From Oligoflexia bacterium (lineage in GTDB: Bacteria; Bdellovibrionota; UBA1018): DNA of 64,000 bases. The DNA lies in the NCBI GenBank assembly GCA_963758495.1, contig CAVWVI010000003.1:1536001-1600000 (forward strand). Reading direction: 5' to 3'. The notes under the pieces were generated by a model that saw nothing but the letters and a program-made list of their open reading frames with translations, was not told where the DNA came from and did no database searches. Position numbers and translations under genes: made by a program. Below are positions 1 through 64,000 of this stretch, one piece after another; positions within the stretch are counted from its first letter, which is position 1; each line of letters begins with the position of its first letter.

Positions 1-42
1 ACCGGGGTCAGAATCGCTGTGACACAACATTAAGTTCGTTCT

Positions 43-420
43 TTATTCTATCGCAGCTGTGATTGAAAAAGGAGCTCCATGCCTAAAGCAGGCGCGTATG
101 ACTTCTTCGTTACAGTATGCAGAATCAGCTCTAAAATGTGGTTCTATTTTAATTTGATGAAATGAATGTTCATTCACGTCGTGATCAATTGGGGTCTTAA
201 ACTCAAAGTGCTTTCTACACTTAGAGATCACTGAAAGTGAAATTCCTATTGCTTCTGAAAATTCTCTTTGGGTCAGTTGACTTACCTCTAAAGCCTGCAA
301 AAGTTCGATTTTAAATTGAGATGAAAATTTTCTTCTAAATTTTTCAGAGTCAGCCAACTCACTTGAATATTTTAATCTAAATTGTGCAATGACATGACTA
401 TTTTTATTTTGGTCCATCAC
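43..420 (-). mobile_element. Probable transposase-associated HTH protein (IS66 TnpA-like or IS3 OrfA-like), possibly the end of an IS that continues off the window
   Basis: RRKFSSQFKIELLQALEVSQLTQREFSEAIGISLSVISK resembles the 'RR.FS.EFK' helix-turn-helix of IS accessory ORFs; 125 aa; a further ATG-initiated frame on the minus strand starts at about 30 and runs off the edge. Confidence 0.45.
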
Positions 421-597
421 CTTTTCTCCTTTTGATAGACCTTCGCACGATAAATTTAATTTAAAAGATGGGGGACAGTAGAGCTTTTAGCGTTTATCAC
501 TAGGATGTTATCGCTTAGTTTTGGCTGCCTGGGAGAAGACACCATTAGTTGTCAGACGAAGATTGCAGTCTGGTCTAAATGGAATTAGAAGTAAGGG

Positions 598-3500
598 ATG
601 AATGAGCGAAAACGAACCAAAAAAGGAGAAATGGGATTCCCAATTGTGGGAATTGGTGCATCCGCCGGTGGCCTAGAAGCCCTCACCGAACTACTCAAGC
701 AAATGCCAGTCCAAACAGGCATGGCTTTTATCATTGTTCAACACCTTCATCCAAAACACGAAAGCCTGGCTCCAGAGATTCTCTCTAGAGTTACACAGAT
801 GCCTGTCCGTGAAGTGAAAGAAGGCACTCGTGTCGAACCCAATCACGTTTACTTAATTCCACCTAACTATCGCATGGAGATCTCAAAAGGAGTGTTACAT
901 CTCCTTCCTCGGATAGAATCCAGCAGCCCCGGCTTACTTATTGACGTTTTCTTTCAATCGCTGGCTTTAGATCAAAAAAACAAAGCCATAGGGGTTGTGC
1001 TTTCAGGTGTCGCATCCGACGGAACGTTGGGTCTCCGGGCAATCAAGTCTGAAGGAGGCCTCACCTGCGTCCAAGAGCCCCTTTCAGCGAAATATGATGG
1101 GATGCCTAAGAGTGCAATTGCATCAGGAAATATTGATCTTATTTTACCCCCTGGAGCACTCGCGCAAGAACTAGCGAGAATTGCTTCGCATCCTTATATA
1201 ATTGGTTCCGAAGTTGAAGCTCAAGCATTCGCCTCTAAAATTCATGATGGCAAGACATCTCATCAGAATGAAAGCCTACGCAAGATTTTTGTGTTGCTAC
1301 GAAACAAGACGCGAGTTGACTTCGAAAATTACAAGCATACCACGATTAATCGACGTATTGAGCGTCGAATTGCTGTGAACAAGATGGAAAATCTTGCGGC
1401 CTACGTCAAATATCTTCAAGGAAATCCTGATGAAGTGAAGGCGTTATTTGAAGACATTCTCATCAATGTAACTAATTTTTTCCGTGATCCCGAGGCATTT
1501 AAGACGCTGAAAGAGAACGTGTTCCGATCGATTGTAAAAAATAGAAATCAAGAGACACCCATCCGGGTCTGGGTGCCAGGATGCGCGACGGGAGAAGAGG
1601 TCTATTCAATTGCTATCTCCTTGCTCGAGGTATTGGTTGGAGCTGCATCTAGAATTCCGATTCAGATCTTTGCTACAGATATCAGTGAAATGGCTCTTCA
1701 AGCAGCCCGTGCCGGTGTCTATACCGAGGCACAAACGTCCGGTCTTTCCCAAGAGAGGCTAAAACAGTTTTTTATCAGATCAGACGGGGGCTACAAAATC
1801 AACAAAACGATTCGTGATATGTGTGTTTTTTCGAGACACGATGTTACAAGCGATCCCCCTTTTGCCAGATTGGATCTCATTTCCTGCCGCAATCTCCTGA
1901 TTTACTTATCGCCTCTTTTACAAAAACGGGTGATCCCGATTTTTCACTATGCATTAAATCCGAATGGATTTCTTTTTCTTGGCCTCACGGAGAGTGTTGC
2001 TGGATATTCAAAGCTATTCACACTCGTGGATCAGAAAAATAGGATTTATTCTAAGATCAACACTCCAACCCCGATGACCGTCCATTTTCCGCTTAGCGCC
2101 TACGTACCAGAAGCTCAGGACAGTAATGAAAAACCTCACGATACCTTAAAGAGTGAAATTGATCTTCAAAAGGATGCTGATAGGATTGCTCTAGCTGAAT
2201 ATGCACCTCCCGGTGTAGTCATCAATCACAACATGGAAGTTTTGCAATTTCGCGGTCGTACAGGACCTTTTCTGGAGCCTGCACCTGGACAATCGAGTCA
2301 CAATCTATTGAAAATGTTTCGGGCTGAATTGTTGCCCGGCCTTCGCATGTCGGTCCAGTCCGCCAGAAAAACAAATACTGTCAGTCGTGAAGAGGGAATA
2401 CGATTTAAACATGATGGTATAGAAAAGATCTTCAATATAAAAGTAATTCCAATGAATCCCCTTGCACCGCCACTGGCGCGCAACTACTTAGTCCTTTTTG
2501 AAGACGTGTCATCGGTAGGACACTCAGAAGTTCTCAAGTCTGAAGGCATAAAGGCACCCTATGGAAAGAGTCGGAAGAAAACTTCGAGTAAAACAATCAT
2601 CGAAAAACACATTCAACGCAATGCCAAGCTGGAGCGGGAACTTCATGCCAGCCGCGAACATCAGGACTCTCTTACAGCGGAGTATGAAGCTTCTAGAGAA
2701 GAACTGACCTCGACAAATGAAGAACTACAAAGCACCAATGAGGAGTTGCAAAGTACAAACGAAGAACTGCAAACGGCTCAAGAAGAGCTTCAAGCGAGTA
2801 ATGAAGAACTGTCTACAGTCAATGACGAACTGCACAATAGAAATGCCGATTTAGATCGCCTCAATAATGACTTACTCAATTTATTGGGAAGTATTGAGAT
2901 TCCAATTCTTATGGTTGGGCGAGACAGTCGTATTAGGCGCTTTACTCCACAAGCGGAGCAGGCTTTGAATATCATTCCAACCGATATAGGCAGGCCGTTG
3001 AGTGATATTAGATCGGATCTCACTCTTAGCGCACCGGACATGGAGCGCATGATATCGCAAGCGGTAGAGAGCCTACATACTAACGAAACGGAAGTGCAAG
3101 ATTCTCATGGCCGCTGGTACCGCCTGCAAGTCCGTCCTTACAAAACAACAGACAATAAGATTGATGGTGCCGTGCTTTCCCTTGTAGACATTGATGCTCT
3201 CAAGCGCGCACGTGCTGATGCGGAAACTGCAAATCGTACCAAAGACCTTTTCTTGGCAACACTTTCTCACGAATTACGCACCCCGCTTACAGCAATCCTC
3301 TCATGGGCGCAGCTGTTGCGTATGGGAAAGACTGACCAAGCTAAGGCTAAGCGTGGAATAGAAGTCATTGAGTTAAGTGCTAAAACACAGGGTCAACTCA
3401 TCGACGATCTTTTGGACATTTCACGCATTCAGGCCGGTAAACTTACAATAGACATGCGTATTGTCGATCCCGCCGCTGTCATTCATGGAGCTATTGATTC

Positions 3501-4386
3501 TGTGCAAGTTTTGGCTGAAAGCAAATCAATTCAAATCGAAACGATAATGAGCCAGACAGGAAGAGTGTACGCTGATCCTGCTCGTCTCCAACAAGTAATA
3601 TGGAATTTACTTACGAATTCGATCAAATTTTCTGCCCAAGGAAGTAAGGTCGAGGTCCAATTAAATCAAGTCGAAAAGACGGGTCAGATCTACGCCCAAA
3701 TTACAGTACGTGATAGCGGTAAGGGTATCCGCCCAGAATTTTTGCCTCGTATTTTTGACCGATTTAGCCAGGGTGATAGCTCGTCTACTCGGCAGCACGG
3801 AGGACTCGGCCTTGGGCTCGCAATCACTCATAAATTAATGGAATTGCAAGGGGGCGCCGTTCACGCGGAGAGTCTAGGGGAGGGTAAGGGAGCTAGTTTT
3901 AGAGTAGAGATTCCATTAGCATTAAACGAAAAAGCAATGACTCAGGATTCTGGATTGGAATCTACACGTAAAAGTACCGAAAACATCGAAGAGCAGATCA
4001 GCCTGGATGGACTAAGAGTACTTTTGGTGGATGATGAGGCAAATACCCGTGAGGCTCTTATGAATATGCTCCACTCTTTTGGGGCTGAAGTCAAAGTCGC
4101 TGCATCGGTAGATGAGGCCCTGAAGATATTTACTCAACTTGAACCACATATTCTCGTGAGTGACATCGCAATGCCAGACGAGGATGGATTCAGCTTGATC
4201 CGTAAAATTAGAGCGTTGGGCCAACATGGCCAAATCCCTTTATTGGCACTGACGGCATATGCCTCAGCAGAAGACGTCAAACGTGCATCAGATGCCGGAT
4301 TCCAAGCTCACCTTGCTAAACCGGTCGATGGTACAGAACTAATTCGGGTGATCGCTCGATTAGCTGGACGAAATGGCAATGGCTGA
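598..4386 (+). CDS. CheB methylesterase-CheR methyltransferase-coiled coil-PAS-histidine kinase-receiver hybrid
   Basis: CheB triad motifs GASAGG, VQHL, SDGTLG; CheR motifs INVTNFFRD, RVWVPGCATGEE, ATDIS, ISCRNLLIY; H-box LSHELRTPL, N-box NLLTNSIKF, DSGKGI, GGLGLGL; receiver LVDD...SDIAMP...KP. Confidence 0.95.
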   Translation: MNERKRTKKGEMGFPIVGIGASAGGLEALTELLKQMPVQTGMAFIIVQHLHPKHESLAPEILSRVTQMPVREVKEGTRVEPNHVYLIPPNYRMEISKGVLHLLPRIESSSPGLLIDVFFQSLALDQKNKAIGVVLSGVASDGTLGLRAIKSEGGLTCVQEPLSAKYDGMPKSAIASGNIDLILPPGALAQELARIASHPYIIGSEVEAQAFASKIHDGKTSHQNESLRKIFVLLRNKTRVDFENYKHTTINRRIERRIAVNKMENLAAYVKYLQGNPDEVKALFEDILINVTNFFRDPEAFKTLKENVFRSIVKNRNQETPIRVWVPGCATGEEVYSIAISLLEVLVGAASRIPIQIFATDISEMALQAARAGVYTEAQTSGLSQERLKQFFIRSDGGYKINKTIRDMCVFSRHDVTSDPPFARLDLISCRNLLIYLSPLLQKRVIPIFHYALNPNGFLFLGLTESVAGYSKLFTLVDQKNRIYSKINTPTPMTVHFPLSAYVPEAQDSNEKPHDTLKSEIDLQKDADRIALAEYAPPGVVINHNMEVLQFRGRTGPFLEPAPGQSSHNLLKMFRAELLPGLRMSVQSARKTNTVSREEGIRFKHDGIEKIFNIKVIPMNPLAPPLARNYLVLFEDVSSVGHSEVLKSEGIKAPYGKSRKKTSSKTIIEKHIQRNAKLERELHASREHQDSLTAEYEASREELTSTNEELQSTNEELQSTNEELQTAQEELQASNEELSTVNDELHNRNADLDRLNNDLLNLLGSIEIPILMVGRDSRIRRFTPQAEQALNIIPTDIGRPLSDIRSDLTLSAPDMERMISQAVESLHTNETEVQDSHGRWYRLQVRPYKTTDNKIDGAVLSLVDIDALKRARADAETANRTKDLFLATLSHELRTPLTAILSWAQLLRMGKTDQAKAKRGIEVIELSAKTQGQLIDDLLDISRIQAGKLTIDMRIVDPAAVIHGAIDSVQVLAESKSIQIETIMSQTGRVYADPARLQQVIWNLLTNSIKFSAQGSKVEVQLNQVEKTGQIYAQITVRDSGKGIRPEFLPRIFDRFSQGDSSSTRQHGGLGLGLAITHKLMELQGGAVHAESLGEGKGASFRVEIPLALNEKAMTQDSGLESTRKSTENIEEQISLDGLRVLLVDDEANTREALMNMLHSFGAEVKVAASVDEALKIFTQLEPHILVSDIAMPDEDGFSLIRKIRALGQHGQIPLLALTAYASAEDVKRASDAGFQAHLAKPVDGTELIRVIARLAGRNGNG
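2698..2832 (+). repeat. Degenerate 21-bp (heptad) tandem repeat encoding an (EELQSTN)n coiled coil
   Basis: EELTSTN EELQSTN EELQSTN EELQTAQ EELQASN EELSTVN DEL. Confidence 0.9.
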
Positions 4387-4714
4387 ACATTGACTCATTC
4401 AATCGACCCAAGCTTCTGTCCGCTTGAGATAATAACGATAAACACTCCGCCGCATCCATGACTAGGTTTGGGGAAGGAGGCAGTGGGGATGGAATGAAGG
4501 CGTTGTAACCAGTTACCTACAAAGGGTTTATCAACTTGAAACTAAATTTCAAAAGTTTTTTTTCCGAAGTAGAGAGGAAATTTGCCGCCTATTTGCTGCC
4601 CACCCCAGGTTACAAACAGATCGTTCAGTATCTAGGACTTTCCGTGCTTGCCGAACTATGAACTATTTACCAATAGGCCGGCTGGCATGGTTGTAAACTA
4701 AAAAAGCTGTGCCC

Positions 4715-4742
4715 TTGTCATATTAGCTAGTTGCGTTATAAT
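4715..4742 (+). promoter_or_regulatory. Sigma-70-type promoter of hipBA
   Basis: TTGTCA (4715-4720), 16-nt spacer, TATAAT (4737-4742), immediately upstream of the operator array. Confidence 0.7.
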
Positions 4743-4743
4743 T

Positions 4744-4815
4744 TATCCTTATTAGGGGATAAATTGATTTTATCCCTTTTCAGGGATAAAACTAAATTAT
4801 CCCCTTTCGGGGATA
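4744..4815. promoter_or_regulatory. Three HipB operators (TATCC-N8-GGATA)
   Basis: TATCCttattaggGGATA 4744-4761, TATCCcttttcagGGATA 4771-4788, TATCCcctttcggGGATA 4798-4815; exact match to the E. coli hipBA operator consensus; 27-bp period. Confidence 0.92.
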
Positions 4816-4844
4816 AAAGTATCAATGCGTGCGAGTAAAAAATT

Positions 4845-5126
4845 ATGACAAGATCAAAAAAAGTAAGCCCCTCAAATTTAGAAGTTGTAGTTCGAGGTGT
4901 CGATCAACTTGGCATTGCTTTAATCCGCTTTCGACGCCAAGAAGGTTGGACTCAAGATCAAGCAGGAGAAAGATCAGGTGTAAAGCAGACGGTAATCTCT
5001 TCTGTAGAATCTGGAACGATCGGAACGCGTGTTGGCACTTTATTTAAGATTCTTGCAGCCCTTGATTTGGAAGTGGTAGTTAGAAAGCGTCGTAAGACAA
5101 CCCACTGGCCAGAGAGAAATAGCTAA
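4845..5126 (+). CDS. hipB: HipB-family XRE HTH antitoxin
   Basis: RRQEGWTQDQAGERSGVKQTVISSVESG HTH, TLFKILAALDL; stop overlaps the hipA start (TAATG). Confidence 0.9.
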   Translation: MTRSKKVSPSNLEVVVRGVDQLGIALIRFRRQEGWTQDQAGERSGVKQTVISSVESGTIGTRVGTLFKILAALDLEVVVRKRRKTTHWPERNS

Positions 5127-6424
5127 TGGCGCGGAAGAAAAAGTACAGCCGTCTAAAAGTTCTGAGTAACGGCAATCTTGTTGGCAATCTAACAAGGACT
5201 CAACTGGGCACCTTGGAATTTCAGTATGCTCAAGAATGGCTAGACTCTCCCAACGCTATGCCAATATCATACTCATTACCTCTAAGAGAGTCTCCCTATC
5301 GAGAGTTAAAAGTACAAGCCTACTTTGATAATCTACTTCCTGACAACGATGCTATTAGAACAAAGATCGCAGAAAGATTTGGTGCAGAAGGAAAGAATCC
5401 CTTTGATCTCTTAGCTTCTATTGGGAGGGATTGTGTTGGAGCTCTCCAGTTCGTACCTGAAAACGAAAGTGGAGGAGTTGGTAACGAAATACAAGGAGAG
5501 CCTCTTAAAGACACAGAAATAGCAAACATACTCAAAAACTTAAAAATTTCTCCATTGGGTTTGGATCGCAGTCGTGAGTTCAGAATCTCTCTTGCTGGCG
5601 CACAAGAAAAAACCGCTCTGCTTAAATGGAATGAAAAATGGCATCGGCCTCTCGGTGTAACCGCCACCACACATATTTTTAAACCACAAATTGGCGTGTT
5701 ACCCAACGGGATTGATCTAAGTAGCAGCGTTGAAAACGAATGGCTTTGCTTGAGGATCTGTGAATTTTTTGGATTGCCGGTGGCTCAAACAGAAATTTTA
5801 GATTTTGACGGACTCAGGTGCTTAGTAGTGGAAAGGTTTGATCGGGCGTGGTCGACAGATCGACGACACTTGCATAGAATTCCTCAAGAAGATCTATGCC
5901 AAGCGCTGGGAGCTTCTTGGACGCAGAAGTATCAACAGGAAGGTGGACCAGGAATTGTGCAAGTTATGGATTTTCTAAATTCATCAGATTTACGAGACCA
6001 AGATCGAGCGCAGTTTATGCGTACACAGCTTGTTTTTTTCCTATTGGCAGCGATAGATGGCCACGCAAAGAATTTTAGTATTACTCTACTCCCTACAGGA
6101 TTCAAGTTGACCCCACTCTATGACGTTGTATCTGCGCTGCCAGCCCTTAGTGCTCGTCAAATAGAGTCAAAAGAGGTCGAGCTTGCAATGGCAATAGGAG
6201 ATCATCGGCACTATAAGATCAGGGAAGTAATTCGACGACATTGGGAGCAAACAGCAAAGAAAGTGGGTTTTCCTCTGAGCGAGTTACAAAATATTATTGA
6301 TGATCTTCTGAGAAGAGGAGAGCAAATAGATAGCTTCATATCTGATTTAGGAAAAAAACATTCTATCAAATTTTTCGGCTCTATTATCGAAGGGATTCAA
6401 AATGGACTGAAAAAAATTCAGTAA
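5126..6424 (+). CDS. hipA: HipA-family Ser/Thr kinase toxin
   Basis: PISYSLPL, YFDNLLPD, GRDCVGAL, P-loop SLAGAQEKT, HIFKP, VVERFDR, QEDLCQALG, catalytic DGHAKNFS, PLYDV. Confidence 0.95.
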   Translation: MARKKKYSRLKVLSNGNLVGNLTRTQLGTLEFQYAQEWLDSPNAMPISYSLPLRESPYRELKVQAYFDNLLPDNDAIRTKIAERFGAEGKNPFDLLASIGRDCVGALQFVPENESGGVGNEIQGEPLKDTEIANILKNLKISPLGLDRSREFRISLAGAQEKTALLKWNEKWHRPLGVTATTHIFKPQIGVLPNGIDLSSSVENEWLCLRICEFFGLPVAQTEILDFDGLRCLVVERFDRAWSTDRRHLHRIPQEDLCQALGASWTQKYQQEGGPGIVQVMDFLNSSDLRDQDRAQFMRTQLVFFLLAAIDGHAKNFSITLLPTGFKLTPLYDVVSALPALSARQIESKEVELAMAIGDHRHYKIREVIRRHWEQTAKKVGFPLSELQNIIDDLLRRGEQIDSFISDLGKKHSIKFFGSIIEGIQNGLKKIQ

Positions 6425-6479
6425 ATAGTTTCGATTATTTTCTTTTGGATGGAGGTCTCGTTCTTTGATCGCTTAGGTT

Positions 6480-6635
6480 TTACGCAGCGCTGTTTTTCTT
6501 AATGCTTTGATGATATTCTTTAAGGAGCGCCTCTCCTTTTCTACGTAACTTTTCGGGAGTATCCGGCGCGGATGAAATAGGATCTCTTTTGTCCTGGCTT
6601 CCACTTGCAATGACCTGTTGTCGCTTCCTAGACAT
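6480..6635 (-). CDS. Small basic hypothetical protein (51 aa, MSRKRQQ...KKNSAA)
   Basis: AGGAG ribosome-binding site 6 nt before the ATG at 6635; fills the gap between hipA and the second cheBR gene. Confidence 0.4.
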   Translation of the reverse strand: MSRKRQQVIASGSQDKRDPISSAPDTPEKLRRKGEALLKEYHQSIKKNSAA

Positions 6636-6805
6636 AATGCACTCCTGTTTCGGTTCAACTGCAACATCTATACAAAGGACCATCAAGGGCGGATTATGGA
6701 TTGCTGCTTGTCAATATGAAGGGGAGGATGTACTTTTTTCTCGGCTCTCTCTATGTTGCGTTGCTACAACCAAGTGGCCTCCTTGTTTTGGTTTTGAGAA
6801 ACTCT

Positions 6806-9800
6806 ATGGCTAAATTGAAAAAAAGAAACGTTAATAAATCTACCTCTGCGACGAAAACTCCGAAATCGGAACCACCGTCGAGGAAGCAGTTCCCCATCGT
6901 AGGGGTCGGAGCATCCGCAGGTGGGCTCGAAGCCATAGTTCAACTGCTCACTCACCTTCCGTCCAATACGGGCATGGCACTCGTCGTGGTTCAGCATCTG
7001 GACCCCACTCACAAGAGCCTTTCCACCGAGATTTTATCAAGAAAGACTCGGATGCCCGTGGCGGAAATCAGTGATGGTATGAAGGTAGAACCAAATCATG
7101 TTTACGTCATCCCGCCCAATTGCAATCTTGCGATTATTAATGGCGTCTTGAGCCTGATGCCTCGGACTGAAGCTCGGGGCCAAGCAATGTCCATCGACTT
7201 TTTCTTCGAATCGCTTGCCCAGGAGCAAAAGAGTAAGGCCATCGGAATCATTCTTTCAGGTACGGCCTCTGACGGTACCCAAGGCCTAGAGACCATCAAG
7301 GCGGAAGGGGGGTTGACGATCGCTCAGGACCCGGCATCGGCGAAGTATGACGGGATGCCTCGCAGCGCCATCGCCTCTGGCGCGGTGGATCTGGTTCTGA
7401 CGCCTGGGCAAATCGCAGAAGAGCTAGTCCGGTTTGGGCACCATCCACTCCTGGCTCGTCAGGGGAAAGCAAAAACGCCTTCATTCGAAGGACTTGCCAA
7501 AGTCGAAGGCGACAGTCTGACCAAGATCTTCGCACTACTACGAAACCAATCTCATGTTGATTTCACCCACTACAAGCACACAACTGTCAAAAGGCGTATT
7601 GCTCGCAGAATGGTTCTTCAGAAAAAGAAGAAACTCGAAGATTACGTCAGCTATTTGCAATCGAACCCGCAGGAAGTACGAGATCTCTTTGCTGACATTC
7701 TCATCAACGTAACGGAATTTTTTCGCGATGCAGATATTTTTGCCGCCCTTAAGAATCAGCTTTTACCCGAAATCATCAAGAATAGAGCGGCCGGTTCACC
7801 CATCCGGATCTGGGTCATCGGTTGCGCCACCGGAGAAGAAGCCTATTCTGTAGCGATCGCTTTACTGGAACTTCTTGGAGACACTGCTCAAAAGAGGGCA
7901 ATTCAGATTTTTGCTACGGATATCAGTGAAAAAGCCATCCAAAAAGCTCGGGCGGGTGTATACTCAGAGAGCATTCGGAAGAATGTTTCTGAGGAACGGC
8001 TGAAGCGATTTTTTGTCAAAACTGAGACTGGGTATAAGATCAATAAGTTCATCCGGGAAATGTGCCTTTTCTCACGGCATGATGTAACGAGCGATCCCCC
8101 ATTTGCGAAACTTGATCTTATTTGCTGCCGCAATCTTCTCATCTATTTCGACTCTGCTTTGCAAAAACGAGTGCTCCCGCTCCTCAATTATGCTCTTAAT
8201 CCCGGTGGTTTTCTCTGGCTCGGTGCTTTGGAGTCGGTAGGTGACCTCTCGGTGCTGTTCAAAGTGATCGACAAGGCCAAAAAATTCTACTTGCGCGGCA
8301 CCGCTCCAGTCCTGCCCCGAGTGCAGTTCGGGGCTAGTTCCTATTTGCTCGAAAACCTAGAATCCACAGCATCGAAGTCGTCGCGAAAAACACCGGGATT
8401 GCCAGATTTTCAAAGTAAAACCGAGCAAGTGCTGATCTCTGAGTACGCGCCACCGGGTGTGGTGGTCAACAGTAACATGGAGATCATTTTGGCCAGAGGA
8501 GATACCTCACCTTATTTCAAACTGCCGATGGGACAGGTTAGTCTCAACCTCTTCAAGATGGCGAGGCCAGAGCTTGTCCCAGATCTTCGCATGGTAATAC
8601 AGGCAGCAAAAAAGAAAAATATCCGCGTTAAAAAGGAGGGATTGAGCATTCTCGATGGAGACCGGCAGAGGTTTCTTAATATCAGCGTGATTCCTATTAG
8701 AATAGAGTCCAAGGACAGAGAACGCCACTTTTGGATTCTCTTCGAGCAAGCGTCAGAACTGCTACAGTCCAGCGAATCTCCAGAGTCACCAGAGTCAAAA
8801 GCCACGTACAGACGAGGGAAACGCCCCGTGAGGAAAACCTCTGATGTGAAAGACCGGCGAATTAAGGAATTCGAACGAGAACTGGCCGAGACCAAGGCCT
8901 ATCAGCAAGCACTGGCGGAAGATCACGAAGCCACCCAGGAAGAGATCACATCCGCGAACGAAGAGCTGCAAAGTACCAATGAGGAACTCCAGAGCACGAA
9001 CGAAGAGCTGGAGACAGCCAAAGAAGAGCTTCAGTCCATGAATGAGGAGTTGACCACGGTCAACGACGAATTACAGAATCGCAACATCGATCTCATGCAG
9101 GTCAACAACGATCTTATTAATCTTCTAGGAGCCGTCGATTTCCCTATTATCATGGTAGGAGCCGATGGCCGAATCCGACGTTTCACACCCACGGCGGGAA
9201 AGTTGCTGAACCTGCGTCCAAGCGATGTGGGACGTCCCATTGGAGATATTAGACCCGATTTTGAAGGACCTGATTTGCAAACCCTCGTCTCCGATGTGAT
9301 GGAAACAATCACAGTTAAAGAGCAGGAGGTCTGCAGTCGCGAGGGACAATGGTATCGCCTCCAGGCACGTCCCTACAAGACGATAGATAACAGAATCGAT
9401 GGCGCAGTCATTTCGTTGATCGATATTACTCTTTTAAAGGAGCATCTCACCGAAAGCCAAACCGCGCTGAGATATGCGACAGCTGTCGCAGACACGCTTC
9501 CCCATCCTTTGGGGGTTGTCGATGATCAACTGCATCTACTGGCCGTAAATCCAGGATTAGCCCGCTTATTTGAGATCATGCCGAGTGAGGTCGTCGGATC
9601 AGATCTGATTCGGATTCTGAGCGGCAAAGGCTTGAACATTCCTCGTCTCCGCAAGCTCTTGATTGAGGTGATCTCAGACAATCGGTCAGTGAAAAACTTC
9701 GAAATCGAACACGACTTTGACACTATTGGCCGGCGAATCTTGCTCCTAAACGCCCAGAAAATCAGATGGCAAGACCCCCTCATGCCGAAGGCAATACTTC

Positions 9801-11056
9801 TTTCGATCGACGACATCACCGAGGGCAGAACTCTTGAGCGTACGATTGAACATGCTATGGGGCAAGAAAAAGTGGCGCGCCTCGAGGCCGAGCGCGCCAA
9901 CCAGAGCAAGGATGTTTTTCTCGCAACACTATCACACGAGCTACGCACTCCTTTGACTTCAATCCTCTCCTGGTCACAGCTTTTACAGCGCAGTCAAGTG
10001 AGTCCTGAAAAGGCCCGACACGGCTTGGAGATTATTGAACAGAACGCGCTTGCTCAAGAACAACTGATCAACGATTTATTGGATATTTCCAGAATCCAGT
10101 CTGGAAAACTATCCCTCACGTTAGTTGAAGTGAGTCCAGATGACATCGTACACGCAGCGATCGAGTCGCTTCGTCCTCGGGCTGAAAGTAAGAAAATCGT
10201 CATCCAAATGTTCAGCGACGTTAAAATCGGAAAGGTCAACGGGGATTCTGCAAGGTTACAGCAAGTGATTTGGAATCTGCTCACGAATGCGCTCAAATTC
10301 TCACCCGAGGGTAGCAAAGTCGAGGTTCATATCGCCAAGGTTCAAGAGCACGGTCACACATATGTGTCAATCCGTGTGGTCGATCATGGCAAAGGCATTG
10401 ATCTGGCTTTTCTGCCTGATATTTTTACTCGATTCAGTCAACAAGACAGCACGAGCACACGCATTCATGGTGGACTTGGGATTGGACTATCCCTTGTGCA
10501 TGATCTAGTTAAGGTTCACGGCGGAAGCGTTAAAGCAGAAAGTCAAGGATCGGGGCAAGGTGCGGTCTTTACTGTGCTTCTTCCTATGGTCCGCGAAGGA
10601 GAGCTACGAGCAGCCCTTCCGTTGGTGGGAAGCAATCAAACTGCCAAACCAGCACCGCCGGATCTTTCCGGCTTGCAGGTACTTATCGTTGATGACGAAC
10701 CTGGCTCATTGGAAGTATTTGCTGAAATCGTAAAATCCTTTGGTGGAAAACCGCTTCAATGTAGCTCAGTTCGCGATGCAATGACCCTGTTTGAAAAATT
10801 TCGACCTGACGTAGTCGTAAGTGATATCGCGATGCCTTTAGAGGATGGATACGCACTGATTCGGAAGATCCGCGCTCTTCCAAGCGAGAAGGGCGGACGC
10901 GTCCCAGCGATAGCACTGACTGCATATGCCGCACATCATGACATCGAGCGTGTCGTTGCAGCAGGATTTCAAGAGCATATGTCCAAACCAGTTGATAGTG
11001 AGAAATTTGGTTGTGCGATTGCGCGACTGGCTAAAGTTGGAGATGTACTGATTTAG
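6806..11056 (+). CDS. Second CheB-CheR-coiled coil-PAS-PAS-histidine kinase-receiver hybrid (start probably ATG 6806; the ORF track gives 6701)
   Basis: GASAGG, VQHL, SDGTQG; INVTEFFRD, GCATGEE, ICCRNLLIY; LSHELRTPL, NLLTNALKF, GGLGIGL; receiver IVDD..SDIAMP..KP; paralog of 598-4386 with an extra PAS-like segment. Confidence 0.95.
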   Translation: MAKLKKRNVNKSTSATKTPKSEPPSRKQFPIVGVGASAGGLEAIVQLLTHLPSNTGMALVVVQHLDPTHKSLSTEILSRKTRMPVAEISDGMKVEPNHVYVIPPNCNLAIINGVLSLMPRTEARGQAMSIDFFFESLAQEQKSKAIGIILSGTASDGTQGLETIKAEGGLTIAQDPASAKYDGMPRSAIASGAVDLVLTPGQIAEELVRFGHHPLLARQGKAKTPSFEGLAKVEGDSLTKIFALLRNQSHVDFTHYKHTTVKRRIARRMVLQKKKKLEDYVSYLQSNPQEVRDLFADILINVTEFFRDADIFAALKNQLLPEIIKNRAAGSPIRIWVIGCATGEEAYSVAIALLELLGDTAQKRAIQIFATDISEKAIQKARAGVYSESIRKNVSEERLKRFFVKTETGYKINKFIREMCLFSRHDVTSDPPFAKLDLICCRNLLIYFDSALQKRVLPLLNYALNPGGFLWLGALESVGDLSVLFKVIDKAKKFYLRGTAPVLPRVQFGASSYLLENLESTASKSSRKTPGLPDFQSKTEQVLISEYAPPGVVVNSNMEIILARGDTSPYFKLPMGQVSLNLFKMARPELVPDLRMVIQAAKKKNIRVKKEGLSILDGDRQRFLNISVIPIRIESKDRERHFWILFEQASELLQSSESPESPESKATYRRGKRPVRKTSDVKDRRIKEFERELAETKAYQQALAEDHEATQEEITSANEELQSTNEELQSTNEELETAKEELQSMNEELTTVNDELQNRNIDLMQVNNDLINLLGAVDFPIIMVGADGRIRRFTPTAGKLLNLRPSDVGRPIGDIRPDFEGPDLQTLVSDVMETITVKEQEVCSREGQWYRLQARPYKTIDNRIDGAVISLIDITLLKEHLTESQTALRYATAVADTLPHPLGVVDDQLHLLAVNPGLARLFEIMPSEVVGSDLIRILSGKGLNIPRLRKLLIEVISDNRSVKNFEIEHDFDTIGRRILLLNAQKIRWQDPLMPKAILLSIDDITEGRTLERTIEHAMGQEKVARLEAERANQSKDVFLATLSHELRTPLTSILSWSQLLQRSQVSPEKARHGLEIIEQNALAQEQLINDLLDISRIQSGKLSLTLVEVSPDDIVHAAIESLRPRAESKKIVIQMFSDVKIGKVNGDSARLQQVIWNLLTNALKFSPEGSKVEVHIAKVQEHGHTYVSIRVVDHGKGIDLAFLPDIFTRFSQQDSTSTRIHGGLGIGLSLVHDLVKVHGGSVKAESQGSGQGAVFTVLLPMVREGELRAALPLVGSNQTAKPAPPDLSGLQVLIVDDEPGSLEVFAEIVKSFGGKPLQCSSVRDAMTLFEKFRPDVVVSDIAMPLEDGYALIRKIRALPSEKGGRVPAIALTAYAAHHDIERVVAAGFQEHMSKPVDSEKFGCAIARLAKVGDVLI
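8939..9073 (+). repeat. Heptad repeat encoding an (EELQSTN)n coiled coil
   Basis: EEITSAN EELQSTN EELQSTN EELETAK EELQSMN EELTTVN DEL. Confidence 0.9.
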
Positions 11057-11152
11057 CGGGCAAACGGCATCGGTGCCTGTTCAAGCAATGTCGATTCGAG
11101 CAAATCTTGATCATTTCGGATTACCATCCTCCTTCTTTTTCAATAGATTGGA

Positions 11153-14100
11153 TCAATGGGATAAATAATATACCCAATTCTGGGGTAAGCGCAGAATCAA
11201 CTGAAAAGGCCGGAATCCGGCTGATGTTCTCTCGCTGGTAAATTCTACTTCGACCCTTCCGCCTCCCTCTTCTATCCATGTACGGACTGCATTCATTCCC
11301 ACTCCGCGACCTGAAATTTGTGTCACCTTTTCTGAGGTTGATATGCCGGTCTCAAAGATCAGCTCTGCGACTTGGTGATCCAATGCAGTTTCGGTACAGG
11401 TTCCCCTCTTTATCCCCTCGGCTTTCAAAGCGACAAGATTCAATCCTCGGCCATTATCCGAGAGAGAGATAGTAATCGGTGTTGGACCATCCCGTGAGTC
11501 TTTTATACTCAATCGAATGATGCCACCCTCTTTCTTCCCTTTCTCTTTTCTCTCAATCAGAGTTTCCAGTCCATGATCAACGGTGTTTCTTAAACAATGA
11601 GTAAACACTGCTTTCAAGACGCGCTCCCGCTCGAGTGCGAACAAGAATCGACTGCTGTCTTTCATCTGATCTTCAATCATAATTTCCGGCGAAGGCTTGC
11701 CCAAAGAGTTTGCCAGCTCAGGAATAGAATTTAGGACTTCGTGAAGGATCTCTTGAATGGGTGCGAAGTCAAGGGCCGCATACATTTGATCCCAAATTCG
11801 TACTTTGTCATCTCGAGTGAGAGAGGAGAGTCGCTGGGACTCCAGGATTTTCAATATGCGGGCACTGGCGCGTCCTTTGGCCGTATCGACAGGATTGGAC
11901 TTGACCCCAGCGGCCGCACCCAGCTGAGTCGTCGCCAACCGATGGTATTTCTCCAAAACCGACTGAACTGAATCTAGGTCTGAACCCAGTCGTTTCAAAT
12001 CAACGTTGGTCTTTTTGCCTTTTTTTAAATCAACCAGAAGTTCCTCGGCCTCATGAAGAGTGTCCACAGTATATGAAAGACCTAATATTCTGACATTTCC
12101 CTTGATTGTATGAATATTTCTAAAAAGATGATTTACTTTGTCTTCTGGTAAGGGTTGATCTGGATCAAGCTCCTGTATGATATTTCTATTCTCGTTAATG
12201 TAGCACGTAAACTCGTCATAGTTCCTCAGGAAACTTCCGACTCCGCAATCTAAGATCTGGCCGATCATTTCTAACTCGAGTTTCTGATCTTTAGCTTGAA
12301 TCTGTAAACGTCTAATTTCAGTCACATCCCTCACGCTCACTAGAATTTTCTCGATCTTCCCGTCTTCATCGATAATGGGCTTCCAGTCCAACTCCAGATT
12401 TTGATCATTTAAATGGGCTTTTCGTACAATCTGTTTAGGGAGGAGATGACTATTCAGTTCGAAATTTAATTCTGATTCGCCAAATAATAAAAATAAAACT
12501 CCCTCTATCTGACCTCGAGTATTCATGCTGATGGAGGGATGATTCAAAAGAAGTGGAAGCGACTCCTTTCCGGCAAGTTCTTTTTCATCCAAAATAATCT
12601 CCAAATAAGAAGAGTATTCTGGATGAATCTTAAAATCTTTTTGTATTGCAAATATCCCTTGTTGCAAGTTGCTTAACATCGCTTGAACGTCCCGAGTTTT
12701 CGATGCTAACTGGGAAGTCCTTTCCTTCACTTTTCTTTCGAGAGTTTCATAAATACGGGCGTTTTGTATGGAAACGGCAGCTTGAGAGACAAGAATATCG
12801 AGGGCGGTCAATCGCGCTTCTGTAAATGCACCAGCGACCGCGTTGTTTTCTAAGTAAAGAATGGCTAATAAATTCCCTTGATTTAAGCTGGGTAAGCAAA
12901 CAAGGGAGTGTACTTCGTTCTTTTTAAAATAGGAATCTGTTTTAAATCGTTCTTCCTTTGATGCGTCGACTACAATGAGTGGCGCCTTTTTGATCCGGAC
13001 TCGATCGATCAATGAAAACGGAGTTTCTTCGATATAAGCGCGAGAATGAAGTGTGAAGTTTCCTTTTGAATCTGGTAGAAGTAACCCGCCTTTTTCGGCG
13101 CCACTGACTTCCAAAACGATCTTCAATAGTTTGTCTGTGAGCTGAGTCAACACGACCTCGCTTGAAAGAGATCTTGCTGCCTTTAAGACTCCATAGAAAT
13201 CGAGATTTTGCTCAGTTGAGATCGTTCCGGTATTCCTCGTGCCGTCTATTGTGTGAGTCTGAGTGCTCATTGTTGTGTTCGATGGCGTGGCAAAGGCCCC
13301 TGTTTGACAATTGCTGTTCCCAATTTCTGGAAAAAAATTGCGATAACGTGCTTCTAAATAGCGCACACGTGCCCAGGCTTCCCAAGCGGTGTAAACTTTA
13401 TGTGCAGTTCGAATATAAAGTGCAGCTACTTCTGGATTATCGTAAGCCAGGAAATAGTCGCCGATCTTCTCGTTAATGAGAGCTTCAAAATAGTAATTTC
13501 CATCCCGCTTTGCTGATTCAAGCGCCCGCCGAAAAACGCGTGTCACTTCCTCCATGGGCTTACCTAGATAGAAACTGTATTCAGCTTCCAGAAAATGGGA
13601 GTAGTGATCGAAATTAGCAGGAAAAAAACTAGAAAGAGTTCGAAATTTTTCTCTAATTTCTTCTAGTCTATTCTTACATTCATCACTGAGCGGCAGTTTG
13701 TTTTTGTGTTGAGTAGCGATGAGAGCCAGAGCATAATAGAATTCTAATTTAAGCTCTGACATGCTCCCCGCTAACATGGACTTTGTCTTAAAGCACTGAA
13801 GAAGTTCGACCAAGGCCAAATCTGGAGAAGAAAAAAGGTAGTTGTATATACCGTTTTGAAGCCGCAATAAACTTTCCCCAAACTCATGATTTGCCTTTAT
13901 CGTTGCTTCTTTTGTTGATTCTAAGCGAGAAATGACCTTCGCCGCATCTTCATCAGAGGCTGTATATAATAATTCGAAGAGTCCAGATCTCGAATCAAAC
14001 AATGTGATTGCTGCCTGAAAACCGAGGGTCATGATACGGTTTCGATTGTCCAAGGCTTCCATGGCTTTTCCCAACGAACCATGTTGAGCTTTGACTTCCA

Positions 14101-17100
14101 CGTGATAGGATGCCGCCATAAGGGCAATGAATTCTTTTGCTTCGATGGCGAGTTCAAAAACCTTGGAACAATGGTGCTCTAATTCAGCTCCATCCATATT
14201 GAGAAAGCAACAAAAGGTAAGATGCAAAAAATAGGCGTAGACTGATTGTGCCTGATTGCGAGACTTCAAACTATCAATGAGAGACAGTCCAACCTCTTCG
14301 AGGTCGCGGACGATTCCATATTGTCCGAGGGTATTGAAGGCGATGGCTGTCGTGGCGAAACTTGCACTAGCAAAGTCAGTCAGTCCATACTTCAAAGTGA
14401 GTTGAGTGGCAGTCATTGCGCAAATTTTTGTGAGATTTGACTTTGCAGCAAGGTAGCTTGAACTTTGAAGTCTTGCAAGACCTGTGAGAATGAGCATGGC
14501 TCTCGGATCTTTATTGTCAGGCAGTTCTAAGATGGGTAGTAATCTTTTTCCCTGTTTTTGAATCTGATTCAGCATTTCTAGAGTAGTGACAGCTGTTTTT
14601 TTTACGTCGTCATCCGTTGTATCGACCTCAAAGTGAAGATGGAGAGCTTTAAGGCCTTCTAAAGATAACTCTACGGACTTATGGAAATTATATTCCAGGT
14701 TGGCTTGATCCGCCATAAGACCATAAGCTTCCGCTTTTTCTAAGTCGTTACGAGACCGCTCGAGCAGGATTTGACAAGATTCTCTGCTTTCTTTTTTTTC
14801 TCCTGCACGCAAAGAGATCTTGCTTAGCTCTAGGAAGAGGTTTCTCATTAAGTCGGGGTGGGACTGCCAGTATTCGTCTTCAAATAGAGAACGCGCTTGT
14901 GAAATGTACTGAAAAGCCTTCTTGAACGCAGAAGATTTACTGACATGAATCGCAGCACGAATGAGGCAGTCTCCGATTTTTAGCTTGGTTCGTCCTTTGG
15001 TCCTCAAAAAATCAGATCTTAGATAATGTTCTGCAATTGCAACCGAATCTTGATTTTCAATAGGAACTGAAGTGAGCAGTTCACCCAAATCAAAGTGAAT
15101 TTGTTTTCGAGTTTCTTCGGATTTTAGCTCGTATGAAACCTGTTGAAGGCGGTCATGCAGGAATTGAAATTCAATTCTGTATTTAGAATTGAAATGTCTG
15201 CTACTGATCAAATGTTGATAACTACCTCTTACTGGACGAATAATCTCTTGATTTACGGCCTTTTCAACCGCTGGAATGAGCTTGTCAGGATCGATTTTCA
15301 AAGCCTGTGCAATTGAATGAAAGTCAAATGTTGTACCAAAGGCTGCTCCAGCGTTGAGAAAGTCCTGAGTTTGAGGATCTAGATCGCGAAATTTGGTTAA
15401 CAGGAACTCGACTACATTTTGGCTCACTTGAAGTTGATCTAACTTATGCAGATCCACTATCCAGGCTCTCTGTTCTGGGCATCGCGTGAGTAACTGGTCT
15501 GCGTAAAGTTTCTTGAGGATTTGATGAACAAAGAACGGATTACCGCTGGATTTCTGAATGAGCTTTTGAGCCACAACATCAAGTGACGAACTTTGCCCAA
15601 GCGTATCTGACAAGAGTTCGTGAACTGCTGCTTCCTTCAAAGGCTGTAATTTAAAAACTCTTATAGTTCGGGTTAAGTTTTTGATGGCCAAGTTCAAAGG
15701 GTCACCTTTTTCAACGTCGCCGGAGCGATAGGCTCCAACTAACATGAACTTAGGAAAGGGTGCTTTTGCTAAATGCTCGATCAAATCAAGAGTTGTGAGG
15801 TCGGCCCATTGTAGATCATCAAGGAAAAGAATGAGAGATTTGTGCGTAGTGATTGTACGCAGAAGAGTGGTAAATGCCGCAAACAGTCTTCTGCTGCTAT
15901 CACTTGGGTTCAATGTGGCGGGCTTGGGCAATTCTCCCAAGTACACTGTCAACTCAGGCAAAACATCTGTAATTACGCCAACATCATTACCTAGATTTTC
16001 CCTGAGTTCATTCTTAATTTTGTCCAAAGTTTGAATGGAATCCCCGGTAAGAAAATCAAAAAAAGAAAGTAGCGCCTTCTTGAATCCAAAGAGCGGAATA
16101 GTAGATTGAAACTGGTCTATTTTCCCTTCTACTAAATAACCCCCCCTTTCTGAAACAGGTCGAATCAGCTCCCGAATTAAAGAGGACTTTCCGACACCCG
16201 AAGACCCTTCAATTAAGGTAAAGAAGCTATTTTCGGGTGCATCTATTTTCTGACAATTTTCAAAAATTTGAAGAAATTCACTTACCTCTTTTTCCCGTCC
16301 ATAAACCTTTTCAGGAATGATGAGATACTCTGAAAGATCTTCCTGACCTAATGGAAAAGTCCACGAGTTCTTGTCTTGAGAAACTGCCTTTTGTATTTTT
16401 TTCAGGTCGGAAACGAGGCCCCATGTGCTTTGGTACCGGTGGTCCGGATCCTTGGCGACTAACTTTTGAATGACTTCAACCAATGACTGTGGGGCATCGT
16501 TCCTCATTTGATGGATGTTGGGCAAAGGCTCTACCAAATGGGAATGCAGAAGCTCCATAATATCTGTTGAATTGAAAGGCCGAGTCCCCGTCAGAAGCTC
16601 AAAAAAGGTAATACCCAAAGAATAAAAATCCGCCCGATAGTCCAGACTACGATTGATGCGCCCGCTTTGTTCCGGGGCGAGATAATGCAAAGTACCTTCT
16701 AAATATTGGACAGGTTTAAGGTGTTGCACCTCCCTGTGAGTTAGGGAGGCAATAGAAAAATCGATAATCCAGACCTTGGAAAAATCAGGAAGGCTGATGA
16801 TATTGCTTGGGTTAATGTCTTTGTGAACTACGCCTTTGCTATGAATGCGTCCCAAGGATTCAGCCAAAAAAATGGCACAGTGTAGAAATACTCCAATCTT
16901 CATTGGCTCTGTCAGTAACTGCGTCAGAGATACTGCCCCGAGGTCCGGAAATAAAACCGATGGGTAGCCTTGGTAGAGGATTTTTCCTTGAGCTTGTAAG
17001 ATTCCTTCTGTAGGGCCGAGGTGGGCCAAGATTTCGGTTTCATGATGGAATCGAGCAATTTCGCTAGAGTCCGGATGTTCTTGGGGCAAAGACTTGATAA

Positions 17101-17191
17101 TCCAAGTTTTCTGAGTTTCCGTATCTAAGACTCGGAATACAGTAATTTTATTAGACTGATAGAGGGTAGTCCTTTGGCTCCATGTAGGCAT
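11153..17191 (-). CDS. Ser/Thr kinase-STAND/AAA ATPase-helical repeat-GAF-PAS-like-Hpt-CheA-type ATPase fusion
   Basis: Kinase HKDINPSNI, IDFSIAS, GTLHYLAPEQ, DFYSLG; Walker A GSSGVGKS, Walker B LFLDDLQWAD, GNPFF, FLHDRLQQ; GAF SLVCLP..LYLENN...FT; Hpt LFRNIHTIKG; CheA P4 HCLRNTVDHG, SDNGRG, IFETGIST, SGRGVGM. Confidence 0.9.
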   Translation of the reverse strand: MPTWSQRTTLYQSNKITVFRVLDTETQKTWIIKSLPQEHPDSSEIARFHHETEILAHLGPTEGILQAQGKILYQGYPSVLFPDLGAVSLTQLLTEPMKIGVFLHCAIFLAESLGRIHSKGVVHKDINPSNIISLPDFSKVWIIDFSIASLTHREVQHLKPVQYLEGTLHYLAPEQSGRINRSLDYRADFYSLGITFFELLTGTRPFNSTDIMELLHSHLVEPLPNIHQMRNDAPQSLVEVIQKLVAKDPDHRYQSTWGLVSDLKKIQKAVSQDKNSWTFPLGQEDLSEYLIIPEKVYGREKEVSEFLQIFENCQKIDAPENSFFTLIEGSSGVGKSSLIRELIRPVSERGGYLVEGKIDQFQSTIPLFGFKKALLSFFDFLTGDSIQTLDKIKNELRENLGNDVGVITDVLPELTVYLGELPKPATLNPSDSSRRLFAAFTTLLRTITTHKSLILFLDDLQWADLTTLDLIEHLAKAPFPKFMLVGAYRSGDVEKGDPLNLAIKNLTRTIRVFKLQPLKEAAVHELLSDTLGQSSSLDVVAQKLIQKSSGNPFFVHQILKKLYADQLLTRCPEQRAWIVDLHKLDQLQVSQNVVEFLLTKFRDLDPQTQDFLNAGAAFGTTFDFHSIAQALKIDPDKLIPAVEKAVNQEIIRPVRGSYQHLISSRHFNSKYRIEFQFLHDRLQQVSYELKSEETRKQIHFDLGELLTSVPIENQDSVAIAEHYLRSDFLRTKGRTKLKIGDCLIRAAIHVSKSSAFKKAFQYISQARSLFEDEYWQSHPDLMRNLFLELSKISLRAGEKKESRESCQILLERSRNDLEKAEAYGLMADQANLEYNFHKSVELSLEGLKALHLHFEVDTTDDDVKKTAVTTLEMLNQIQKQGKRLLPILELPDNKDPRAMLILTGLARLQSSSYLAAKSNLTKICAMTATQLTLKYGLTDFASASFATTAIAFNTLGQYGIVRDLEEVGLSLIDSLKSRNQAQSVYAYFLHLTFCCFLNMDGAELEHHCSKVFELAIEAKEFIALMAASYHVEVKAQHGSLGKAMEALDNRNRIMTLGFQAAITLFDSRSGLFELLYTASDEDAAKVISRLESTKEATIKANHEFGESLLRLQNGIYNYLFSSPDLALVELLQCFKTKSMLAGSMSELKLEFYYALALIATQHKNKLPLSDECKNRLEEIREKFRTLSSFFPANFDHYSHFLEAEYSFYLGKPMEEVTRVFRRALESAKRDGNYYFEALINEKIGDYFLAYDNPEVAALYIRTAHKVYTAWEAWARVRYLEARYRNFFPEIGNSNCQTGAFATPSNTTMSTQTHTIDGTRNTGTISTEQNLDFYGVLKAARSLSSEVVLTQLTDKLLKIVLEVSGAEKGGLLLPDSKGNFTLHSRAYIEETPFSLIDRVRIKKAPLIVVDASKEERFKTDSYFKKNEVHSLVCLPSLNQGNLLAILYLENNAVAGAFTEARLTALDILVSQAAVSIQNARIYETLERKVKERTSQLASKTRDVQAMLSNLQQGIFAIQKDFKIHPEYSSYLEIILDEKELAGKESLPLLLNHPSISMNTRGQIEGVLFLLFGESELNFELNSHLLPKQIVRKAHLNDQNLELDWKPIIDEDGKIEKILVSVRDVTEIRRLQIQAKDQKLELEMIGQILDCGVGSFLRNYDEFTCYINENRNIIQELDPDQPLPEDKVNHLFRNIHTIKGNVRILGLSYTVDTLHEAEELLVDLKKGKKTNVDLKRLGSDLDSVQSVLEKYHRLATTQLGAAAGVKSNPVDTAKGRASARILKILESQRLSSLTRDDKVRIWDQMYAALDFAPIQEILHEVLNSIPELANSLGKPSPEIMIEDQMKDSSRFLFALERERVLKAVFTHCLRNTVDHGLETLIERKEKGKKEGGIIRLSIKDSRDGPTPITISLSDNGRGLNLVALKAEGIKRGTCTETALDHQVAELIFETGISTSEKVTQISGRGVGMNAVRTWIEEGGGRVEVEFTSERTSAGFRPFQLILRLPQNWVYYLSH

Positions 17192-17266
17192 GGATATTCA
17201 TCGGCTTAAGCGCTTCAAAAAATGAGATTTCCAGTAGGTTGCTGTGGTGAGTGGTATTTTAGCTAA

Positions 17267-17986
17267 CTAAAAGACAATTCCTAAACCTATCGACGGATTC
17301 AAGGTCGTAGTTCTTCCTACAATCAAGAATCCTCCTAGACGAAAAAGAAAGTTGGAACGATTCCTACATTCAAATCCACCGCCTAGAACAGCAGCAACAC
17401 CACTCTGAGTAAAGGTACCATTGCCTAATCCTGATTGACTTGCGTTAATAAAATCGGCGCCTGCAGAAATAAAGCCACGAGCGTGGTCCTGGGTAAAATA
17501 GTAATTCATATAGACGGGGATTACTGTAATAGAGGCCTCGTAATTATTATGTGGCCACCACTGATAGGCATCCCAATAAGCAATGCCAGCGCCCAATGTA
17601 ATATGATCTGAAATAGCTCGATCAAAATCTAAACTATAGATTGAGGCGCGGCCAAAAACCTCCAGGGAAGCAGCATTGGGATGAGCACTTACAGGCTCTG
17701 TGGAATCGTCCTCCTTAGGCTCAAGCTGGTTTTGACCCATTACGGCGGGAGGTGCTGCTAAAGGTATTGCAATCCATGGCTCAGGACAACTGGCAACAGT
17801 GGGGTAATATGCTTTCGTACTTCCACAGTAATAATAGAAACCCATTGATCTACTTTCTTGTGAGGCTGGCGGTTGGGTGGGTGGTACGGGAGGAGGTAGC
17901 GCTTGAGAAGGATTTGTGGACTCCGCAATGGCCTGAGTTCCATAGAGGCAAATGAGTAGGCATAAAACTTTTTGAAATTTAGCCAT
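17267..17986 (-). CDS. Secreted or outer-membrane protein: Pro-rich segment, YYC-x4-YYP-x4-CP-x2-W module, small beta-barrel-like C-terminus
   Basis: Signal-peptide-like N-terminus (..TQAIA-E); YYYCGSTKAYYPTVASCPEPW; amphipathic strands ending in terminal F (IGLGIVF). Confidence 0.6.
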   Translation of the reverse strand: MAKFQKVLCLLICLYGTQAIAESTNPSQALPPPVPPTQPPASQESRSMGFYYYCGSTKAYYPTVASCPEPWIAIPLAAPPAVMGQNQLEPKEDDSTEPVSAHPNAASLEVFGRASIYSLDFDRAISDHITLGAGIAYWDAYQWWPHNNYEASITVIPVYMNYYFTQDHARGFISAGADFINASQSGLGNGTFTQSGVAAVLGGGFECRNRSNFLFRLGGFLIVGRTTTLNPSIGLGIVF

Positions 17987-18094
17987 AAGCAGCAGTCTCC
18001 AAGTTTATTCCGTTAAATCTGGGGTTTAAGAAAATGATAAAATGCTATCGGAAAAAATACAAACTTCATAATCGCGAAGCTCATAGGCAAACAA

Positions 18095-18571
18095 TCAGTT
18101 TGGTGGTTGTACGGAAATAGTGGTCCAGCCATTAGGACAATCTTTTATATTTGGATAATAGCCTTTTGATGCTTCGCAATAATAGGAGAATGCTTGTGAT
18201 TTTACCGGGGCTTGCATTCTTCCCTTCTCTGATGGGGGGGCCACTACTTTAGAAGATTCTCCACTCATCGTTGGTTTAGAGGAAGGATCAGGTATTGGAG
18301 CAGGCGGAGGAGGGGGTAAGCCGGCAGCTTGAAGGATATAAACAGGCTGTGCATTAGCTGGTGGATAAGGGTACACTGGAGCAGGATAAAAATACCAGGT
18401 CGGTCCAACTACCCACCACCAGCCTACTCGCCCAACGTAAGTACCGTGAAACCAATACCCAGTTTTCCAGCTTGGGCCATAGAAACCAGGAGAGTAAAAT
18501 CGGCCACGCCCGAATCGAGCTTCAGAAATTTTCGGATTAAGGGCTATTAAAAAAATGAATGCCAAAATCAT
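18095..18571 (-). CDS. Secreted Gly/Trp/Pro-rich protein with a C-terminal YYC-x4-YYP-x4-CP-x2-W module
   Basis: Signal peptide (..ISEA-R); GWWWVVGPTWYFYPAPVYPYP; YYCEASKGYYPNIKDCPNGW. Confidence 0.65.
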   Translation of the reverse strand: MILAFIFLIALNPKISEARFGRGRFYSPGFYGPSWKTGYWFHGTYVGRVGWWWVVGPTWYFYPAPVYPYPPANAQPVYILQAAGLPPPPPAPIPDPSSKPTMSGESSKVVAPPSEKGRMQAPVKSQAFSYYCEASKGYYPNIKDCPNGWTTISVQPPN

Positions 18572-18676
18572 ATAATCTGACTCAATTTAATAATAGTCAG
18601 TAAATTTAATATGTACAATTCCTTTTTGGAATTTCACAGCCGCGGTACTCTTTGGAAAGTCTTCGCGTCAAAACGG

Positions 18677-18704
18677 TGCTTGCCTCGACCAATATGGGCA
18701 AGCA
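18677..18704 (-). terminator. Possible hairpin terminator after tonB
   Basis: 8-bp stem TGCTTGCC/GGCAAGCA, followed on the minus strand by a weak CCGTTTTG tail. Confidence 0.35.
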
Positions 18705-18719
18705 GTACTTACTATTGTT

Positions 18720-19385
18720 TTATTGTAATTTGTATTCGACAGGGATTTTCAATATCAACTCATGGAGCTTAAGCTCCATGGGAATGACTGGAAATGCCTT
18801 AATTCTCTGAATTGCATCGAGCGATGCTTCATTCAAATCAGAAAATGGAGAAGGTTCACGAATCTTCACGTCGAGGACATCCCCATTCTGGCCCAACTTA
18901 AGAGTGAGAATAACACGCCCTTGTTGCCCGCGTCGTTGGGCAGATGTTGGATACCTCTTTTTATGATCAATCAAATCAATGACACTTCCTACATAATTAG
19001 AAAGAACACTTGAATAATTCGAAGTGGCCAGCGATGACTCATTCGGAGAAGCAGTATTCTGACCGTGATTGATGGGTTGAGTTACTTGTTTGGGAGTGGG
19101 TAAAGTAGACTTTTCTTGGGCTATGTCTTTCCTGGAAATGCTAGGCTTCAGGACAGCTTTGGGCACTACATTCTTCGCGACAGTTGCTGGCGAAGTCAGT
19201 TTGATCAATGTCACATCAGTGGGGACCACATGAGCTACTTTTGCCTTATCGGGCCGAAGGGACAAGAGCATGAAAATAGATGCATGAAAAATGAGGCTTG
19301 AAATGAAGGCCAATTTGATGAACTTAGTTTTAACTTCCTTCATGACCATCCCCGTATTTAAAGTCATTCCAATCACGGCATCCAT
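18720..19385 (-). CDS. tonB: Energy transducer TonB
   Basis: TM anchor with SLIFH, low-complexity linker, TonB C-domain YPTSAQRRGQQGRV....GDV...I..PS....LNEA. Confidence 0.85.
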   Translation of the reverse strand: MDAVIGMTLNTGMVMKEVKTKFIKLAFISSLIFHASIFMLLSLRPDKAKVAHVVPTDVTLIKLTSPATVAKNVVPKAVLKPSISRKDIAQEKSTLPTPKQVTQPINHGQNTASPNESSLATSNYSSVLSNYVGSVIDLIDHKKRYPTSAQRRGQQGRVILTLKLGQNGDVLDVKIREPSPFSDLNEASLDAIQRIKAFPVIPMELKLHELILKIPVEYKLQ

Positions 19386-19456
19386 TTTAAAGCTCTTTTT
19401 TCTCTAATCGGAGCTGATTCGAGTTTGCACGGAGTCAAAGTAAGTATTTTTTCTCG

Positions 19457-21961
19457 TTGTATAGTTGTATAATGGAATTTCATAACACTCCATTCCTTGA
19501 CTTCCCATTTGTTAATGCGAACTTATCAAATAGTATGAAATTTTCCCAAGTGATAAAAATGATGGGCGAAACAAAAACATCAAATGGGATGGTGGGTTGT
19601 CTTGACGATTTTGCAATGCTTGTGTTTGCTGCGGCCAGTATTAATTTTGTAATTGTATCCTTAATTCCTCATGATGTGATTGCAGATCCTCAGATAGACT
19701 CGGAAACAGTTGAAACTGCCCCTGTCGAAGTGATTTCTGCCTCTCCTCTCTTAGGAAGTGGAATTGACGCAGACAAAGTACCTAATTCTACCCGAGTCAT
19801 TCGGAGTAAAGATCTTACAACAAACGGTGGACCTCCCTCTCTCTCCAATGCTCTCAAAGACCAGATGGGGAGTGTCAATCTCAATACGACTCTTGGAAAT
19901 CCCTATCAGCCGGATCTTACCTTCCGTGGATTTACGGCATCGCCGGTCGTCGGCGTCCCTCAAGGATTTGCCGTTTATCAAAACGGTGTACGTGTTAACG
20001 AGGCATTCGGTGATACCGTGAACTGGGATTTGATCCCTGACTTTGCTATTGATAGTATGAATCTCACCAGCACGAATCCGGTTTTTGGATTCAATGCTCT
20101 GGGAGGGGCGGCCGCTATAGAAATGAAAACCGGTTTTACTTTCCGTGGTGCCCAAGCTGAAGTTTCTGGCGGTTCTTTTGGTCGGGTCACCGGCATCGCG
20201 CAGTATGGGAAGAACTGGGACAATTGGGCATTCTATTTCGGCGCAAGCCCGTCGTACGAAACTGGCTGGAGAGAAAATATGCCATCCAGAATCGATCGAA
20301 CTTATACCGATGCAGGTTATGACAATGGTCATAGTAGCTTTCACCTCGGTTTTACTTATGCAGATAATTCTTTAGGGGGCACTGGACCTACCCCAGAAGC
20401 ACTGCTCGCACAGGATTGGCGTGCCGGGGTCGATTACCCAGGTAGTATTGCCAATAAAGTTGCCATGGTCTCACTTAGAGGGAACACCGAACTGAGCAAA
20501 ACTCAATCACTGCAGGGCAATCTCTATTATCGGAATTTTCACCAAGATTTGACGAATGGAGCTCCAGCCAGCGTGCAACCTTGCATGGGTAATCCGAGCA
20601 ATTTCTGTTCATCTTCCGATAACGGTACAACCTATACAGTTCCTCTGCTCGATCAAAATGGAAATTCAGTTCCAGTTTCTGCAGCGAACAGTCCTGCCTT
20701 TCCTGGTATTGTCGCTTTGGCTACAACTCAAACAGGTTCCTTTGGTGCAGCACTTCAAACGACTTCGACTGCTCAACTTGCCAGCCATGATAACCAATGG
20801 GTCCTCGGAGGCAGTATTGATCAGGGAAATACGACCTTTAATTCCAGTTCGCAATTCGGAAGTTTTGATAGTACTCGGACGGTCATTCCGACGAATCTCT
20901 TTGTCACCTCGGCGGGAAGCTTAAGTAATGTTTCCCTCGGTTCATCTAACACTTATACCGGGCTCTACTTGACGGATACGTTTGATGTCACTTCTGCTCT
21001 CTCTCTAACCGCAAGCGGGCGCTATAATTTGGGTTTGATCCAACTCACTGACCAGCTGGGTGGGCCGCTCACTGGCTTTCATCGCTACGATCGTTTTAAT
21101 CCTGCGATTGGAGCCACCTATAAGATTACTCCAAGCATAACGGCGTTTGCCGATTATGCAGAGAGTAACCGCATACCCACAGCAGCGGAGTTATCCTGCG
21201 CCGATCCAACCCAAAGTTGTTCATTAGCTAGTTTCTTCATTGCTGATCCTGATTTACAACAAGTTGTTGCAAAAACCTATGAAACAGGCCTTCGAGGCGG
21301 CTTTGTGACGGCTAACAAAGCTCGTATTCAATGGAATGCCAATATTTTTCGGACTGACAACACCAACGACATTATTGAAATCGCGAGTCTGACTGTCGGT
21401 CGTGGATACTTTCAAAATGGAGGGAATACTCGACGGCAAGGAGTCGAAACAGGGATCAGTTATCAAACAGATCGATGGAGAGCCTATACAGATTATAGCT
21501 ACGTAGATGCGACTTTTCAGTCGAGCTTAACCCTCAATAGTCCTTTTAATCCTTTTGCTGATTCCAATGGTCATATTCAAATTGTTCCTGGAAATGCCCT
21601 TCCCAGTATTCCTAATCAGAGGTTGAAGGTAGGAGCAGACTACTGGCTGACTCAGAAATGGTCATTAGGAGTGAACTGGACCTTAGTGAGCAGTCAATTC
21701 CTGCAAGGAGATGAGTCCAACCAGAATGCACCCGTACCCGGTTACGGAGTGGTGGGATTTCACTCTCAATACATGATCAAAAAGTGGCTCCAGGTATTTG
21801 CCTGGGTCGATAATGTCTTTGATCGGCATTTTTCCACCTTCGGGACATTTATTAACGACAGCGGGGTACCTCCTGGAAATATTGGTCTAACCCGCACTGT
21901 AAGCCCCGCTCCTCCATTAGGAGCATTTCTCGGGCTACGAGCACAAATGGACTCTCTTTAA
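19457..21961 (+). CDS. TonB-dependent outer-membrane receptor (start uncertain)
   Basis: TonB-box-like PVEVISA; plug motifs LTFRGF, VYQNGVRVN, PVFGFNALGGA; barrel motifs YETGLRG, GVETG, VDNVFDRHF; divergent from tonB. Confidence 0.9.
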   Translation: MYSCIMEFHNTPFLDFPFVNANLSNSMKFSQVIKMMGETKTSNGMVGCLDDFAMLVFAAASINFVIVSLIPHDVIADPQIDSETVETAPVEVISASPLLGSGIDADKVPNSTRVIRSKDLTTNGGPPSLSNALKDQMGSVNLNTTLGNPYQPDLTFRGFTASPVVGVPQGFAVYQNGVRVNEAFGDTVNWDLIPDFAIDSMNLTSTNPVFGFNALGGAAAIEMKTGFTFRGAQAEVSGGSFGRVTGIAQYGKNWDNWAFYFGASPSYETGWRENMPSRIDRTYTDAGYDNGHSSFHLGFTYADNSLGGTGPTPEALLAQDWRAGVDYPGSIANKVAMVSLRGNTELSKTQSLQGNLYYRNFHQDLTNGAPASVQPCMGNPSNFCSSSDNGTTYTVPLLDQNGNSVPVSAANSPAFPGIVALATTQTGSFGAALQTTSTAQLASHDNQWVLGGSIDQGNTTFNSSSQFGSFDSTRTVIPTNLFVTSAGSLSNVSLGSSNTYTGLYLTDTFDVTSALSLTASGRYNLGLIQLTDQLGGPLTGFHRYDRFNPAIGATYKITPSITAFADYAESNRIPTAAELSCADPTQSCSLASFFIADPDLQQVVAKTYETGLRGGFVTANKARIQWNANIFRTDNTNDIIEIASLTVGRGYFQNGGNTRRQGVETGISYQTDRWRAYTDYSYVDATFQSSLTLNSPFNPFADSNGHIQIVPGNALPSIPNQRLKVGADYWLTQKWSLGVNWTLVSSQFLQGDESNQNAPVPGYGVVGFHSQYMIKKWLQVFAWVDNVFDRHFSTFGTFINDSGVPPGNIGLTRTVSPAPPLGAFLGLRAQMDSL

Positions 21962-21984
21962 TCAGAGAAGAATTAGGGAAATTC

Positions 21985-22731
21985 ATGTTTAATCATCGAC
22001 TTGACCAAACACCTAGTAATCGCGTTATTTTGCATTGGTTTTTGCTGAGTTTTAATGGGGGTTGTATCAACGCAGGCGGTTTTCTTGCGACGGGGCGATT
22101 CGTGAGTCATGTGACAGGGTTTGCAACGCTATTTGGAGTTGACTTAGCAAATCGTAAAATTGAAGGAGCAATGGGTATCTTATCTGTGCCTGTTTTTTTT
22201 CTCCTCGGAGCATTTTTAGCAGGTTTGTTAATCGATCGTCCCATACACAAAAAAAAGAAACCTCACTTCGATTATGTCATGGGGCTGAGTTCGTTGTGTC
22301 TTTTTTTTGCCGCCATGGGCGGTGAATGGTCACAGTTTACAACTTTCGGTGGAGTCATTCACCTGAAACAAGTGTATATTCTGTTGTCGTTACTCTGCCT
22401 TGCCTGTGGCCTTCAAAACGGGGCGATCACATCATCTTCAGGTAGCTCGATTCGCACCACCCATCTTACAGGATTGATGACGGACTTGGGGTTAGGATTT
22501 GCCAGGCTTCTTACATTTCAACCTCACAGCGATAATTATCTCAAAGAGACACGGGTTAACGGTCTTCGTAGTGGTTCCATTATCGCCTTTGTTCTGGGTT
22601 CTATTATAGGCTCTTGGATTTTTATTAAAATAGGTCCACGTGGATTTCTTTTTTCATCTTTAATCGCTGCGTATGCGGCTTGGTCCGGAAGACATGTAAA
22701 AATTTCCGCCCATAATGGACCTATTCATTAG
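21985..22731 (+). CDS. YoaK/DUF1275-family membrane protein
   Basis: GGCINAGGF...FVSHVTG and GLQNG...IRTTHLTG repeats; multiple TM segments. Confidence 0.85.
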   Translation: MFNHRLDQTPSNRVILHWFLLSFNGGCINAGGFLATGRFVSHVTGFATLFGVDLANRKIEGAMGILSVPVFFLLGAFLAGLLIDRPIHKKKKPHFDYVMGLSSLCLFFAAMGGEWSQFTTFGGVIHLKQVYILLSLLCLACGLQNGAITSSSGSSIRTTHLTGLMTDLGLGFARLLTFQPHSDNYLKETRVNGLRSGSIIAFVLGSIIGSWIFIKIGPRGFLFSSLIAAYAAWSGRHVKISAHNGPIH

Positions 22732-23167
22732 GTTTTAAGAGGAAAACTTCGGGTCCGTCTTGAGAGAACGGGATGCGAAGTTCAATCCCTACGAAAGACT
22801 GCTGAGATGGAGAGAGTGAGCTCGATCCTTGTCCTAGAACATGGCTGTCTAGAAATGTCCCCGCATAAGTTGAATCTCCGGATCCTTCTGAATTTGGAGG
22901 GGCAAGATTACTTAACGCCACTATCATTGATTTGTAATTTTGGTCAAAGAAAGTAGCGAGGACGTATTGAGGATTGTCATCAGTGTCTCGTTTCAGTCGA
23001 ACAGTGACCTTACTGTGATCCACTTGAACTTCGGCAGAGTGACCACCGTTCTCGAAGGTAGTAGAGAGTTGTTGATCAGAAAATACGTTGTTTAAGACCA
23101 CGAAATTGGCAAATAACCCAATCGTAGTAAAAGTAGTGCATAATTTTAGTTTTATTTCTGCATTCAT
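22721..23167 (-). CDS. Hypothetical exported protein
   Basis: 148 aa with an N-terminal hydrophobic segment; AGGA RBS upstream; preceded by a sigma-54-like promoter. Confidence 0.6.
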   Translation of the reverse strand: MNAEIKLKLCTTFTTIGLFANFVVLNNVFSDQQLSTTFENGGHSAEVQVDHSKVTVRLKRDTDDNPQYVLATFFDQNYKSMIVALSNLAPPNSEGSGDSTYAGTFLDSHVLGQGSSSLSPSQQSFVGIELRIPFSQDGPEVFLLKPNE

Positions 23168-23243
23168 AAAATATTCCTATGCTTATTTATCATTAAGGAA
23201 TGATCGCTACTTTCAAGACACCAAACACCCCTCATTATATCAG

Positions 23244-23260
23244 TGCAGGGTGTGTGCCAG
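23244..23260 (-). promoter_or_regulatory. Sigma-54 (-24/-12) promoter candidate for 22721-23167
   Basis: Minus strand CTGGCACACACCCTGCA = TGGCAC-N6-TGC with GG-N10-GC spacing, about 77 bp before the ATG. Confidence 0.65.
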
Positions 23261-23335
23261 GCCACGCAAGCGCAATTTGCGCTTAAACTTCAACGAATTT
23301 CTGAAAGTCATCGTCAAATTAAGACAAAATGTTCC

Positions 23336-23382
23336 AGATATGGGGGGTATTTTGCCTCTCTAGATATGGGATATTTTGCCTC
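23336..23382. repeat. Imperfect direct repeat, candidate enhancer (bEBP) binding sites
   Basis: AGATATGGGGGGTATTTTGCCTC and AGATATGGGATATTTTGCCTC, about 75-120 bp upstream of the -24 element. Confidence 0.55.
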
Positions 23383-23445
23383 GAAATCAGCATAGGTAAA
23401 CTGCGAGTACGATGGTCAACGTACATGCGTATCTGGGGAGTGAGT

Positions 23446-23895
23446 CTACTCCTTTTGTTGAAGCTTAAGATTGATATTCTCTCCACCATGAATTAATTCC
23501 ATGGGTCCTACCACTTGATAATAACGAGAGCCAGATACCAAATGATAAGTCATGTTTGGATCAGCGATAAATTCAAAGTCACCTTTGGCGGTAGTCCTGG
23601 ACTTACTCATTTCATTTCCATCCTTGTCAGTCAGAATCAGAAGCGAAGACACGCAGGGCCCAGAAAATGGATTGGCTGTGCTCTCAATCACCGTGCACAG
23701 CCCCCTAATAGTTCCAGGGTTCTTCGTAGCTTTTCCTAAATTGAGTTTCTTGCCGCTCCCTCGACGTCTAACTCCCATTCCGGGGTTGTTGTCAGGTTCT
23801 TGACTGGTACTTGAATCACTGTCAGCATAGGCTTTTGTGTTTAGATAGGTAAAGAAAAAGCTCATTATTAAAAAAAGAATAATAAAATTTCTCAT
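23446..23895 (-). CDS. Hypothetical secreted protein (prealbumin-like or carboxypeptidase-regulatory-like beta domain)
   Basis: Signal peptide (..KAYA-D); LTDKDGNEMSKSRTTAKGDFEF...YHL pattern; GGAG RBS. Confidence 0.6.
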   Translation of the reverse strand: MRNFIILFLIMSFFFTYLNTKAYADSDSSTSQEPDNNPGMGVRRRGSGKKLNLGKATKNPGTIRGLCTVIESTANPFSGPCVSSLLILTDKDGNEMSKSRTTAKGDFEFIADPNMTYHLVSGSRYYQVVGPMELIHGGENINLKLQQKE

Positions 23896-24004
23896 TGGAA
23901 TCTCCCCGTACGTTATTAGAATTTACTTGAGAATAGTTTAAAGAAAAAGGTTTTAAAAAGAGTGGAATCTTAAATGAACATCTTGAAAATGGGAACAGTG
24001 TAAA

Positions 24005-24685
24005 GTGTCAAAACCTTATCAAGTTCTTTTAGTTGAAGACGATCCATTTATAGCTAGGACTCTTAGGATGAGCCTGTCTTATAAAGGATTTGAAGTGACC
24101 GCCTGTAATTCTTTTCAACAAGGCCTCAATCAATTTCGATCCCATCCGTTTGATGTAATATTATTGGATATCAATTTGCCTGACGGAAATGGGCGGGATT
24201 TATGTCAGGAGATTCGAAAGAACAATGAAACAATTCCGATCCTAATACTCACAGCAAAAATGGAAGAGGAGTCAGCCGTGCAGTGTCTTCAGAGGGGGGC
24301 GGATGACTATATTCGCAAACCTTATGGATCTCAGGAGCTTGCTGCACGTATGATACGTCTCCTTGAGCGAAAAAAGAAAGTCGGTACCCAATTGCTATTT
24401 AGTAGCCTCAAGATTGATGTTCAAAAGCGGATGGCTTGGGCGGGTGATAAGCCGCTCACTTTAGGAAAAAGAGAATTTAATATTCTCACACTGTTAGTGA
24501 AGCGCTCTGGAGAGGCAGTGACAAGAAATGAAATCCTAGACACTCTGGGAGAAGAGGCCGATCTTTACGACCGAACCATTGATTCACATCTCAGTCATCT
24601 CAGAAGAAAACTCAAAAAAGCGGGTGCCATTACGATTCAAATTCTACCGATCTACGGCATAGGATATCGATTGGAAGAGAAATGA
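24005..24685 (+). CDS. OmpR/PhoB-family response regulator
   Basis: LVEDD, LLDINLPD, LTA, GADDYIRKPY, winged helix RTIDSHLSHLRRKL, GIGYRL. Confidence 0.95.
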   Translation: MSKPYQVLLVEDDPFIARTLRMSLSYKGFEVTACNSFQQGLNQFRSHPFDVILLDINLPDGNGRDLCQEIRKNNETIPILILTAKMEEESAVQCLQRGADDYIRKPYGSQELAARMIRLLERKKKVGTQLLFSSLKIDVQKRMAWAGDKPLTLGKREFNILTLLVKRSGEAVTRNEILDTLGEEADLYDRTIDSHLSHLRRKLKKAGAITIQILPIYGIGYRLEEK

Positions 24686-26106
24686 AGCGAACAACTATTC
24701 TTCGTTTCTTTGTCATTAGTTTTATTATTTCTCTCGGATTGGGTTTTGCTTCGTTTCTGGGACTTCGGACTTTAAATGAGTCTTCCATTAGTGAAGTCCG
24801 AAAGCACATGATTTTATATATAGTTCAGATTGTTGAAGGTACTCAGTATTCTGAATCAGTTCAAGACTATCATTTCCGGAGAAATGGCCTTTCTTTTGGA
24901 TCTGATTTGTGGGTTCTATCGGGACAAGGAATTGTCATTGCATCAAATTCCAATGCCGCTATTCCTATTTATTGGAACACGGTTAAGAAGCCAGTGAATG
25001 TTCATGATTTTATTTTTCTTTATCGCCCCTTCAGACTGGTTTCCGATTTAACTTTGGTGAAGCTGGACAAAAAAGAGACGACTTATCTTTTAATTGGATC
25101 ACGTCATCAACCTTCTTTAGGGGGGCCTCTTTGGGTTCAGATCTCATTCTTGTTTTTCGTTGCGGGGTTAGCCGTCTTGATTGCAGTAATATTCCTATTT
25201 ACCTATTTTAGAAAAAAATCACTGGAAGCAAGAATTGTTTTATCGCGTTTAGAAAAAGGTGATTTGAAGGCTCGATTTGATATTAAACGAGTGGATGAAA
25301 TTGGCAGTCTGATGGTTGATTTTAACCGGATGGCCTCTGAAATAGAAAGGCTAGTGTATCGGATTGAGGAGACGGAAAAAGCGAGAAAGAATCTGTTGGA
25401 GGAGTTGAGTCATGATGTGAGGACCCCCCTGACAAGTCTTAAAATGGCAATAGAAACTCTTTCTGAACATTTGGATGAAATGCCAAAGGAGGAGCAACGT
25501 GATTTTTTGAAAATCGGTCAAGCTGAGTTGAATTATTTTCTTAATTTGATTGATGACCTATTTTTTGTAGCAGATTTAGGTGAGCCTCGTTACAAGAAGA
25601 CAGCGCGTAAAGTTGATTTGGAAATTCTTCTTCAAGAAGAGATAGCGGCTCGACAGTCGCAACAAAAGATACCTTCTAGTGTGGCCTCGTCCTTACCCAA
25701 GGGAAAACGGATTTACTGGAAACTCAAAAAGGAGAACACGGAGGGCGATGAAGACGGAGAGATCTTGGGTGATCCACTCCTCCTTCAAAGACTTATCAAA
25801 AATGCTTTGGATAATGCGGCTAAGTATACTGTGGCTTCAGTAGTTGTTAAAATGCATACAAAAAAGGAAAGTGTCATTCTCAGAATTGAAGATGACGGCC
25901 CAGGCATCACAGATGGAGCCATTTCAAAATTTGGTCAGAGAAAAAAATATCGCTTAAGTAAAATGGATCGTGACTATTCTATTTCATTGGGACTTGGATC
26001 GGTGATTATGAAAACGATTGTTGAGCTTCACGGCGGTCAGATTAAGATTGAAAGATTAAATCAACCTCAGGGTACACGTTTAACACTGATTATTCCAAAA
26101 ACCTAG
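24682..26106 (+). CDS. HAMP sensor histidine kinase
   Basis: Two TM helices, DEIGSLMVDFNRMA HAMP, LSHDVRTPL, NALDNAAKY, EDDGPGI, LGLG; ATGA overlap with the regulator. Confidence 0.95.
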   Translation: MKRTTILRFFVISFIISLGLGFASFLGLRTLNESSISEVRKHMILYIVQIVEGTQYSESVQDYHFRRNGLSFGSDLWVLSGQGIVIASNSNAAIPIYWNTVKKPVNVHDFIFLYRPFRLVSDLTLVKLDKKETTYLLIGSRHQPSLGGPLWVQISFLFFVAGLAVLIAVIFLFTYFRKKSLEARIVLSRLEKGDLKARFDIKRVDEIGSLMVDFNRMASEIERLVYRIEETEKARKNLLEELSHDVRTPLTSLKMAIETLSEHLDEMPKEEQRDFLKIGQAELNYFLNLIDDLFFVADLGEPRYKKTARKVDLEILLQEEIAARQSQQKIPSSVASSLPKGKRIYWKLKKENTEGDEDGEILGDPLLLQRLIKNALDNAAKYTVASVVVKMHTKKESVILRIEDDGPGITDGAISKFGQRKKYRLSKMDRDYSISLGLGSVIMKTIVELHGGQIKIERLNQPQGTRLTLIIPKT

Positions 26107-26251
26107 CGCACAGCTTATGAGTGCATAATAAAAGAAAAATAAAATTTATAGTCTTCCACAGAAATTACAGATTCTTATCTTATTTTGCAATTAACTTGCT
26201 CCTGAACTTAAGAAGGTGCGAGGAAATAACCTCATCAATTGAAATGGAGAT

Positions 26252-26647
26252 ATGATGAAATACGCAAAAGTAACAGCAACTCTTGGTTTCGTGGCATTCT
26301 GTTTAGCCACTCAAGTCGGATCTCTCGGAGTGGCCAAGGCAGATGATAGCATCCTGAATGTAGAAACCTCCTCCCTGAAACAGCATAAAAAACGATGTAT
26401 AAAAAAAGCATTTCGCTTGGGTGTCTGCGTAGGTGAAGCGCTGGCGAAAGAGGGAATTACTTTGCCGCCTCGCGATTCGACTCATGATCTGACTCGTGAG
26501 GCTGGACAAACATCGACTTGGGATGAGTCAACAAGGGCTGCATTCAAAGCAGCGGTGAAGGGATGTCGTCATCATTCTAGGAAGTTTGGGGATGAGAAGC
26601 TTGAGAGCAATGATTCTTCTGACGTGGAAAGTGAGAGCCTAGACTAA
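26252..26647 (+). CDS. Small secreted helical protein, possible target or modulator of the two-component system
   Basis: Signal peptide (..VAKA-D), GGAG RBS, Cys residues in the mature part, followed by a terminator. Confidence 0.65.
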   Translation: MMKYAKVTATLGFVAFCLATQVGSLGVAKADDSILNVETSSLKQHKKRCIKKAFRLGVCVGEALAKEGITLPPRDSTHDLTREAGQTSTWDESTRAAFKAAVKGCRHHSRKFGDEKLESNDSSDVESESLD

Positions 26648-26690
26648 AAAAAGAAGAAGTAGCTGAACAAACGGTAATGGACAAACAGTA

Positions 26691-26732
26691 AGGGATAGAG
26701 CAGTAAATGGGGCTCTATCCCTCATTTTTTTT
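26691..26732 (+). terminator. Rho-independent terminator
   Basis: 11-bp stem AGGGATAGAGC/GCTCTATCCCT followed by CATTTTTTTT. Confidence 0.8.
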
Positions 26733-26910
26733 AAAATCCTTGTGTTTCTGGTCCAATTATTTATTTTATTTCATTTTGTGTGATGATCATACATGATCCT
26801 TCGGAATTGGAGGGTGGGATCTTTCTTTTTCAACGGCTTGTATTCTACATAAATAAACAGACCGGAAGGGGCATTTCTTAGGCGGCCCTTTCTGTTTAAG
26901 GGTATTGCTA

Positions 26911-26927
26911 CTGGCACATACTCTGCA
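26911..26927 (+). promoter_or_regulatory. Sigma-54 promoter candidate for the methyltransferase
   Basis: CTGGCACATACTCTGCA, GG-N10-GC; predicted +1 at about 26938, so the leader would be very short. Confidence 0.55.
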
Positions 26928-26945
26928 AGATTCATCAGGATAATC

Positions 26946-27839
26946 ATGACCAAATTAATTCCAAATCATAGCAAAATTAGTCCGACGGCGAAGATGGTAG
27001 CTTATTGGCGTCAGTTTAGTGATATTCCATTTGCTTATGAAGTAGCAAAACTGGTCCATGCAGAAGAAGTCTTTAAATTATTTTTAAAAGATACAAACGT
27101 ATCTATTGAAAGTATGTCTTGGTTTGCTCCCATGATTGAGGCTCGGTACAAAAGCATGATCCATATGATCCGCCGACAAAATATCAAACAGATTTTGGAA
27201 CTGGCCAGCGGAGTATCCTTGCGGGGTTTGGCCATGACCTCCGACCCGGAAGTCGTCTATGTTGAAACGGATCTTCCAGAAATGTCCGCGGAAAAAAAAG
27301 CTATTGTACAAAAAATCCGCAAACAGAAAAGCATTCCAGAAAGAAAGAATCTTTTCTTCCGAGAAGTGAACATCTTAAACTTGAACGAGCTTGAAGAAGC
27401 AACGCTTCCATTTTTTGATAATAACCCCATTGCGATTATTCATGAGGGACTTTTTCAGTATCTTTCTCTTGAGGAAAAGAAATTGGCAGCTACTCATATT
27501 CATTCCCTACTCAAAAAATTTGGAGGAGTATGGATTACGCCGGATCTAAATACCAAGGAAGAAATCGATGAACAATGGAATTGCTCCAATTCTATAAAGC
27601 AACTCACAGAAAGTGTAAAAAACTTTACTCAAAGAGATTTTAGAGAAAATGCATTTGAAAACAAGGCGCACATTCAAGACTTTTTTGAAAAAATGGGTTT
27701 TGAGATTCAAGAGTTTCCACAAATTGACAATAGTTTTGATCTTACGTCAATCAAGGAGCTTCATGTTCCACAAGATACTTTAAGAACCCATACTGCATAT
27801 CTTAAAATCTGGATTTTACGTGCCTTACCTATTTCATGA
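26946..27839 (+). CDS. Class I SAM-dependent methyltransferase (leucine-carboxyl-methyltransferase-like)
   Basis: ISPTA...AYWR, EARY, QILELASG (motif I), YVETDLP, IHEGLFQYL. Confidence 0.85.
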   Translation: MTKLIPNHSKISPTAKMVAYWRQFSDIPFAYEVAKLVHAEEVFKLFLKDTNVSIESMSWFAPMIEARYKSMIHMIRRQNIKQILELASGVSLRGLAMTSDPEVVYVETDLPEMSAEKKAIVQKIRKQKSIPERKNLFFREVNILNLNELEEATLPFFDNNPIAIIHEGLFQYLSLEEKKLAATHIHSLLKKFGGVWITPDLNTKEEIDEQWNCSNSIKQLTESVKNFTQRDFRENAFENKAHIQDFFEKMGFEIQEFPQIDNSFDLTSIKELHVPQDTLRTHTAYLKIWILRALPIS

Positions 27840-28213
27840 GTTTTATTAAAATATGAATCCAACAGCCCATATAGAGGAGCTGGATTAAAATACTCTCCCG
27901 CTCCTCCTGGGTAAAAAGATTGACTAATGCTGAGTCAAGATGCAACCCTCGCGGATACTGAGACTACTCGTTCAGTTGCTGCTGGAGGATTAGGGTCAAC
28001 GGTAAACTCAGGACTCGCTTGAAAGATCTCCAGATTTAGCAAGAAGTAGGCCGTCAGGTTTGAGCTGAAAATGAGTGCTCAAACCTGAAAAACAATGGAA
28101 ATTAAATTTCAAATTATTATCTAGGTTAAATATTGTAATCTTTATCCAAAAAAAGCTATAAAATGAATTAAGCAATGTTTCAATTAAAGAAGCTAGCCGC
28201 TTAACCTGTCTCT

Positions 28214-30619
28214 TTATCTATTTAGGGAGTCCTGTAAATGGATTTCTTCTAGAATTTTTGACTTCAAGAATGGATATTCATTAAAAATAGATTCTAAATG
28301 GGTTTGTGTTACTTCTAGAACTTCGCTAGTGACCTCTGCAATTAAAGTAGCGGGTTGTGGATCACCATGAATCAGAGATTTAGCGCCGAAGTAGTCTCCT
28401 GCAAAGAACAGTCGATTTTCGGTGGCTAATCTGAGCACGCCTGCGACAATTACAAACAAGACTGGCTTTTGATCTCCTTCTCTCACGAGAGTTTTTCCTG
28501 CATCGATGATTCTCACAGGTGAAGACTCTGCGAGTTTTCGAATGCTGACTCGTGAGAAATATTGAAAAAGAGGAATGCGGCCCAACAAATAAGAGGCCGA
28601 GGGACGGAGAAATTGTCTTGATTGATTTTTTGTTGCATAGAGAATGGAGTCAATTTCTTGCTTTAATTTGGCGTAAATTGGCTGACTAATGATTTTGGCA
28701 TCATATAGATGCCAGAGAGTCCGCAGCGAAATAGCGTAAAGAGCTTGGGATATTACAAGTGACTGAACTGAATTATAGTAATGAGCATAGTTATGATAAA
28801 AATGGTTCAAGCTTTTTTGCACTTCTTTATGCCAACGCTCATAAATATTTTTTATTTCCTGTTGGCTTGATTTCTTCTTGGAATATTCTAGCGCTGATTT
28901 TAGATTTAATAGAACCTCTAAATGGATGACTAGTCTTTTTAGAAGACGGTCAGCCAATCGGCTTTTAAAGAGAAATAGGAGCTTTTCAGACCAGGTTAAT
29001 TTTTGATCGAGCTGTAATTCATAAATATTGAGTCCTGATATACCCTTCTGATTAAATATGAACCTTCTGGATCTCACAGACTCAATCAACTCTATGTAGG
29101 CACTTTTTGATAATAGTCCTTCTTGAAGTCTCGTTTCATAAGCTTGTCTTTCTGCTGAGAAGAGAGAGACAATTTCAAATTGTAGGTCAGTTTCTTGAGT
29201 GACTGTGGAGTCTTTAGGTCGGGAAAAAGCTCGGATAGTGTGTGGATTCGAAAATTGTGCCTGATGTTGTTGGATAAAAGCAATTGAGAGATCGCCTGTC
29301 TCTGCCAATCGTTTTAAGGAAGAATAGGCATCATTAAGAATCATCTGGAAAGCTTTCTGAAAAAAGCGTTCATCCACTTCACTTAGCTGATCCAACCGCA
29401 ACAATCTGAGGATTTTGCGTGTTGTTAATGCATTAATAATTAAAGTAGCGAGAACAACAGAAACTGAGAGTGAAATAAACAAGTCTCTGTATGGGAAAAT
29501 TTTTGGAAGAGTTAAAACTAACCCGAGTGCAAGTCCTCCTCGAAGACCGCCCCACATGAGCACTGTCTGATAGGATAGGGAAATGGGATGAGAGAATCTA
29601 AGCTGATTCGTGGTGGGAATTGTAAGAGTAATGGAAAGCGCTCTTGCAATGTACACAATGAGAAGGGTGAGAGGAATGAATTCAATGTTTTTAAAAATCC
29701 AGGAAGGATCAAATGTAAGTCCGACTGCAATAAAAACAAGAGTATTTGCGCTGAGCGCTAGAAATTCCAAAATGTGATGGATTCCATTGAAGGCTTCTGT
29801 ATTGAGTTCAACACGAATCCGTTGTCCTAGGTAGAGTCCAACTACTAAAGTAGTTATAACTCCACTTAAATGGAGAAATGCATCGGAGATTAAGAAGCTT
29901 AGGTAGGCAGAGACGACGATGATTCCTAGCTGTGCTGCACCGGAGAGGGAGACAATACGAAGAAGAAAACTGGTGAATCCAGCAATTCCTAATCCCACAA
30001 TAATGGAGCCTAAAGTTAACCAAGAGAACTCCCATAAAGATCCCAAACTCCCTACATGAGAAATAGCGGGTGCTCCAGAAGTCGATGCGAGTGCTGCGGT
30101 CATGAAAATTCGAAAGAGCACCATTGCAGTTCCATCATTCAGCAGGCTTTCCCCTTCAATGAGGGTGGAAAGTCTTGGGGGGGCGCCGACTTCTCTGAAA
30201 AGAGCGACCACAGCAATAGGATCAGTTGCTGATATTAAAGCACCGAAAGTGAGACAGGGAAGTAGTGAAAGATGAAAGGCCAAATGAAGTCCATACCCCA
30301 CGAATGCTGTAGAAATTCCTAATGCAGCTACTGCAAGAGCGGTTACGGGAACTAGGTCTTTTTTGAGAAGATTAAAATTGAGGTGAAATGCCGATTCAAA
30401 AATCAAGGGTGGTAAGAGGACATAGAGAATAATTTGCGGGAAAAACTCACCAAGACTGTCTAACGCGGTAGGGAAATGACTCCGTACGACAAGACCCGAG
30501 AAAATACCCAAGAGAACCAAAAAGACACTATGGGGGATTCTCAACCACGTTGCAAACCGAACACTCAAAAAACCAATAGCCAAAAGACCCATGAGGATAA
30601 AAACAAAGTTTGCGATCAT
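28214..30619 (-). CDS. CPA1 (NhaP-type) cation/H+ antiporter with a long cytosolic tail and a C-terminal cNMP-binding-fold domain
   Basis: LLPPLIFE, ISATDPIAV, EGESLLNDG, HLSGVI, WGGLRG; CNBD-like IPLFQ...AGKTLVREGD...LFVIVAG...GDYFG. Confidence 0.9.
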   Translation of the reverse strand: MIANFVFILMGLLAIGFLSVRFATWLRIPHSVFLVLLGIFSGLVVRSHFPTALDSLGEFFPQIILYVLLPPLIFESAFHLNFNLLKKDLVPVTALAVAALGISTAFVGYGLHLAFHLSLLPCLTFGALISATDPIAVVALFREVGAPPRLSTLIEGESLLNDGTAMVLFRIFMTAALASTSGAPAISHVGSLGSLWEFSWLTLGSIIVGLGIAGFTSFLLRIVSLSGAAQLGIIVVSAYLSFLISDAFLHLSGVITTLVVGLYLGQRIRVELNTEAFNGIHHILEFLALSANTLVFIAVGLTFDPSWIFKNIEFIPLTLLIVYIARALSITLTIPTTNQLRFSHPISLSYQTVLMWGGLRGGLALGLVLTLPKIFPYRDLFISLSVSVVLATLIINALTTRKILRLLRLDQLSEVDERFFQKAFQMILNDAYSSLKRLAETGDLSIAFIQQHQAQFSNPHTIRAFSRPKDSTVTQETDLQFEIVSLFSAERQAYETRLQEGLLSKSAYIELIESVRSRRFIFNQKGISGLNIYELQLDQKLTWSEKLLFLFKSRLADRLLKRLVIHLEVLLNLKSALEYSKKKSSQQEIKNIYERWHKEVQKSLNHFYHNYAHYYNSVQSLVISQALYAISLRTLWHLYDAKIISQPIYAKLKQEIDSILYATKNQSRQFLRPSASYLLGRIPLFQYFSRVSIRKLAESSPVRIIDAGKTLVREGDQKPVLFVIVAGVLRLATENRLFFAGDYFGAKSLIHGDPQPATLIAEVTSEVLEVTQTHLESIFNEYPFLKSKILEEIHLQDSLNR

Positions 30620-31012
30620 TTTTGATTTATTTAGCGGCTTTTTGAGTCAACTGCATTCTTTTTCGAAAAAGCTATTTGTTTTTTTAAATGGGGGTTCGTC
30701 CTGCTCCTATCGATATTTCATCAGTTTTTTCTCGAGATCTTGGATTTCCGACCACCAAACCCAATCCAACCTTGACACATCCTAAACAGATTAATCCCCC
30801 TAGTAATTGAACCATCCAGTAATCCATTACGCCCCCCGGCAACTTGATAAAAACAACCTCTCATACGCGCATCTCTAGTGCACTGACGTTCTATTGCACC
30901 ATGAGTCAGTTTAAGTCAAGCTGGGGTCTATGACACAGTCTAGCTATAGCATGGGGCTATGCGGTCTTATTTTTACTTAGCATAATTCAGATTTTAAAAT
31001 ATCATCTCCGGA

Positions 31013-32707
31013 ATGAGTGCGAGAGATCTACTTCAGCTTCTGGTTTTTCTAGTTCTATTACTAGTTTTGACAAGGCCATTAGGCATTTACTTGGATCGGG
31101 TCTTTGCAGGAAAGACCCATCTTTTGTTTCGCCTTTTGAGCAAGTTTGAGAATGGGATCTATCATGTTTGTAAAATCGATCCAGAAGAGGAAGAGTCCTG
31201 GAGTGGATATACAAAGAGTTTACTGATCTTCAGTGCTTTTACTTGTCTATTCACTTATGTCTGTCTTCGGCTGCAGTTCTATTTACCGCTCAATCCGCAG
31301 TTATTTGGAGCAATTAAACCAGATTTAGCAATTAATGCTACTTTTGGATATAATACAAATACTAGCTGGCAGTCTTTTGGTGGCGAAACTACAATGAGCT
31401 ATTTTTCTCAAATTGTGCCTTTGCTCTTTCAGTTTTTTATATCTCCCGCAATTGCCATGGCAGCCGCAGTTGCTATTATTCGTGGAATTTCTAGAAAAGA
31501 ATCAAAAACAATCGGAAATTTTTGGGCAGACTTATTCAGAGGGATTCTTTATATTTTATTTCCGATCAGTTTTATTTTTGCAATATTTTTGATCTCTCAA
31601 GGGGTAATTCAGAATTTTTTACCTTATCAAGAAATCACAACACTAGAAGGTGCTAAGCAAGTAATCGCCCAAGGGCCAGCCGCGGTTCAGGTCGTCATGA
31701 AACTTCTCGGTACTAATGGGGGTGGATTTTTTAATGCCAACTCTTCTCATCCGTATGAAAACCCCACTGCTCTCTGTAACTTTGTGCAAATGCTTCTCAT
31801 GATCCTTCTTCCAAGCGCTTTTGTTTATTATCTTGGAATGCAAGTAAAGAACCTCAAGCATGCTTGGTCCGTGTGGACAGTCATGTTTATTGTTTTTTGT
31901 GTGGGTGCGATTATTTGCATTCATTGTGAATATCTTGGAAATCCTATTCTCAAGAAACTTGGGGCGATTTCTTCGATAAATATGGAAGGTAAAGAAGTCA
32001 GATTTGGAATATTCAATTCCGCACTTTTTGCGAATATTACTACCGCCACTGGGTGTGGAGCAATAAACGCCGTGCTTGATAGCTTTACTCCTCTGGGAGG
32101 GGTAGTCCCCCTTCTTAATATTAAGATGGGTGAGATTATTTTTGGTGGGGTGGGGTCAGGAATTTATGGAATGCTAACATTTATTATATTAACAATATTT
32201 ATTTCAGGTCTCATGATTGGGCGTACGCCAGAGTATTTTGGAAAAAAAATTAGCATTCGTGAAATGAAGTACGTTATGTTATCTATTATTGTTCCTCCTT
32301 TCTTTATCCTTGGATTGAGTGCGATTGCCTCGAGCAATAGGACTGCCCTTTCTGCATTAGGAAATCCAGGATTCCACGGATTCAGTGAAATAATCTACAC
32401 TTATACTTCCGCCATTGGCAACAATGGGAGCACATTTGCCGGCCTTTCAACCCAATTACCCTACTGGAACTTAACTCTTGCACTAGGCATGTTTTTTGGA
32501 CGTTATTTCACGATGATTCCAATGCTGGCAGTTGCAGGTTCTCTTGTCGAAAAAAGGAGTCATCCGGTAGGCGAAGGCACGTTTCCGGCAGAGGGTCCTC
32601 TATTTATCACTCTGTTGATCGCTGTGATTTTAATCGTAGGTGCATTGACTTATTTTCCAGTTCTTGTTTTGGGCCCAATTGCAGAGCACTTTCAAATGTT
32701 GAAATGA
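31013..32707 (+). CDS. kdpA: Orphan second K+-transporting ATPase subunit A (divergent paralog)
   Basis: Full-length 564 aa; [49 protein letters not shown]; filter regions differ from the operon copy. Confidence 0.93.
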   Translation: MSARDLLQLLVFLVLLLVLTRPLGIYLDRVFAGKTHLLFRLLSKFENGIYHVCKIDPEEEESWSGYTKSLLIFSAFTCLFTYVCLRLQFYLPLNPQLFGAIKPDLAINATFGYNTNTSWQSFGGETTMSYFSQIVPLLFQFFISPAIAMAAAVAIIRGISRKESKTIGNFWADLFRGILYILFPISFIFAIFLISQGVIQNFLPYQEITTLEGAKQVIAQGPAAVQVVMKLLGTNGGGFFNANSSHPYENPTALCNFVQMLLMILLPSAFVYYLGMQVKNLKHAWSVWTVMFIVFCVGAIICIHCEYLGNPILKKLGAISSINMEGKEVRFGIFNSALFANITTATGCGAINAVLDSFTPLGGVVPLLNIKMGEIIFGGVGSGIYGMLTFIILTIFISGLMIGRTPEYFGKKISIREMKYVMLSIIVPPFFILGLSAIASSNRTALSALGNPGFHGFSEIIYTYTSAIGNNGSTFAGLSTQLPYWNLTLALGMFFGRYFTMIPMLAVAGSLVEKRSHPVGEGTFPAEGPLFITLLIAVILIVGALTYFPVLVLGPIAEHFQMLK

Positions 32708-32722
32708 AAGGTACTATTCCAT

Positions 32723-33331
32723 ATGATAAAAATAGGGTTGTTCATTTTAGTGATTCTTACTTCTCTTCTTGTGGAGGGTGCGGACCTCCAACCGATATCT
32801 CAACCGTCGCCGCAACCCTCTCCTGAACCGTCACCTCAAGTTGTGGAATCTCACGCGAATGTACCTATTGAATGTTTTTTATCAGCGAATGCATTGAATT
32901 TAAGCTTTCAGCAAAGCATTCAGCTTTGTGCTAATGCTAAGTCACTGGCTCCTATCCGGTGCTTTAATCATGGATCTCTTACCGACGATCAAAGGATCAA
33001 TCTATGTCAAGGTGCTACTTCTGAAGCCCCCAGCGAGTGCTTTGCAGAGTCTTTTGACTTGCTGTTGACTATTGATGAACGGACCAAGCTTTGTAATGGT
33101 GCAATCTTCATCAACAATGCATCTTCTGGTCGTCCGACATTAGCGACAGCCCCTGTTTATTGTTTTAGAAGAGCTAAAGAGCTACCTCTTTCCCAGGACC
33201 AAAGAGTGATTCTTTGCGCCAATGCAGATTCAGATGATCCCGTGCGATGTTTTAACCGTGCGGATCATCTAGATTTGAGCTGGGACCAACGTGTCCGGCT
33301 TTGTACACAGCTGACTCCATCAAGCTGGTAA
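32723..33331 (+). CDS. Secreted Cys-rich repeat protein (five ~29-aa repeats) after a PSPQ linker
   Basis: Signal peptide; repeats P-x2-C-F-x7-L-[TS]-x-DQR-x2-LC-x2-A; 15 bp downstream of the orphan kdpA. Confidence 0.75.
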   Translation: MIKIGLFILVILTSLLVEGADLQPISQPSPQPSPEPSPQVVESHANVPIECFLSANALNLSFQQSIQLCANAKSLAPIRCFNHGSLTDDQRINLCQGATSEAPSECFAESFDLLLTIDERTKLCNGAIFINNASSGRPTLATAPVYCFRRAKELPLSQDQRVILCANADSDDPVRCFNRADHLDLSWDQRVRLCTQLTPSSW

Positions 33332-33371
33332 TTATATTTTAACGTAAGTACTGCAAGGAACTATTTACGAT

Positions 33372-33902
33372 TTAATTCTGCGATGCCGACGTTGTAATTT
33401 GTGTACACAACCTTACGCGCTGATCAGCAGTGAATCCAAGCTGCGCAGAGTTGAAAAAACAGCGAAGCGCCTCATCTGTCGTGGAGTCTGCACACAGAAG
33501 GACTCTTTGATCTAGAGTTAGAGACAGATTATTTGTAGAGTCGAAGCATTGGTTCGGATTTGTTGAAGGTGCAGTGCTACAAAGCTTAGCACGTTGGTCA
33601 ATAGTCAATCCTCGACCGTCAGAGTTTTCATAACATCGGAAAGGAGCATCGGAAGTCGCCAATTGGCAGAGACTCAGTTTTTGGGTTGTGGTCATAGTTG
33701 TTCTAGAAGTATAGGCAAAACAACGTGCAGGTGCATCGGATGTTGCACCACTGCAGAGGGTCAGTTTTTCTTTAACAGTGATGCCAGAGCCACTCATGCT
33801 CAAAACACATTCAACAGGGGGACTCACTATGAAGTCTGCAAAGGTAAATGCGCTCAGCATAAAGACATTCAGCAGCATTAAATATCTTAGCCCCATTTTC
33901 AT
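33372..33902 (-). CDS. Secreted Cys-rich repeat protein (five 29-aa repeats), paralog of 32723-33331
   Basis: Signal peptide (..AFTFA-D); exact 29-aa period; both proteins end their last repeat with DQRVRLCTQ. Confidence 0.75.
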   Translation of the reverse strand: MKMGLRYLMLLNVFMLSAFTFADFIVSPPVECVLSMSGSGITVKEKLTLCSGATSDAPARCFAYTSRTTMTTTQKLSLCQLATSDAPFRCYENSDGRGLTIDQRAKLCSTAPSTNPNQCFDSTNNLSLTLDQRVLLCADSTTDEALRCFFNSAQLGFTADQRVRLCTQITTSASQN

Positions 33903-34023
33903 AGAAGATCTCCAAAGGAATCCAAATATAGCTTCTTGCTCTTAAGCAATATTTATACTTGTCTTCATAGAGCTTGATGGAACTAGGATTAAGCTTAGCT
34001 GATTATGGTAAACGTATATTACT

Positions 34024-36078
34024 TTAGAGTCGCATTTCAAGACTCGAGTAAACTGCTCTTCCTGGTCCGCCTGGCATAGTATTCACTCCGGGAGTATAAT
34101 AAGTTGGAACATAATAGGCAGCATCCAATAGATTGGTTCCATATAAGGCCAGTTTCATATCAGGTGTAGAGCTACTCAAGGAAAGAAGCTGTTTCAAATT
34201 CAATGTCACATTTGCCGTTAAGAGATTATAGGCAGTTGATGCAGGATTTGTGACCAAATTGGCTGGAAAAGCAATCGCGTTACTCCCGTAAGCAGTGATA
34301 TAGGAATCAAACACGCCCAGAGAAACTGACTTCAGCTCATACCCCACTCCCGCCTTTGCGATCCAAGAGGGTGTGAACGAGACCCCGGTATTGCCATTTC
34401 CATCATTACTTTCTTGATAGGTAAGAGAACCTAGAAAATAAATATTACTGGTAGGTAAATATTTGGATTCTAATTCCATGCCCATTAAATTTAACTGCTG
34501 TGAATTATAATAAGATCTGTTAGTCGCACTTCCTATTTGTGGTTCTTGAACAATTAAGCTGGACTGATGACTATAGAAAAAACCGAGAGAGGATTGAAAA
34601 CTGGGGTGATTATAAAAGAATTGAAGATCTGCTGTATCGATGAATTCAGGAGATAAACTGGGATTACCTACCACATTGACACCACCTCCCAGCGGGATAC
34701 TTGCATCTGTTTGAGGAGGTGTAGGAGCATTAAATGCTTGTCCATAGAGTGCCTTGAGTCCGAATTCAGGTGTAAAATGAGCCACAGCACCTAAACGTGG
34801 CACAAAGGAACCTGTATAAGGGGTTTGATTGAATTGAGCGCCCGCAATCAATTTAAGACCAGGGGTGAGCTGGTAGTCGAGCTGAGAATAAACAGCATAC
34901 CAATATTGGACCCAGGCTAGATTCAAGTTGTCTATTTCACCTGACATTCTGTTGATGACCACTCCTGAAACCAAATTTAAGTTGTCTATCAACTTTCCTC
35001 GAACGGTGGTTTCCCATCGACTATCGTTCGTTCTATATTGATTGATAGCAGTGGGATACCCGAGAGGTTGATTGACTGATGACTTCAAGAGTAAGTCTGT
35101 GTATCCCCCGACATTGGAAATATGTGTTTCTAAGTTCCAATTTTGAGCTAGGTCTAATTTATAACCTAAATCCAAAAAGAATTTAGTATTACTGATCCAT
35201 CCCGCAGCTCCATCCGTAGGAAGTCTCCAGTCGTATTGATTCGTGTGGCCGTAAAAAGTAGAAAGCTCCAGATTCTTATAAGCAGCGGTGGTGGTGAACC
35301 CTACGTTTCCATGTTGGTAGGCATTCCCTGAAACATTGTGTCCGGTTACAGAGTTAGCGCTTAATAGCCAGCCGTCTGTGTCTAAATATTTCAAGGCACT
35401 ACTCACTCTTAAACCCGTTTCATCTGACTGAAAGTTTGAATAAGCTTCCACTGCTTTCGTATTAAAAGTGCCGTATTTGGGCGCAACCGATAAATGAACC
35501 CCTTGATCCTTTTTAGTGATAATATTGATCACACCAGAGTATGCATTGGTGCCGTAGAGGACTGAGCCGGGTCCTTTTACAATTTCGATCTGCTGAATGG
35601 CTGAAATTGGAAAAGAAGAATAAATAGCTTGATTATAGGCTCCTATATAACTATCTCGATTGATAGGATTCCCATCCATCAGGACAAGCATATGAGTATC
35701 AAATCCTCGGGGGGTATCTCCACGAACCAGAACGGTATTATTATTGGTGAAGGTCTCATAAATAGGTAAAACACTTGCGACACGGGAAAGTAACTCCGTC
35801 AAATCATTTGCACCAAATAATTCGATTTCCTTTGTTGAGATTACACTCGTTATGCCTGGTGAGTCATAAAGGCCTTCTGATCTTTTTGAAGAAGTGCTGA
35901 CGTCAATATTCATTAATTCCTCTAAAGATAAATCCAGAAATTTTGAATTTGATGCAAGAAGGGTCGCCTGCTCGTTTTCGCTGACGGTCGCAGCAGAGAC
36001 TGAAGTCTCAATTATGGTAAAAATAAGTAATGTAAATAATACAATAGGGCCAGTGAGCAGGGTGATTTTTATCATCAT
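34024..36078 (-). CDS. TonB-dependent receptor
   Basis: DLSLEELMNIDV, plug motifs LVLMDG and IQQIEIVKGPGSVLYGTNAYSGVINIITK, GNPSLSPE, NLLD..Y. Confidence 0.9.
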   Translation of the reverse strand: MMIKITLLTGPIVLFTLLIFTIIETSVSAATVSENEQATLLASNSKFLDLSLEELMNIDVSTSSKRSEGLYDSPGITSVISTKEIELFGANDLTELLSRVASVLPIYETFTNNNTVLVRGDTPRGFDTHMLVLMDGNPINRDSYIGAYNQAIYSSFPISAIQQIEIVKGPGSVLYGTNAYSGVINIITKKDQGVHLSVAPKYGTFNTKAVEAYSNFQSDETGLRVSSALKYLDTDGWLLSANSVTGHNVSGNAYQHGNVGFTTTAAYKNLELSTFYGHTNQYDWRLPTDGAAGWISNTKFFLDLGYKLDLAQNWNLETHISNVGGYTDLLLKSSVNQPLGYPTAINQYRTNDSRWETTVRGKLIDNLNLVSGVVINRMSGEIDNLNLAWVQYWYAVYSQLDYQLTPGLKLIAGAQFNQTPYTGSFVPRLGAVAHFTPEFGLKALYGQAFNAPTPPQTDASIPLGGGVNVVGNPSLSPEFIDTADLQFFYNHPSFQSSLGFFYSHQSSLIVQEPQIGSATNRSYYNSQQLNLMGMELESKYLPTSNIYFLGSLTYQESNDGNGNTGVSFTPSWIAKAGVGYELKSVSLGVFDSYITAYGSNAIAFPANLVTNPASTAYNLLTANVTLNLKQLLSLSSSTPDMKLALYGTNLLDAAYYVPTYYTPGVNTMPGGPGRAVYSSLEMRL

Positions 36079-36261
36079 TTGATTCTAGAAGAGGAATCCG
36101 CAAAATCAAGAAGGAATGTTATTTTTTACGACTTTCAGTTATCTTTAAATAATCCGTTTTTTTGACATGCAATTTGCATATTGTATGATGAAAGTTATAT
36201 GCCTTGCATAGTAATTAATTTATGATTAAATATCTTCTACATTGGGTAGTTTCATCATTTA

Positions 36262-37659
36262 TTACATCCTGAAGCTTGCAGCCAAGGTAGCCCTGGTTTC
36301 GGAAGTGTTTAAATCAGGAGTAAAACTTGGATCGGGTAGTCCCCAGCCATTATTTGCATTAGTGGTCCCACTAGCTCCCGCATAAAAGGGTACAGTTGCA
36401 TGACGATCAGTAACTTCCGCTCGCAAAGTAAGTACTTCATTTGGCATATAATCTAACGTTGCAGTGTAATCCCAGGCTCTAAAATCAGTTCCAGGTGATT
36501 GATAACTTACGTTCGCCGTTGTGGTGGTATTTGATACTGCACTGACGGGTGGTACTAGATAGCGTCCTGGATTTGTTAAAAAACTTCCTCGTAGAGTGAG
36601 TGCAAATAGATTTTTTGCAAACCAAATACGATTAGCAATGGCGGTACCTAATATAAAATTTTTAGAAGAATCAAGTCCCCCCCCGTTCTCAAATCCATAG
36701 TGATTATTGATGCTGCATGCAGCTTTAGAGAAGAGCTGAGACTGAGGTGCATTCCAATATCGGAGTAAAAAACTATCATCATGATGAAAACGTCTTGCAT
36801 CAGGGTTTTGTTGTATATCCGCACCGTAATAGAAATTTGCTACGGTCGAAAAAACTTCAATGGGTCGGTAGACAATCGAAACTCCAAGTGCATTTGATTC
36901 ATTAAATTTTCCATAAGTTTGAAATCCATTAATAACCCAGGGTTCAATTTTAAGGTCTTTACGAGGAAAAATCTGTAGCCGCAGCCCATGAAAATAAAAT
37001 GGAGTAAAGTCACTGACCAATGAACGTTGGTAGCTCCAATTTTCCTGAGTTAAATAACTATCAAGACCCAAATAGGAAGGGAAAATGCCCGCTTCAAGAT
37101 TAATCCCATACATAGAATCCCAATGGTAACCGACTGCAGCTTCTCGAATGTATTTTAGATTATTCACGTTCAGGTTTCGACCACGGTTTACAGTGGGGTC
37201 TGTATCTTGAATAATGCTCAGCGTAGAACCAGTTTGTAAAGCCAAGCGTCCAATTGCATTTTTATAGTTGGCTTCAAATTCAATGCTAGCTAAATTAATT
37301 TGAAATTCATTATCCCGACCTATCGTGGCCGAGCCTGTAATTGTATGATCGATAGGTCGATTCCATGAATAATTGTAATAAGTATCTAAATAGAGGCTTA
37401 CAGTTAGATAATCGTTTTTAAATAAACTAGGGGTGTCTTTTTGTCGATTATTACCATTTAACCAAGAGAAATCAGCGAATGCAAAGGGCTCCTCCTTTTT
37501 TTGTGTTTCAGCTTTGGGCGTTTCAGCAATAGTTGTAGATGGCTGTTTCTCGTCTCCATATGCGAACGTGTGTTCGAGTTGAAAAATACCTGTTAGGCTA
37601 GTTAAATTTAGAATTAAAACAGACCTAAATAATCTTAGGTAATATTTCATGTGTGCCAA
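36262..37659 (-). CDS. Outer-membrane beta-barrel porin (BBP2/DUF1597-like), copy 2
   Basis: EPFAFADFSWLNGNNRQ, DTYYNY, EAAVGYHW, GIFPSYLG, ENWSY, TPFYFHG, NGFQ; paralog of 37700-39049. Confidence 0.8.
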   Translation of the reverse strand: MAHMKYYLRLFRSVLILNLTSLTGIFQLEHTFAYGDEKQPSTTIAETPKAETQKKEEPFAFADFSWLNGNNRQKDTPSLFKNDYLTVSLYLDTYYNYSWNRPIDHTITGSATIGRDNEFQINLASIEFEANYKNAIGRLALQTGSTLSIIQDTDPTVNRGRNLNVNNLKYIREAAVGYHWDSMYGINLEAGIFPSYLGLDSYLTQENWSYQRSLVSDFTPFYFHGLRLQIFPRKDLKIEPWVINGFQTYGKFNESNALGVSIVYRPIEVFSTVANFYYGADIQQNPDARRFHHDDSFLLRYWNAPQSQLFSKAACSINNHYGFENGGGLDSSKNFILGTAIANRIWFAKNLFALTLRGSFLTNPGRYLVPPVSAVSNTTTTANVSYQSPGTDFRAWDYTATLDYMPNEVLTLRAEVTDRHATVPFYAGASGTTNANNGWGLPDPSFTPDLNTSETRATLAASFRM

Positions 37660-37699
37660 AATACTACCTAATGAGATTTAAGAAAACCACTACTTGCAT

Positions 37700-39049
37700 T
37701 TAGAGACGCACCATCATTGCTGCATTGATACGATTCTCTGAAGTTTGTAAATCAGGTTGAAACCCAGGGATTACGCTTCCGGGTGAGTTTTGGTTTCCTC
37801 CGGGCGGAGTCATGCCACCCGCTCCTGCAAAATAAGGTACATTTGCCTGACGGTGGATATACTCAAGACGGAACGTGATAAACTGACTAGGCATATAATC
37901 AAACGTGACTGAGGTATCCCACGCATTAAAAGGGTCACCAGGAGACTCCGTGAAATAAGGTGTGCCGCTGGAAGCAGTGGCTCCATTGATAGGCGGTAAG
38001 AGCACCAGATATCGACCTGGATTTGTAATTGCACCAGTACCTAGTGTTAAACCAAAACGATCCTTATCAAACCAAAACCTATTATAAGCCATGAAGCCCA
38101 AAAAATACTGAGCAGGGCTAGTTGGATCGTTTCCACCACAACTTACGCCTCCGCCATTTTCACATCCAGCGTCAGCGGTGAGCGAGAATGCTCCCTTACT
38201 GAAGAAATTGCTGGGGTTGTCATAATATTTGACCTGAAGGCTATTATCAGTGTGGATTCGCATCCGACTCGCAATGCCCATCGTGTCATGCCCATAGTAC
38301 TCATTAGAGACAATTGAAACAGATCCGTTTGGCCGCCACAAAAGTTGCCAGCCTACTCCGGGCGCTTCGTTAAATGTACCGTAGGACTGCCAACCGTTTA
38401 CGAGCCAAAACTCGGCTTTAAATTTGTCGCTCGGGAATAATTGAAGGCGTACTCCATTAAAAAACCACGGGGTATTAGCAGAGACATAAGACATTTGATA
38501 TACCCAGTTCTCATAATTATAATAACTACAAAGACCTATGTAAGACATAAAGATTCCCACATCGAGATTGATTCCATTCCAGACGTCCCAATGATATCCG
38601 CCGTAAGCCTCAGATACATAACGATAGGCATTAGAAAGATCCCATTGGCCACGCGATGGGCTTGAATCATTCCGAGGGGTCATGGTTGAGTACATTCCAA
38701 ATTGAGTAAAAAGTCTTCCTCGAATATTTTGATAATGGAAGTCTCCGCCAATACCTAATTGCTCAACCTGGAATTCACCTGTACGTCCTGAGTTTGTTGA
38801 ACCACTCAGGGTGTGATCGTTAGGACTTCTGAAGTCGTATACATAGTTGGTGTCCAAAGAAAACTCACCTGTAAATACCTTGCTGTCGAGAGGAAATTCA
38901 GTCTGACGGCTATTTCCGTTTAACCAAGTAAAGTCTCCAAAAGCGAATGGTTCAGTTGCTGCCTTCACTTCTTGTAGAGATGATAGAATGAACGCACAAC
39001 TTAATGTTCCTAGAAAGAGCGTGCGGTGAAAAAATGAATGCATCAACAT
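37700..39049 (-). CDS. Outer-membrane beta-barrel porin (BBP2/DUF1597-like), copy 1, directly after kdpC (start probably ATG 39049)
   Basis: EPFAFGDFTWLNGNSRQ, EAYGGYHW, GIFMSYIG, ENWVY, TPWFFNG, NGWQ; AAGGAG RBS before the ATG. Confidence 0.82.
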   Translation of the reverse strand: MLMHSFFHRTLFLGTLSCAFILSSLQEVKAATEPFAFGDFTWLNGNSRQTEFPLDSKVFTGEFSLDTNYVYDFRSPNDHTLSGSTNSGRTGEFQVEQLGIGGDFHYQNIRGRLFTQFGMYSTMTPRNDSSPSRGQWDLSNAYRYVSEAYGGYHWDVWNGINLDVGIFMSYIGLCSYYNYENWVYQMSYVSANTPWFFNGVRLQLFPSDKFKAEFWLVNGWQSYGTFNEAPGVGWQLLWRPNGSVSIVSNEYYGHDTMGIASRMRIHTDNSLQVKYYDNPSNFFSKGAFSLTADAGCENGGGVSCGGNDPTSPAQYFLGFMAYNRFWFDKDRFGLTLGTGAITNPGRYLVLLPPINGATASSGTPYFTESPGDPFNAWDTSVTFDYMPSQFITFRLEYIHRQANVPYFAGAGGMTPPGGNQNSPGSVIPGFQPDLQTSENRINAAMMVRL

Positions 39050-39066
39050 AACGAAGGCTCCTTTAA

Positions 39067-39651
39067 TCAAAGATGAAGGTTGTCCAGCTCTATATTTAAA
39101 AGTAGGACATTCACTACAGCATTTCCGAAAAGTCCCAATTGTGGCCCTTCTGTATGGTTTTTGACTAGCTTGCGAAGTTCATTAGTCGAAATTCCTCGTG
39201 CTTGAGCTACGCGGTCGACCTGAGCTTCTGCAGCTTCCGGAGAAATATGAGGATCTAACCCACTTCCAGAACTTGTGACAAGATCAACAGGAATTTCTCC
39301 CTTTTTCAAAGTAGGGTTTTCCATTAATACACGATCAATGTTCGATTTTAGTTCATCTGCCAACTTTTGATTAGTTGGACCAAAATTTGAACCCGAAGAG
39401 TTTGAAGCATCATACCCATTTCCAGTTCCTGCTGCGGAAGGTCTGCCGTGAAAATATTCTCGCTTTGTGAAGGCTTGCCCAATGAGTTTGGCTCCAATAA
39501 TTTTTCCAGCGCTATTGGAAATCATGCCTCCATTCGCTTTCTCATGAAAAAAAATGTTTCCTATAATTGTCACGAGTGCTGGATATACCCCACAAAGTAG
39601 AACTGCGAGGGTGAATGTTGCTACAAAAGAGCGATAGATCAATTTAAACAT
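39067..39651 (-). CDS. kdpC: K+-transporting ATPase subunit C
   Basis: YPALVT, LIGQAF, YFHGRPSA, SSGSNFGP, PVDLVTSSGSGLDPHIS, VNVLLLN. Confidence 0.97.
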   Translation of the reverse strand: MFKLIYRSFVATFTLAVLLCGVYPALVTIIGNIFFHEKANGGMISNSAGKIIGAKLIGQAFTKREYFHGRPSAAGTGNGYDASNSSGSNFGPTNQKLADELKSNIDRVLMENPTLKKGEIPVDLVTSSGSGLDPHISPEAAEAQVDRVAQARGISTNELRKLVKNHTEGPQLGLFGNAVVNVLLLNIELDNLHL

Positions 39652-39661
39652 AATACTCTCC

Positions 39662-41686
39662 TTATGCTAGACCCAGGACAGAAACCAGTACGTCAATAAT
39701 TTTAATACCTATAAAAGGAATGATAATTCCGCCTAACCCGTAAACTAAAATGTTTCTTTGGAGGATTTTAGAAGCTGATTGAGGTCGATATCCAACACCT
39801 CGAAGAGCAAGCGGGATAAGAAAAATAATAATGAGCGCATTAAAGATGACCGCGGAAAGGATTGCACTTTGAGGACTTTTTAAATTCATGATATTGAGGG
39901 AGCCCAAAGCTGGCAGAGTGCTTGCAAAAATGGCAGGGATAATGGCGAAATATTTAGCCACATCATTGGCAATACTAAAGGTAGTTAATGAACCTCGTGT
40001 GATCAAAAGTTGCTTTCCTATTTCTACGATTTCTATCAGTTTCGTAGGGTCAGAATCCAGGTCAATCATATTCCCTGCTTCACGTGCGGCCTGGGTGCCT
40101 GTATTCATAACAAGACCCACATCCGATTGTGCTAATGCTGGGGCATCGTTTGTACCGTCCCCAGACATGGCAACCATTCTTCCCTCTAATTGGTAGCTTT
40201 TAATGAGCTTAAGTTTATCTTCTGGTTTGGCTTCTGAGAGATAATCATCAACTCCAGATTCCTGAGCAATAGCTGCAGCAGTGAGTCGATTGTCTCCTGT
40301 TATCATAACAGTTTTAATGCCCATGGCTCGAATTCGATCAAAGCGATCCCGAATGCCGGGTTTGACAATGTCTTTGAGATGGATCACTCCCATTATTTTC
40401 CCGTTTTTTGCAACGACAAGAGGAGTACCTCCTTGACTTGCAATTCCTTGAACTGCCTTTTCTACAGCTGGGGTAAGCTTTTCTTGAAATCCTTGAGACC
40501 AGCTTTGGATAGCATCCATGGCCCCTTTTCGAATGGAGGTGCCAGGATAGTCTACTCCACTCATTCGAGTTTCTGCAGAGAAAGGTATGACTGTAGCATC
40601 CTTTGGGATCGTGGATTTAATACCCATTTTATTAGCCAAAGTAACAATGGATCTTCCTTCTGGAGTTAAATCGACTGTGGAAGCAATTAACGCAGTTTCT
40701 GCTATTTCGCTGGTACTCACGTTTTCAGCAGGGATAAATGCTGTTGCCATTCGATTTCCAATCGTGATCGTACCCGTCTTATCGAGAAGTAAAACATCAA
40801 CATCGCCGGCAGCTTCAACGGCCCTTCCTGACATTGCCAAAACATTTCTCTGCACAAGGCGATCCATTCCCGCAATTCCTATTGCAGAAAGGAGTCCGCC
40901 AATAGTCGTTGGGATGAGACAAACTAAAAGTGATACTAATATGACTAAGGAAACAGGTGTATTTGCGTAAGTAGCAAAAGGTCTGAGAGTCACAGTGGCC
41001 AAAAGAAAAACAAGAGTGAGCCCCGCTAATAAAATATTCAGAGCAATTTCGTTAGGAGTCTTCTGCCGTACTGCCCCTTCGACTAAAGCGATCATTCGAT
41101 CTAAAAACGATTCACCTGGATTCGTAGTGATTTGAATCACAATTTCATCCGACAGTACGGTAGTCCCTCCAGTGACAGCACTGCGGTCTCCTCCCGCTTC
41201 GCGAATTACCGGCGCAGATTCCCCAGTAATGGCGGATTCATCTATAGAGGCCACTCCTTCGATGACGGTGCCATCAGCCGGAATCACTTGGCCTGCCTCA
41301 ACCACTACGAAATCTTCTTTTCTCAGTGCTGAAGAAGGGACAGATTCTATTACGCCATTTTTCGTACGTCTCTGGGCCATGGTTTCAGTACGAGCTCGTC
41401 TAAGATTATCCGCTTGTGCTTTCCCTCGGCCTTCTGCCATTGCTTCTGCAAAATTGGCGAAAAGTACGGTGAACCATAGCCAAAGGGTAATCTGTCCGCT
41501 AAAAAGTGCTTCGTGTTTTCGACCGGAAACGCAGTCAGAAATGAATGCGATGGTGGTAAGAACACTCCCGACTTCGACCACAAACATGACCGGATTTTTC
41601 ATCAATATTTTTGGGTTTAGTTTTTTGAATGAATCTTTGATTGCAGGCTTAACGAGGGCGGGATTCCAAATTGATGAGTTTATCAT
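39662..41686 (-). CDS. kdpB: K+-transporting P-type ATPase subunit B
   Basis: [45 protein letters not shown]. Confidence 0.98.
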
Positions 41687-41706
41687 AAAACATCTCCATA
41701 TTAAGA

Positions 41707-43416
41707 CTATTTATAAAAATGGCCATGCAGCATGTCAAAATGCTCGGCGATTGGACCTAATGAAAGGGCGGGGAAAAAAGTGAGAGCTCCCACTAAAATG
41801 ATAACGCCAATGAGAAGACACACAAAGAGTGGGCCATCTACTGGGAAGGTCCCCTCGCCTCCGGGATGAATTCTTTTCTTCACCATGGATCCAGCCACTG
41901 CCAGCATAGGAATCATCATGAAAAACCGCCCAAAAAACATTGCGAATGCTAATGTGAGATTCCAAAAGGGAGTGTTTGTAGATAACCCGCCGAATGCACT
42001 TCCATTATTTCCCGTTGCTGAAGTGTAAGCATACAAAATTTCAGAAAATCCATGTCCTGCTGGATTACCCAATCCTGTCAAAGCAGATGAATCAAGAGAA
42101 CCCCAAGCTGTAAAACCTAATATAGAAAGAGCCATCACGATCATGGAAAACATGACATATTTGACTTCTCTTCCTTCAATTTTTTTCCCTAAATATTCTG
42201 GCGTTCTCCCAACCATGAGTCCCGCTATGAAAACAGTGAGAATGACATACATCAGCATTCCATAAAGTCCAGAACCCACGCCCCCAAAAATGACTTCGCT
42301 TAGCATGATATTTATAAGTGGAACCATTCCACCCAAAGGAGTGAAACTATCATGCATGGCATTAACTGCTCCACAGGAAGCGTCTGTTGTGATTGTGGCA
42401 AATAAAGCGGAGTTAAATATTCCAAATCGAGTGTCTTTCCCCTCCATATTAGCGGAATTGGAGCAGCCCATGCTTTTAAAAATTGGATTTCCTTGATATT
42501 CAAAATGAGTACATAAAACTGCACCTGTGACAAAAACAATTGCCATGGCTGCCCAGATAGCCCAACCGTGTCGGATATTTTTTACTGTTTTACCCAACAA
42601 ATAAACAAGCCCGCTCGGTATTAAAAAGATTGAAAGCATTTGAATAAAATTAGAAAGAGGGGTGGGGTTCTCGTAAGGATGAGCTGCATTGGCATTAAAG
42701 AAACCACCTCCATTAGTTCCTAACATTTTTATAGCGACCTGGGAGGCTACTGGCCCTTGTGCAATGGTTTGCTTTAAGCCTTCTAAAGTGGTTACCTCTT
42801 GATAAGGGAGAAAGTTCTGGATCATGCCTTGTGAGATTAAAAAAACAGCAAAAAGGATACAAATCGGAAGTAAGAGGTAAAGATTCGCACGAATCATATC
42901 TGTCCAAAAATTTCCAATCCCTTTTCCCTCTTTTTTAGCAAGTGAGCGAATGAGAGCGACCGCCACTGAGATTCCTACTGAGGCTGAGATAAAGTTCTGA
43001 AAGGCAAGCCCGACCATTTGAGAAAAATAGCTCATGGTACTTTCGCCGCTGTAAGATTGCCAGTTCGTGTTTGTAGTAAAACTCATGGCGGTATTGAAAG
43101 CGAGATGAGGAGCAATTACCCCTTCAGACGCAGGGTTGAGAGGTAAATAGTGTTGAAGTCGTAAAACTGCATAAGTAAAGGCAAGGGTAATGGCACTAAA
43201 AACGATGAGGTGAATTGAATATTGAGTCCAATGTTGATCTTCATTTGGGTCATAACCGATGAGACGGGAGAATAATCGCTCAATAGGACCGAAGACAGGA
43301 GATAAAAAGGTAGCCTGTCCATTGAATACCCGTGCCATGTAGATTCCGAGGGGCTTTGCCGTCAGGAAAAGTATAAAAATAAAAAGTAACAGCTGAAAAC
43401 TGTCTCGCAGAGTCAT
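41707..43416 (-). CDS. kdpA: K+-transporting ATPase subunit A (canonical operon copy)
   Basis: Canonical filters [35 protein letters not shown]. Confidence 0.98.
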
Positions 43417-43428
43417 AACTAACCTCAG

Positions 43429-43518
43429 TTAAAATCTTTCTGGATTGATCAAAGCATAGAGTAAATAAATAAATACAAGGCCCGATACTACTAATAGTCC
43501 GATATCAACAATCGTCAT
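43429..43518 (-). CDS. kdpF: KdpF peptide, 29 aa: MTIVDIGLLVVSGLVFIYLLYALINPERF (not in the ORF track)
   Basis: Translated by hand; hallmark YL.YAL..PE.F C-terminus; GAGG RBS; 12 bp before kdpA. Confidence 0.93.
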   Translation of the reverse strand: MTIVDIGLLVVSGLVFIYLLYALINPERF

Positions 43519-43535
43519 ATTTTCCTCTCACTCAA

Positions 43536-43622
43536 TTATTTCAGCTTCTCACAAGCTTTAATAAATCCAATTCCTGCACCGAAACAGATGAGTAAGAAAC
43601 ATAAATTCATTAGATCAGTCAT
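43536..43622 (-). CDS. Second hydrophobic peptide, 28 aa: MTDLMNLCFLLICFGAGIGFIKACEKLK (KdpZ-like; not in the ORF track)
   Basis: Translated by hand; AAGGA RBS; single TM segment with a C-terminal CEKL; first ORF of the kdp transcript. Confidence 0.75.
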   Translation of the reverse strand: MTDLMNLCFLLICFGAGIGFIKACEKLK

Positions 43623-43672
43623 AAGACCCAATCCTTCTCAAATTAAATGCATTATGTTCTAAGTTCCCACAC

Positions 43673-43689
43673 AGCAAAGTCTGGGCCAA
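43673..43689 (-). promoter_or_regulatory. Sigma-54 promoter of the kdp operon
   Basis: Minus strand TTGGCCCAGACTTTGCT = TGGC-N7-TTGCT, about 50 bp upstream of the first ORF; an NtrC-family activator is encoded divergently. Confidence 0.8.
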
Positions 43690-43773
43690 TTTAACTTAAA
43701 ATATTTGAAATGGAAGTCTATTCGTGATTTTAACTCCATTAAAAAGAAATAAGTGCGGATGGGCATAAAGAAG

Positions 43774-43811
43774 TATTACAAAATTTAATGTGGCATTCTA
43801 TTATTGTAATA
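43774..43811. promoter_or_regulatory. Candidate upstream activator sequence (inverted repeat)
   Basis: TATTACAA-N22-TTGTAATA, 85-122 bp upstream of the -24 element. Confidence 0.5.
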
Positions 43812-43936
43812 ATGATGACCCATTTAGATATTTTAATATTATTTATATATTCATCCACTTTTAGGCGAAATTTTGAAAAAACTCAGGTAAAGTCTGGACT
43901 TGTTTCAAATACTGTTTTTCATTAATCTCGCAGATT

Positions 43937-45067
43937 ATGGTAAATCAATTTGATGAGATTCTCGAGCGCCGAAAAAAGGGCTCTTTAAAGATATACCTCG
44001 GCTATGCCGCAGGTGTGGGTAAAACCTATGCTATGTTACAAGAAGCCCACCGCTTAAAGTCGCGTGGTTTTGACGTGGTGATTGGTTATTTAGAATCCCA
44101 TGATCGTGCTGATACAATCAACCAGATATTCGACTTGGAGGTGGTTCCGCGCCGCTATTTTACTTTCGGAGAACGATCTTGCGAGGAAATGGATATAGTT
44201 GGCGTCATTAAGCGGAAGCCTCAGATTGTGTTAGTCGATGAGCTCGCTCACACAAATGCTCCAGGGTCGAAAAACGAAAAGCGTTACCAAGATATTCTCG
44301 AGTTATTAGATCAGGAAATCAATGTTATTTCGACCATGAACGTCCAGCATTTGGAATCGGTAGCAGATAAGGTGAGTACTGGAACGGGGGCTGTTATTAG
44401 AGAGCGAGTACCTGACCTTATATTACAAAGAGCAGATCAAATTGTTAATGTCGACGTCTCCATTGAAGACTTGAGAGAAAGACTTAGAACTGGAAAAATT
44501 TACAAACAAGATCAAGCAGAGCGCGCACTTTTAAATTTTTTTTCCAATGCAAATCTCTCTATGCTGAGAGAATCGGTACTTAAAGAGGCGGCAGGAGATC
44601 AAAATAGAAGAATTGACGAACAGGCTCTTTTATCTCAGCAGGCTGCAAAACTTTCTCATGAGACTGTAATGGTATGTTTGAGTTCTGATCCAACCAATGC
44701 AGAAGTTCTCATCAGGCGCGGAACTAAAATGGCCGTTCAACTCTCAAGTCGCTGTTTTGTAGTTTATGTTCAAAGAAAAGCAGAACGCCCAACGACTATT
44801 GATGCGGCTCTTCAAAGAAAAATACAGAATAATCTTACTTTGGCAAAACAGCTTGGGGCTGAGGTAGTGACTCTTCAGGGAGATGATATCTCAGACGTAT
44901 TGGTTAATTTTGCGAGTGAAAATAATGTCCGCCATGCAGTATTTGGAAAATCTCGATTGTCGCCAATTAAAGAACGAATAAGAGGATCCGTAATCTTGAA
45001 TTTTACTTATGATGGCGTGGGTGTAGATGTACATATTCTAAGTACTATTGAAGGAAAACTTTCATGA
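43937..45067 (+). CDS. kdpD: Stand-alone KdpD N-terminal sensor (KdpD domain plus Usp domain); no TM or kinase part
   Basis: GSLKIYLGYAAGVGKTYAML, LVDELAHTN, KRYQDI, NVQHLES, RERVPD; Usp-like C-terminus VMVCLS...LAKQLGAEV...FGKS. Confidence 0.92.
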   Translation: MVNQFDEILERRKKGSLKIYLGYAAGVGKTYAMLQEAHRLKSRGFDVVIGYLESHDRADTINQIFDLEVVPRRYFTFGERSCEEMDIVGVIKRKPQIVLVDELAHTNAPGSKNEKRYQDILELLDQEINVISTMNVQHLESVADKVSTGTGAVIRERVPDLILQRADQIVNVDVSIEDLRERLRTGKIYKQDQAERALLNFFSNANLSMLRESVLKEAAGDQNRRIDEQALLSQQAAKLSHETVMVCLSSDPTNAEVLIRRGTKMAVQLSSRCFVVYVQRKAERPTTIDAALQRKIQNNLTLAKQLGAEVVTLQGDDISDVLVNFASENNVRHAVFGKSRLSPIKERIRGSVILNFTYDGVGVDVHILSTIEGKLS

Positions 45068-46830
45068 AACCTATTGAGCCAATCTTTTCTTATCCTCCCC
45101 TGAGAAAAATTGTATTCAAACACTCACTCTTAATTATTGGCCTTTATACATTAGTGGGTGTGGTCATGATGGGAGCAGTCTTCTTGGCTAGCGGAATAAC
45201 ACCTAAGTTGATTCATTTGAATTATGATTCGATTGCAGCGGCAACGCAAATGAATACCGCTTGGGAAGCTCTTAAAAATCCGCAAGATCATAATGAAAAG
45301 CCTCAGATTGCATGGATCAAGGAATTTGATGACGCAATCTCATTTGAAGATCGCAATATTTCTGAACCTGGTGAGCAAAAAATTGCAAAAAATATTCGAA
45401 ATTTATGGATTACAGCTCAAAAGAATATCAATCAAATTGATCCACTCACCTTTAAAGAGATGAGATCCTATTTGAGTGAGTTAATTCACATCAATGAAGT
45501 CGGGATGTTTAATTTAGCGATAGACAGCAATATATTAAGTCATCGTGCCTTTATTGTAAGTACATTGCTTTTTGTCTTTTCAATTTTATTATCCCTCTAT
45601 TTAGCAGATAATCTTGCGATTACTATTACTACTCCAATAAAGGAACTTGCGGAAACACTGAGGCGTAAACCTCTTCCTGGTTCTAAGCTTAAGCTCCCAA
45701 AACCCACAAGTCTGGAAATGCGAATATTCACTCATGAAATGTTACAGCTCTGGGAGCGGGTTTCAGAGCTTCAGAAACTCAATTTGGAAAAGATATTTTC
45801 CCAGGGGAAAAAACTAGAAGCCGTATTATCATCAGTTGATGATGCTATTTTAGTTTTAGATAATCAAGATCAAGTCATTCATTGCAATCAAGGCATGGTT
45901 AAGTTAATTGGCTTGGATTTGAGTGACATCCTGGGTCAATGCTGGCAAGATCTCCCATCATTGAGTGCGAATTACATTCAACTGAGAAATTTGTTAAAAC
46001 CTGATATTATAAGCGATCAAGTCGCTGAGTTTGAGTTAGATCAAAGAATGAGAGTGTTTTCAGGTAGGTGTCGTCCATTCTTTGATGAGCAAGGACGCCA
46101 AATTGGATCCATTTATCTCCTTCATGATATAACGGAAATTCGACAAAAAGATCGACTCAAAGCTGAATTTATTGGGGTCCTTTCTCATGAACTTAAAACT
46201 CCACTTCAATCCTTAGGAACCGCATCTGAAATCCTCTTTGAGCGAAGAAATAAATTGGAAGAGGAGGAGAAAATGCTTCTCGAAACGATACATGAAGATG
46301 TAGGTCGAATCCGTGCAGTAGCAAATGAATTTGTCCAAGTAGGGTTGGTGGATCTTCACTCTTTGAGGCTTAAACTTGAAAAAGTGCCTATGAGCGATTT
46401 TCTTCCTCAATGGATACAGCCTTTTCAAGTTTTGGCAAAAGACAAAAATATAAAAGTACAATTTATCAAGGAAGGCTCTAACGTTATATTAGCTCAGATT
46501 GATACGGTAAAATTTCCCTGGTCAATTTCTAATCTGATTTCAAATGCAATTAGGGTATCACCCTTAGACGGGACAGTCATTGTTCGTTTGTCGGATCGAG
46601 AAAGTAGGGTAGATATTGACGTTATAGATGAAGGTCCTGGAATTTCTGAAGAAAATCAGAAAAAAATATTTGATCCTTATTTTCAAGGGAGCAAGGAATT
46701 GAGTGGTTTCTTAGGGCTGGGGCTAACCATTACTAAGGAGGTTGTTGAGGCACATGAAGGGCGAATTGAATACTATCCGAAACAACCTTACGGCTCTATT
46801 TTTAGAATTTCTCTGCCTTTGCCAGTGTGA
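45064..46830 (+). CDS. Membrane sensor histidine kinase (periplasmic domain, HAMP-like, PAS, HisKA, HATPase)
   Basis: Two TM helices, VDDAILVLD PAS, LSHELKTPL, NLISNA, DEGPGI, GLGL; ATGA overlap with kdpD. Confidence 0.93.
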   Translation: MKPIEPIFSYPPLRKIVFKHSLLIIGLYTLVGVVMMGAVFLASGITPKLIHLNYDSIAAATQMNTAWEALKNPQDHNEKPQIAWIKEFDDAISFEDRNISEPGEQKIAKNIRNLWITAQKNINQIDPLTFKEMRSYLSELIHINEVGMFNLAIDSNILSHRAFIVSTLLFVFSILLSLYLADNLAITITTPIKELAETLRRKPLPGSKLKLPKPTSLEMRIFTHEMLQLWERVSELQKLNLEKIFSQGKKLEAVLSSVDDAILVLDNQDQVIHCNQGMVKLIGLDLSDILGQCWQDLPSLSANYIQLRNLLKPDIISDQVAEFELDQRMRVFSGRCRPFFDEQGRQIGSIYLLHDITEIRQKDRLKAEFIGVLSHELKTPLQSLGTASEILFERRNKLEEEEKMLLETIHEDVGRIRAVANEFVQVGLVDLHSLRLKLEKVPMSDFLPQWIQPFQVLAKDKNIKVQFIKEGSNVILAQIDTVKFPWSISNLISNAIRVSPLDGTVIVRLSDRESRVDIDVIDEGPGISEENQKKIFDPYFQGSKELSGFLGLGLTITKEVVEAHEGRIEYYPKQPYGSIFRISLPLPV

Positions 46831-48212
46831 AGGATTCTAAAAATGGAAGGGATTTAAATATGGCGACCGATAATTTTCTTAAAGTACTCTTAGTGGACGA
46901 TGATTTAAATATATGCCGGACCCTGAATATTAGTTTGAAATCTTTAGATTGTAGAGTAACCCAGGCCCATTCTGTTACCGAAGCTACAGTCATTCTTAAA
47001 AGTCAAACCTTTGATTTAATCCTGACCGATTTTCGAATGGGAGACTCAACTGGAAGTGATTTAATTAAAGAGGCAAAGAAGTTGGATCCTCAATGCCTTA
47101 TTGCGGTCATGACTGCTTTTGCTTCGATCGATAATGCAATTGAAGTCACTAAAGTCGGTGCATTTGATTACCTTCCAAAGCCGTTTACACAGACTCAGCT
47201 CACTCATTTACTCAAAAAAGTAAAATTAGTTGTTTCATTAAAACAAGAGAATGAAAGATTAAAGAGATCCGAAGGTAATCGTCTTCTTTTTTCAGGTTTT
47301 ACTTCGGTAGCTAATCAAAGACTGGAGGAATTTGTAAACAAAGTAGCTCCTACGGATGCTACAATATTGCTTACAGGTGAGAGTGGAACAGGTAAAACGG
47401 AGCTTGCTCGGCTTCTTCATCAAAGATCTCAACGAAGTTCTAAGCCCTTTATAGTAGTTAATTGTACAAGTCTTGCTGAATCTCTTTTAGAGTCAGAAAT
47501 ATTTGGCCATGTTAAAGGAGCTTTTACAGGAGCTATTCAAGATAAAACGGGAAAATTTGAATTAGCCAATCATGGCACGCTTTTTTTGGATGAAATTGGA
47601 GATTTATCATTAAATTCTCAATCAAAACTTCTTCGTTTTTTACAAGAGAAGGTCATTGAAAGAGTGGGAAGTAATCACAGTATTTGTATTGATACAAGGG
47701 TCGTTGCAGCCACCAATAAAAACCTAATTGAAGCGGTGGAGCGTGGTCAATTTCGAGAGGACCTTTATTATCGGCTTAATATTTTTGAATGCACCTTAGT
47801 GCCCATTCGTCATCGCAGGGAAGATCTTCCTGTCTTAATTCAAAAATTTATTATGGAGTTCAGTAGGTTAGCTCACCTGCCTCAACCTCCTTTTATTTCC
47901 GAAAATGTTATGGAAACTTTATTAAAGTACAGCTGGCCAGGAAATATACGAGAAATCAGAAATGTTATGGAGCGCGTAATACTCCTTTCCGCAGGTAGAG
48001 AAGTTAAAATGAGTGACCTGCCTGATCAGATCGTCATCCCAAGAAAGACGTCATTATTTAAAAGTGAATCTCTCTTACCTCTTGCTGAAATAGAGCGTGC
48101 CCATATCAGCAAAATTTTGGAATTAGAGCCAAATCAAGAAAAAGCAGCCGAAATTTTAGGCATCACTAAAGTCACTCTTTGGAGAAAGCGGAAAGAGTAT
48201 GGGTTGCCTTAA
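46827..48212 (+). CDS. Sigma-54-dependent NtrC-family response regulator
   Basis: Receiver LVDDD..LTDFRM..KP; GESGTGKT, GAFTGA, LFLDEIG, FREDLYYRL, WPGNIRE; Fis-type HTH AAEILGI...LWRK. Confidence 0.96.
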   Translation: MKDSKNGRDLNMATDNFLKVLLVDDDLNICRTLNISLKSLDCRVTQAHSVTEATVILKSQTFDLILTDFRMGDSTGSDLIKEAKKLDPQCLIAVMTAFASIDNAIEVTKVGAFDYLPKPFTQTQLTHLLKKVKLVVSLKQENERLKRSEGNRLLFSGFTSVANQRLEEFVNKVAPTDATILLTGESGTGKTELARLLHQRSQRSSKPFIVVNCTSLAESLLESEIFGHVKGAFTGAIQDKTGKFELANHGTLFLDEIGDLSLNSQSKLLRFLQEKVIERVGSNHSICIDTRVVAATNKNLIEAVERGQFREDLYYRLNIFECTLVPIRHRREDLPVLIQKFIMEFSRLAHLPQPPFISENVMETLLKYSWPGNIREIRNVMERVILLSAGREVKMSDLPDQIVIPRKTSLFKSESLLPLAEIERAHISKILELEPNQEKAAEILGITKVTLWRKRKEYGLP

Positions 48213-48325
48213 TTAGATAAAATAAGTCAATTTTTAAAAAACTTAAGCACTCGATGCTTCTAAGTTAGATAGCTTTTACTATAAAAGTATATAAAATAAA
48301 ATATCATGCTTCAAAGGAGAAATGT

Positions 48326-49948
48326 GTGCATAGAGTCTTTCTATTAAATGAAACAAAGGATTTAGCCTACGACACCCTTATCTCTGAGCTTACGCTTTTA
48401 AATGAGATCGTTCCTATTGTCTCACATAATGCAGAAGATTTAGAAGCATCGATCAAGGAAAATCCGCTTGATCTTCTTTTAATTATTGTCGATCAAGCAC
48501 CTTCAGATGTATTAATCGATATCATTTCATTGAATCGTAATTTAATTTATTTACGTGAAACCCATTTTGTTTCTATTCACAGAAATGCCCTGGCTTCAGG
48601 TGTTCAAAAATCCTTGATGATGGGCTCAAAAAATATCTACTTGGAACCCATTGAAAGAAAAAGGCTCATTCGTGCAATAAGTGACTTAGTGAACGATAAT
48701 CCTACTTTTTTAGATATTCCTCCTGAATTTCATAAAGTTTCTCCAACTCCTTTTAGCGTCGAACTCTTTGGTCGAATTGGAAAAATCTATTCAGAACCGC
48801 TAGGAGATTTACATATTGAAACTGATGTCAACATCCATAATGGTCGAGCCATTGAAGTTCGTTCTCGTATTGCGCAAGACCTCGGGTTAACAGGGTTTCG
48901 ATACGTTATTTCCTCTACTTCTACTGTAGATATCTATTATAATTATAAATACAGTTACCATTTATCCTGGAATAGTGATGCTTCATTGAAAAAAAAACTT
49001 GCTACATGGATTTCTAGGAATAATCCATTTTTTGCATTGCCAAAAACCAAGGTTTTATGGATTACAGATCAATTCATAAAGAATCTGGAAGTAATTTTTG
49101 ACAAATCACTTTTCAGTGTACGTATTAGGGCTCCTGGTCGTCTCACGACTTCTTATTTGGATAGTTTAAATCCACAAATTATATGTGTGGGAGACCTGCC
49201 CGAGGTTACAGTAAATGTACTTTATTTATGGATTTCCGAGAAAGGTATCGAAAATGTGCTGCTCATAAGCACGACGGGTACTTCTCAGTCCAATTGGCAT
49301 TATATTCCGATGGATTCTATTGAAAAGTTTAAAAAGGAATTTGTTGCGCTTGTAAAACCTTTGCTCTTAACTCGAATTTCAAGCTCAATCAAAACTGCGA
49401 AGTATTTTAACAGAAACTCCCATTTTTCGAGGTGTGCCATTGCTTTTAGGCATGGAAAAGTAATTTCGATTTCAACTTCACACATGATCTTGGAAACAAA
49501 TATTGATCTTGGAAAAAATATTGTTTTTCAAGGGCATTGCTCTCTTTTGGAAAATCCAAATGGTATTGGACTTTATTTAAAAACCTTAAGTACTGAGCCA
49601 TTGCCAAATTCTTCACTATTTCATTCAATCTGTGAAATTATTCCGGTCTCTGATCAACCTAATACTGCCATTTCGAAATGGATTCAGTCTTTGTCAAAAC
49701 CAATGAGTGAGACACAAGCCTCAGAGTCTCCATGGCTTAATCCTCGTACGATAAAAAAATCCGTAGAGCTTTTCTTTCTCGAGGCGCAACCCTTCATAAT
49801 TGATATTGGAAAGTTAACGATTGGCGTCATTATTTTTGGTGTTCTAGGTATTTTAGCATATACTTTTATATCACCGCCCAACATTCACAGCAATTCTCCC
49901 GCAGAAATGAATGACGTTTTCAGTGCCATTAGAGGAGTTTTCAAATAG
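48326..49948 (+). CDS. Hypothetical protein, possibly with degenerate receiver-like domains and a C-terminal TM anchor
   Basis: 540-aa ORF with AAGGAG RBS; N-terminal beta/alpha pattern; hydrophobic IGVIIFGVLGILAYTFI near the C-terminus. Confidence 0.6.
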   Translation: MHRVFLLNETKDLAYDTLISELTLLNEIVPIVSHNAEDLEASIKENPLDLLLIIVDQAPSDVLIDIISLNRNLIYLRETHFVSIHRNALASGVQKSLMMGSKNIYLEPIERKRLIRAISDLVNDNPTFLDIPPEFHKVSPTPFSVELFGRIGKIYSEPLGDLHIETDVNIHNGRAIEVRSRIAQDLGLTGFRYVISSTSTVDIYYNYKYSYHLSWNSDASLKKKLATWISRNNPFFALPKTKVLWITDQFIKNLEVIFDKSLFSVRIRAPGRLTTSYLDSLNPQIICVGDLPEVTVNVLYLWISEKGIENVLLISTTGTSQSNWHYIPMDSIEKFKKEFVALVKPLLLTRISSSIKTAKYFNRNSHFSRCAIAFRHGKVISISTSHMILETNIDLGKNIVFQGHCSLLENPNGIGLYLKTLSTEPLPNSSLFHSICEIIPVSDQPNTAISKWIQSLSKPMSETQASESPWLNPRTIKKSVELFFLEAQPFIIDIGKLTIGVIIFGVLGILAYTFISPPNIHSNSPAEMNDVFSAIRGVFK

Positions 49949-49959
49949 CGATACGAGCT

Positions 49960-50187
49960 TTAATGATCTCTCATTGCAACTTCACGAAGATCACAGCTCT
50001 CTGTTTCAGAGTCGAAAACGAGTCTGACTTTGCCTTCAACCAAGAGCTGATGTACCTGTTGTATTTTTGTTTCATGTTCGACTTCCTTCTCGCCATAATC
50101 AGTACCGTCACGCGAAACAAATTCATCAATAATAGCACGAAGTGTGTCAGATTTTAGATTTTTCCAAGGGACTTCCATAATTAACAA
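49960..50187 (-). CDS. yheU: YheU/UPF0270-family protein
   Basis: VPWKNLKSDTLRAIIDEFVSRDGTDYGEKE, LVFDSETESC. Confidence 0.85.
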   Translation of the reverse strand: MLIMEVPWKNLKSDTLRAIIDEFVSRDGTDYGEKEVEHETKIQQVHQLLVEGKVRLVFDSETESCDLREVAMRDH

Positions 50188-50268
50188 TTCCTGTTTTTAG
50201 CTGTATCGGACAAGCATATAGCAAGGAATATGTCATGCATGTAAAAGGTAGGAGGAAGCAATTCATTT

Positions 50269-50706
50269 ATGAAACAACTAAAAGAAATTATGACATCTGA
50301 TGTCCAGGTCATGAGACCAGACGCTCGTTTGACTGAAGTGGCCTCTCAGATGAAGAAACTGGATGTGGGAGCAATACCTATTTGTGATGAGGATCGGTTA
50401 GTCGGAATGGTTACCGATCGTGATATTGTCCTTCGTACTTTAGGTGAAAGCCAAGATCCTCGAGTCATGTTTGCCAAGGATGTGATGCATTCTCCTATTG
50501 TCTATTGTTATGAAGATCAAACCATAGAAGAGGCAGCACGGCTTATGGAGGTGAAGCAAATACGTCGGCTTGTGGTTTTGAATCGAGATAAAAGATTGGT
50601 CGGAATAGTTTCTGTAGGAGATTTAGCAGTAAAAACAGGAAGTGAAGAGCTTTCTGGAGAGGTTTTGGAAAAAATATCTCAACCTGCAAGGAAAATAGCG
50701 GCCTAA
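50269..50706 (+). CDS. CBS-pair domain protein
   Basis: VGAIPI..LVGMVTDRDI; QIRRLVV..LVGIVSVGDL; AGGAGG RBS. Confidence 0.92.
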   Translation: MKQLKEIMTSDVQVMRPDARLTEVASQMKKLDVGAIPICDEDRLVGMVTDRDIVLRTLGESQDPRVMFAKDVMHSPIVYCYEDQTIEEAARLMEVKQIRRLVVLNRDKRLVGIVSVGDLAVKTGSEELSGEVLEKISQPARKIAA

Positions 50707-50738
50707 CTCAGAATCTCGTATCCACATAGTGCTTACCG

Positions 50739-50918
50739 TTAGGGGGTTTCACTGGGCGTGATGAGTTGAGTTAACTTATTGGATTCGATATTTCCGCCAC
50801 TTAACACACAGACGATGTGTTCGTGAGCGGGGTAGAACTTTTTCGTCATTAAGCCAGCGACGCCCACCGCGCCTCCGGGTTCTACCAGCCGCTTTTGATC
50901 ATGATACAAAACGCGTAT
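50739..50918 (-). pseudogene. C-terminal remnant of a threonine/serine dehydratase (PLP fold II)
   Basis: Hand translation IRVLYHDQKRLVEPGGAVGVAGLMTKKFYPAHEHIVCVLSGGNIESNKLTQLITPSETP*; in-frame stops upstream and the N-terminal part is absent. Confidence 0.8.
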
Positions 50919-51051
50919 GGAAGAATTTGAAGAGCAAATTATAAACGCTTTTTGTTTTGAGCCTGACTACTCTGGTTTGGTACTTCAAGCATTTCTCAGA
51001 GCAAATTAATTCTAAATAACACTGGTATTCATGTCGCACCGTTTATAGTGT

Positions 51052-52659
51052 GTGTGTATGATCAGTACCTCTGGAGTAAGTTTAAGTTACGGAAGTCATA
51101 AGTTATTTGACGATGTGAATATTAAGTTCGTGCCGGGCAACTGTTATGGACTTATCGGTGCGAATGGTGCGGGAAAGTCCACCTTCTTGAAGATTCTTTC
51201 AGGAGAAAACTCCTCTTACCAAGGGACGGTTACGGTTACTCCTGGAGAAAGAATTTCATTTCTCCGCCAAGATCATTTTACTTTCGATGACATTCCAGTA
51301 CTCAAGACAGTCATTCAGGGGCAGCCTCGTCTAAACGAAATTATTGCCGAAAAAGACGCACTTTATGCAAAAGCTAACTTTACGGATGCTGACGGCGTTC
51401 GAGCAGGAGAGCTTGAAGGGGCTTTTGCTGAGTTGCGAGGATGGGAAGCAGAAAGTGATGCTGCCGTGCTTCTTGCCGGCTTAGGAATTGGGACTGCACT
51501 TCATGATAAATTGATGCGTGAATTGCGCGATACAGAGAAACTCAAAGTTCTCCTCGCTCAGGCGCTTTTTGGTCAACCCGACATTCTTCTTCTAGATGAG
51601 CCCACGAATCATTTGGATATACCATCGATTCGCTGGCTTGAGTCGTTTCTACTCGAATATGACAAAACTGTGATCGTTGTTTCCCATGATCGTCACTTCC
51701 TGAATCAGGTATGTACTCATATGGCAGACATCGACTTTGGAAGAATTCAACTTTACACAGGTAATTACGAATTTTGGTATGAATCAAGCCAGCTCGCGCT
51801 TAAACAGATGCAGGAAAAAAATAAGAAAGTTCAAGATAAAGCAGAGGAATTAAAGGCTTTCATCGCTCGATTTAGTGCGAATGCTTCAAAATCACGCCAA
51901 GCTACCTCTAGAAAGAAACAACTCGAGAAGTTGACATTAGAAGATATTAAGCCTTCCTCAAGAAAATATCCGTTTGTTGGATTTAAAGCTGAGCGTGAAG
52001 CGGGGGATCAGTTACTCAGAGTTGAAAATATTTCTAAGTCAATTGATGGTGTAAAAATACTAGATCGTATTAGTTTTACATTAAGAAAAGGTGATAAAAC
52101 AGTATTTATTGGCGATACAGAGCTTGCAGTAACTACTTTTTTTAACATTCTTGAAGGAGAAACCGCTCCAGATAGCGGGACCTTAAATTGGGGGGTGACT
52201 ACGACCCGTTCTTATTTTCCAAAGGACAATGCAAAGTACTTTGAAGGAGCTGACCTCAATTTAATCGATTGGCTCCGTCAATATTCCTCTGATCAAAATG
52301 AAAATTTTGTACGGGGATTTCTGGGACGTATGCTTTTCTCAGGCGATGAGGCGACGAAAAAAACCAAGGTGCTTTCAGGAGGTGAGCGAGTGAGATGCAT
52401 GCTTGCTCGAATGATGTTAAGTGGTTCAAATGTGCTCATCCTGGATGGCCCCACCAATCACTTAGATCTTGAGTCGATTACCTCTGTCAATAATGGTCTC
52501 ATTCGATTTACAGGTACAGTCCTTTTTTCTTCCCATGATCAACAATTTATTCAAACTGTCGCAAATCGAGTTATTGAGGTCGGTTCAAGTGGCGTGGTAG
52601 ATCAAGAAAAGTCATATGAGGAATATCTAGCAGAAAAACTAAGTTCTTCTAAATCCTAA
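51052..52659 (+). CDS. ABC-F family ATPase (YbiT/YkpA-like)
   Basis: GANGAGKST, LDEPTNHLD, SHDR, linker RFSANASKSRQATSR, LSGGE; no TM segments. Confidence 0.93.
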   Translation: MCMISTSGVSLSYGSHKLFDDVNIKFVPGNCYGLIGANGAGKSTFLKILSGENSSYQGTVTVTPGERISFLRQDHFTFDDIPVLKTVIQGQPRLNEIIAEKDALYAKANFTDADGVRAGELEGAFAELRGWEAESDAAVLLAGLGIGTALHDKLMRELRDTEKLKVLLAQALFGQPDILLLDEPTNHLDIPSIRWLESFLLEYDKTVIVVSHDRHFLNQVCTHMADIDFGRIQLYTGNYEFWYESSQLALKQMQEKNKKVQDKAEELKAFIARFSANASKSRQATSRKKQLEKLTLEDIKPSSRKYPFVGFKAEREAGDQLLRVENISKSIDGVKILDRISFTLRKGDKTVFIGDTELAVTTFFNILEGETAPDSGTLNWGVTTTRSYFPKDNAKYFEGADLNLIDWLRQYSSDQNENFVRGFLGRMLFSGDEATKKTKVLSGGERVRCMLARMMLSGSNVLILDGPTNHLDLESITSVNNGLIRFTGTVLFSSHDQQFIQTVANRVIEVGSSGVVDQEKSYEEYLAEKLSSSKS

Positions 52660-52668
52660 GCAAGGCAT

Positions 52669-53316
52669 TTAAGCTGTTTTTCGGGTGCTATCCTTCATCG
52701 TGAGAAGGTGGATCACTTCGTCTTCTGTTAATTGTGAAAATTCTTCGTAGAAATTTCCTACTGCACCAAAATACTCTGGAACATCAAGTACGACTAAATC
52801 ATCTACGTGTTGACTTAAAAGCTCCACTGCCTCTTGAGATGCGACAGGCACTGCTACGACAATTTTACGAGGATTGACTTCTCGAATGGTTCTCACTGCT
52901 GCTAGCATTGTTGAACCTGTAGCAAGACCATCATCCACGATGATGGCAGTACGCCCCTTCAAGTCATTGAAGGCTAGAAGCGGCTTATAAAGCTGCCGTC
53001 GACGTTTCAGGATTTCTAACTCATTCTTTGCCGTTTCCCGAATATAGGCTTTCGGAATATTATAAATTTCTGCTGCTTTTGAAACATAAACATCTCCAAA
53101 CTCAGTAACTGAGCCAATCGCAAATTCAGGAATTCCTGGAGCACCAATCTTATGAACTAATACGACATTGAGATCCCCTTGCAATTGATCAGCTATAATC
53201 CTTGCCATAGGAACCGCTCCTCTAGGTATGGCAAGGATCATAGGCTTTTCATCTCCATAGCGTCTAAGGCGCTCACTGAGTTGATATGCGGCGTCTTCTC
53301 TGTTCTTAAATATCAT
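52669..53316 (-). CDS. Phosphoribosyltransferase-family protein
   Basis: F.NR..A, PRGAVP, KIGAPG.PE.AIG, PRPP motif IIVDDGLATGST, AVG.FY..F.Q. Confidence 0.9.
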   Translation of the reverse strand: MIFKNREDAAYQLSERLRRYGDEKPMILAIPRGAVPMARIIADQLQGDLNVVLVHKIGAPGIPEFAIGSVTEFGDVYVSKAAEIYNIPKAYIRETAKNELEILKRRRQLYKPLLAFNDLKGRTAIIVDDGLATGSTMLAAVRTIREVNPRKIVVAVPVASQEAVELLSQHVDDLVVLDVPEYFGAVGNFYEEFSQLTEDEVIHLLTMKDSTRKTA

Positions 53317-53364
53317 AGTGATATATTTGCATTCAATATACCGTCATGGAACAGGCTTAAGCTA

Positions 53365-55095
53365 TCAACGAATACCGAATCTTAGACTCCCCCTCTCGAC
53401 AGGAGGCTGAAGACGCGAATAGTATTCTTCGAACAGCGCTCTTTGTATTTGTGCTCGAGCGATACGATACGCAGCAATAGTGTCATTTACTTTAAGTTTA
53501 AATGGGTAGTAAACATTTAAAAACCACTGCAAATTACCCGCATTTGTATGAACTTCTTGTTGTGTCTTAGCGTTCATAATGGTCTCATATAGGAGAGCTT
53601 CACGGGTTTCGATCATTTTGATTCCAGGTTTTGCCACTTGATAGGTCTGAATTGCATAATTATAATTAAATACAGCATTTTCAGCCTTGGTTGCAACTGC
53701 GCTTTGAGTCTTTGTTCGTGTTACCATGAGTTCTTGGATAAAAGCGTTTGCTTTTGCAATATACGGAACTAGACTTACGCTGATACTTTGGTAGGGGAGT
53801 ACATCTGGATCTGTCCAATTAAAGTAAAATTCATTCCGCTGTTGTTGGGCATTATCAATCAGATAATCGAGCTGACGCAATTCAAGTGAGCGTTCAATCG
53901 CGAGTTGCACAAGGTCATTTTGTTCCTCTGGAGTTACTTCTTTGGCATTATCAATTGAATCATCATTTTCCTCTAGATCTATATCCAATACAGCCAGAGG
54001 ATTTTGAAATCCCATGGTCATTGATAGAGCGGTTTTATCAAGAACGAGTGCATTTTCGAGCCGATTTTCTTCTAGTTTCACGAAACTGAGAATAGGGCCT
54101 AATCGAAATGTGAGCTCATCAAACTCAGTCCCAATCTTTCCTAAGTCTTCGCCAGCAAGATCGACTAAATGGGTTCGTACGAGTTTGTATCGTTCAAAAT
54201 TCTGTTTGTAAAATGTATCGCTTATCCGATCTCGAGCATAGGTATAGGAGACACTTGCCACTTGGTATGCCAAGTCTGCTCTGAGAATGTCCATTGTTAA
54301 TTTCTCAGCTTCGTTAAGATCCTTTGCTTCTGTGACTTTCATCCAACGAGTAGGAATTAAGAATGGAATAAAGTCTGCAAAATATATTGGAATTGAGGCT
54401 GGATTTAGACTTGCCAATGTGAACAGATCTTTGAAATAAAAATGGGGAACTAAGTTATAATAAGAGGCTCGAGCGGCTTCTTTTGCTTCAATTACCCGTT
54501 GATATTCAATCCGAGAATCAAAACTCCTTGCCATGGCAATCTCAATCGCTTCTGAAAGTTTAAAGCTTTTAGGATCTTCAAAGACCACTGGTTTCTGCTC
54601 TGCGGAGAGGTACCCTGTAAGGGCAAAAGTCAAGGATTTGTCAATTGGGTTTGTGGCGTTTATAATAAATTCTGTCTTTGCAAAGCAAGCGGATAAACTA
54701 TATTTCCCGCTACCTAGATAGCATTTCCAATCGTTATTTTTCTTACTCTGTTGTGCTGCTGGTACTAGCTGATAGATGTCTTGACCCAGAGTTGGAATTT
54801 TTACCTTAATTTGATCATGATGCTTATTCCATATTACATCGATGGATTCAATTTTTTGGTGATGAGCATCCTCAATTGCCACGTGAGCGGAATATTTTTT
54901 ATCAAAAGTAATTTGTATCCGAACATTTTGTTTGAATAGTTGGCCATCATTTTTTTTAAATAACGTGCCTCCATACAGGCCAGTATCCAGATTGGGTTTG
55001 CAGGAAATCAGTACCTGTGAAAAAATAAAAATCCAGCCTAATTTGAAAATAGACCGAGATTTCGCCTTGAATTGTAGTTGTTGCGACATACCCAC
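53365..55095 (-). CDS. TolC/outer-membrane-factor-like lipoprotein with an extra N-terminal domain
   Basis: Lipobox-like LISC; LSEAIEIAMARS and LVQLAIERSLEL OEP-repeat starts; long helical C-terminal part. Confidence 0.65.
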   Translation of the reverse strand: MGMSQQLQFKAKSRSIFKLGWIFIFSQVLISCKPNLDTGLYGGTLFKKNDGQLFKQNVRIQITFDKKYSAHVAIEDAHHQKIESIDVIWNKHHDQIKVKIPTLGQDIYQLVPAAQQSKKNNDWKCYLGSGKYSLSACFAKTEFIINATNPIDKSLTFALTGYLSAEQKPVVFEDPKSFKLSEAIEIAMARSFDSRIEYQRVIEAKEAARASYYNLVPHFYFKDLFTLASLNPASIPIYFADFIPFLIPTRWMKVTEAKDLNEAEKLTMDILRADLAYQVASVSYTYARDRISDTFYKQNFERYKLVRTHLVDLAGEDLGKIGTEFDELTFRLGPILSFVKLEENRLENALVLDKTALSMTMGFQNPLAVLDIDLEENDDSIDNAKEVTPEEQNDLVQLAIERSLELRQLDYLIDNAQQQRNEFYFNWTDPDVLPYQSISVSLVPYIAKANAFIQELMVTRTKTQSAVATKAENAVFNYNYAIQTYQVAKPGIKMIETREALLYETIMNAKTQQEVHTNAGNLQWFLNVYYPFKLKVNDTIAAYRIARAQIQRALFEEYYSRLQPPVERGSLRFGIR

Positions 55096-55241
55096 TTCCC
55101 TTCACTTTGTAGCCCCTTATCGATGAAAATCCTTTTTAGTGCCGTCGAATCGGTTCAAAGTCAATAAGTCTTTTTTAAGAATTTAATTTAGGCAAAGTTT
55201 TTCGAAAAGACTGGAAGTTTCGGGAAAAGTGGAGCTCAGAA

Positions 55242-55604
55242 TCAGCCTTTGGACTTAATCCCTTCTTTTTCAAGTAACGGTCTGATCAAATCTCTTTTAT
55301 CCCCCTGAATTTCAATCATGCCTTCTTTGCCATCCATCAAATAGGTGCCTCCAGAACCACATTTCTTTTTTAATGATGTAGTCAGATTTTTCAAAAATTT
55401 TTCATTTTTAGGAAGTTGGTCAATGACAGTCACAGTTTTTCCTCCACGTCCTGTTTTCTCCATTCTCAGGACAGCGACAAATTTATAAGACTTTGGATTG
55501 ACCTTTGGAGTGCATATGCACTCGGATCGCAACTCTTTGCATTTTAAGCATTTTTGATTCAATTCCGGGTCGGTAGAATACACAAGACGTGTGTTTTTTG
55601 TCAT
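55242..55604 (-). CDS. yciH: SUI1/YciH translation initiation factor-like protein
   Basis: LVYST, C-x2-C-x6-C-x-C, EKTGRGGKTVTVI, LKKKCGSGGT, IEIQGD. Confidence 0.92.
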   Translation of the reverse strand: MTKNTRLVYSTDPELNQKCLKCKELRSECICTPKVNPKSYKFVAVLRMEKTGRGGKTVTVIDQLPKNEKFLKNLTTSLKKKCGSGGTYLMDGKEGMIEIQGDKRDLIRPLLEKEGIKSKG

Positions 55605-55649
55605 ATTTCAAATCTTTCCTTAAATAATTAAAAACTGATATTATTTATT

Positions 55650-56504
55650 ATGTCATCTATTCCGGGGGGACTATCAATGACTTTGAGTCGTATTTTCATT
55701 TTATTGTGCCTTTTTATTTCAGCAACCGTGTCCGCAAATAGTCGTACACTTTTGGATAGGTTAGCGCTTTATCCAAGTACTCAGGCGCTGAGGGAGGGAT
55801 CAACAGAGCGGAAAATATTGCCCTCAGGGTTAGAGGTGTGGATTCATCGACGTGCAGCATTGATTGGTACAAATGATATAAGACACTTCTCTATTATTCA
55901 TTTTATTGGCAATGCTTCCCGTGCAGAAGTTGAGACTCCAGGTATCAATATTATGCAACTATTTCCAGACGATATTGAACTGGAAGTTTGGTCAGTTAAT
56001 TATCCAGGTTATGGAGGCAGTCCAGGAGAGGCAACTTTTGCTTCGTTTGCTCCCAGCGCCTTAGAGGTTTATGATCATTTAGCAAAAACGACCGAAGATT
56101 CAAATATTCTCATCAGTGGAACAAGCATTGGTAGTTTAGCAGCTCTTTATCTTGCTTCTGAGCGTCCTGTGAACGCTTTGATTCTGCGTAATCCAGTGCC
56201 TTTAAAAGAACTTATTTTAGAGAATTACGGCTGGTGGAATCTATGGTTATTTGCAGGACCAGTATCGTTGCAGATACCGCCTCAACTGAATACGATTCGA
56301 AACGCTGCCAAAACTCATATTCCAGCACTTTTTCTGACCTCTCAAAATGATTCCCTCATACCTACTCATCTTCAACAAAAAATAATAGATAATTACAAGG
56401 GTCCTTATCAGCATATTTTTATAGAGGGGATTGATCATAATGACTATATCCCAATAAAAGCATTCCCTAAAATTCAAGATGCATTAAAAGTTCTTTTAAA
56501 ATAG
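55650..56504 (+). CDS. Alpha/beta hydrolase, probably exported
   Basis: F.GNA, NYPGYGGS.G, nucleophile GTSIG, NDSLIP, DHND. Confidence 0.88.
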   Translation: MSSIPGGLSMTLSRIFILLCLFISATVSANSRTLLDRLALYPSTQALREGSTERKILPSGLEVWIHRRAALIGTNDIRHFSIIHFIGNASRAEVETPGINIMQLFPDDIELEVWSVNYPGYGGSPGEATFASFAPSALEVYDHLAKTTEDSNILISGTSIGSLAALYLASERPVNALILRNPVPLKELILENYGWWNLWLFAGPVSLQIPPQLNTIRNAAKTHIPALFLTSQNDSLIPTHLQQKIIDNYKGPYQHIFIEGIDHNDYIPIKAFPKIQDALKVLLK

Positions 56505-56533
56505 TGGGATTTTGAGCAACTTTTAAAGTTTCA

Positions 56534-57994
56534 TCAAATGATGAGATCTGCGGCAAAGAAATTGTCACTTGCATATTGAACTTCGTAATGAGTACCGTTT
56601 AGGCAATAAAGCGCACTTCCAGTTGTGGTGGTATTGCTGACGGAATGTAGGCCTAACACCATAGCCTGCCGATCCGACGTGCCCTCTGTTCTTTTGTTTT
56701 GGATGGTTTGTGTCATAGTATTGAAGCGCTTTTTTGAAGTAAGATCACAAATACTTCCTCGTATAATTTCTCCGTTCCCATCATTGACTGCATGATTAGT
56801 AACCACAAAGAAACCATTTTGGTTCAGGTATCTGGGAAAATAGTATTCCTTTTCATTAGTGTAGAATTGAAAATTTATTGCAGACTTCTGATCTGCTACA
56901 ATCAAATGATGAGAGGACGCTGGGCGATTCATTCCTTGGAGATTGTCGATGAATATTTTTACCTCTTCTACGGTATTACAGGTCTCGACTATGGTACGAG
57001 CCAGCAAATGATAAGGAACACCCTCTCGTGATGTTGCTCCCATTTCATTGATAATCGCAATGAGCCCGGAACTACTATGCGCTGTCAATGCTCCAATAAA
57101 TCCGGGGAATGTGTGTGATTCAATTTTCTTACCAGACGGCGTAGGATGTCGACGAATCAGGGAGAAAGCCCCCATCATTCCCATGGATAACCAGTCCAAA
57201 GTCCGACCTACGGTCATGGCTTGGGTACTCTTAATAACAGCGGTGCTACAGCCTATCGAGAGGTGGAATTTTTTTATACCTAGAACGCTTTGACAGCCAA
57301 TTGCTTTATAAACATTTGAAAATTTGTGGACTCGATCTAGGTCTTTTTCCCTGATTTTTACTTTTATTCCCGCGCGGGCTGAATACTCCTTAATACCAGC
57401 TAATATACCATCAAACTCTGTCTGATAGTTTTTGGGGACAAGTATATTTTTAGATTTTTTATTAAAAATCTGGCCGCTATAGTCACCCTTAAGAATTCTG
57501 CATAGAAAAATCATGGGTGCTAAGAACCTTTGAGATAACTCTAAAATGTCTGGAGCAAGTAAAAAGCCATGTGCATACCCCATCTCGAAAGGGTCATGGG
57601 TTTTTAAATCCAAAATCAACTGTGAACGACCATTTAAATCATTTTCATATCGTAACTCCCCTAGGACCTTTCCTTGAGAATTGTGGCAAACCTGCTCTTT
57701 GACTTGTCTGTAGGAGTTCCAATGATATTTAATTCCTAATAAATAAAGTAAAGGCACAATAAATATGGAGATCGGAATGTGTCTCCAACGATAAAAAATT
57801 CCAAACAAAATGAAAATACCTAAATCTCCAATAACTCTTGTCAAAGGCTGTACGTTCAGTTGGAATAGATTACTTGCTACCATAATGAGGATGAGTAAAA
57901 TTCCAAAAGTAGAAATTAAAATCGAGAACTCATCAATTTGATTTAAAGTGTAATGGATATGTTTTTTCATGGATTCTGAAATTTTTGAAGACAT
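56534..57994 (-). CDS. Membrane-anchored Ntn-hydrolase (peptidase C45 or acid-ceramidase-like)
   Basis: N-terminal TM helices; EMGYAHG, GCSTAV (Cys nucleophile), GRTLDW, PGFIG, VVTNH. Confidence 0.8.
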   Translation of the reverse strand: MSSKISESMKKHIHYTLNQIDEFSILISTFGILLILIMVASNLFQLNVQPLTRVIGDLGIFILFGIFYRWRHIPISIFIVPLLYLLGIKYHWNSYRQVKEQVCHNSQGKVLGELRYENDLNGRSQLILDLKTHDPFEMGYAHGFLLAPDILELSQRFLAPMIFLCRILKGDYSGQIFNKKSKNILVPKNYQTEFDGILAGIKEYSARAGIKVKIREKDLDRVHKFSNVYKAIGCQSVLGIKKFHLSIGCSTAVIKSTQAMTVGRTLDWLSMGMMGAFSLIRRHPTPSGKKIESHTFPGFIGALTAHSSSGLIAIINEMGATSREGVPYHLLARTIVETCNTVEEVKIFIDNLQGMNRPASSHHLIVADQKSAINFQFYTNEKEYYFPRYLNQNGFFVVTNHAVNDGNGEIIRGSICDLTSKKRFNTMTQTIQNKRTEGTSDRQAMVLGLHSVSNTTTTGSALYCLNGTHYEVQYASDNFFAADLII

Positions 57995-58153
57995 GTTGAC
58001 TAGCCTCTCTATGCGAAGAATGGAATGTTTCCAACCTTATTTATAATACAACTCTTTGAGCGTTCGCCTTAATAATAATTTTTATTTATTTTTATCTATT
58101 TTCACGGTTTCGGTATGACTCTTTCAAGTCATTCAATCGGGAGGCATGTATAA

Positions 58154-60523
58154 ATGAGCCGAATCAGAAAAAATGACGACCCTATTCAAACTCTGCCCAT
58201 CTTACCTCTAAAAAGTTTCGTCCTCTTTCCTCAGCTTTTTGTCCCCCTTTCAGCTGGACGTTCTGGCTCACGAGCTGCTATTGAAGCCGCTCTGCGCAGT
58301 GAAGAAAAAACAATTGCGTTATTCACTCAAAAGGACCTAAAAATTGAACAGCCTCAGGATGGAGATATTTATGTAGTAGGCACCTTAGCAATCATAAAGA
58401 AAGTCACTCAGACAACAGAAGAAAATGTAAATCTAATCGTTCAGGGCGTCGAAAGGGTGGTGTTATTAAGACTTGAGCAGATGCAACCTTATTTAGTGGG
58501 TCGCATCCGGGGCTATCCAATTGAAAAAGAGGGCGCTCGCACAGAGATTGAAGCGCTTCGGCGTGCAGTTCTTGATCTTGCTACTCGAATTTTTCATTTG
58601 AGTCAGCCTCATACCTCATTGAACATTACAGAAATAGCAGATCAGGCAGGAAGTCCTTTGCACTTAGCTTATCTCCTCGCTTCAATGCTCAGTCTTGATA
58701 CGCAAAATGAACAAAATATATTGGAGGCCATGAGTACGACGGAAGCCCTTAGCTTGCTTTACAAATATATGAACCAAGAGGCCCAAGTTTTAGAATTACG
58801 TCAAAAAATAGCAACTCAAGCACAATCCGAAATGAATCGACAACAGCGGGAATACCTACTTCGACAACAACTTCGTGCTATTCAGGAAGAATTGGGCGAA
58901 GGTAATCCAGAAAAGGTCGAAATCGAAGAATTACGCAAAAAAATTTCTGAAGTGAATCTACCCGAAGAAGTTAAAAAAGAGGCAGAACGAGAATTACATC
59001 GCTTAGAACACTTGTCTCTCGCTGCTCCTGATTATCAAATTATACGAACGTATCTAGACTTTTTGCTCGATTTACCTTGGACTAAAAGTACAAATGATTT
59101 TATTGATTTGGCAATTGCTAGACGAGTACTGGATGAGGATCACTTTGATTTACAGGATATTAAAAATCGAATTCTAGAGCATTTAGCTGTACTCAAACTC
59201 AATCCTAAAGCAAAAGCTCCTATCATTTGCTTGGTGGGTCCCCCAGGAGTAGGTAAGACTTCGTTAGGACAGTCTATCGCTCGAGCCTTAGGTAGGGAAT
59301 TTGGTCGAATGAGTTTGGGTGGTTTACATGATGAGTCAGAACTCCGAGGACATCGCCGAACTTACATTGGAGCCATGCCAGGCCGGATACTCCAGGCAAT
59401 TCGACGCGCTGGAGTGAATAATCCACTCCTGATGTTTGATGAAGTGGATAAAATAGGGCGAGACTTTCGCGGAGACCCAGCCTCAGCGCTCTTAGAGATT
59501 TTAGATCCTGCTCAAAATTATGGATTTCGAGACAATTATCTAGATTTACCATTTGATCTATCTCGAATTTTTTTTATTACAACCGCCAATACACTAGATA
59601 CTGTTCCCGGCCCTCTTTTAGATAGAATGGAAACGTTAAGATTATCGGGGTACACTGAAGAAGAAAAATTCCAAATTGCTCGCCGATATTTGATTCCACG
59701 GAGACTTTCCGAGACGGGGTTAAAAGCAAGTGAACTTTTCATTCCTGATGAATCCCTCTTTTCAATCATTCGTAACTATACACGAGAAGCCGGCGTACGA
59801 GACCTTGAGAGAACTATTGGCAGAATAGCAAGCAAAGTGGCTCTTCAATTCGCAGAAGGAAAGTCTCAGGCTGTCAATTTGAAACCAGCAGATTTATCGG
59901 CCTTATTGGGATCTGAAAGATTTCGAACTGAAAAGGCGAGACAAGAGCTGCCTCCCGGAGTTGCTGTAGGATTGGCATGGACTCCGACTGGAGGAGAGGT
60001 TCTTTACGTGGAGTCAAGTCTCATTCCCAGGAGCGACGAACTCCGATTAACGGGTCAACTGGGTGATGTGATGCGGGAGTCAGCAAAAGCCGCACAAACC
60101 TATCTTATAGCTCATGCGGAAGAGTTCGGAATTGATCCGTCCATTTTTATAAATACTGGAGTTCATATTCACGTACCGTCAGGTGCAATTCCTAAAGATG
60201 GCCCATCTGCAGGTACTGCTATGATTGCATCTATGGCTTCAACTTTTATTAAAGTGCCTTGCCGAAATGATACGGCAATGACAGGAGAGATTACTCTGAG
60301 TGGGCTCGTTCTTCCAGTAGGAGGAGTGAAGGAAAAAGTACTCGCAGCGAGACGTGCAGGTATCCGTCGTATTATTTTACCTCGAGATAATGAAAAAGAT
60401 TTACAGGAACTCACAAAACAAGTTCAAGATGAGATCGAATTTATTTTAGTAGATAGAATTGAAAATGTTCTAACTGCTATCTTACCTGATTTGAAACTGC
60501 CTCTTCGTGCGATTGTTGCCTAA
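58154..60523 (+). CDS. lon: ATP-dependent protease La
   Basis: GPPGVGKTS, GHRRTYIGAMPG, DEVDK, REAGVR, PKDGPSAG, GGVKEK. Confidence 0.98.
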   Translation: MSRIRKNDDPIQTLPILPLKSFVLFPQLFVPLSAGRSGSRAAIEAALRSEEKTIALFTQKDLKIEQPQDGDIYVVGTLAIIKKVTQTTEENVNLIVQGVERVVLLRLEQMQPYLVGRIRGYPIEKEGARTEIEALRRAVLDLATRIFHLSQPHTSLNITEIADQAGSPLHLAYLLASMLSLDTQNEQNILEAMSTTEALSLLYKYMNQEAQVLELRQKIATQAQSEMNRQQREYLLRQQLRAIQEELGEGNPEKVEIEELRKKISEVNLPEEVKKEAERELHRLEHLSLAAPDYQIIRTYLDFLLDLPWTKSTNDFIDLAIARRVLDEDHFDLQDIKNRILEHLAVLKLNPKAKAPIICLVGPPGVGKTSLGQSIARALGREFGRMSLGGLHDESELRGHRRTYIGAMPGRILQAIRRAGVNNPLLMFDEVDKIGRDFRGDPASALLEILDPAQNYGFRDNYLDLPFDLSRIFFITTANTLDTVPGPLLDRMETLRLSGYTEEEKFQIARRYLIPRRLSETGLKASELFIPDESLFSIIRNYTREAGVRDLERTIGRIASKVALQFAEGKSQAVNLKPADLSALLGSERFRTEKARQELPPGVAVGLAWTPTGGEVLYVESSLIPRSDELRLTGQLGDVMRESAKAAQTYLIAHAEEFGIDPSIFINTGVHIHVPSGAIPKDGPSAGTAMIASMASTFIKVPCRNDTAMTGEITLSGLVLPVGGVKEKVLAARRAGIRRIILPRDNEKDLQELTKQVQDEIEFILVDRIENVLTAILPDLKLPLRAIVA

Positions 60524-60534
60524 TTTCTTAGTTT

Positions 60535-61047
60535 CTAATCTCGCAGATAATGGCAAGTATATCCATCTGGGTTCTTTTGGAGATACTTCTGATGATACTC
60601 TTCAGCCGGATAAAACGGTGATGCTGGTATAATCTGAGTGACGATGGGGGCCTTCCATTTTCCTGATTGCTCAATGATTTCTTTGACTCTTAACGCAGTC
60701 TGTCTTTGTATTTCTGAATGGTAAAAGATCGCCGAACGATATTGACTGCCAGTGTCGTTTCCCTGTCGATTTTTGGTAGTTGGATCATGAAGCCGAAAAA
60801 AATACTTGAGAAGATCCTCGTAACTCAATGTTTGGGGATCAAAAATAATCTGGATTCCTTCTACATGGCCCGTATTCCCTTGCTTGACTCGATTATAGTT
60901 TGGATTTTCTAAGGACCCACCCGTATAGCCTACGGTGGTCTCCACGACTCCCTTGAGTTGTCTTAAAATCTCTTCCACTCCCCAAAAGCATCCTCCAGCC
61001 AGAGTAGCGGTTTCGTATTGAGGCGTAGACTCTTTAGAATTTTTCAT
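60535..61047 (-). CDS. msrA: Peptide-methionine (S)-sulfoxide reductase
   Basis: GGCFWG, GYTGG, GHVE, DPT..NRQGND.G.QYRS, AEEYHQKY. Confidence 0.97.
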   Translation of the reverse strand: MKNSKESTPQYETATLAGGCFWGVEEILRQLKGVVETTVGYTGGSLENPNYNRVKQGNTGHVEGIQIIFDPQTLSYEDLLKYFFRLHDPTTKNRQGNDTGSQYRSAIFYHSEIQRQTALRVKEIIEQSGKWKAPIVTQIIPASPFYPAEEYHQKYLQKNPDGYTCHYLRD

Positions 61048-61124
61048 GATTCCCCCTTTCTGAGTTTCAGATTCTCAAAGAACAGATTATATGTTCTTTG
61101 CACTGTGAAAAGGAAATACAAATT

Positions 61125-62354
61125 ATGTCCTTAATTCGTCCGTTTCGGGCTCTGCGACCAGTCAAAGAAAAAGTTTCTCTCGTGGCTGCGGTGCCGTACG
61201 ATGTGGTCAATCAAAAAGAAGCTTTACTGATTGCAAAAGATAATCCCTATAGCTTTTTACATGTTTCACGTCCTGATATTGATCTTCCTGCGACTACTGA
61301 TCCTTATTCATCAGAAGTTTACGAACGCGGAGCGAAAAACTTCAAGTGGCTCACACATGAGTGCCCGCTTTTGCGAGAAGAAGAGCCGTCTCTTTACGTA
61401 TATCAATTAACCATGGGGCAACATGAACAAACCGGTATTGCAGGATGCTTTTCGTTGGATGAATATGACTCAAATTTAATTAAAAAACACGAACTCACTC
61501 GGCAAGTCAAGGAAGAGGATCGAACCCGTCATATATTAAAGTTGTCGGCACAAACAGGTCCGGCATTTTTAGCTTACCGAAGAGTGGTAGAAATTGATCG
61601 CGAAGTAGATAAAATTAAGACCCATTCTCCTATTTATCATTTTACAACGTCTGACGGCATCACTCACACTCTCTGGAAAATTTCTGATCCCACAGTTTTT
61701 GTGAAGTTATTTGATGCACGAATCTCTGCTCTCTATATAGCGGACGGGCACCATCGAGCAGCTGCTGCAAGTCGAGTGAGAAAGACTCTTGCCACACAGA
61801 ACCCAAATCATTCAGGAAGTGAAGACTATAACTTTGTGTTCGCCGTTGCATTTCCGGATAATCAGTTAAACGTTCTTCCGTACCATCGAGTCATTAAAGA
61901 CCTAAAGGGAATGACCCCCTCTCAGTTCTTAGAAAAAGTTCAGAGTTTATTTGAAATCCAATCTGGAAGCGCATCCTTGCCCCAGTCGGGCGAATTTGGA
62001 ATGTATTTAGTGGGGAATTGGTATCGGATTCACTCAAATGTTCAAAAAATAAAGGGTCAAACAAAAGGACAATTGGATGTCAGTATCCTCCAAGAAGCAC
62101 TTCTCAAACCCATATTGGGAATTTTAGATCCAAGAACAGATCCGCGGATTGACTTTGTGGGTGGTATTCGAGGGACGTCGGAACTGGAGAAAATGATTAA
62201 CTCTGGGGAAGGCGCCGTAGCCTTTTCAGTTCATCCTACGAAAATACAAGATGTCATGGAAGTTTCCGATGCAGGTGGCATCATGCCTCCTAAGTCAACG
62301 TGGTTTGAACCCAAGCTTCGCGATGGAATTCTTTCTCATCTTTTAATGCGGTGA
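61125..62354 (+). CDS. DUF1015-family protein (ParB/Srx-like fold; start probably ATG 61125)
   Basis: IRPFRALRP, PYDV, IKKHELT, YIADGHHR, MPPKSTWFEPKLRDG. Confidence 0.9.
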   Translation: MSLIRPFRALRPVKEKVSLVAAVPYDVVNQKEALLIAKDNPYSFLHVSRPDIDLPATTDPYSSEVYERGAKNFKWLTHECPLLREEEPSLYVYQLTMGQHEQTGIAGCFSLDEYDSNLIKKHELTRQVKEEDRTRHILKLSAQTGPAFLAYRRVVEIDREVDKIKTHSPIYHFTTSDGITHTLWKISDPTVFVKLFDARISALYIADGHHRAAAASRVRKTLATQNPNHSGSEDYNFVFAVAFPDNQLNVLPYHRVIKDLKGMTPSQFLEKVQSLFEIQSGSASLPQSGEFGMYLVGNWYRIHSNVQKIKGQTKGQLDVSILQEALLKPILGILDPRTDPRIDFVGGIRGTSELEKMINSGEGAVAFSVHPTKIQDVMEVSDAGGIMPPKSTWFEPKLRDGILSHLLMR

Positions 62355-62373
62355 AAGGCTGATAGGTGCGTTT

Positions 62374-62739
62374 ATGAAGCTGATTCGATACTTACTTGGA
62401 AACACTTTTCTTTTTCTAAATCGTCTATTCTCACCTCGAAGTATTCAAAGGCCCGATGAATACCAAGCTAAAGTGGATAGTCAAACTCAAAAAATGGCCT
62501 TGTACGAATTTGAAGCATGTCCTTTCTGTATTAAAGTTCGACGCGCAATAAAACAAATGAATTTAAAAATTGAAATACGAGATATTAAAAAAAGTATTCA
62601 ATTTGAAGAAGAGCTAATGAAAGGGGGAGGGATCTATCAGGTTCCCTGTCTTCGGATAGAAAATCCTGATGGATCAACCCAGTGGATGTACGAATCATCT
62701 GATATTATCCGATATTTACGAGAACGCTTTTCAGAGTAG
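62374..62739 (+). CDS. Glutaredoxin or GST-N-like protein
   Basis: CPFC, GG..QVPCLRI, MYESSDII.YL. Confidence 0.9.
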   Translation: MKLIRYLLGNTFLFLNRLFSPRSIQRPDEYQAKVDSQTQKMALYEFEACPFCIKVRRAIKQMNLKIEIRDIKKSIQFEEELMKGGGIYQVPCLRIENPDGSTQWMYESSDIIRYLRERFSE

Positions 62740-62803
62740 GATCAGGTTTTCAGAGTATAATAAAATAATAGTTGTTTCGCTTAGGTATCTAGGGAGCTTA
62801 CAG

Positions 62804-63493
62804 ATGAAGTATATTGTTATTTCTTGTTTTCTAGCATTGAGTGGGTCTCCAAACTTTGTTTTTGCAAGTCATTCTATTTGTAATGAATCTTCCATCAAAG
62901 ATGACATTTGCGAAGCTGAGATTGTAGATCTCCATCCTACACAAATGTCTGTAGGTATGATTGAGGTTCGAGAGAAAGAGTCTCGGTTAGAGCATGCGGA
63001 CTTGGGTCATTATAAAAAAACTCATCCCATCCCTACGGTGATTGGCCCTAAGGGAATCCTTTACATTATTGATCATCATCATTTAGCACGCGCGTATTTA
63101 GATTTACGAGTGAGTAGCGGCTACTGTCAAATTTATGCAAACTATTCTAATCTGACTGACGGTGATTTTTGGAACCAAATGGAACAAAATCATTGGGTAT
63201 ATCCCTATGATCAAGATGGAAAAGGACCGTTTCCTATCTCTAGCCTCCCAGTGACAGTAAGCGCACTCCAAAATGATCCTTACCGAAGCCTGGCGGGAGC
63301 AGTAAGGGATCAGGGAGCATATGATAAAACGAATACCCCCTTTTCTGAATTTAAGTGGGCAGACTTTTTTAGAACTCACATTCAACTTACTTCTTCTGAA
63401 ACTTCTTTGACTGAAGCAGTGATTGACGAAGCTAAAAAACTAGCACTGAGTCCCTTAGCGAAGGATCTTCCTGGGTATAAGGGAGTTCGATAG
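62804..63493 (+). CDS. ParB-like (ParBc_2-type) protein with a signal peptide (start probably ATG 62804)
   Basis: LHPTQMSVG..EV, YIIDHHH, DPYRSLAG, PFSEFKWADFFR, A..LPG; GGGAG RBS then MKYIVISCFLALS. Confidence 0.8.
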   Translation: MKYIVISCFLALSGSPNFVFASHSICNESSIKDDICEAEIVDLHPTQMSVGMIEVREKESRLEHADLGHYKKTHPIPTVIGPKGILYIIDHHHLARAYLDLRVSSGYCQIYANYSNLTDGDFWNQMEQNHWVYPYDQDGKGPFPISSLPVTVSALQNDPYRSLAGAVRDQGAYDKTNTPFSEFKWADFFRTHIQLTSSETSLTEAVIDEAKKLALSPLAKDLPGYKGVR

Positions 63494-63850
63494 GCGTGCC
63501 TTTCATGATCCATGTCCTATAGCGTGAGTTGGGGGCTAAATGCAACGGCCACTAACTTACAAGGGGATCCTCATTATTTAACAGGGGTCGCATTTCTTTT
63601 TGGATTAAAGAAATATTTATTTTAACACGGCAGTGCTTCACTTCTATTAAATTTTTATTTTCCTAAGAAGGTTAAAGCTGACACAGGGAGCGCAGACAGC
63701 TAGCTAACTCTTGAAAAAATCTTAGGTTTAATTTCAAGGGCATTGAAACTGCAAAAGCTGTAATCTAGAAAATGATTCCTTTAAGTAAAAATTATTTAAT
63801 GGTAAAATAATTAATATTATCATTAGGTAGATTTCATTAAGGAGAAGTCA

Positions 63851-64000
63851 ATGCATCCATGGCACGATGTTGAATTAGGGGGAGATGCACCACAGTTAAT
63901 TCCAGTAGTAATTGAGGTGCCAAAAGGTTCTAAGACTAAATATGAACTTGATAAAAAAAGTGGTCTCATTCGAGTAGATCGAGTTCTTTTTAGTTCAGTC
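63851..64000 (+). CDS. ppa: Family I inorganic pyrophosphatase, 5' part (runs off the window)
   Basis: Hand translation [59 protein letters not shown]. Confidence 0.92.

Follow-up and report, generated by a model that had tools for sequence, protein, structure and literature searches.

A divergent kdpA paralog outside the kdpFABC operon of an Oligoflexia bacterium, with changes clustered in the pore modules

RESULTS

Genes at the locus

The window analyzed here is a stretch of 64,000 nucleotides from the genome of an Oligoflexia bacterium. As the initial annotation had stated, it contains a second intact kdpA gene (the orphan) about 9 kb (9.0 kb) from a complete kdp operon and on the opposite strand. 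The kdp features of the window are as follows.

31013..32707, plus strand: orphan kdpA paralog ("type X"), 564 amino acids, PF03814 match of 726.6 bits over profile positions 2-548
39067..39651, minus strand: kdpC, the sole kdpC found in the genome
39662..41686, minus strand: kdpB, the sole kdpB found in the genome and the proposed motor for both KdpAs
41707..43416, minus strand: canonical kdpA, 569 amino acids, 796.9 bits, none of 48 conserved pore sites changed
43429..43518, minus strand: kdpF-like open reading frame of 29 amino acids directly upstream of the operon kdpA, named by eye from position, size and hydrophobicity, no profile being used
43673..43688, minus strand: sigma-54-type -24/-12 site of the kdp operon, agreeing at 11 of 13 consensus positions

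The operon has the order kdpF-A-B-C and is followed by two BBP2 porin genes and a TonB-dependent receptor gene. The orphan reading frame is unbroken, and the only family matched by its protein in a Pfam search was PF03814, which it covers from position 2 to 548 of 548 (cutoff, 22.6 bits). It was said to lack partner genes of its own, and this held: neither kdpB nor kdpC is present among the neighboring genes, and no KdpF-like product was seen among the small open reading frames upstream, as judged by eye. The orphan is a member of the KdpA family located outside any kdpFABC operon.

The orphan lies in the middle of a 1.68-Mb contig among unrelated neighbors, with a Na+/H+-exchanger gene read divergently on one side and a small Cys-rich gene on the other. 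The latter, downstream of the orphan (32723-33331), was considered as a partner and rejected, as it is absent from the locus of an orphan ortholog (L022) and has paralogs elsewhere in the genome; its product had no Pfam family and no Atlas match of at least 0.9. Recent foreign acquisition of the orphan was also rejected, since its codon use and GC3 fall at the 43rd and 41st percentiles of 1,510 long open reading frames. Its nearest organism-named homologs are from Bdellovibrionota.

The assembly (five contigs, 92% complete) encodes two KdpA proteins, one KdpB, one KdpC and a Kup transporter. No PF02386 match, representing TrkH/KtrB, was obtained in this 92% complete genome (controls, 11 of 14), and no match to the ammonium transporter Amt was obtained in it either (control, 14 of 14 genomes).

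Age of the duplication

The orphan and the operon KdpA are identical at 348 of 569 alignment columns (61%), and their DNA is 64% identical. Fourfold-degenerate sites differ at 78 of 120 positions, and synonymous sites are saturated. Forcing the two copies of the window into one clade lowered the log-likelihood by 199 and was rejected by the AU test. The fourfold differences, the AU rejection and the placement of the copies in separate tree groups (see below) also rejected the operon copy as a recent source of the orphan through duplication or gene conversion. The view of the orphan as an in-lineage duplicate needs correction: the duplication is old and common to a subfamily, and the orphan was not copied from the kdpA of this operon.

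Distribution of changes in the orphan

Residues are numbered as in E. coli, through alignment to the K-12 KdpA record. Pore modules, each a pore helix plus six residues, were taken from the predicted structure (residues 103-120, 223-238, 332-352 and 453-474). The reference set comprised 180 KdpAs, that is, 195 collected sequences minus nine of type X and six of the sister type Y; it is weighted to close relatives, the gene context of its members is mostly unrecorded, and one KdpB-less gene (L016) is included. The segments of the orphan gene that concern the pore and the KdpB interface are listed below.

31319..31372, plus strand: D1 pore helix and filter loop, residues 103-120; T105A, A106T, S108G, F109Y, V110N and N114S, with N112, T113, W115 and Q116 kept
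31418..31447, plus strand: start of the D1M2 helix, residues 136-145; G132P, N137F and A141P, fixed in eight of eight subfamily members
31679..31726, plus strand: D2 pore module, residues 223-238; S221V, A224V and I225M, with TNGGG (T230-G234) kept
32006..32077, plus strand: D3 pore module and following loop, residues 332-355; A342T, S343G and H351L, with C344 and G345 kept
32126..32251, plus strand: E370 equivalent, intramembrane loop, coupling helix D3M2 and GRTPEY motif (R404 is the R400 equivalent); KdpB-facing and retained, with roles according to PMC6255902
32369..32434, plus strand: D4 pore module, residues 453-474; A459T and A470T, with NNGS (N466-S469) kept

Further changes are Y118F, M350V, F494Y and V496T. 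The four motif changes quoted in the initial annotation are all present, and TNGGG is retained as it had reported. The residue behind one of them (470, NNGSAF to NNGSTF) varies within the subfamily, being T, A, S or V.

At sites conserved in at least 85% of the reference set (212 sites), the orphan was changed at 14 of 48 pore-module sites versus 19 of 164 others (Fisher P = 0.0046). With a threshold of at least 95%, the counts were 10 of 37 and 6 of 90 (P = 0.0032). The operon copy was changed at 0 of 48 pore and 5 of 164 other conserved sites. Pore sites made up 42% of the departures of the orphan, compared with 14% in the 43 reference proteins having at least 15 departures (highest value, 32%, for L016). 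Outside the pore, 60 reference proteins are about as distant from the operon copy as the orphan is; their pore identity to that copy averaged 86% with a minimum of 74%, and that of the orphan was 68%.

The claim that changes are concentrated in the pore and selectivity filter thus stood for the pore modules and not for the filter itself, most of whose residues are kept. Among 13 core filter residues, 11 are retained and N114S and S343G are changed; the remaining changes lie around the first pore helix. Near-identity of the two copies outside the pore had also been claimed, from what proved to be selected stretches. Raw identity is 296 of 487 (61%) outside the pore modules and 52 of 77 (68%) within them.

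A conserved subfamily with an altered pore

Among the best 120 of 8,000 scored homologs, eight proteins shared the first-repeat pattern of the orphan and were designated type X: the orphan, P0003 (78% identity), P0004 (76%, encoded at L022), and P0007, P0038, P0051, P0070 and P0087 (58-62%). T105A, A106T, S108G, V110N/H, N114S, G132P, N137F and A141P are found in all eight; I225M/L, A342T/S, F494Y and V496T also occur in type X, and S343G is present in six of the eight. The substitutions might have been common among canonical KdpAs, but no protein of the reference set or of 132 scorable distant representatives carries more than two of the eight first-repeat states, and the combination is absent from both sets. 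Single states recur among distant representatives (S343G in 16 of 147, H351L in 43 of 145, A141P in 22 of 142 and N114S in 6 of 136), so little weight is placed on any one change. The second group, type Y, had five members among the same best 120 of 8,000, all with S108G, N112G, N114A, Q116T, T230S and G233E.

Since both groups were first picked by motifs, motif sharing within them is partly circular, and a tree with the pore columns removed provided the independent test. In this tree of 45 of the 195 proteins, with E. coli as a long-branch outgroup, type X (support 95/89), type Y (100/95) and X plus Y together (100/99) were recovered, and the operon copy fell into a separate canonical group (98/92). 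Types X and Y and the canonical group all lie within one clade of 35 rows (99/98).

The reading frames of all eight type X members are intact at 58-78% identity. Between the orphan and P0004, the proportion of synonymous differences was 0.78 (saturated), and dN was 0.065 in the pore versus 0.187 outside it; for four canonical pairs, the corresponding ranges were 0.017-0.074 and 0.152-0.201. By this measure purifying selection also acts on the altered pore, which appears to have changed early and then been maintained, making decay unlikely. The signs of decay named in the initial annotation, an even spread and a dN/dS near 1, were not seen: dN was much smaller than dS and reached its minimum in the pore.

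These data bear on a further explanation, in which the orphan either remains, under relaxed constraint, from a second kdp operon or is an ordinary KdpA with its own kdpB in sequence that was not assembled. Its load of departures (33 of 212 conserved sites, against a reference-set median of 6), the rarity and patchiness of the subfamily and the 92% completeness of the genome could be read in that way. This explanation is largely refuted by the overall dN of 0.17 with saturated dS and further opposed by the intact frames, by the fixation of the eight first-repeat states across the clade, and by the position of the gene in mid-contig among unrelated neighbors, with L022 likewise lacking a nearby kdpB or kdpC. 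It is considered very improbable.

Type X is rare and patchy. A profile search returned no further member, and a GTDB scan with the subfamily motif returned 39 stretches and four relatives, none of type X. Apart from its own genome, type X was absent from 401 genomes of the phylum, 116 of the order, and 38 and 14 genomes of two other classes. None was found in viral contigs, and the best plasmid match had 52% identity. Gene context was available for two of the eight members (this window and L022), and in both kdpA stands alone. At L022, no kdpB or kdpC occurs within 10 kb upstream or 6.5 kb downstream, and the neighbors differ from those in this window. P0007 and the canonical P0022 have the same source and the same longest contig of 35,772 bases, which suggests that they lie on one contig.

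Conservation of the KdpB-facing surface

The orphan keeps N239, E370, G374, S378, R400, R493, V538 and L541, and E370, R493, R400, V538 and L541 are kept in all eight type X members. KdpB contacts listed in PMC6255902 are R400, the coupling helix, F386, L389, L422, V538 and L541; in type X, positions 386, 389 and 422 are hydrophobic, as in the reference set. Identities between type X and canonical proteins, compared with those among canonical proteins, were 0.72 versus 0.85 for the coupling segment, 0.68 versus 0.80 for the C-terminal helix, 0.58 versus 0.73 for the whole protein and 0.61 versus 0.89 for the pore modules. The KdpB side had therefore dropped least and the pore most. Charge counts in the extracellular loops gave no consistent type X shift.

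The initial annotation had also offered a function without KdpB, as a channel or sensor; a passive K+ channel or an ion sensor is considered here. In its favor, the orphan-type gene stands alone in both known loci, and TrkH/KtrB was not found in the genome. Sardesai and Gowrishankar reportedly observed in 2001 better growth under K+ limitation with an N-terminal fragment of KdpA, which would point the same way. We nevertheless disfavor this function, because conservation of the segments that face KdpB is above the average for the protein. The KdpA-type intramembrane loop, the coupling helix and R400 are kept, Kup is present for low-affinity uptake, and other KdpB-less kdpA genes occur in kdpB-bearing genomes, twice with their own kdpC. 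In addition, PMC6255902 describes the KdpA pore as closed to the cytoplasm in structures and R400 as a bridge to the P domain of KdpB. A free channel or sensor is thus given little credence.

Predicted structure and ion-binding sites

The orphan model had a pLDDT of 92.5, with canonical KdpAs included in the alignment input, and contained the four pore-helix/filter repeats in a KdpA fold. It superposed on E. coli KdpA (7nnp_A) with a Z score of 58.1 and a root mean square deviation of 1.3 Å over 557 aligned residues (48% identity).

According to bioRxiv 2025.03.04.641403, carbonyls of N112, T113, T230, S343, C344, N466 and N467 make up the main K+ site, S3, and A342, S343, G374, S378 and N466 make up S4; S1 uses N239, Q116 and G468 (PMC6255902). 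On these assignments, the orphan retains six of seven S3 ligands, and the seventh, changed by S343G, contributes to this site through its carbonyl. Of the residues lining S4, A342 and S343 are both changed. As judged from the alignment, the direct K+ cage is almost intact. Two changes, A342T and S343G, are on the S4 side, another affects N114, and further ones concern residues packed around the first pore helix. Such changes may reshape the filter. K+ is probably still the main ion, because nearly all residues whose backbone carbonyls build the main site are retained.

The orphan could also share the KdpB motor and pump a different ion, its filter accepting NH4+, Rb+ or Cs+ besides or instead of K+. 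PMC12629597 reports that filter distortion by G232D allows coupled Rb+ and NH4+ transport, and the alteration of both S4-lining residues, A342 and S343, would fit such a change. Sister type Y has even stronger filter changes (N112G, N114A, Q116T, T230S and G233E, in five of five), and no Amt was found in the genome, although this absence is weak evidence because the genome is 92% complete. G232, G233, G345, G468, Q116 and N239 are, however, unchanged in the orphan, and the neighbors in the two known loci are not common to both and show no nitrogen link. A changed ion is accordingly rated as unlikely. Na+, another ion that had been proposed, is also unlikely, since even G232D has little Na+ activity in the same source.

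KdpB-less kdpA genes in other genomes

The survey covered 128 distinct loci, a nonrandom sample, in which kdpA was intact and followed by 1.2 kb or more of sequence. kdpB was not adjacent to kdpA in five of them: this window, L022, L016, L135 (a Ralstonia megaplasmid) and L153 (genome G654). Two or more changes in the 13 core filter residues were found in all five KdpB-less loci versus 11 of 123 kdpB-linked loci, in a sample to which a divergent query contributed L135 and to which chlamydial loci with low scores were added deliberately. All 11 divergent kdpB-linked loci are from the Chlamydiota sample, and filter changes are therefore not confined to solo genes.

Besides type X, KdpB-less kdpA genes with other filter changes were found in four places (L016, L135, G654 and G345). 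G654 has two kdpA genes and one kdpB, the extra kdpA lying beside a kdpC and carrying T113A, S343G and N466D. G345 has a canonical operon with its one kdpB and a second kdpA (N112T, N114T, S343A and S469Q) followed by kdpC only; this second kdpA is split over two contig ends and was left out of the 128-locus count. A KdpC-KdpA fusion of the G345 type also exists (P0178). Positions 112-114 and 343 were altered repeatedly across these separate lineages. No description of an extra KdpB-less KdpA was found in a literature search, with most subscription papers outside its reach.

Upstream regions

The operon site at 43673-43688 was scored against the sigma-54 -24/-12 consensus. A site of this type lies 217-275 bases upstream of kdpA in 8 of 10 related canonical loci. 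One of the other two loci has the site at other distances, and one has no upstream DNA. Upstream of the orphan the best match was 6 of 13 positions, and at L022 it was 8 of 13. A promoter shared by the orphan and the operon was rejected, as upstream similarity was not above that of shuffled sequences (153, 164 and 82 of 200 shuffles as high). Sigma-70 and terminator scans performed at chance level. Co-expression of the orphan with kdpBC is not indicated, because there is neither an operon-type sigma-54 site nor a common upstream motif, and separate control of the two is likely on this evidence.

Separate control would suit a regulatory or dummy subunit, which binds KdpB or KdpC, conducts poorly, and lowers pump activity or holds spare KdpB when K+ is plentiful. 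The lack of any sign of the operon promoter type upstream of the orphan, and the combination of conserved KdpB-facing parts with altered filter support, are consistent with such a role. The altered pore is, however, conserved as strongly as canonical pores, and all eight members retain E370 and R493 of the tunnel, more than a plug needs. We regard this role as improbable.

DISCUSSION

The orphan is a real, conserved variant of a known pump and is apparently undescribed; its function is a prediction. Most plausibly, it is a functional, divergent paralog with pore-clustered changes that uses the same KdpBC motor. An alternative KdpA on a shared KdpB motor, in all its forms, has a probability of about 0.7 in our estimate and is the simplest reading because the genome has one KdpB. 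In the form we favor, given roughly even odds, the orphan docks on the single KdpB(C,F), and K+ remains the transported ion at a shifted affinity or rate. That the orphan is expressed, that it assembles with KdpB and KdpC, which ion it transports and which way its affinity has moved are all inferred.

In the proposed mechanism, the orphan would dock on the operon-encoded KdpB(C,F) through its retained KdpB-facing surface. The first pore helix changes together with N114S, N137F, S343G and A342T would reshape the support behind and beside the filter, and this most likely shifts apparent affinity, probably to a lower value, or turnover. The retained residues E370, R400, R493, N239, G374, S378, V538 and L541, which belong to the tunnel or the KdpB interface in the cited papers, argue for a shared motor. 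So does the ratio of two KdpAs to one KdpB with an altered extra KdpA, which is also seen in G345 and G654. Against the favored form, divergence of the subfamily is raised beyond the pore as well (19 of 164 conserved sites). An altered filter may also be tolerated without a new function, because single changes recur and 11 of 123 operon-linked loci are altered.

The orphan resembles KdpA of the E. coli KdpFABC complex (PF03814; PDB 7NNP, 5MRW and 6HRA) in its full-length family match and predicted fold and in keeping N112, T113, Q116, T230-G234, N239, C344, G345, E370, R400, N466-S469 and R493. It differs in lying outside a kdpFABC operon, as a second copy near the canonical one in a genome with a single KdpB, and in the fixed first-repeat changes of type X. 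Laboratory filter mutants of E. coli KdpA provide a precedent: in PMC12629597, KdpB is promiscuous, affinity and selectivity are set by the KdpA filter, and Q116R and G232D show that a change in KdpA alone retunes affinity or selectivity with coupling to KdpB kept. Q116R lowered affinity without loss of selectivity, and in filter mutants the Km of the ATPase rose from 0.04 to about 21 mM. Both positions, which the initial annotation had cited as precedents, are unchanged in the orphan, whose changes are at neighboring and second-shell positions. Duplicated whole kdp operons, e.g., in Acidithiobacillaceae (PMC8886135), likewise give more than one kdpA per genome, but the extra clusters described there carry kdpB and kdpC, and the orphan has neither. 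KtrB, TrkH and HKT of the SKT superfamily share the four-repeat pore fold with the orphan (Z scores of 16-28) and work without an ATPase; their identity to the orphan is 9-18%, versus 48% for KdpA. Unlike these proteins, the orphan keeps the KdpB-coupling segment, and there is no RCK-domain gene among its neighbors.

A broader reading is that KdpFABC is modular, several lineages having independently evolved KdpB-less cassettes of KdpA, or of KdpA plus KdpC, whose rebuilt filters use the one KdpB motor for another affinity or another ion (e.g., NH4+, Rb+ or Cs+). The orphan would belong to one such family, with a sister family whose filter is more rebuilt. We hold this reading tentatively and at somewhat less than even odds. 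If it is true, KdpFABC would be a P-type ATPase in which an exchangeable channel subunit determines the substrate, whereas the complex is treated as a fixed set of four subunits from one operon. A natural second KdpA on the same KdpB would represent in vivo use of the promiscuity of KdpB described in PMC12629597. One motor with two filters in one genome would also offer a clean paired test of what pore-helix and second-shell residues contribute to the exceptionally high K+ affinity of this pump and to its K+/Rb+ discrimination. If the motor is indeed shared, annotations of lone kdpA genes would be more than operon debris.

Start region of the orphan kdpA and regulator genes facing the kdp operon

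Within 30977-31013 of the window (plus strand), a weak sigma-70-like site (9/12) has its end 7 bases 5' of the ATG of the orphan kdpA. A GGA directly adjoins the ATG. It is possible that the orphan kdpA transcript is leaderless, but sites of this kind occur at a frequency no different from chance.

The features upstream of the kdp operon are as follows.

43937-48212, plus strand: split regulator set facing the kdp operon
43673-43688, minus strand: sigma-54-type site upstream of kdpF

One part of the regulator set is a KdpD N-terminal sensor that includes a Usp domain; a PAS histidine kinase and a sigma-54 response regulator make up the rest. A second small hydrophobic open reading frame of 31 amino acids (43536-43631, minus strand) is located in the operon upstream of kdpF.

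Neighboring genes

Two related Cys-rich repeat proteins are encoded by convergent genes (32723-33331, plus strand, and 33372-33902, minus strand). Both proteins probably carry signal peptides, no Pfam family corresponded to either, and two more paralogs are located near 94.3-95.5 kb of contig C1 of the same genome. The TonB-dependent receptor gene downstream of the kdp porins (34024-36078, minus strand) has a copy of 97.5% identity on C1 (207.5-209.4 kb); judged by sequence, this pair is a recent duplication. Two large CheB-CheR-PAS-kinase-receiver fusion genes (598-4386 and 6701-11056, plus strand) have a HipA-like gene (5126-6424) between them. At L022, the locus of the orthologous solo kdpA, a heavy-metal-type P-type ATPase with a C-terminal VTC domain fusion is encoded 2.4 kb downstream of that gene (14075-17335, plus strand).

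KdpA proteins with altered filters

A separate divergent KdpA family carries the filter changes N112T, N114T, S343A and S469Q. Its loci and proteins are listed below.

L119 and L137: loci, both in genome G345
L135: locus, NZ_CP146092.1 627502-629202
P0144, P0178, P0242: proteins

Some members stand alone, others are accompanied by kdpC but no further kdp gene, and a KdpC-KdpA fusion also occurs; one member is carried by a cultured Ralstonia strain. In the Chlamydiota sample, loci L178, L180, L181 and L182 (genomes G518, G552, G648 and G558, respectively) are complete kdpABC operons, whose KdpA proteins have N114D, Q116E, T230S and further filter changes, along with an altered GRTPE motif. Genome G654 has a kdpA-kdpC pair without kdpB (L171/L153), with T113A, S343G and N466D in KdpA, and also one canonical kdp operon.

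The filter of the sister subfamily, type Y (P0021, P0031, P0079, P0081 and P0094 in KdpA alignment A2), is rebuilt more strongly than that of type X: N112G, N114A, Q116T, T230S and G233E were each present in all five members (5/5). For a changed ion, type Y is a stronger candidate than the orphan kdpA of the window.
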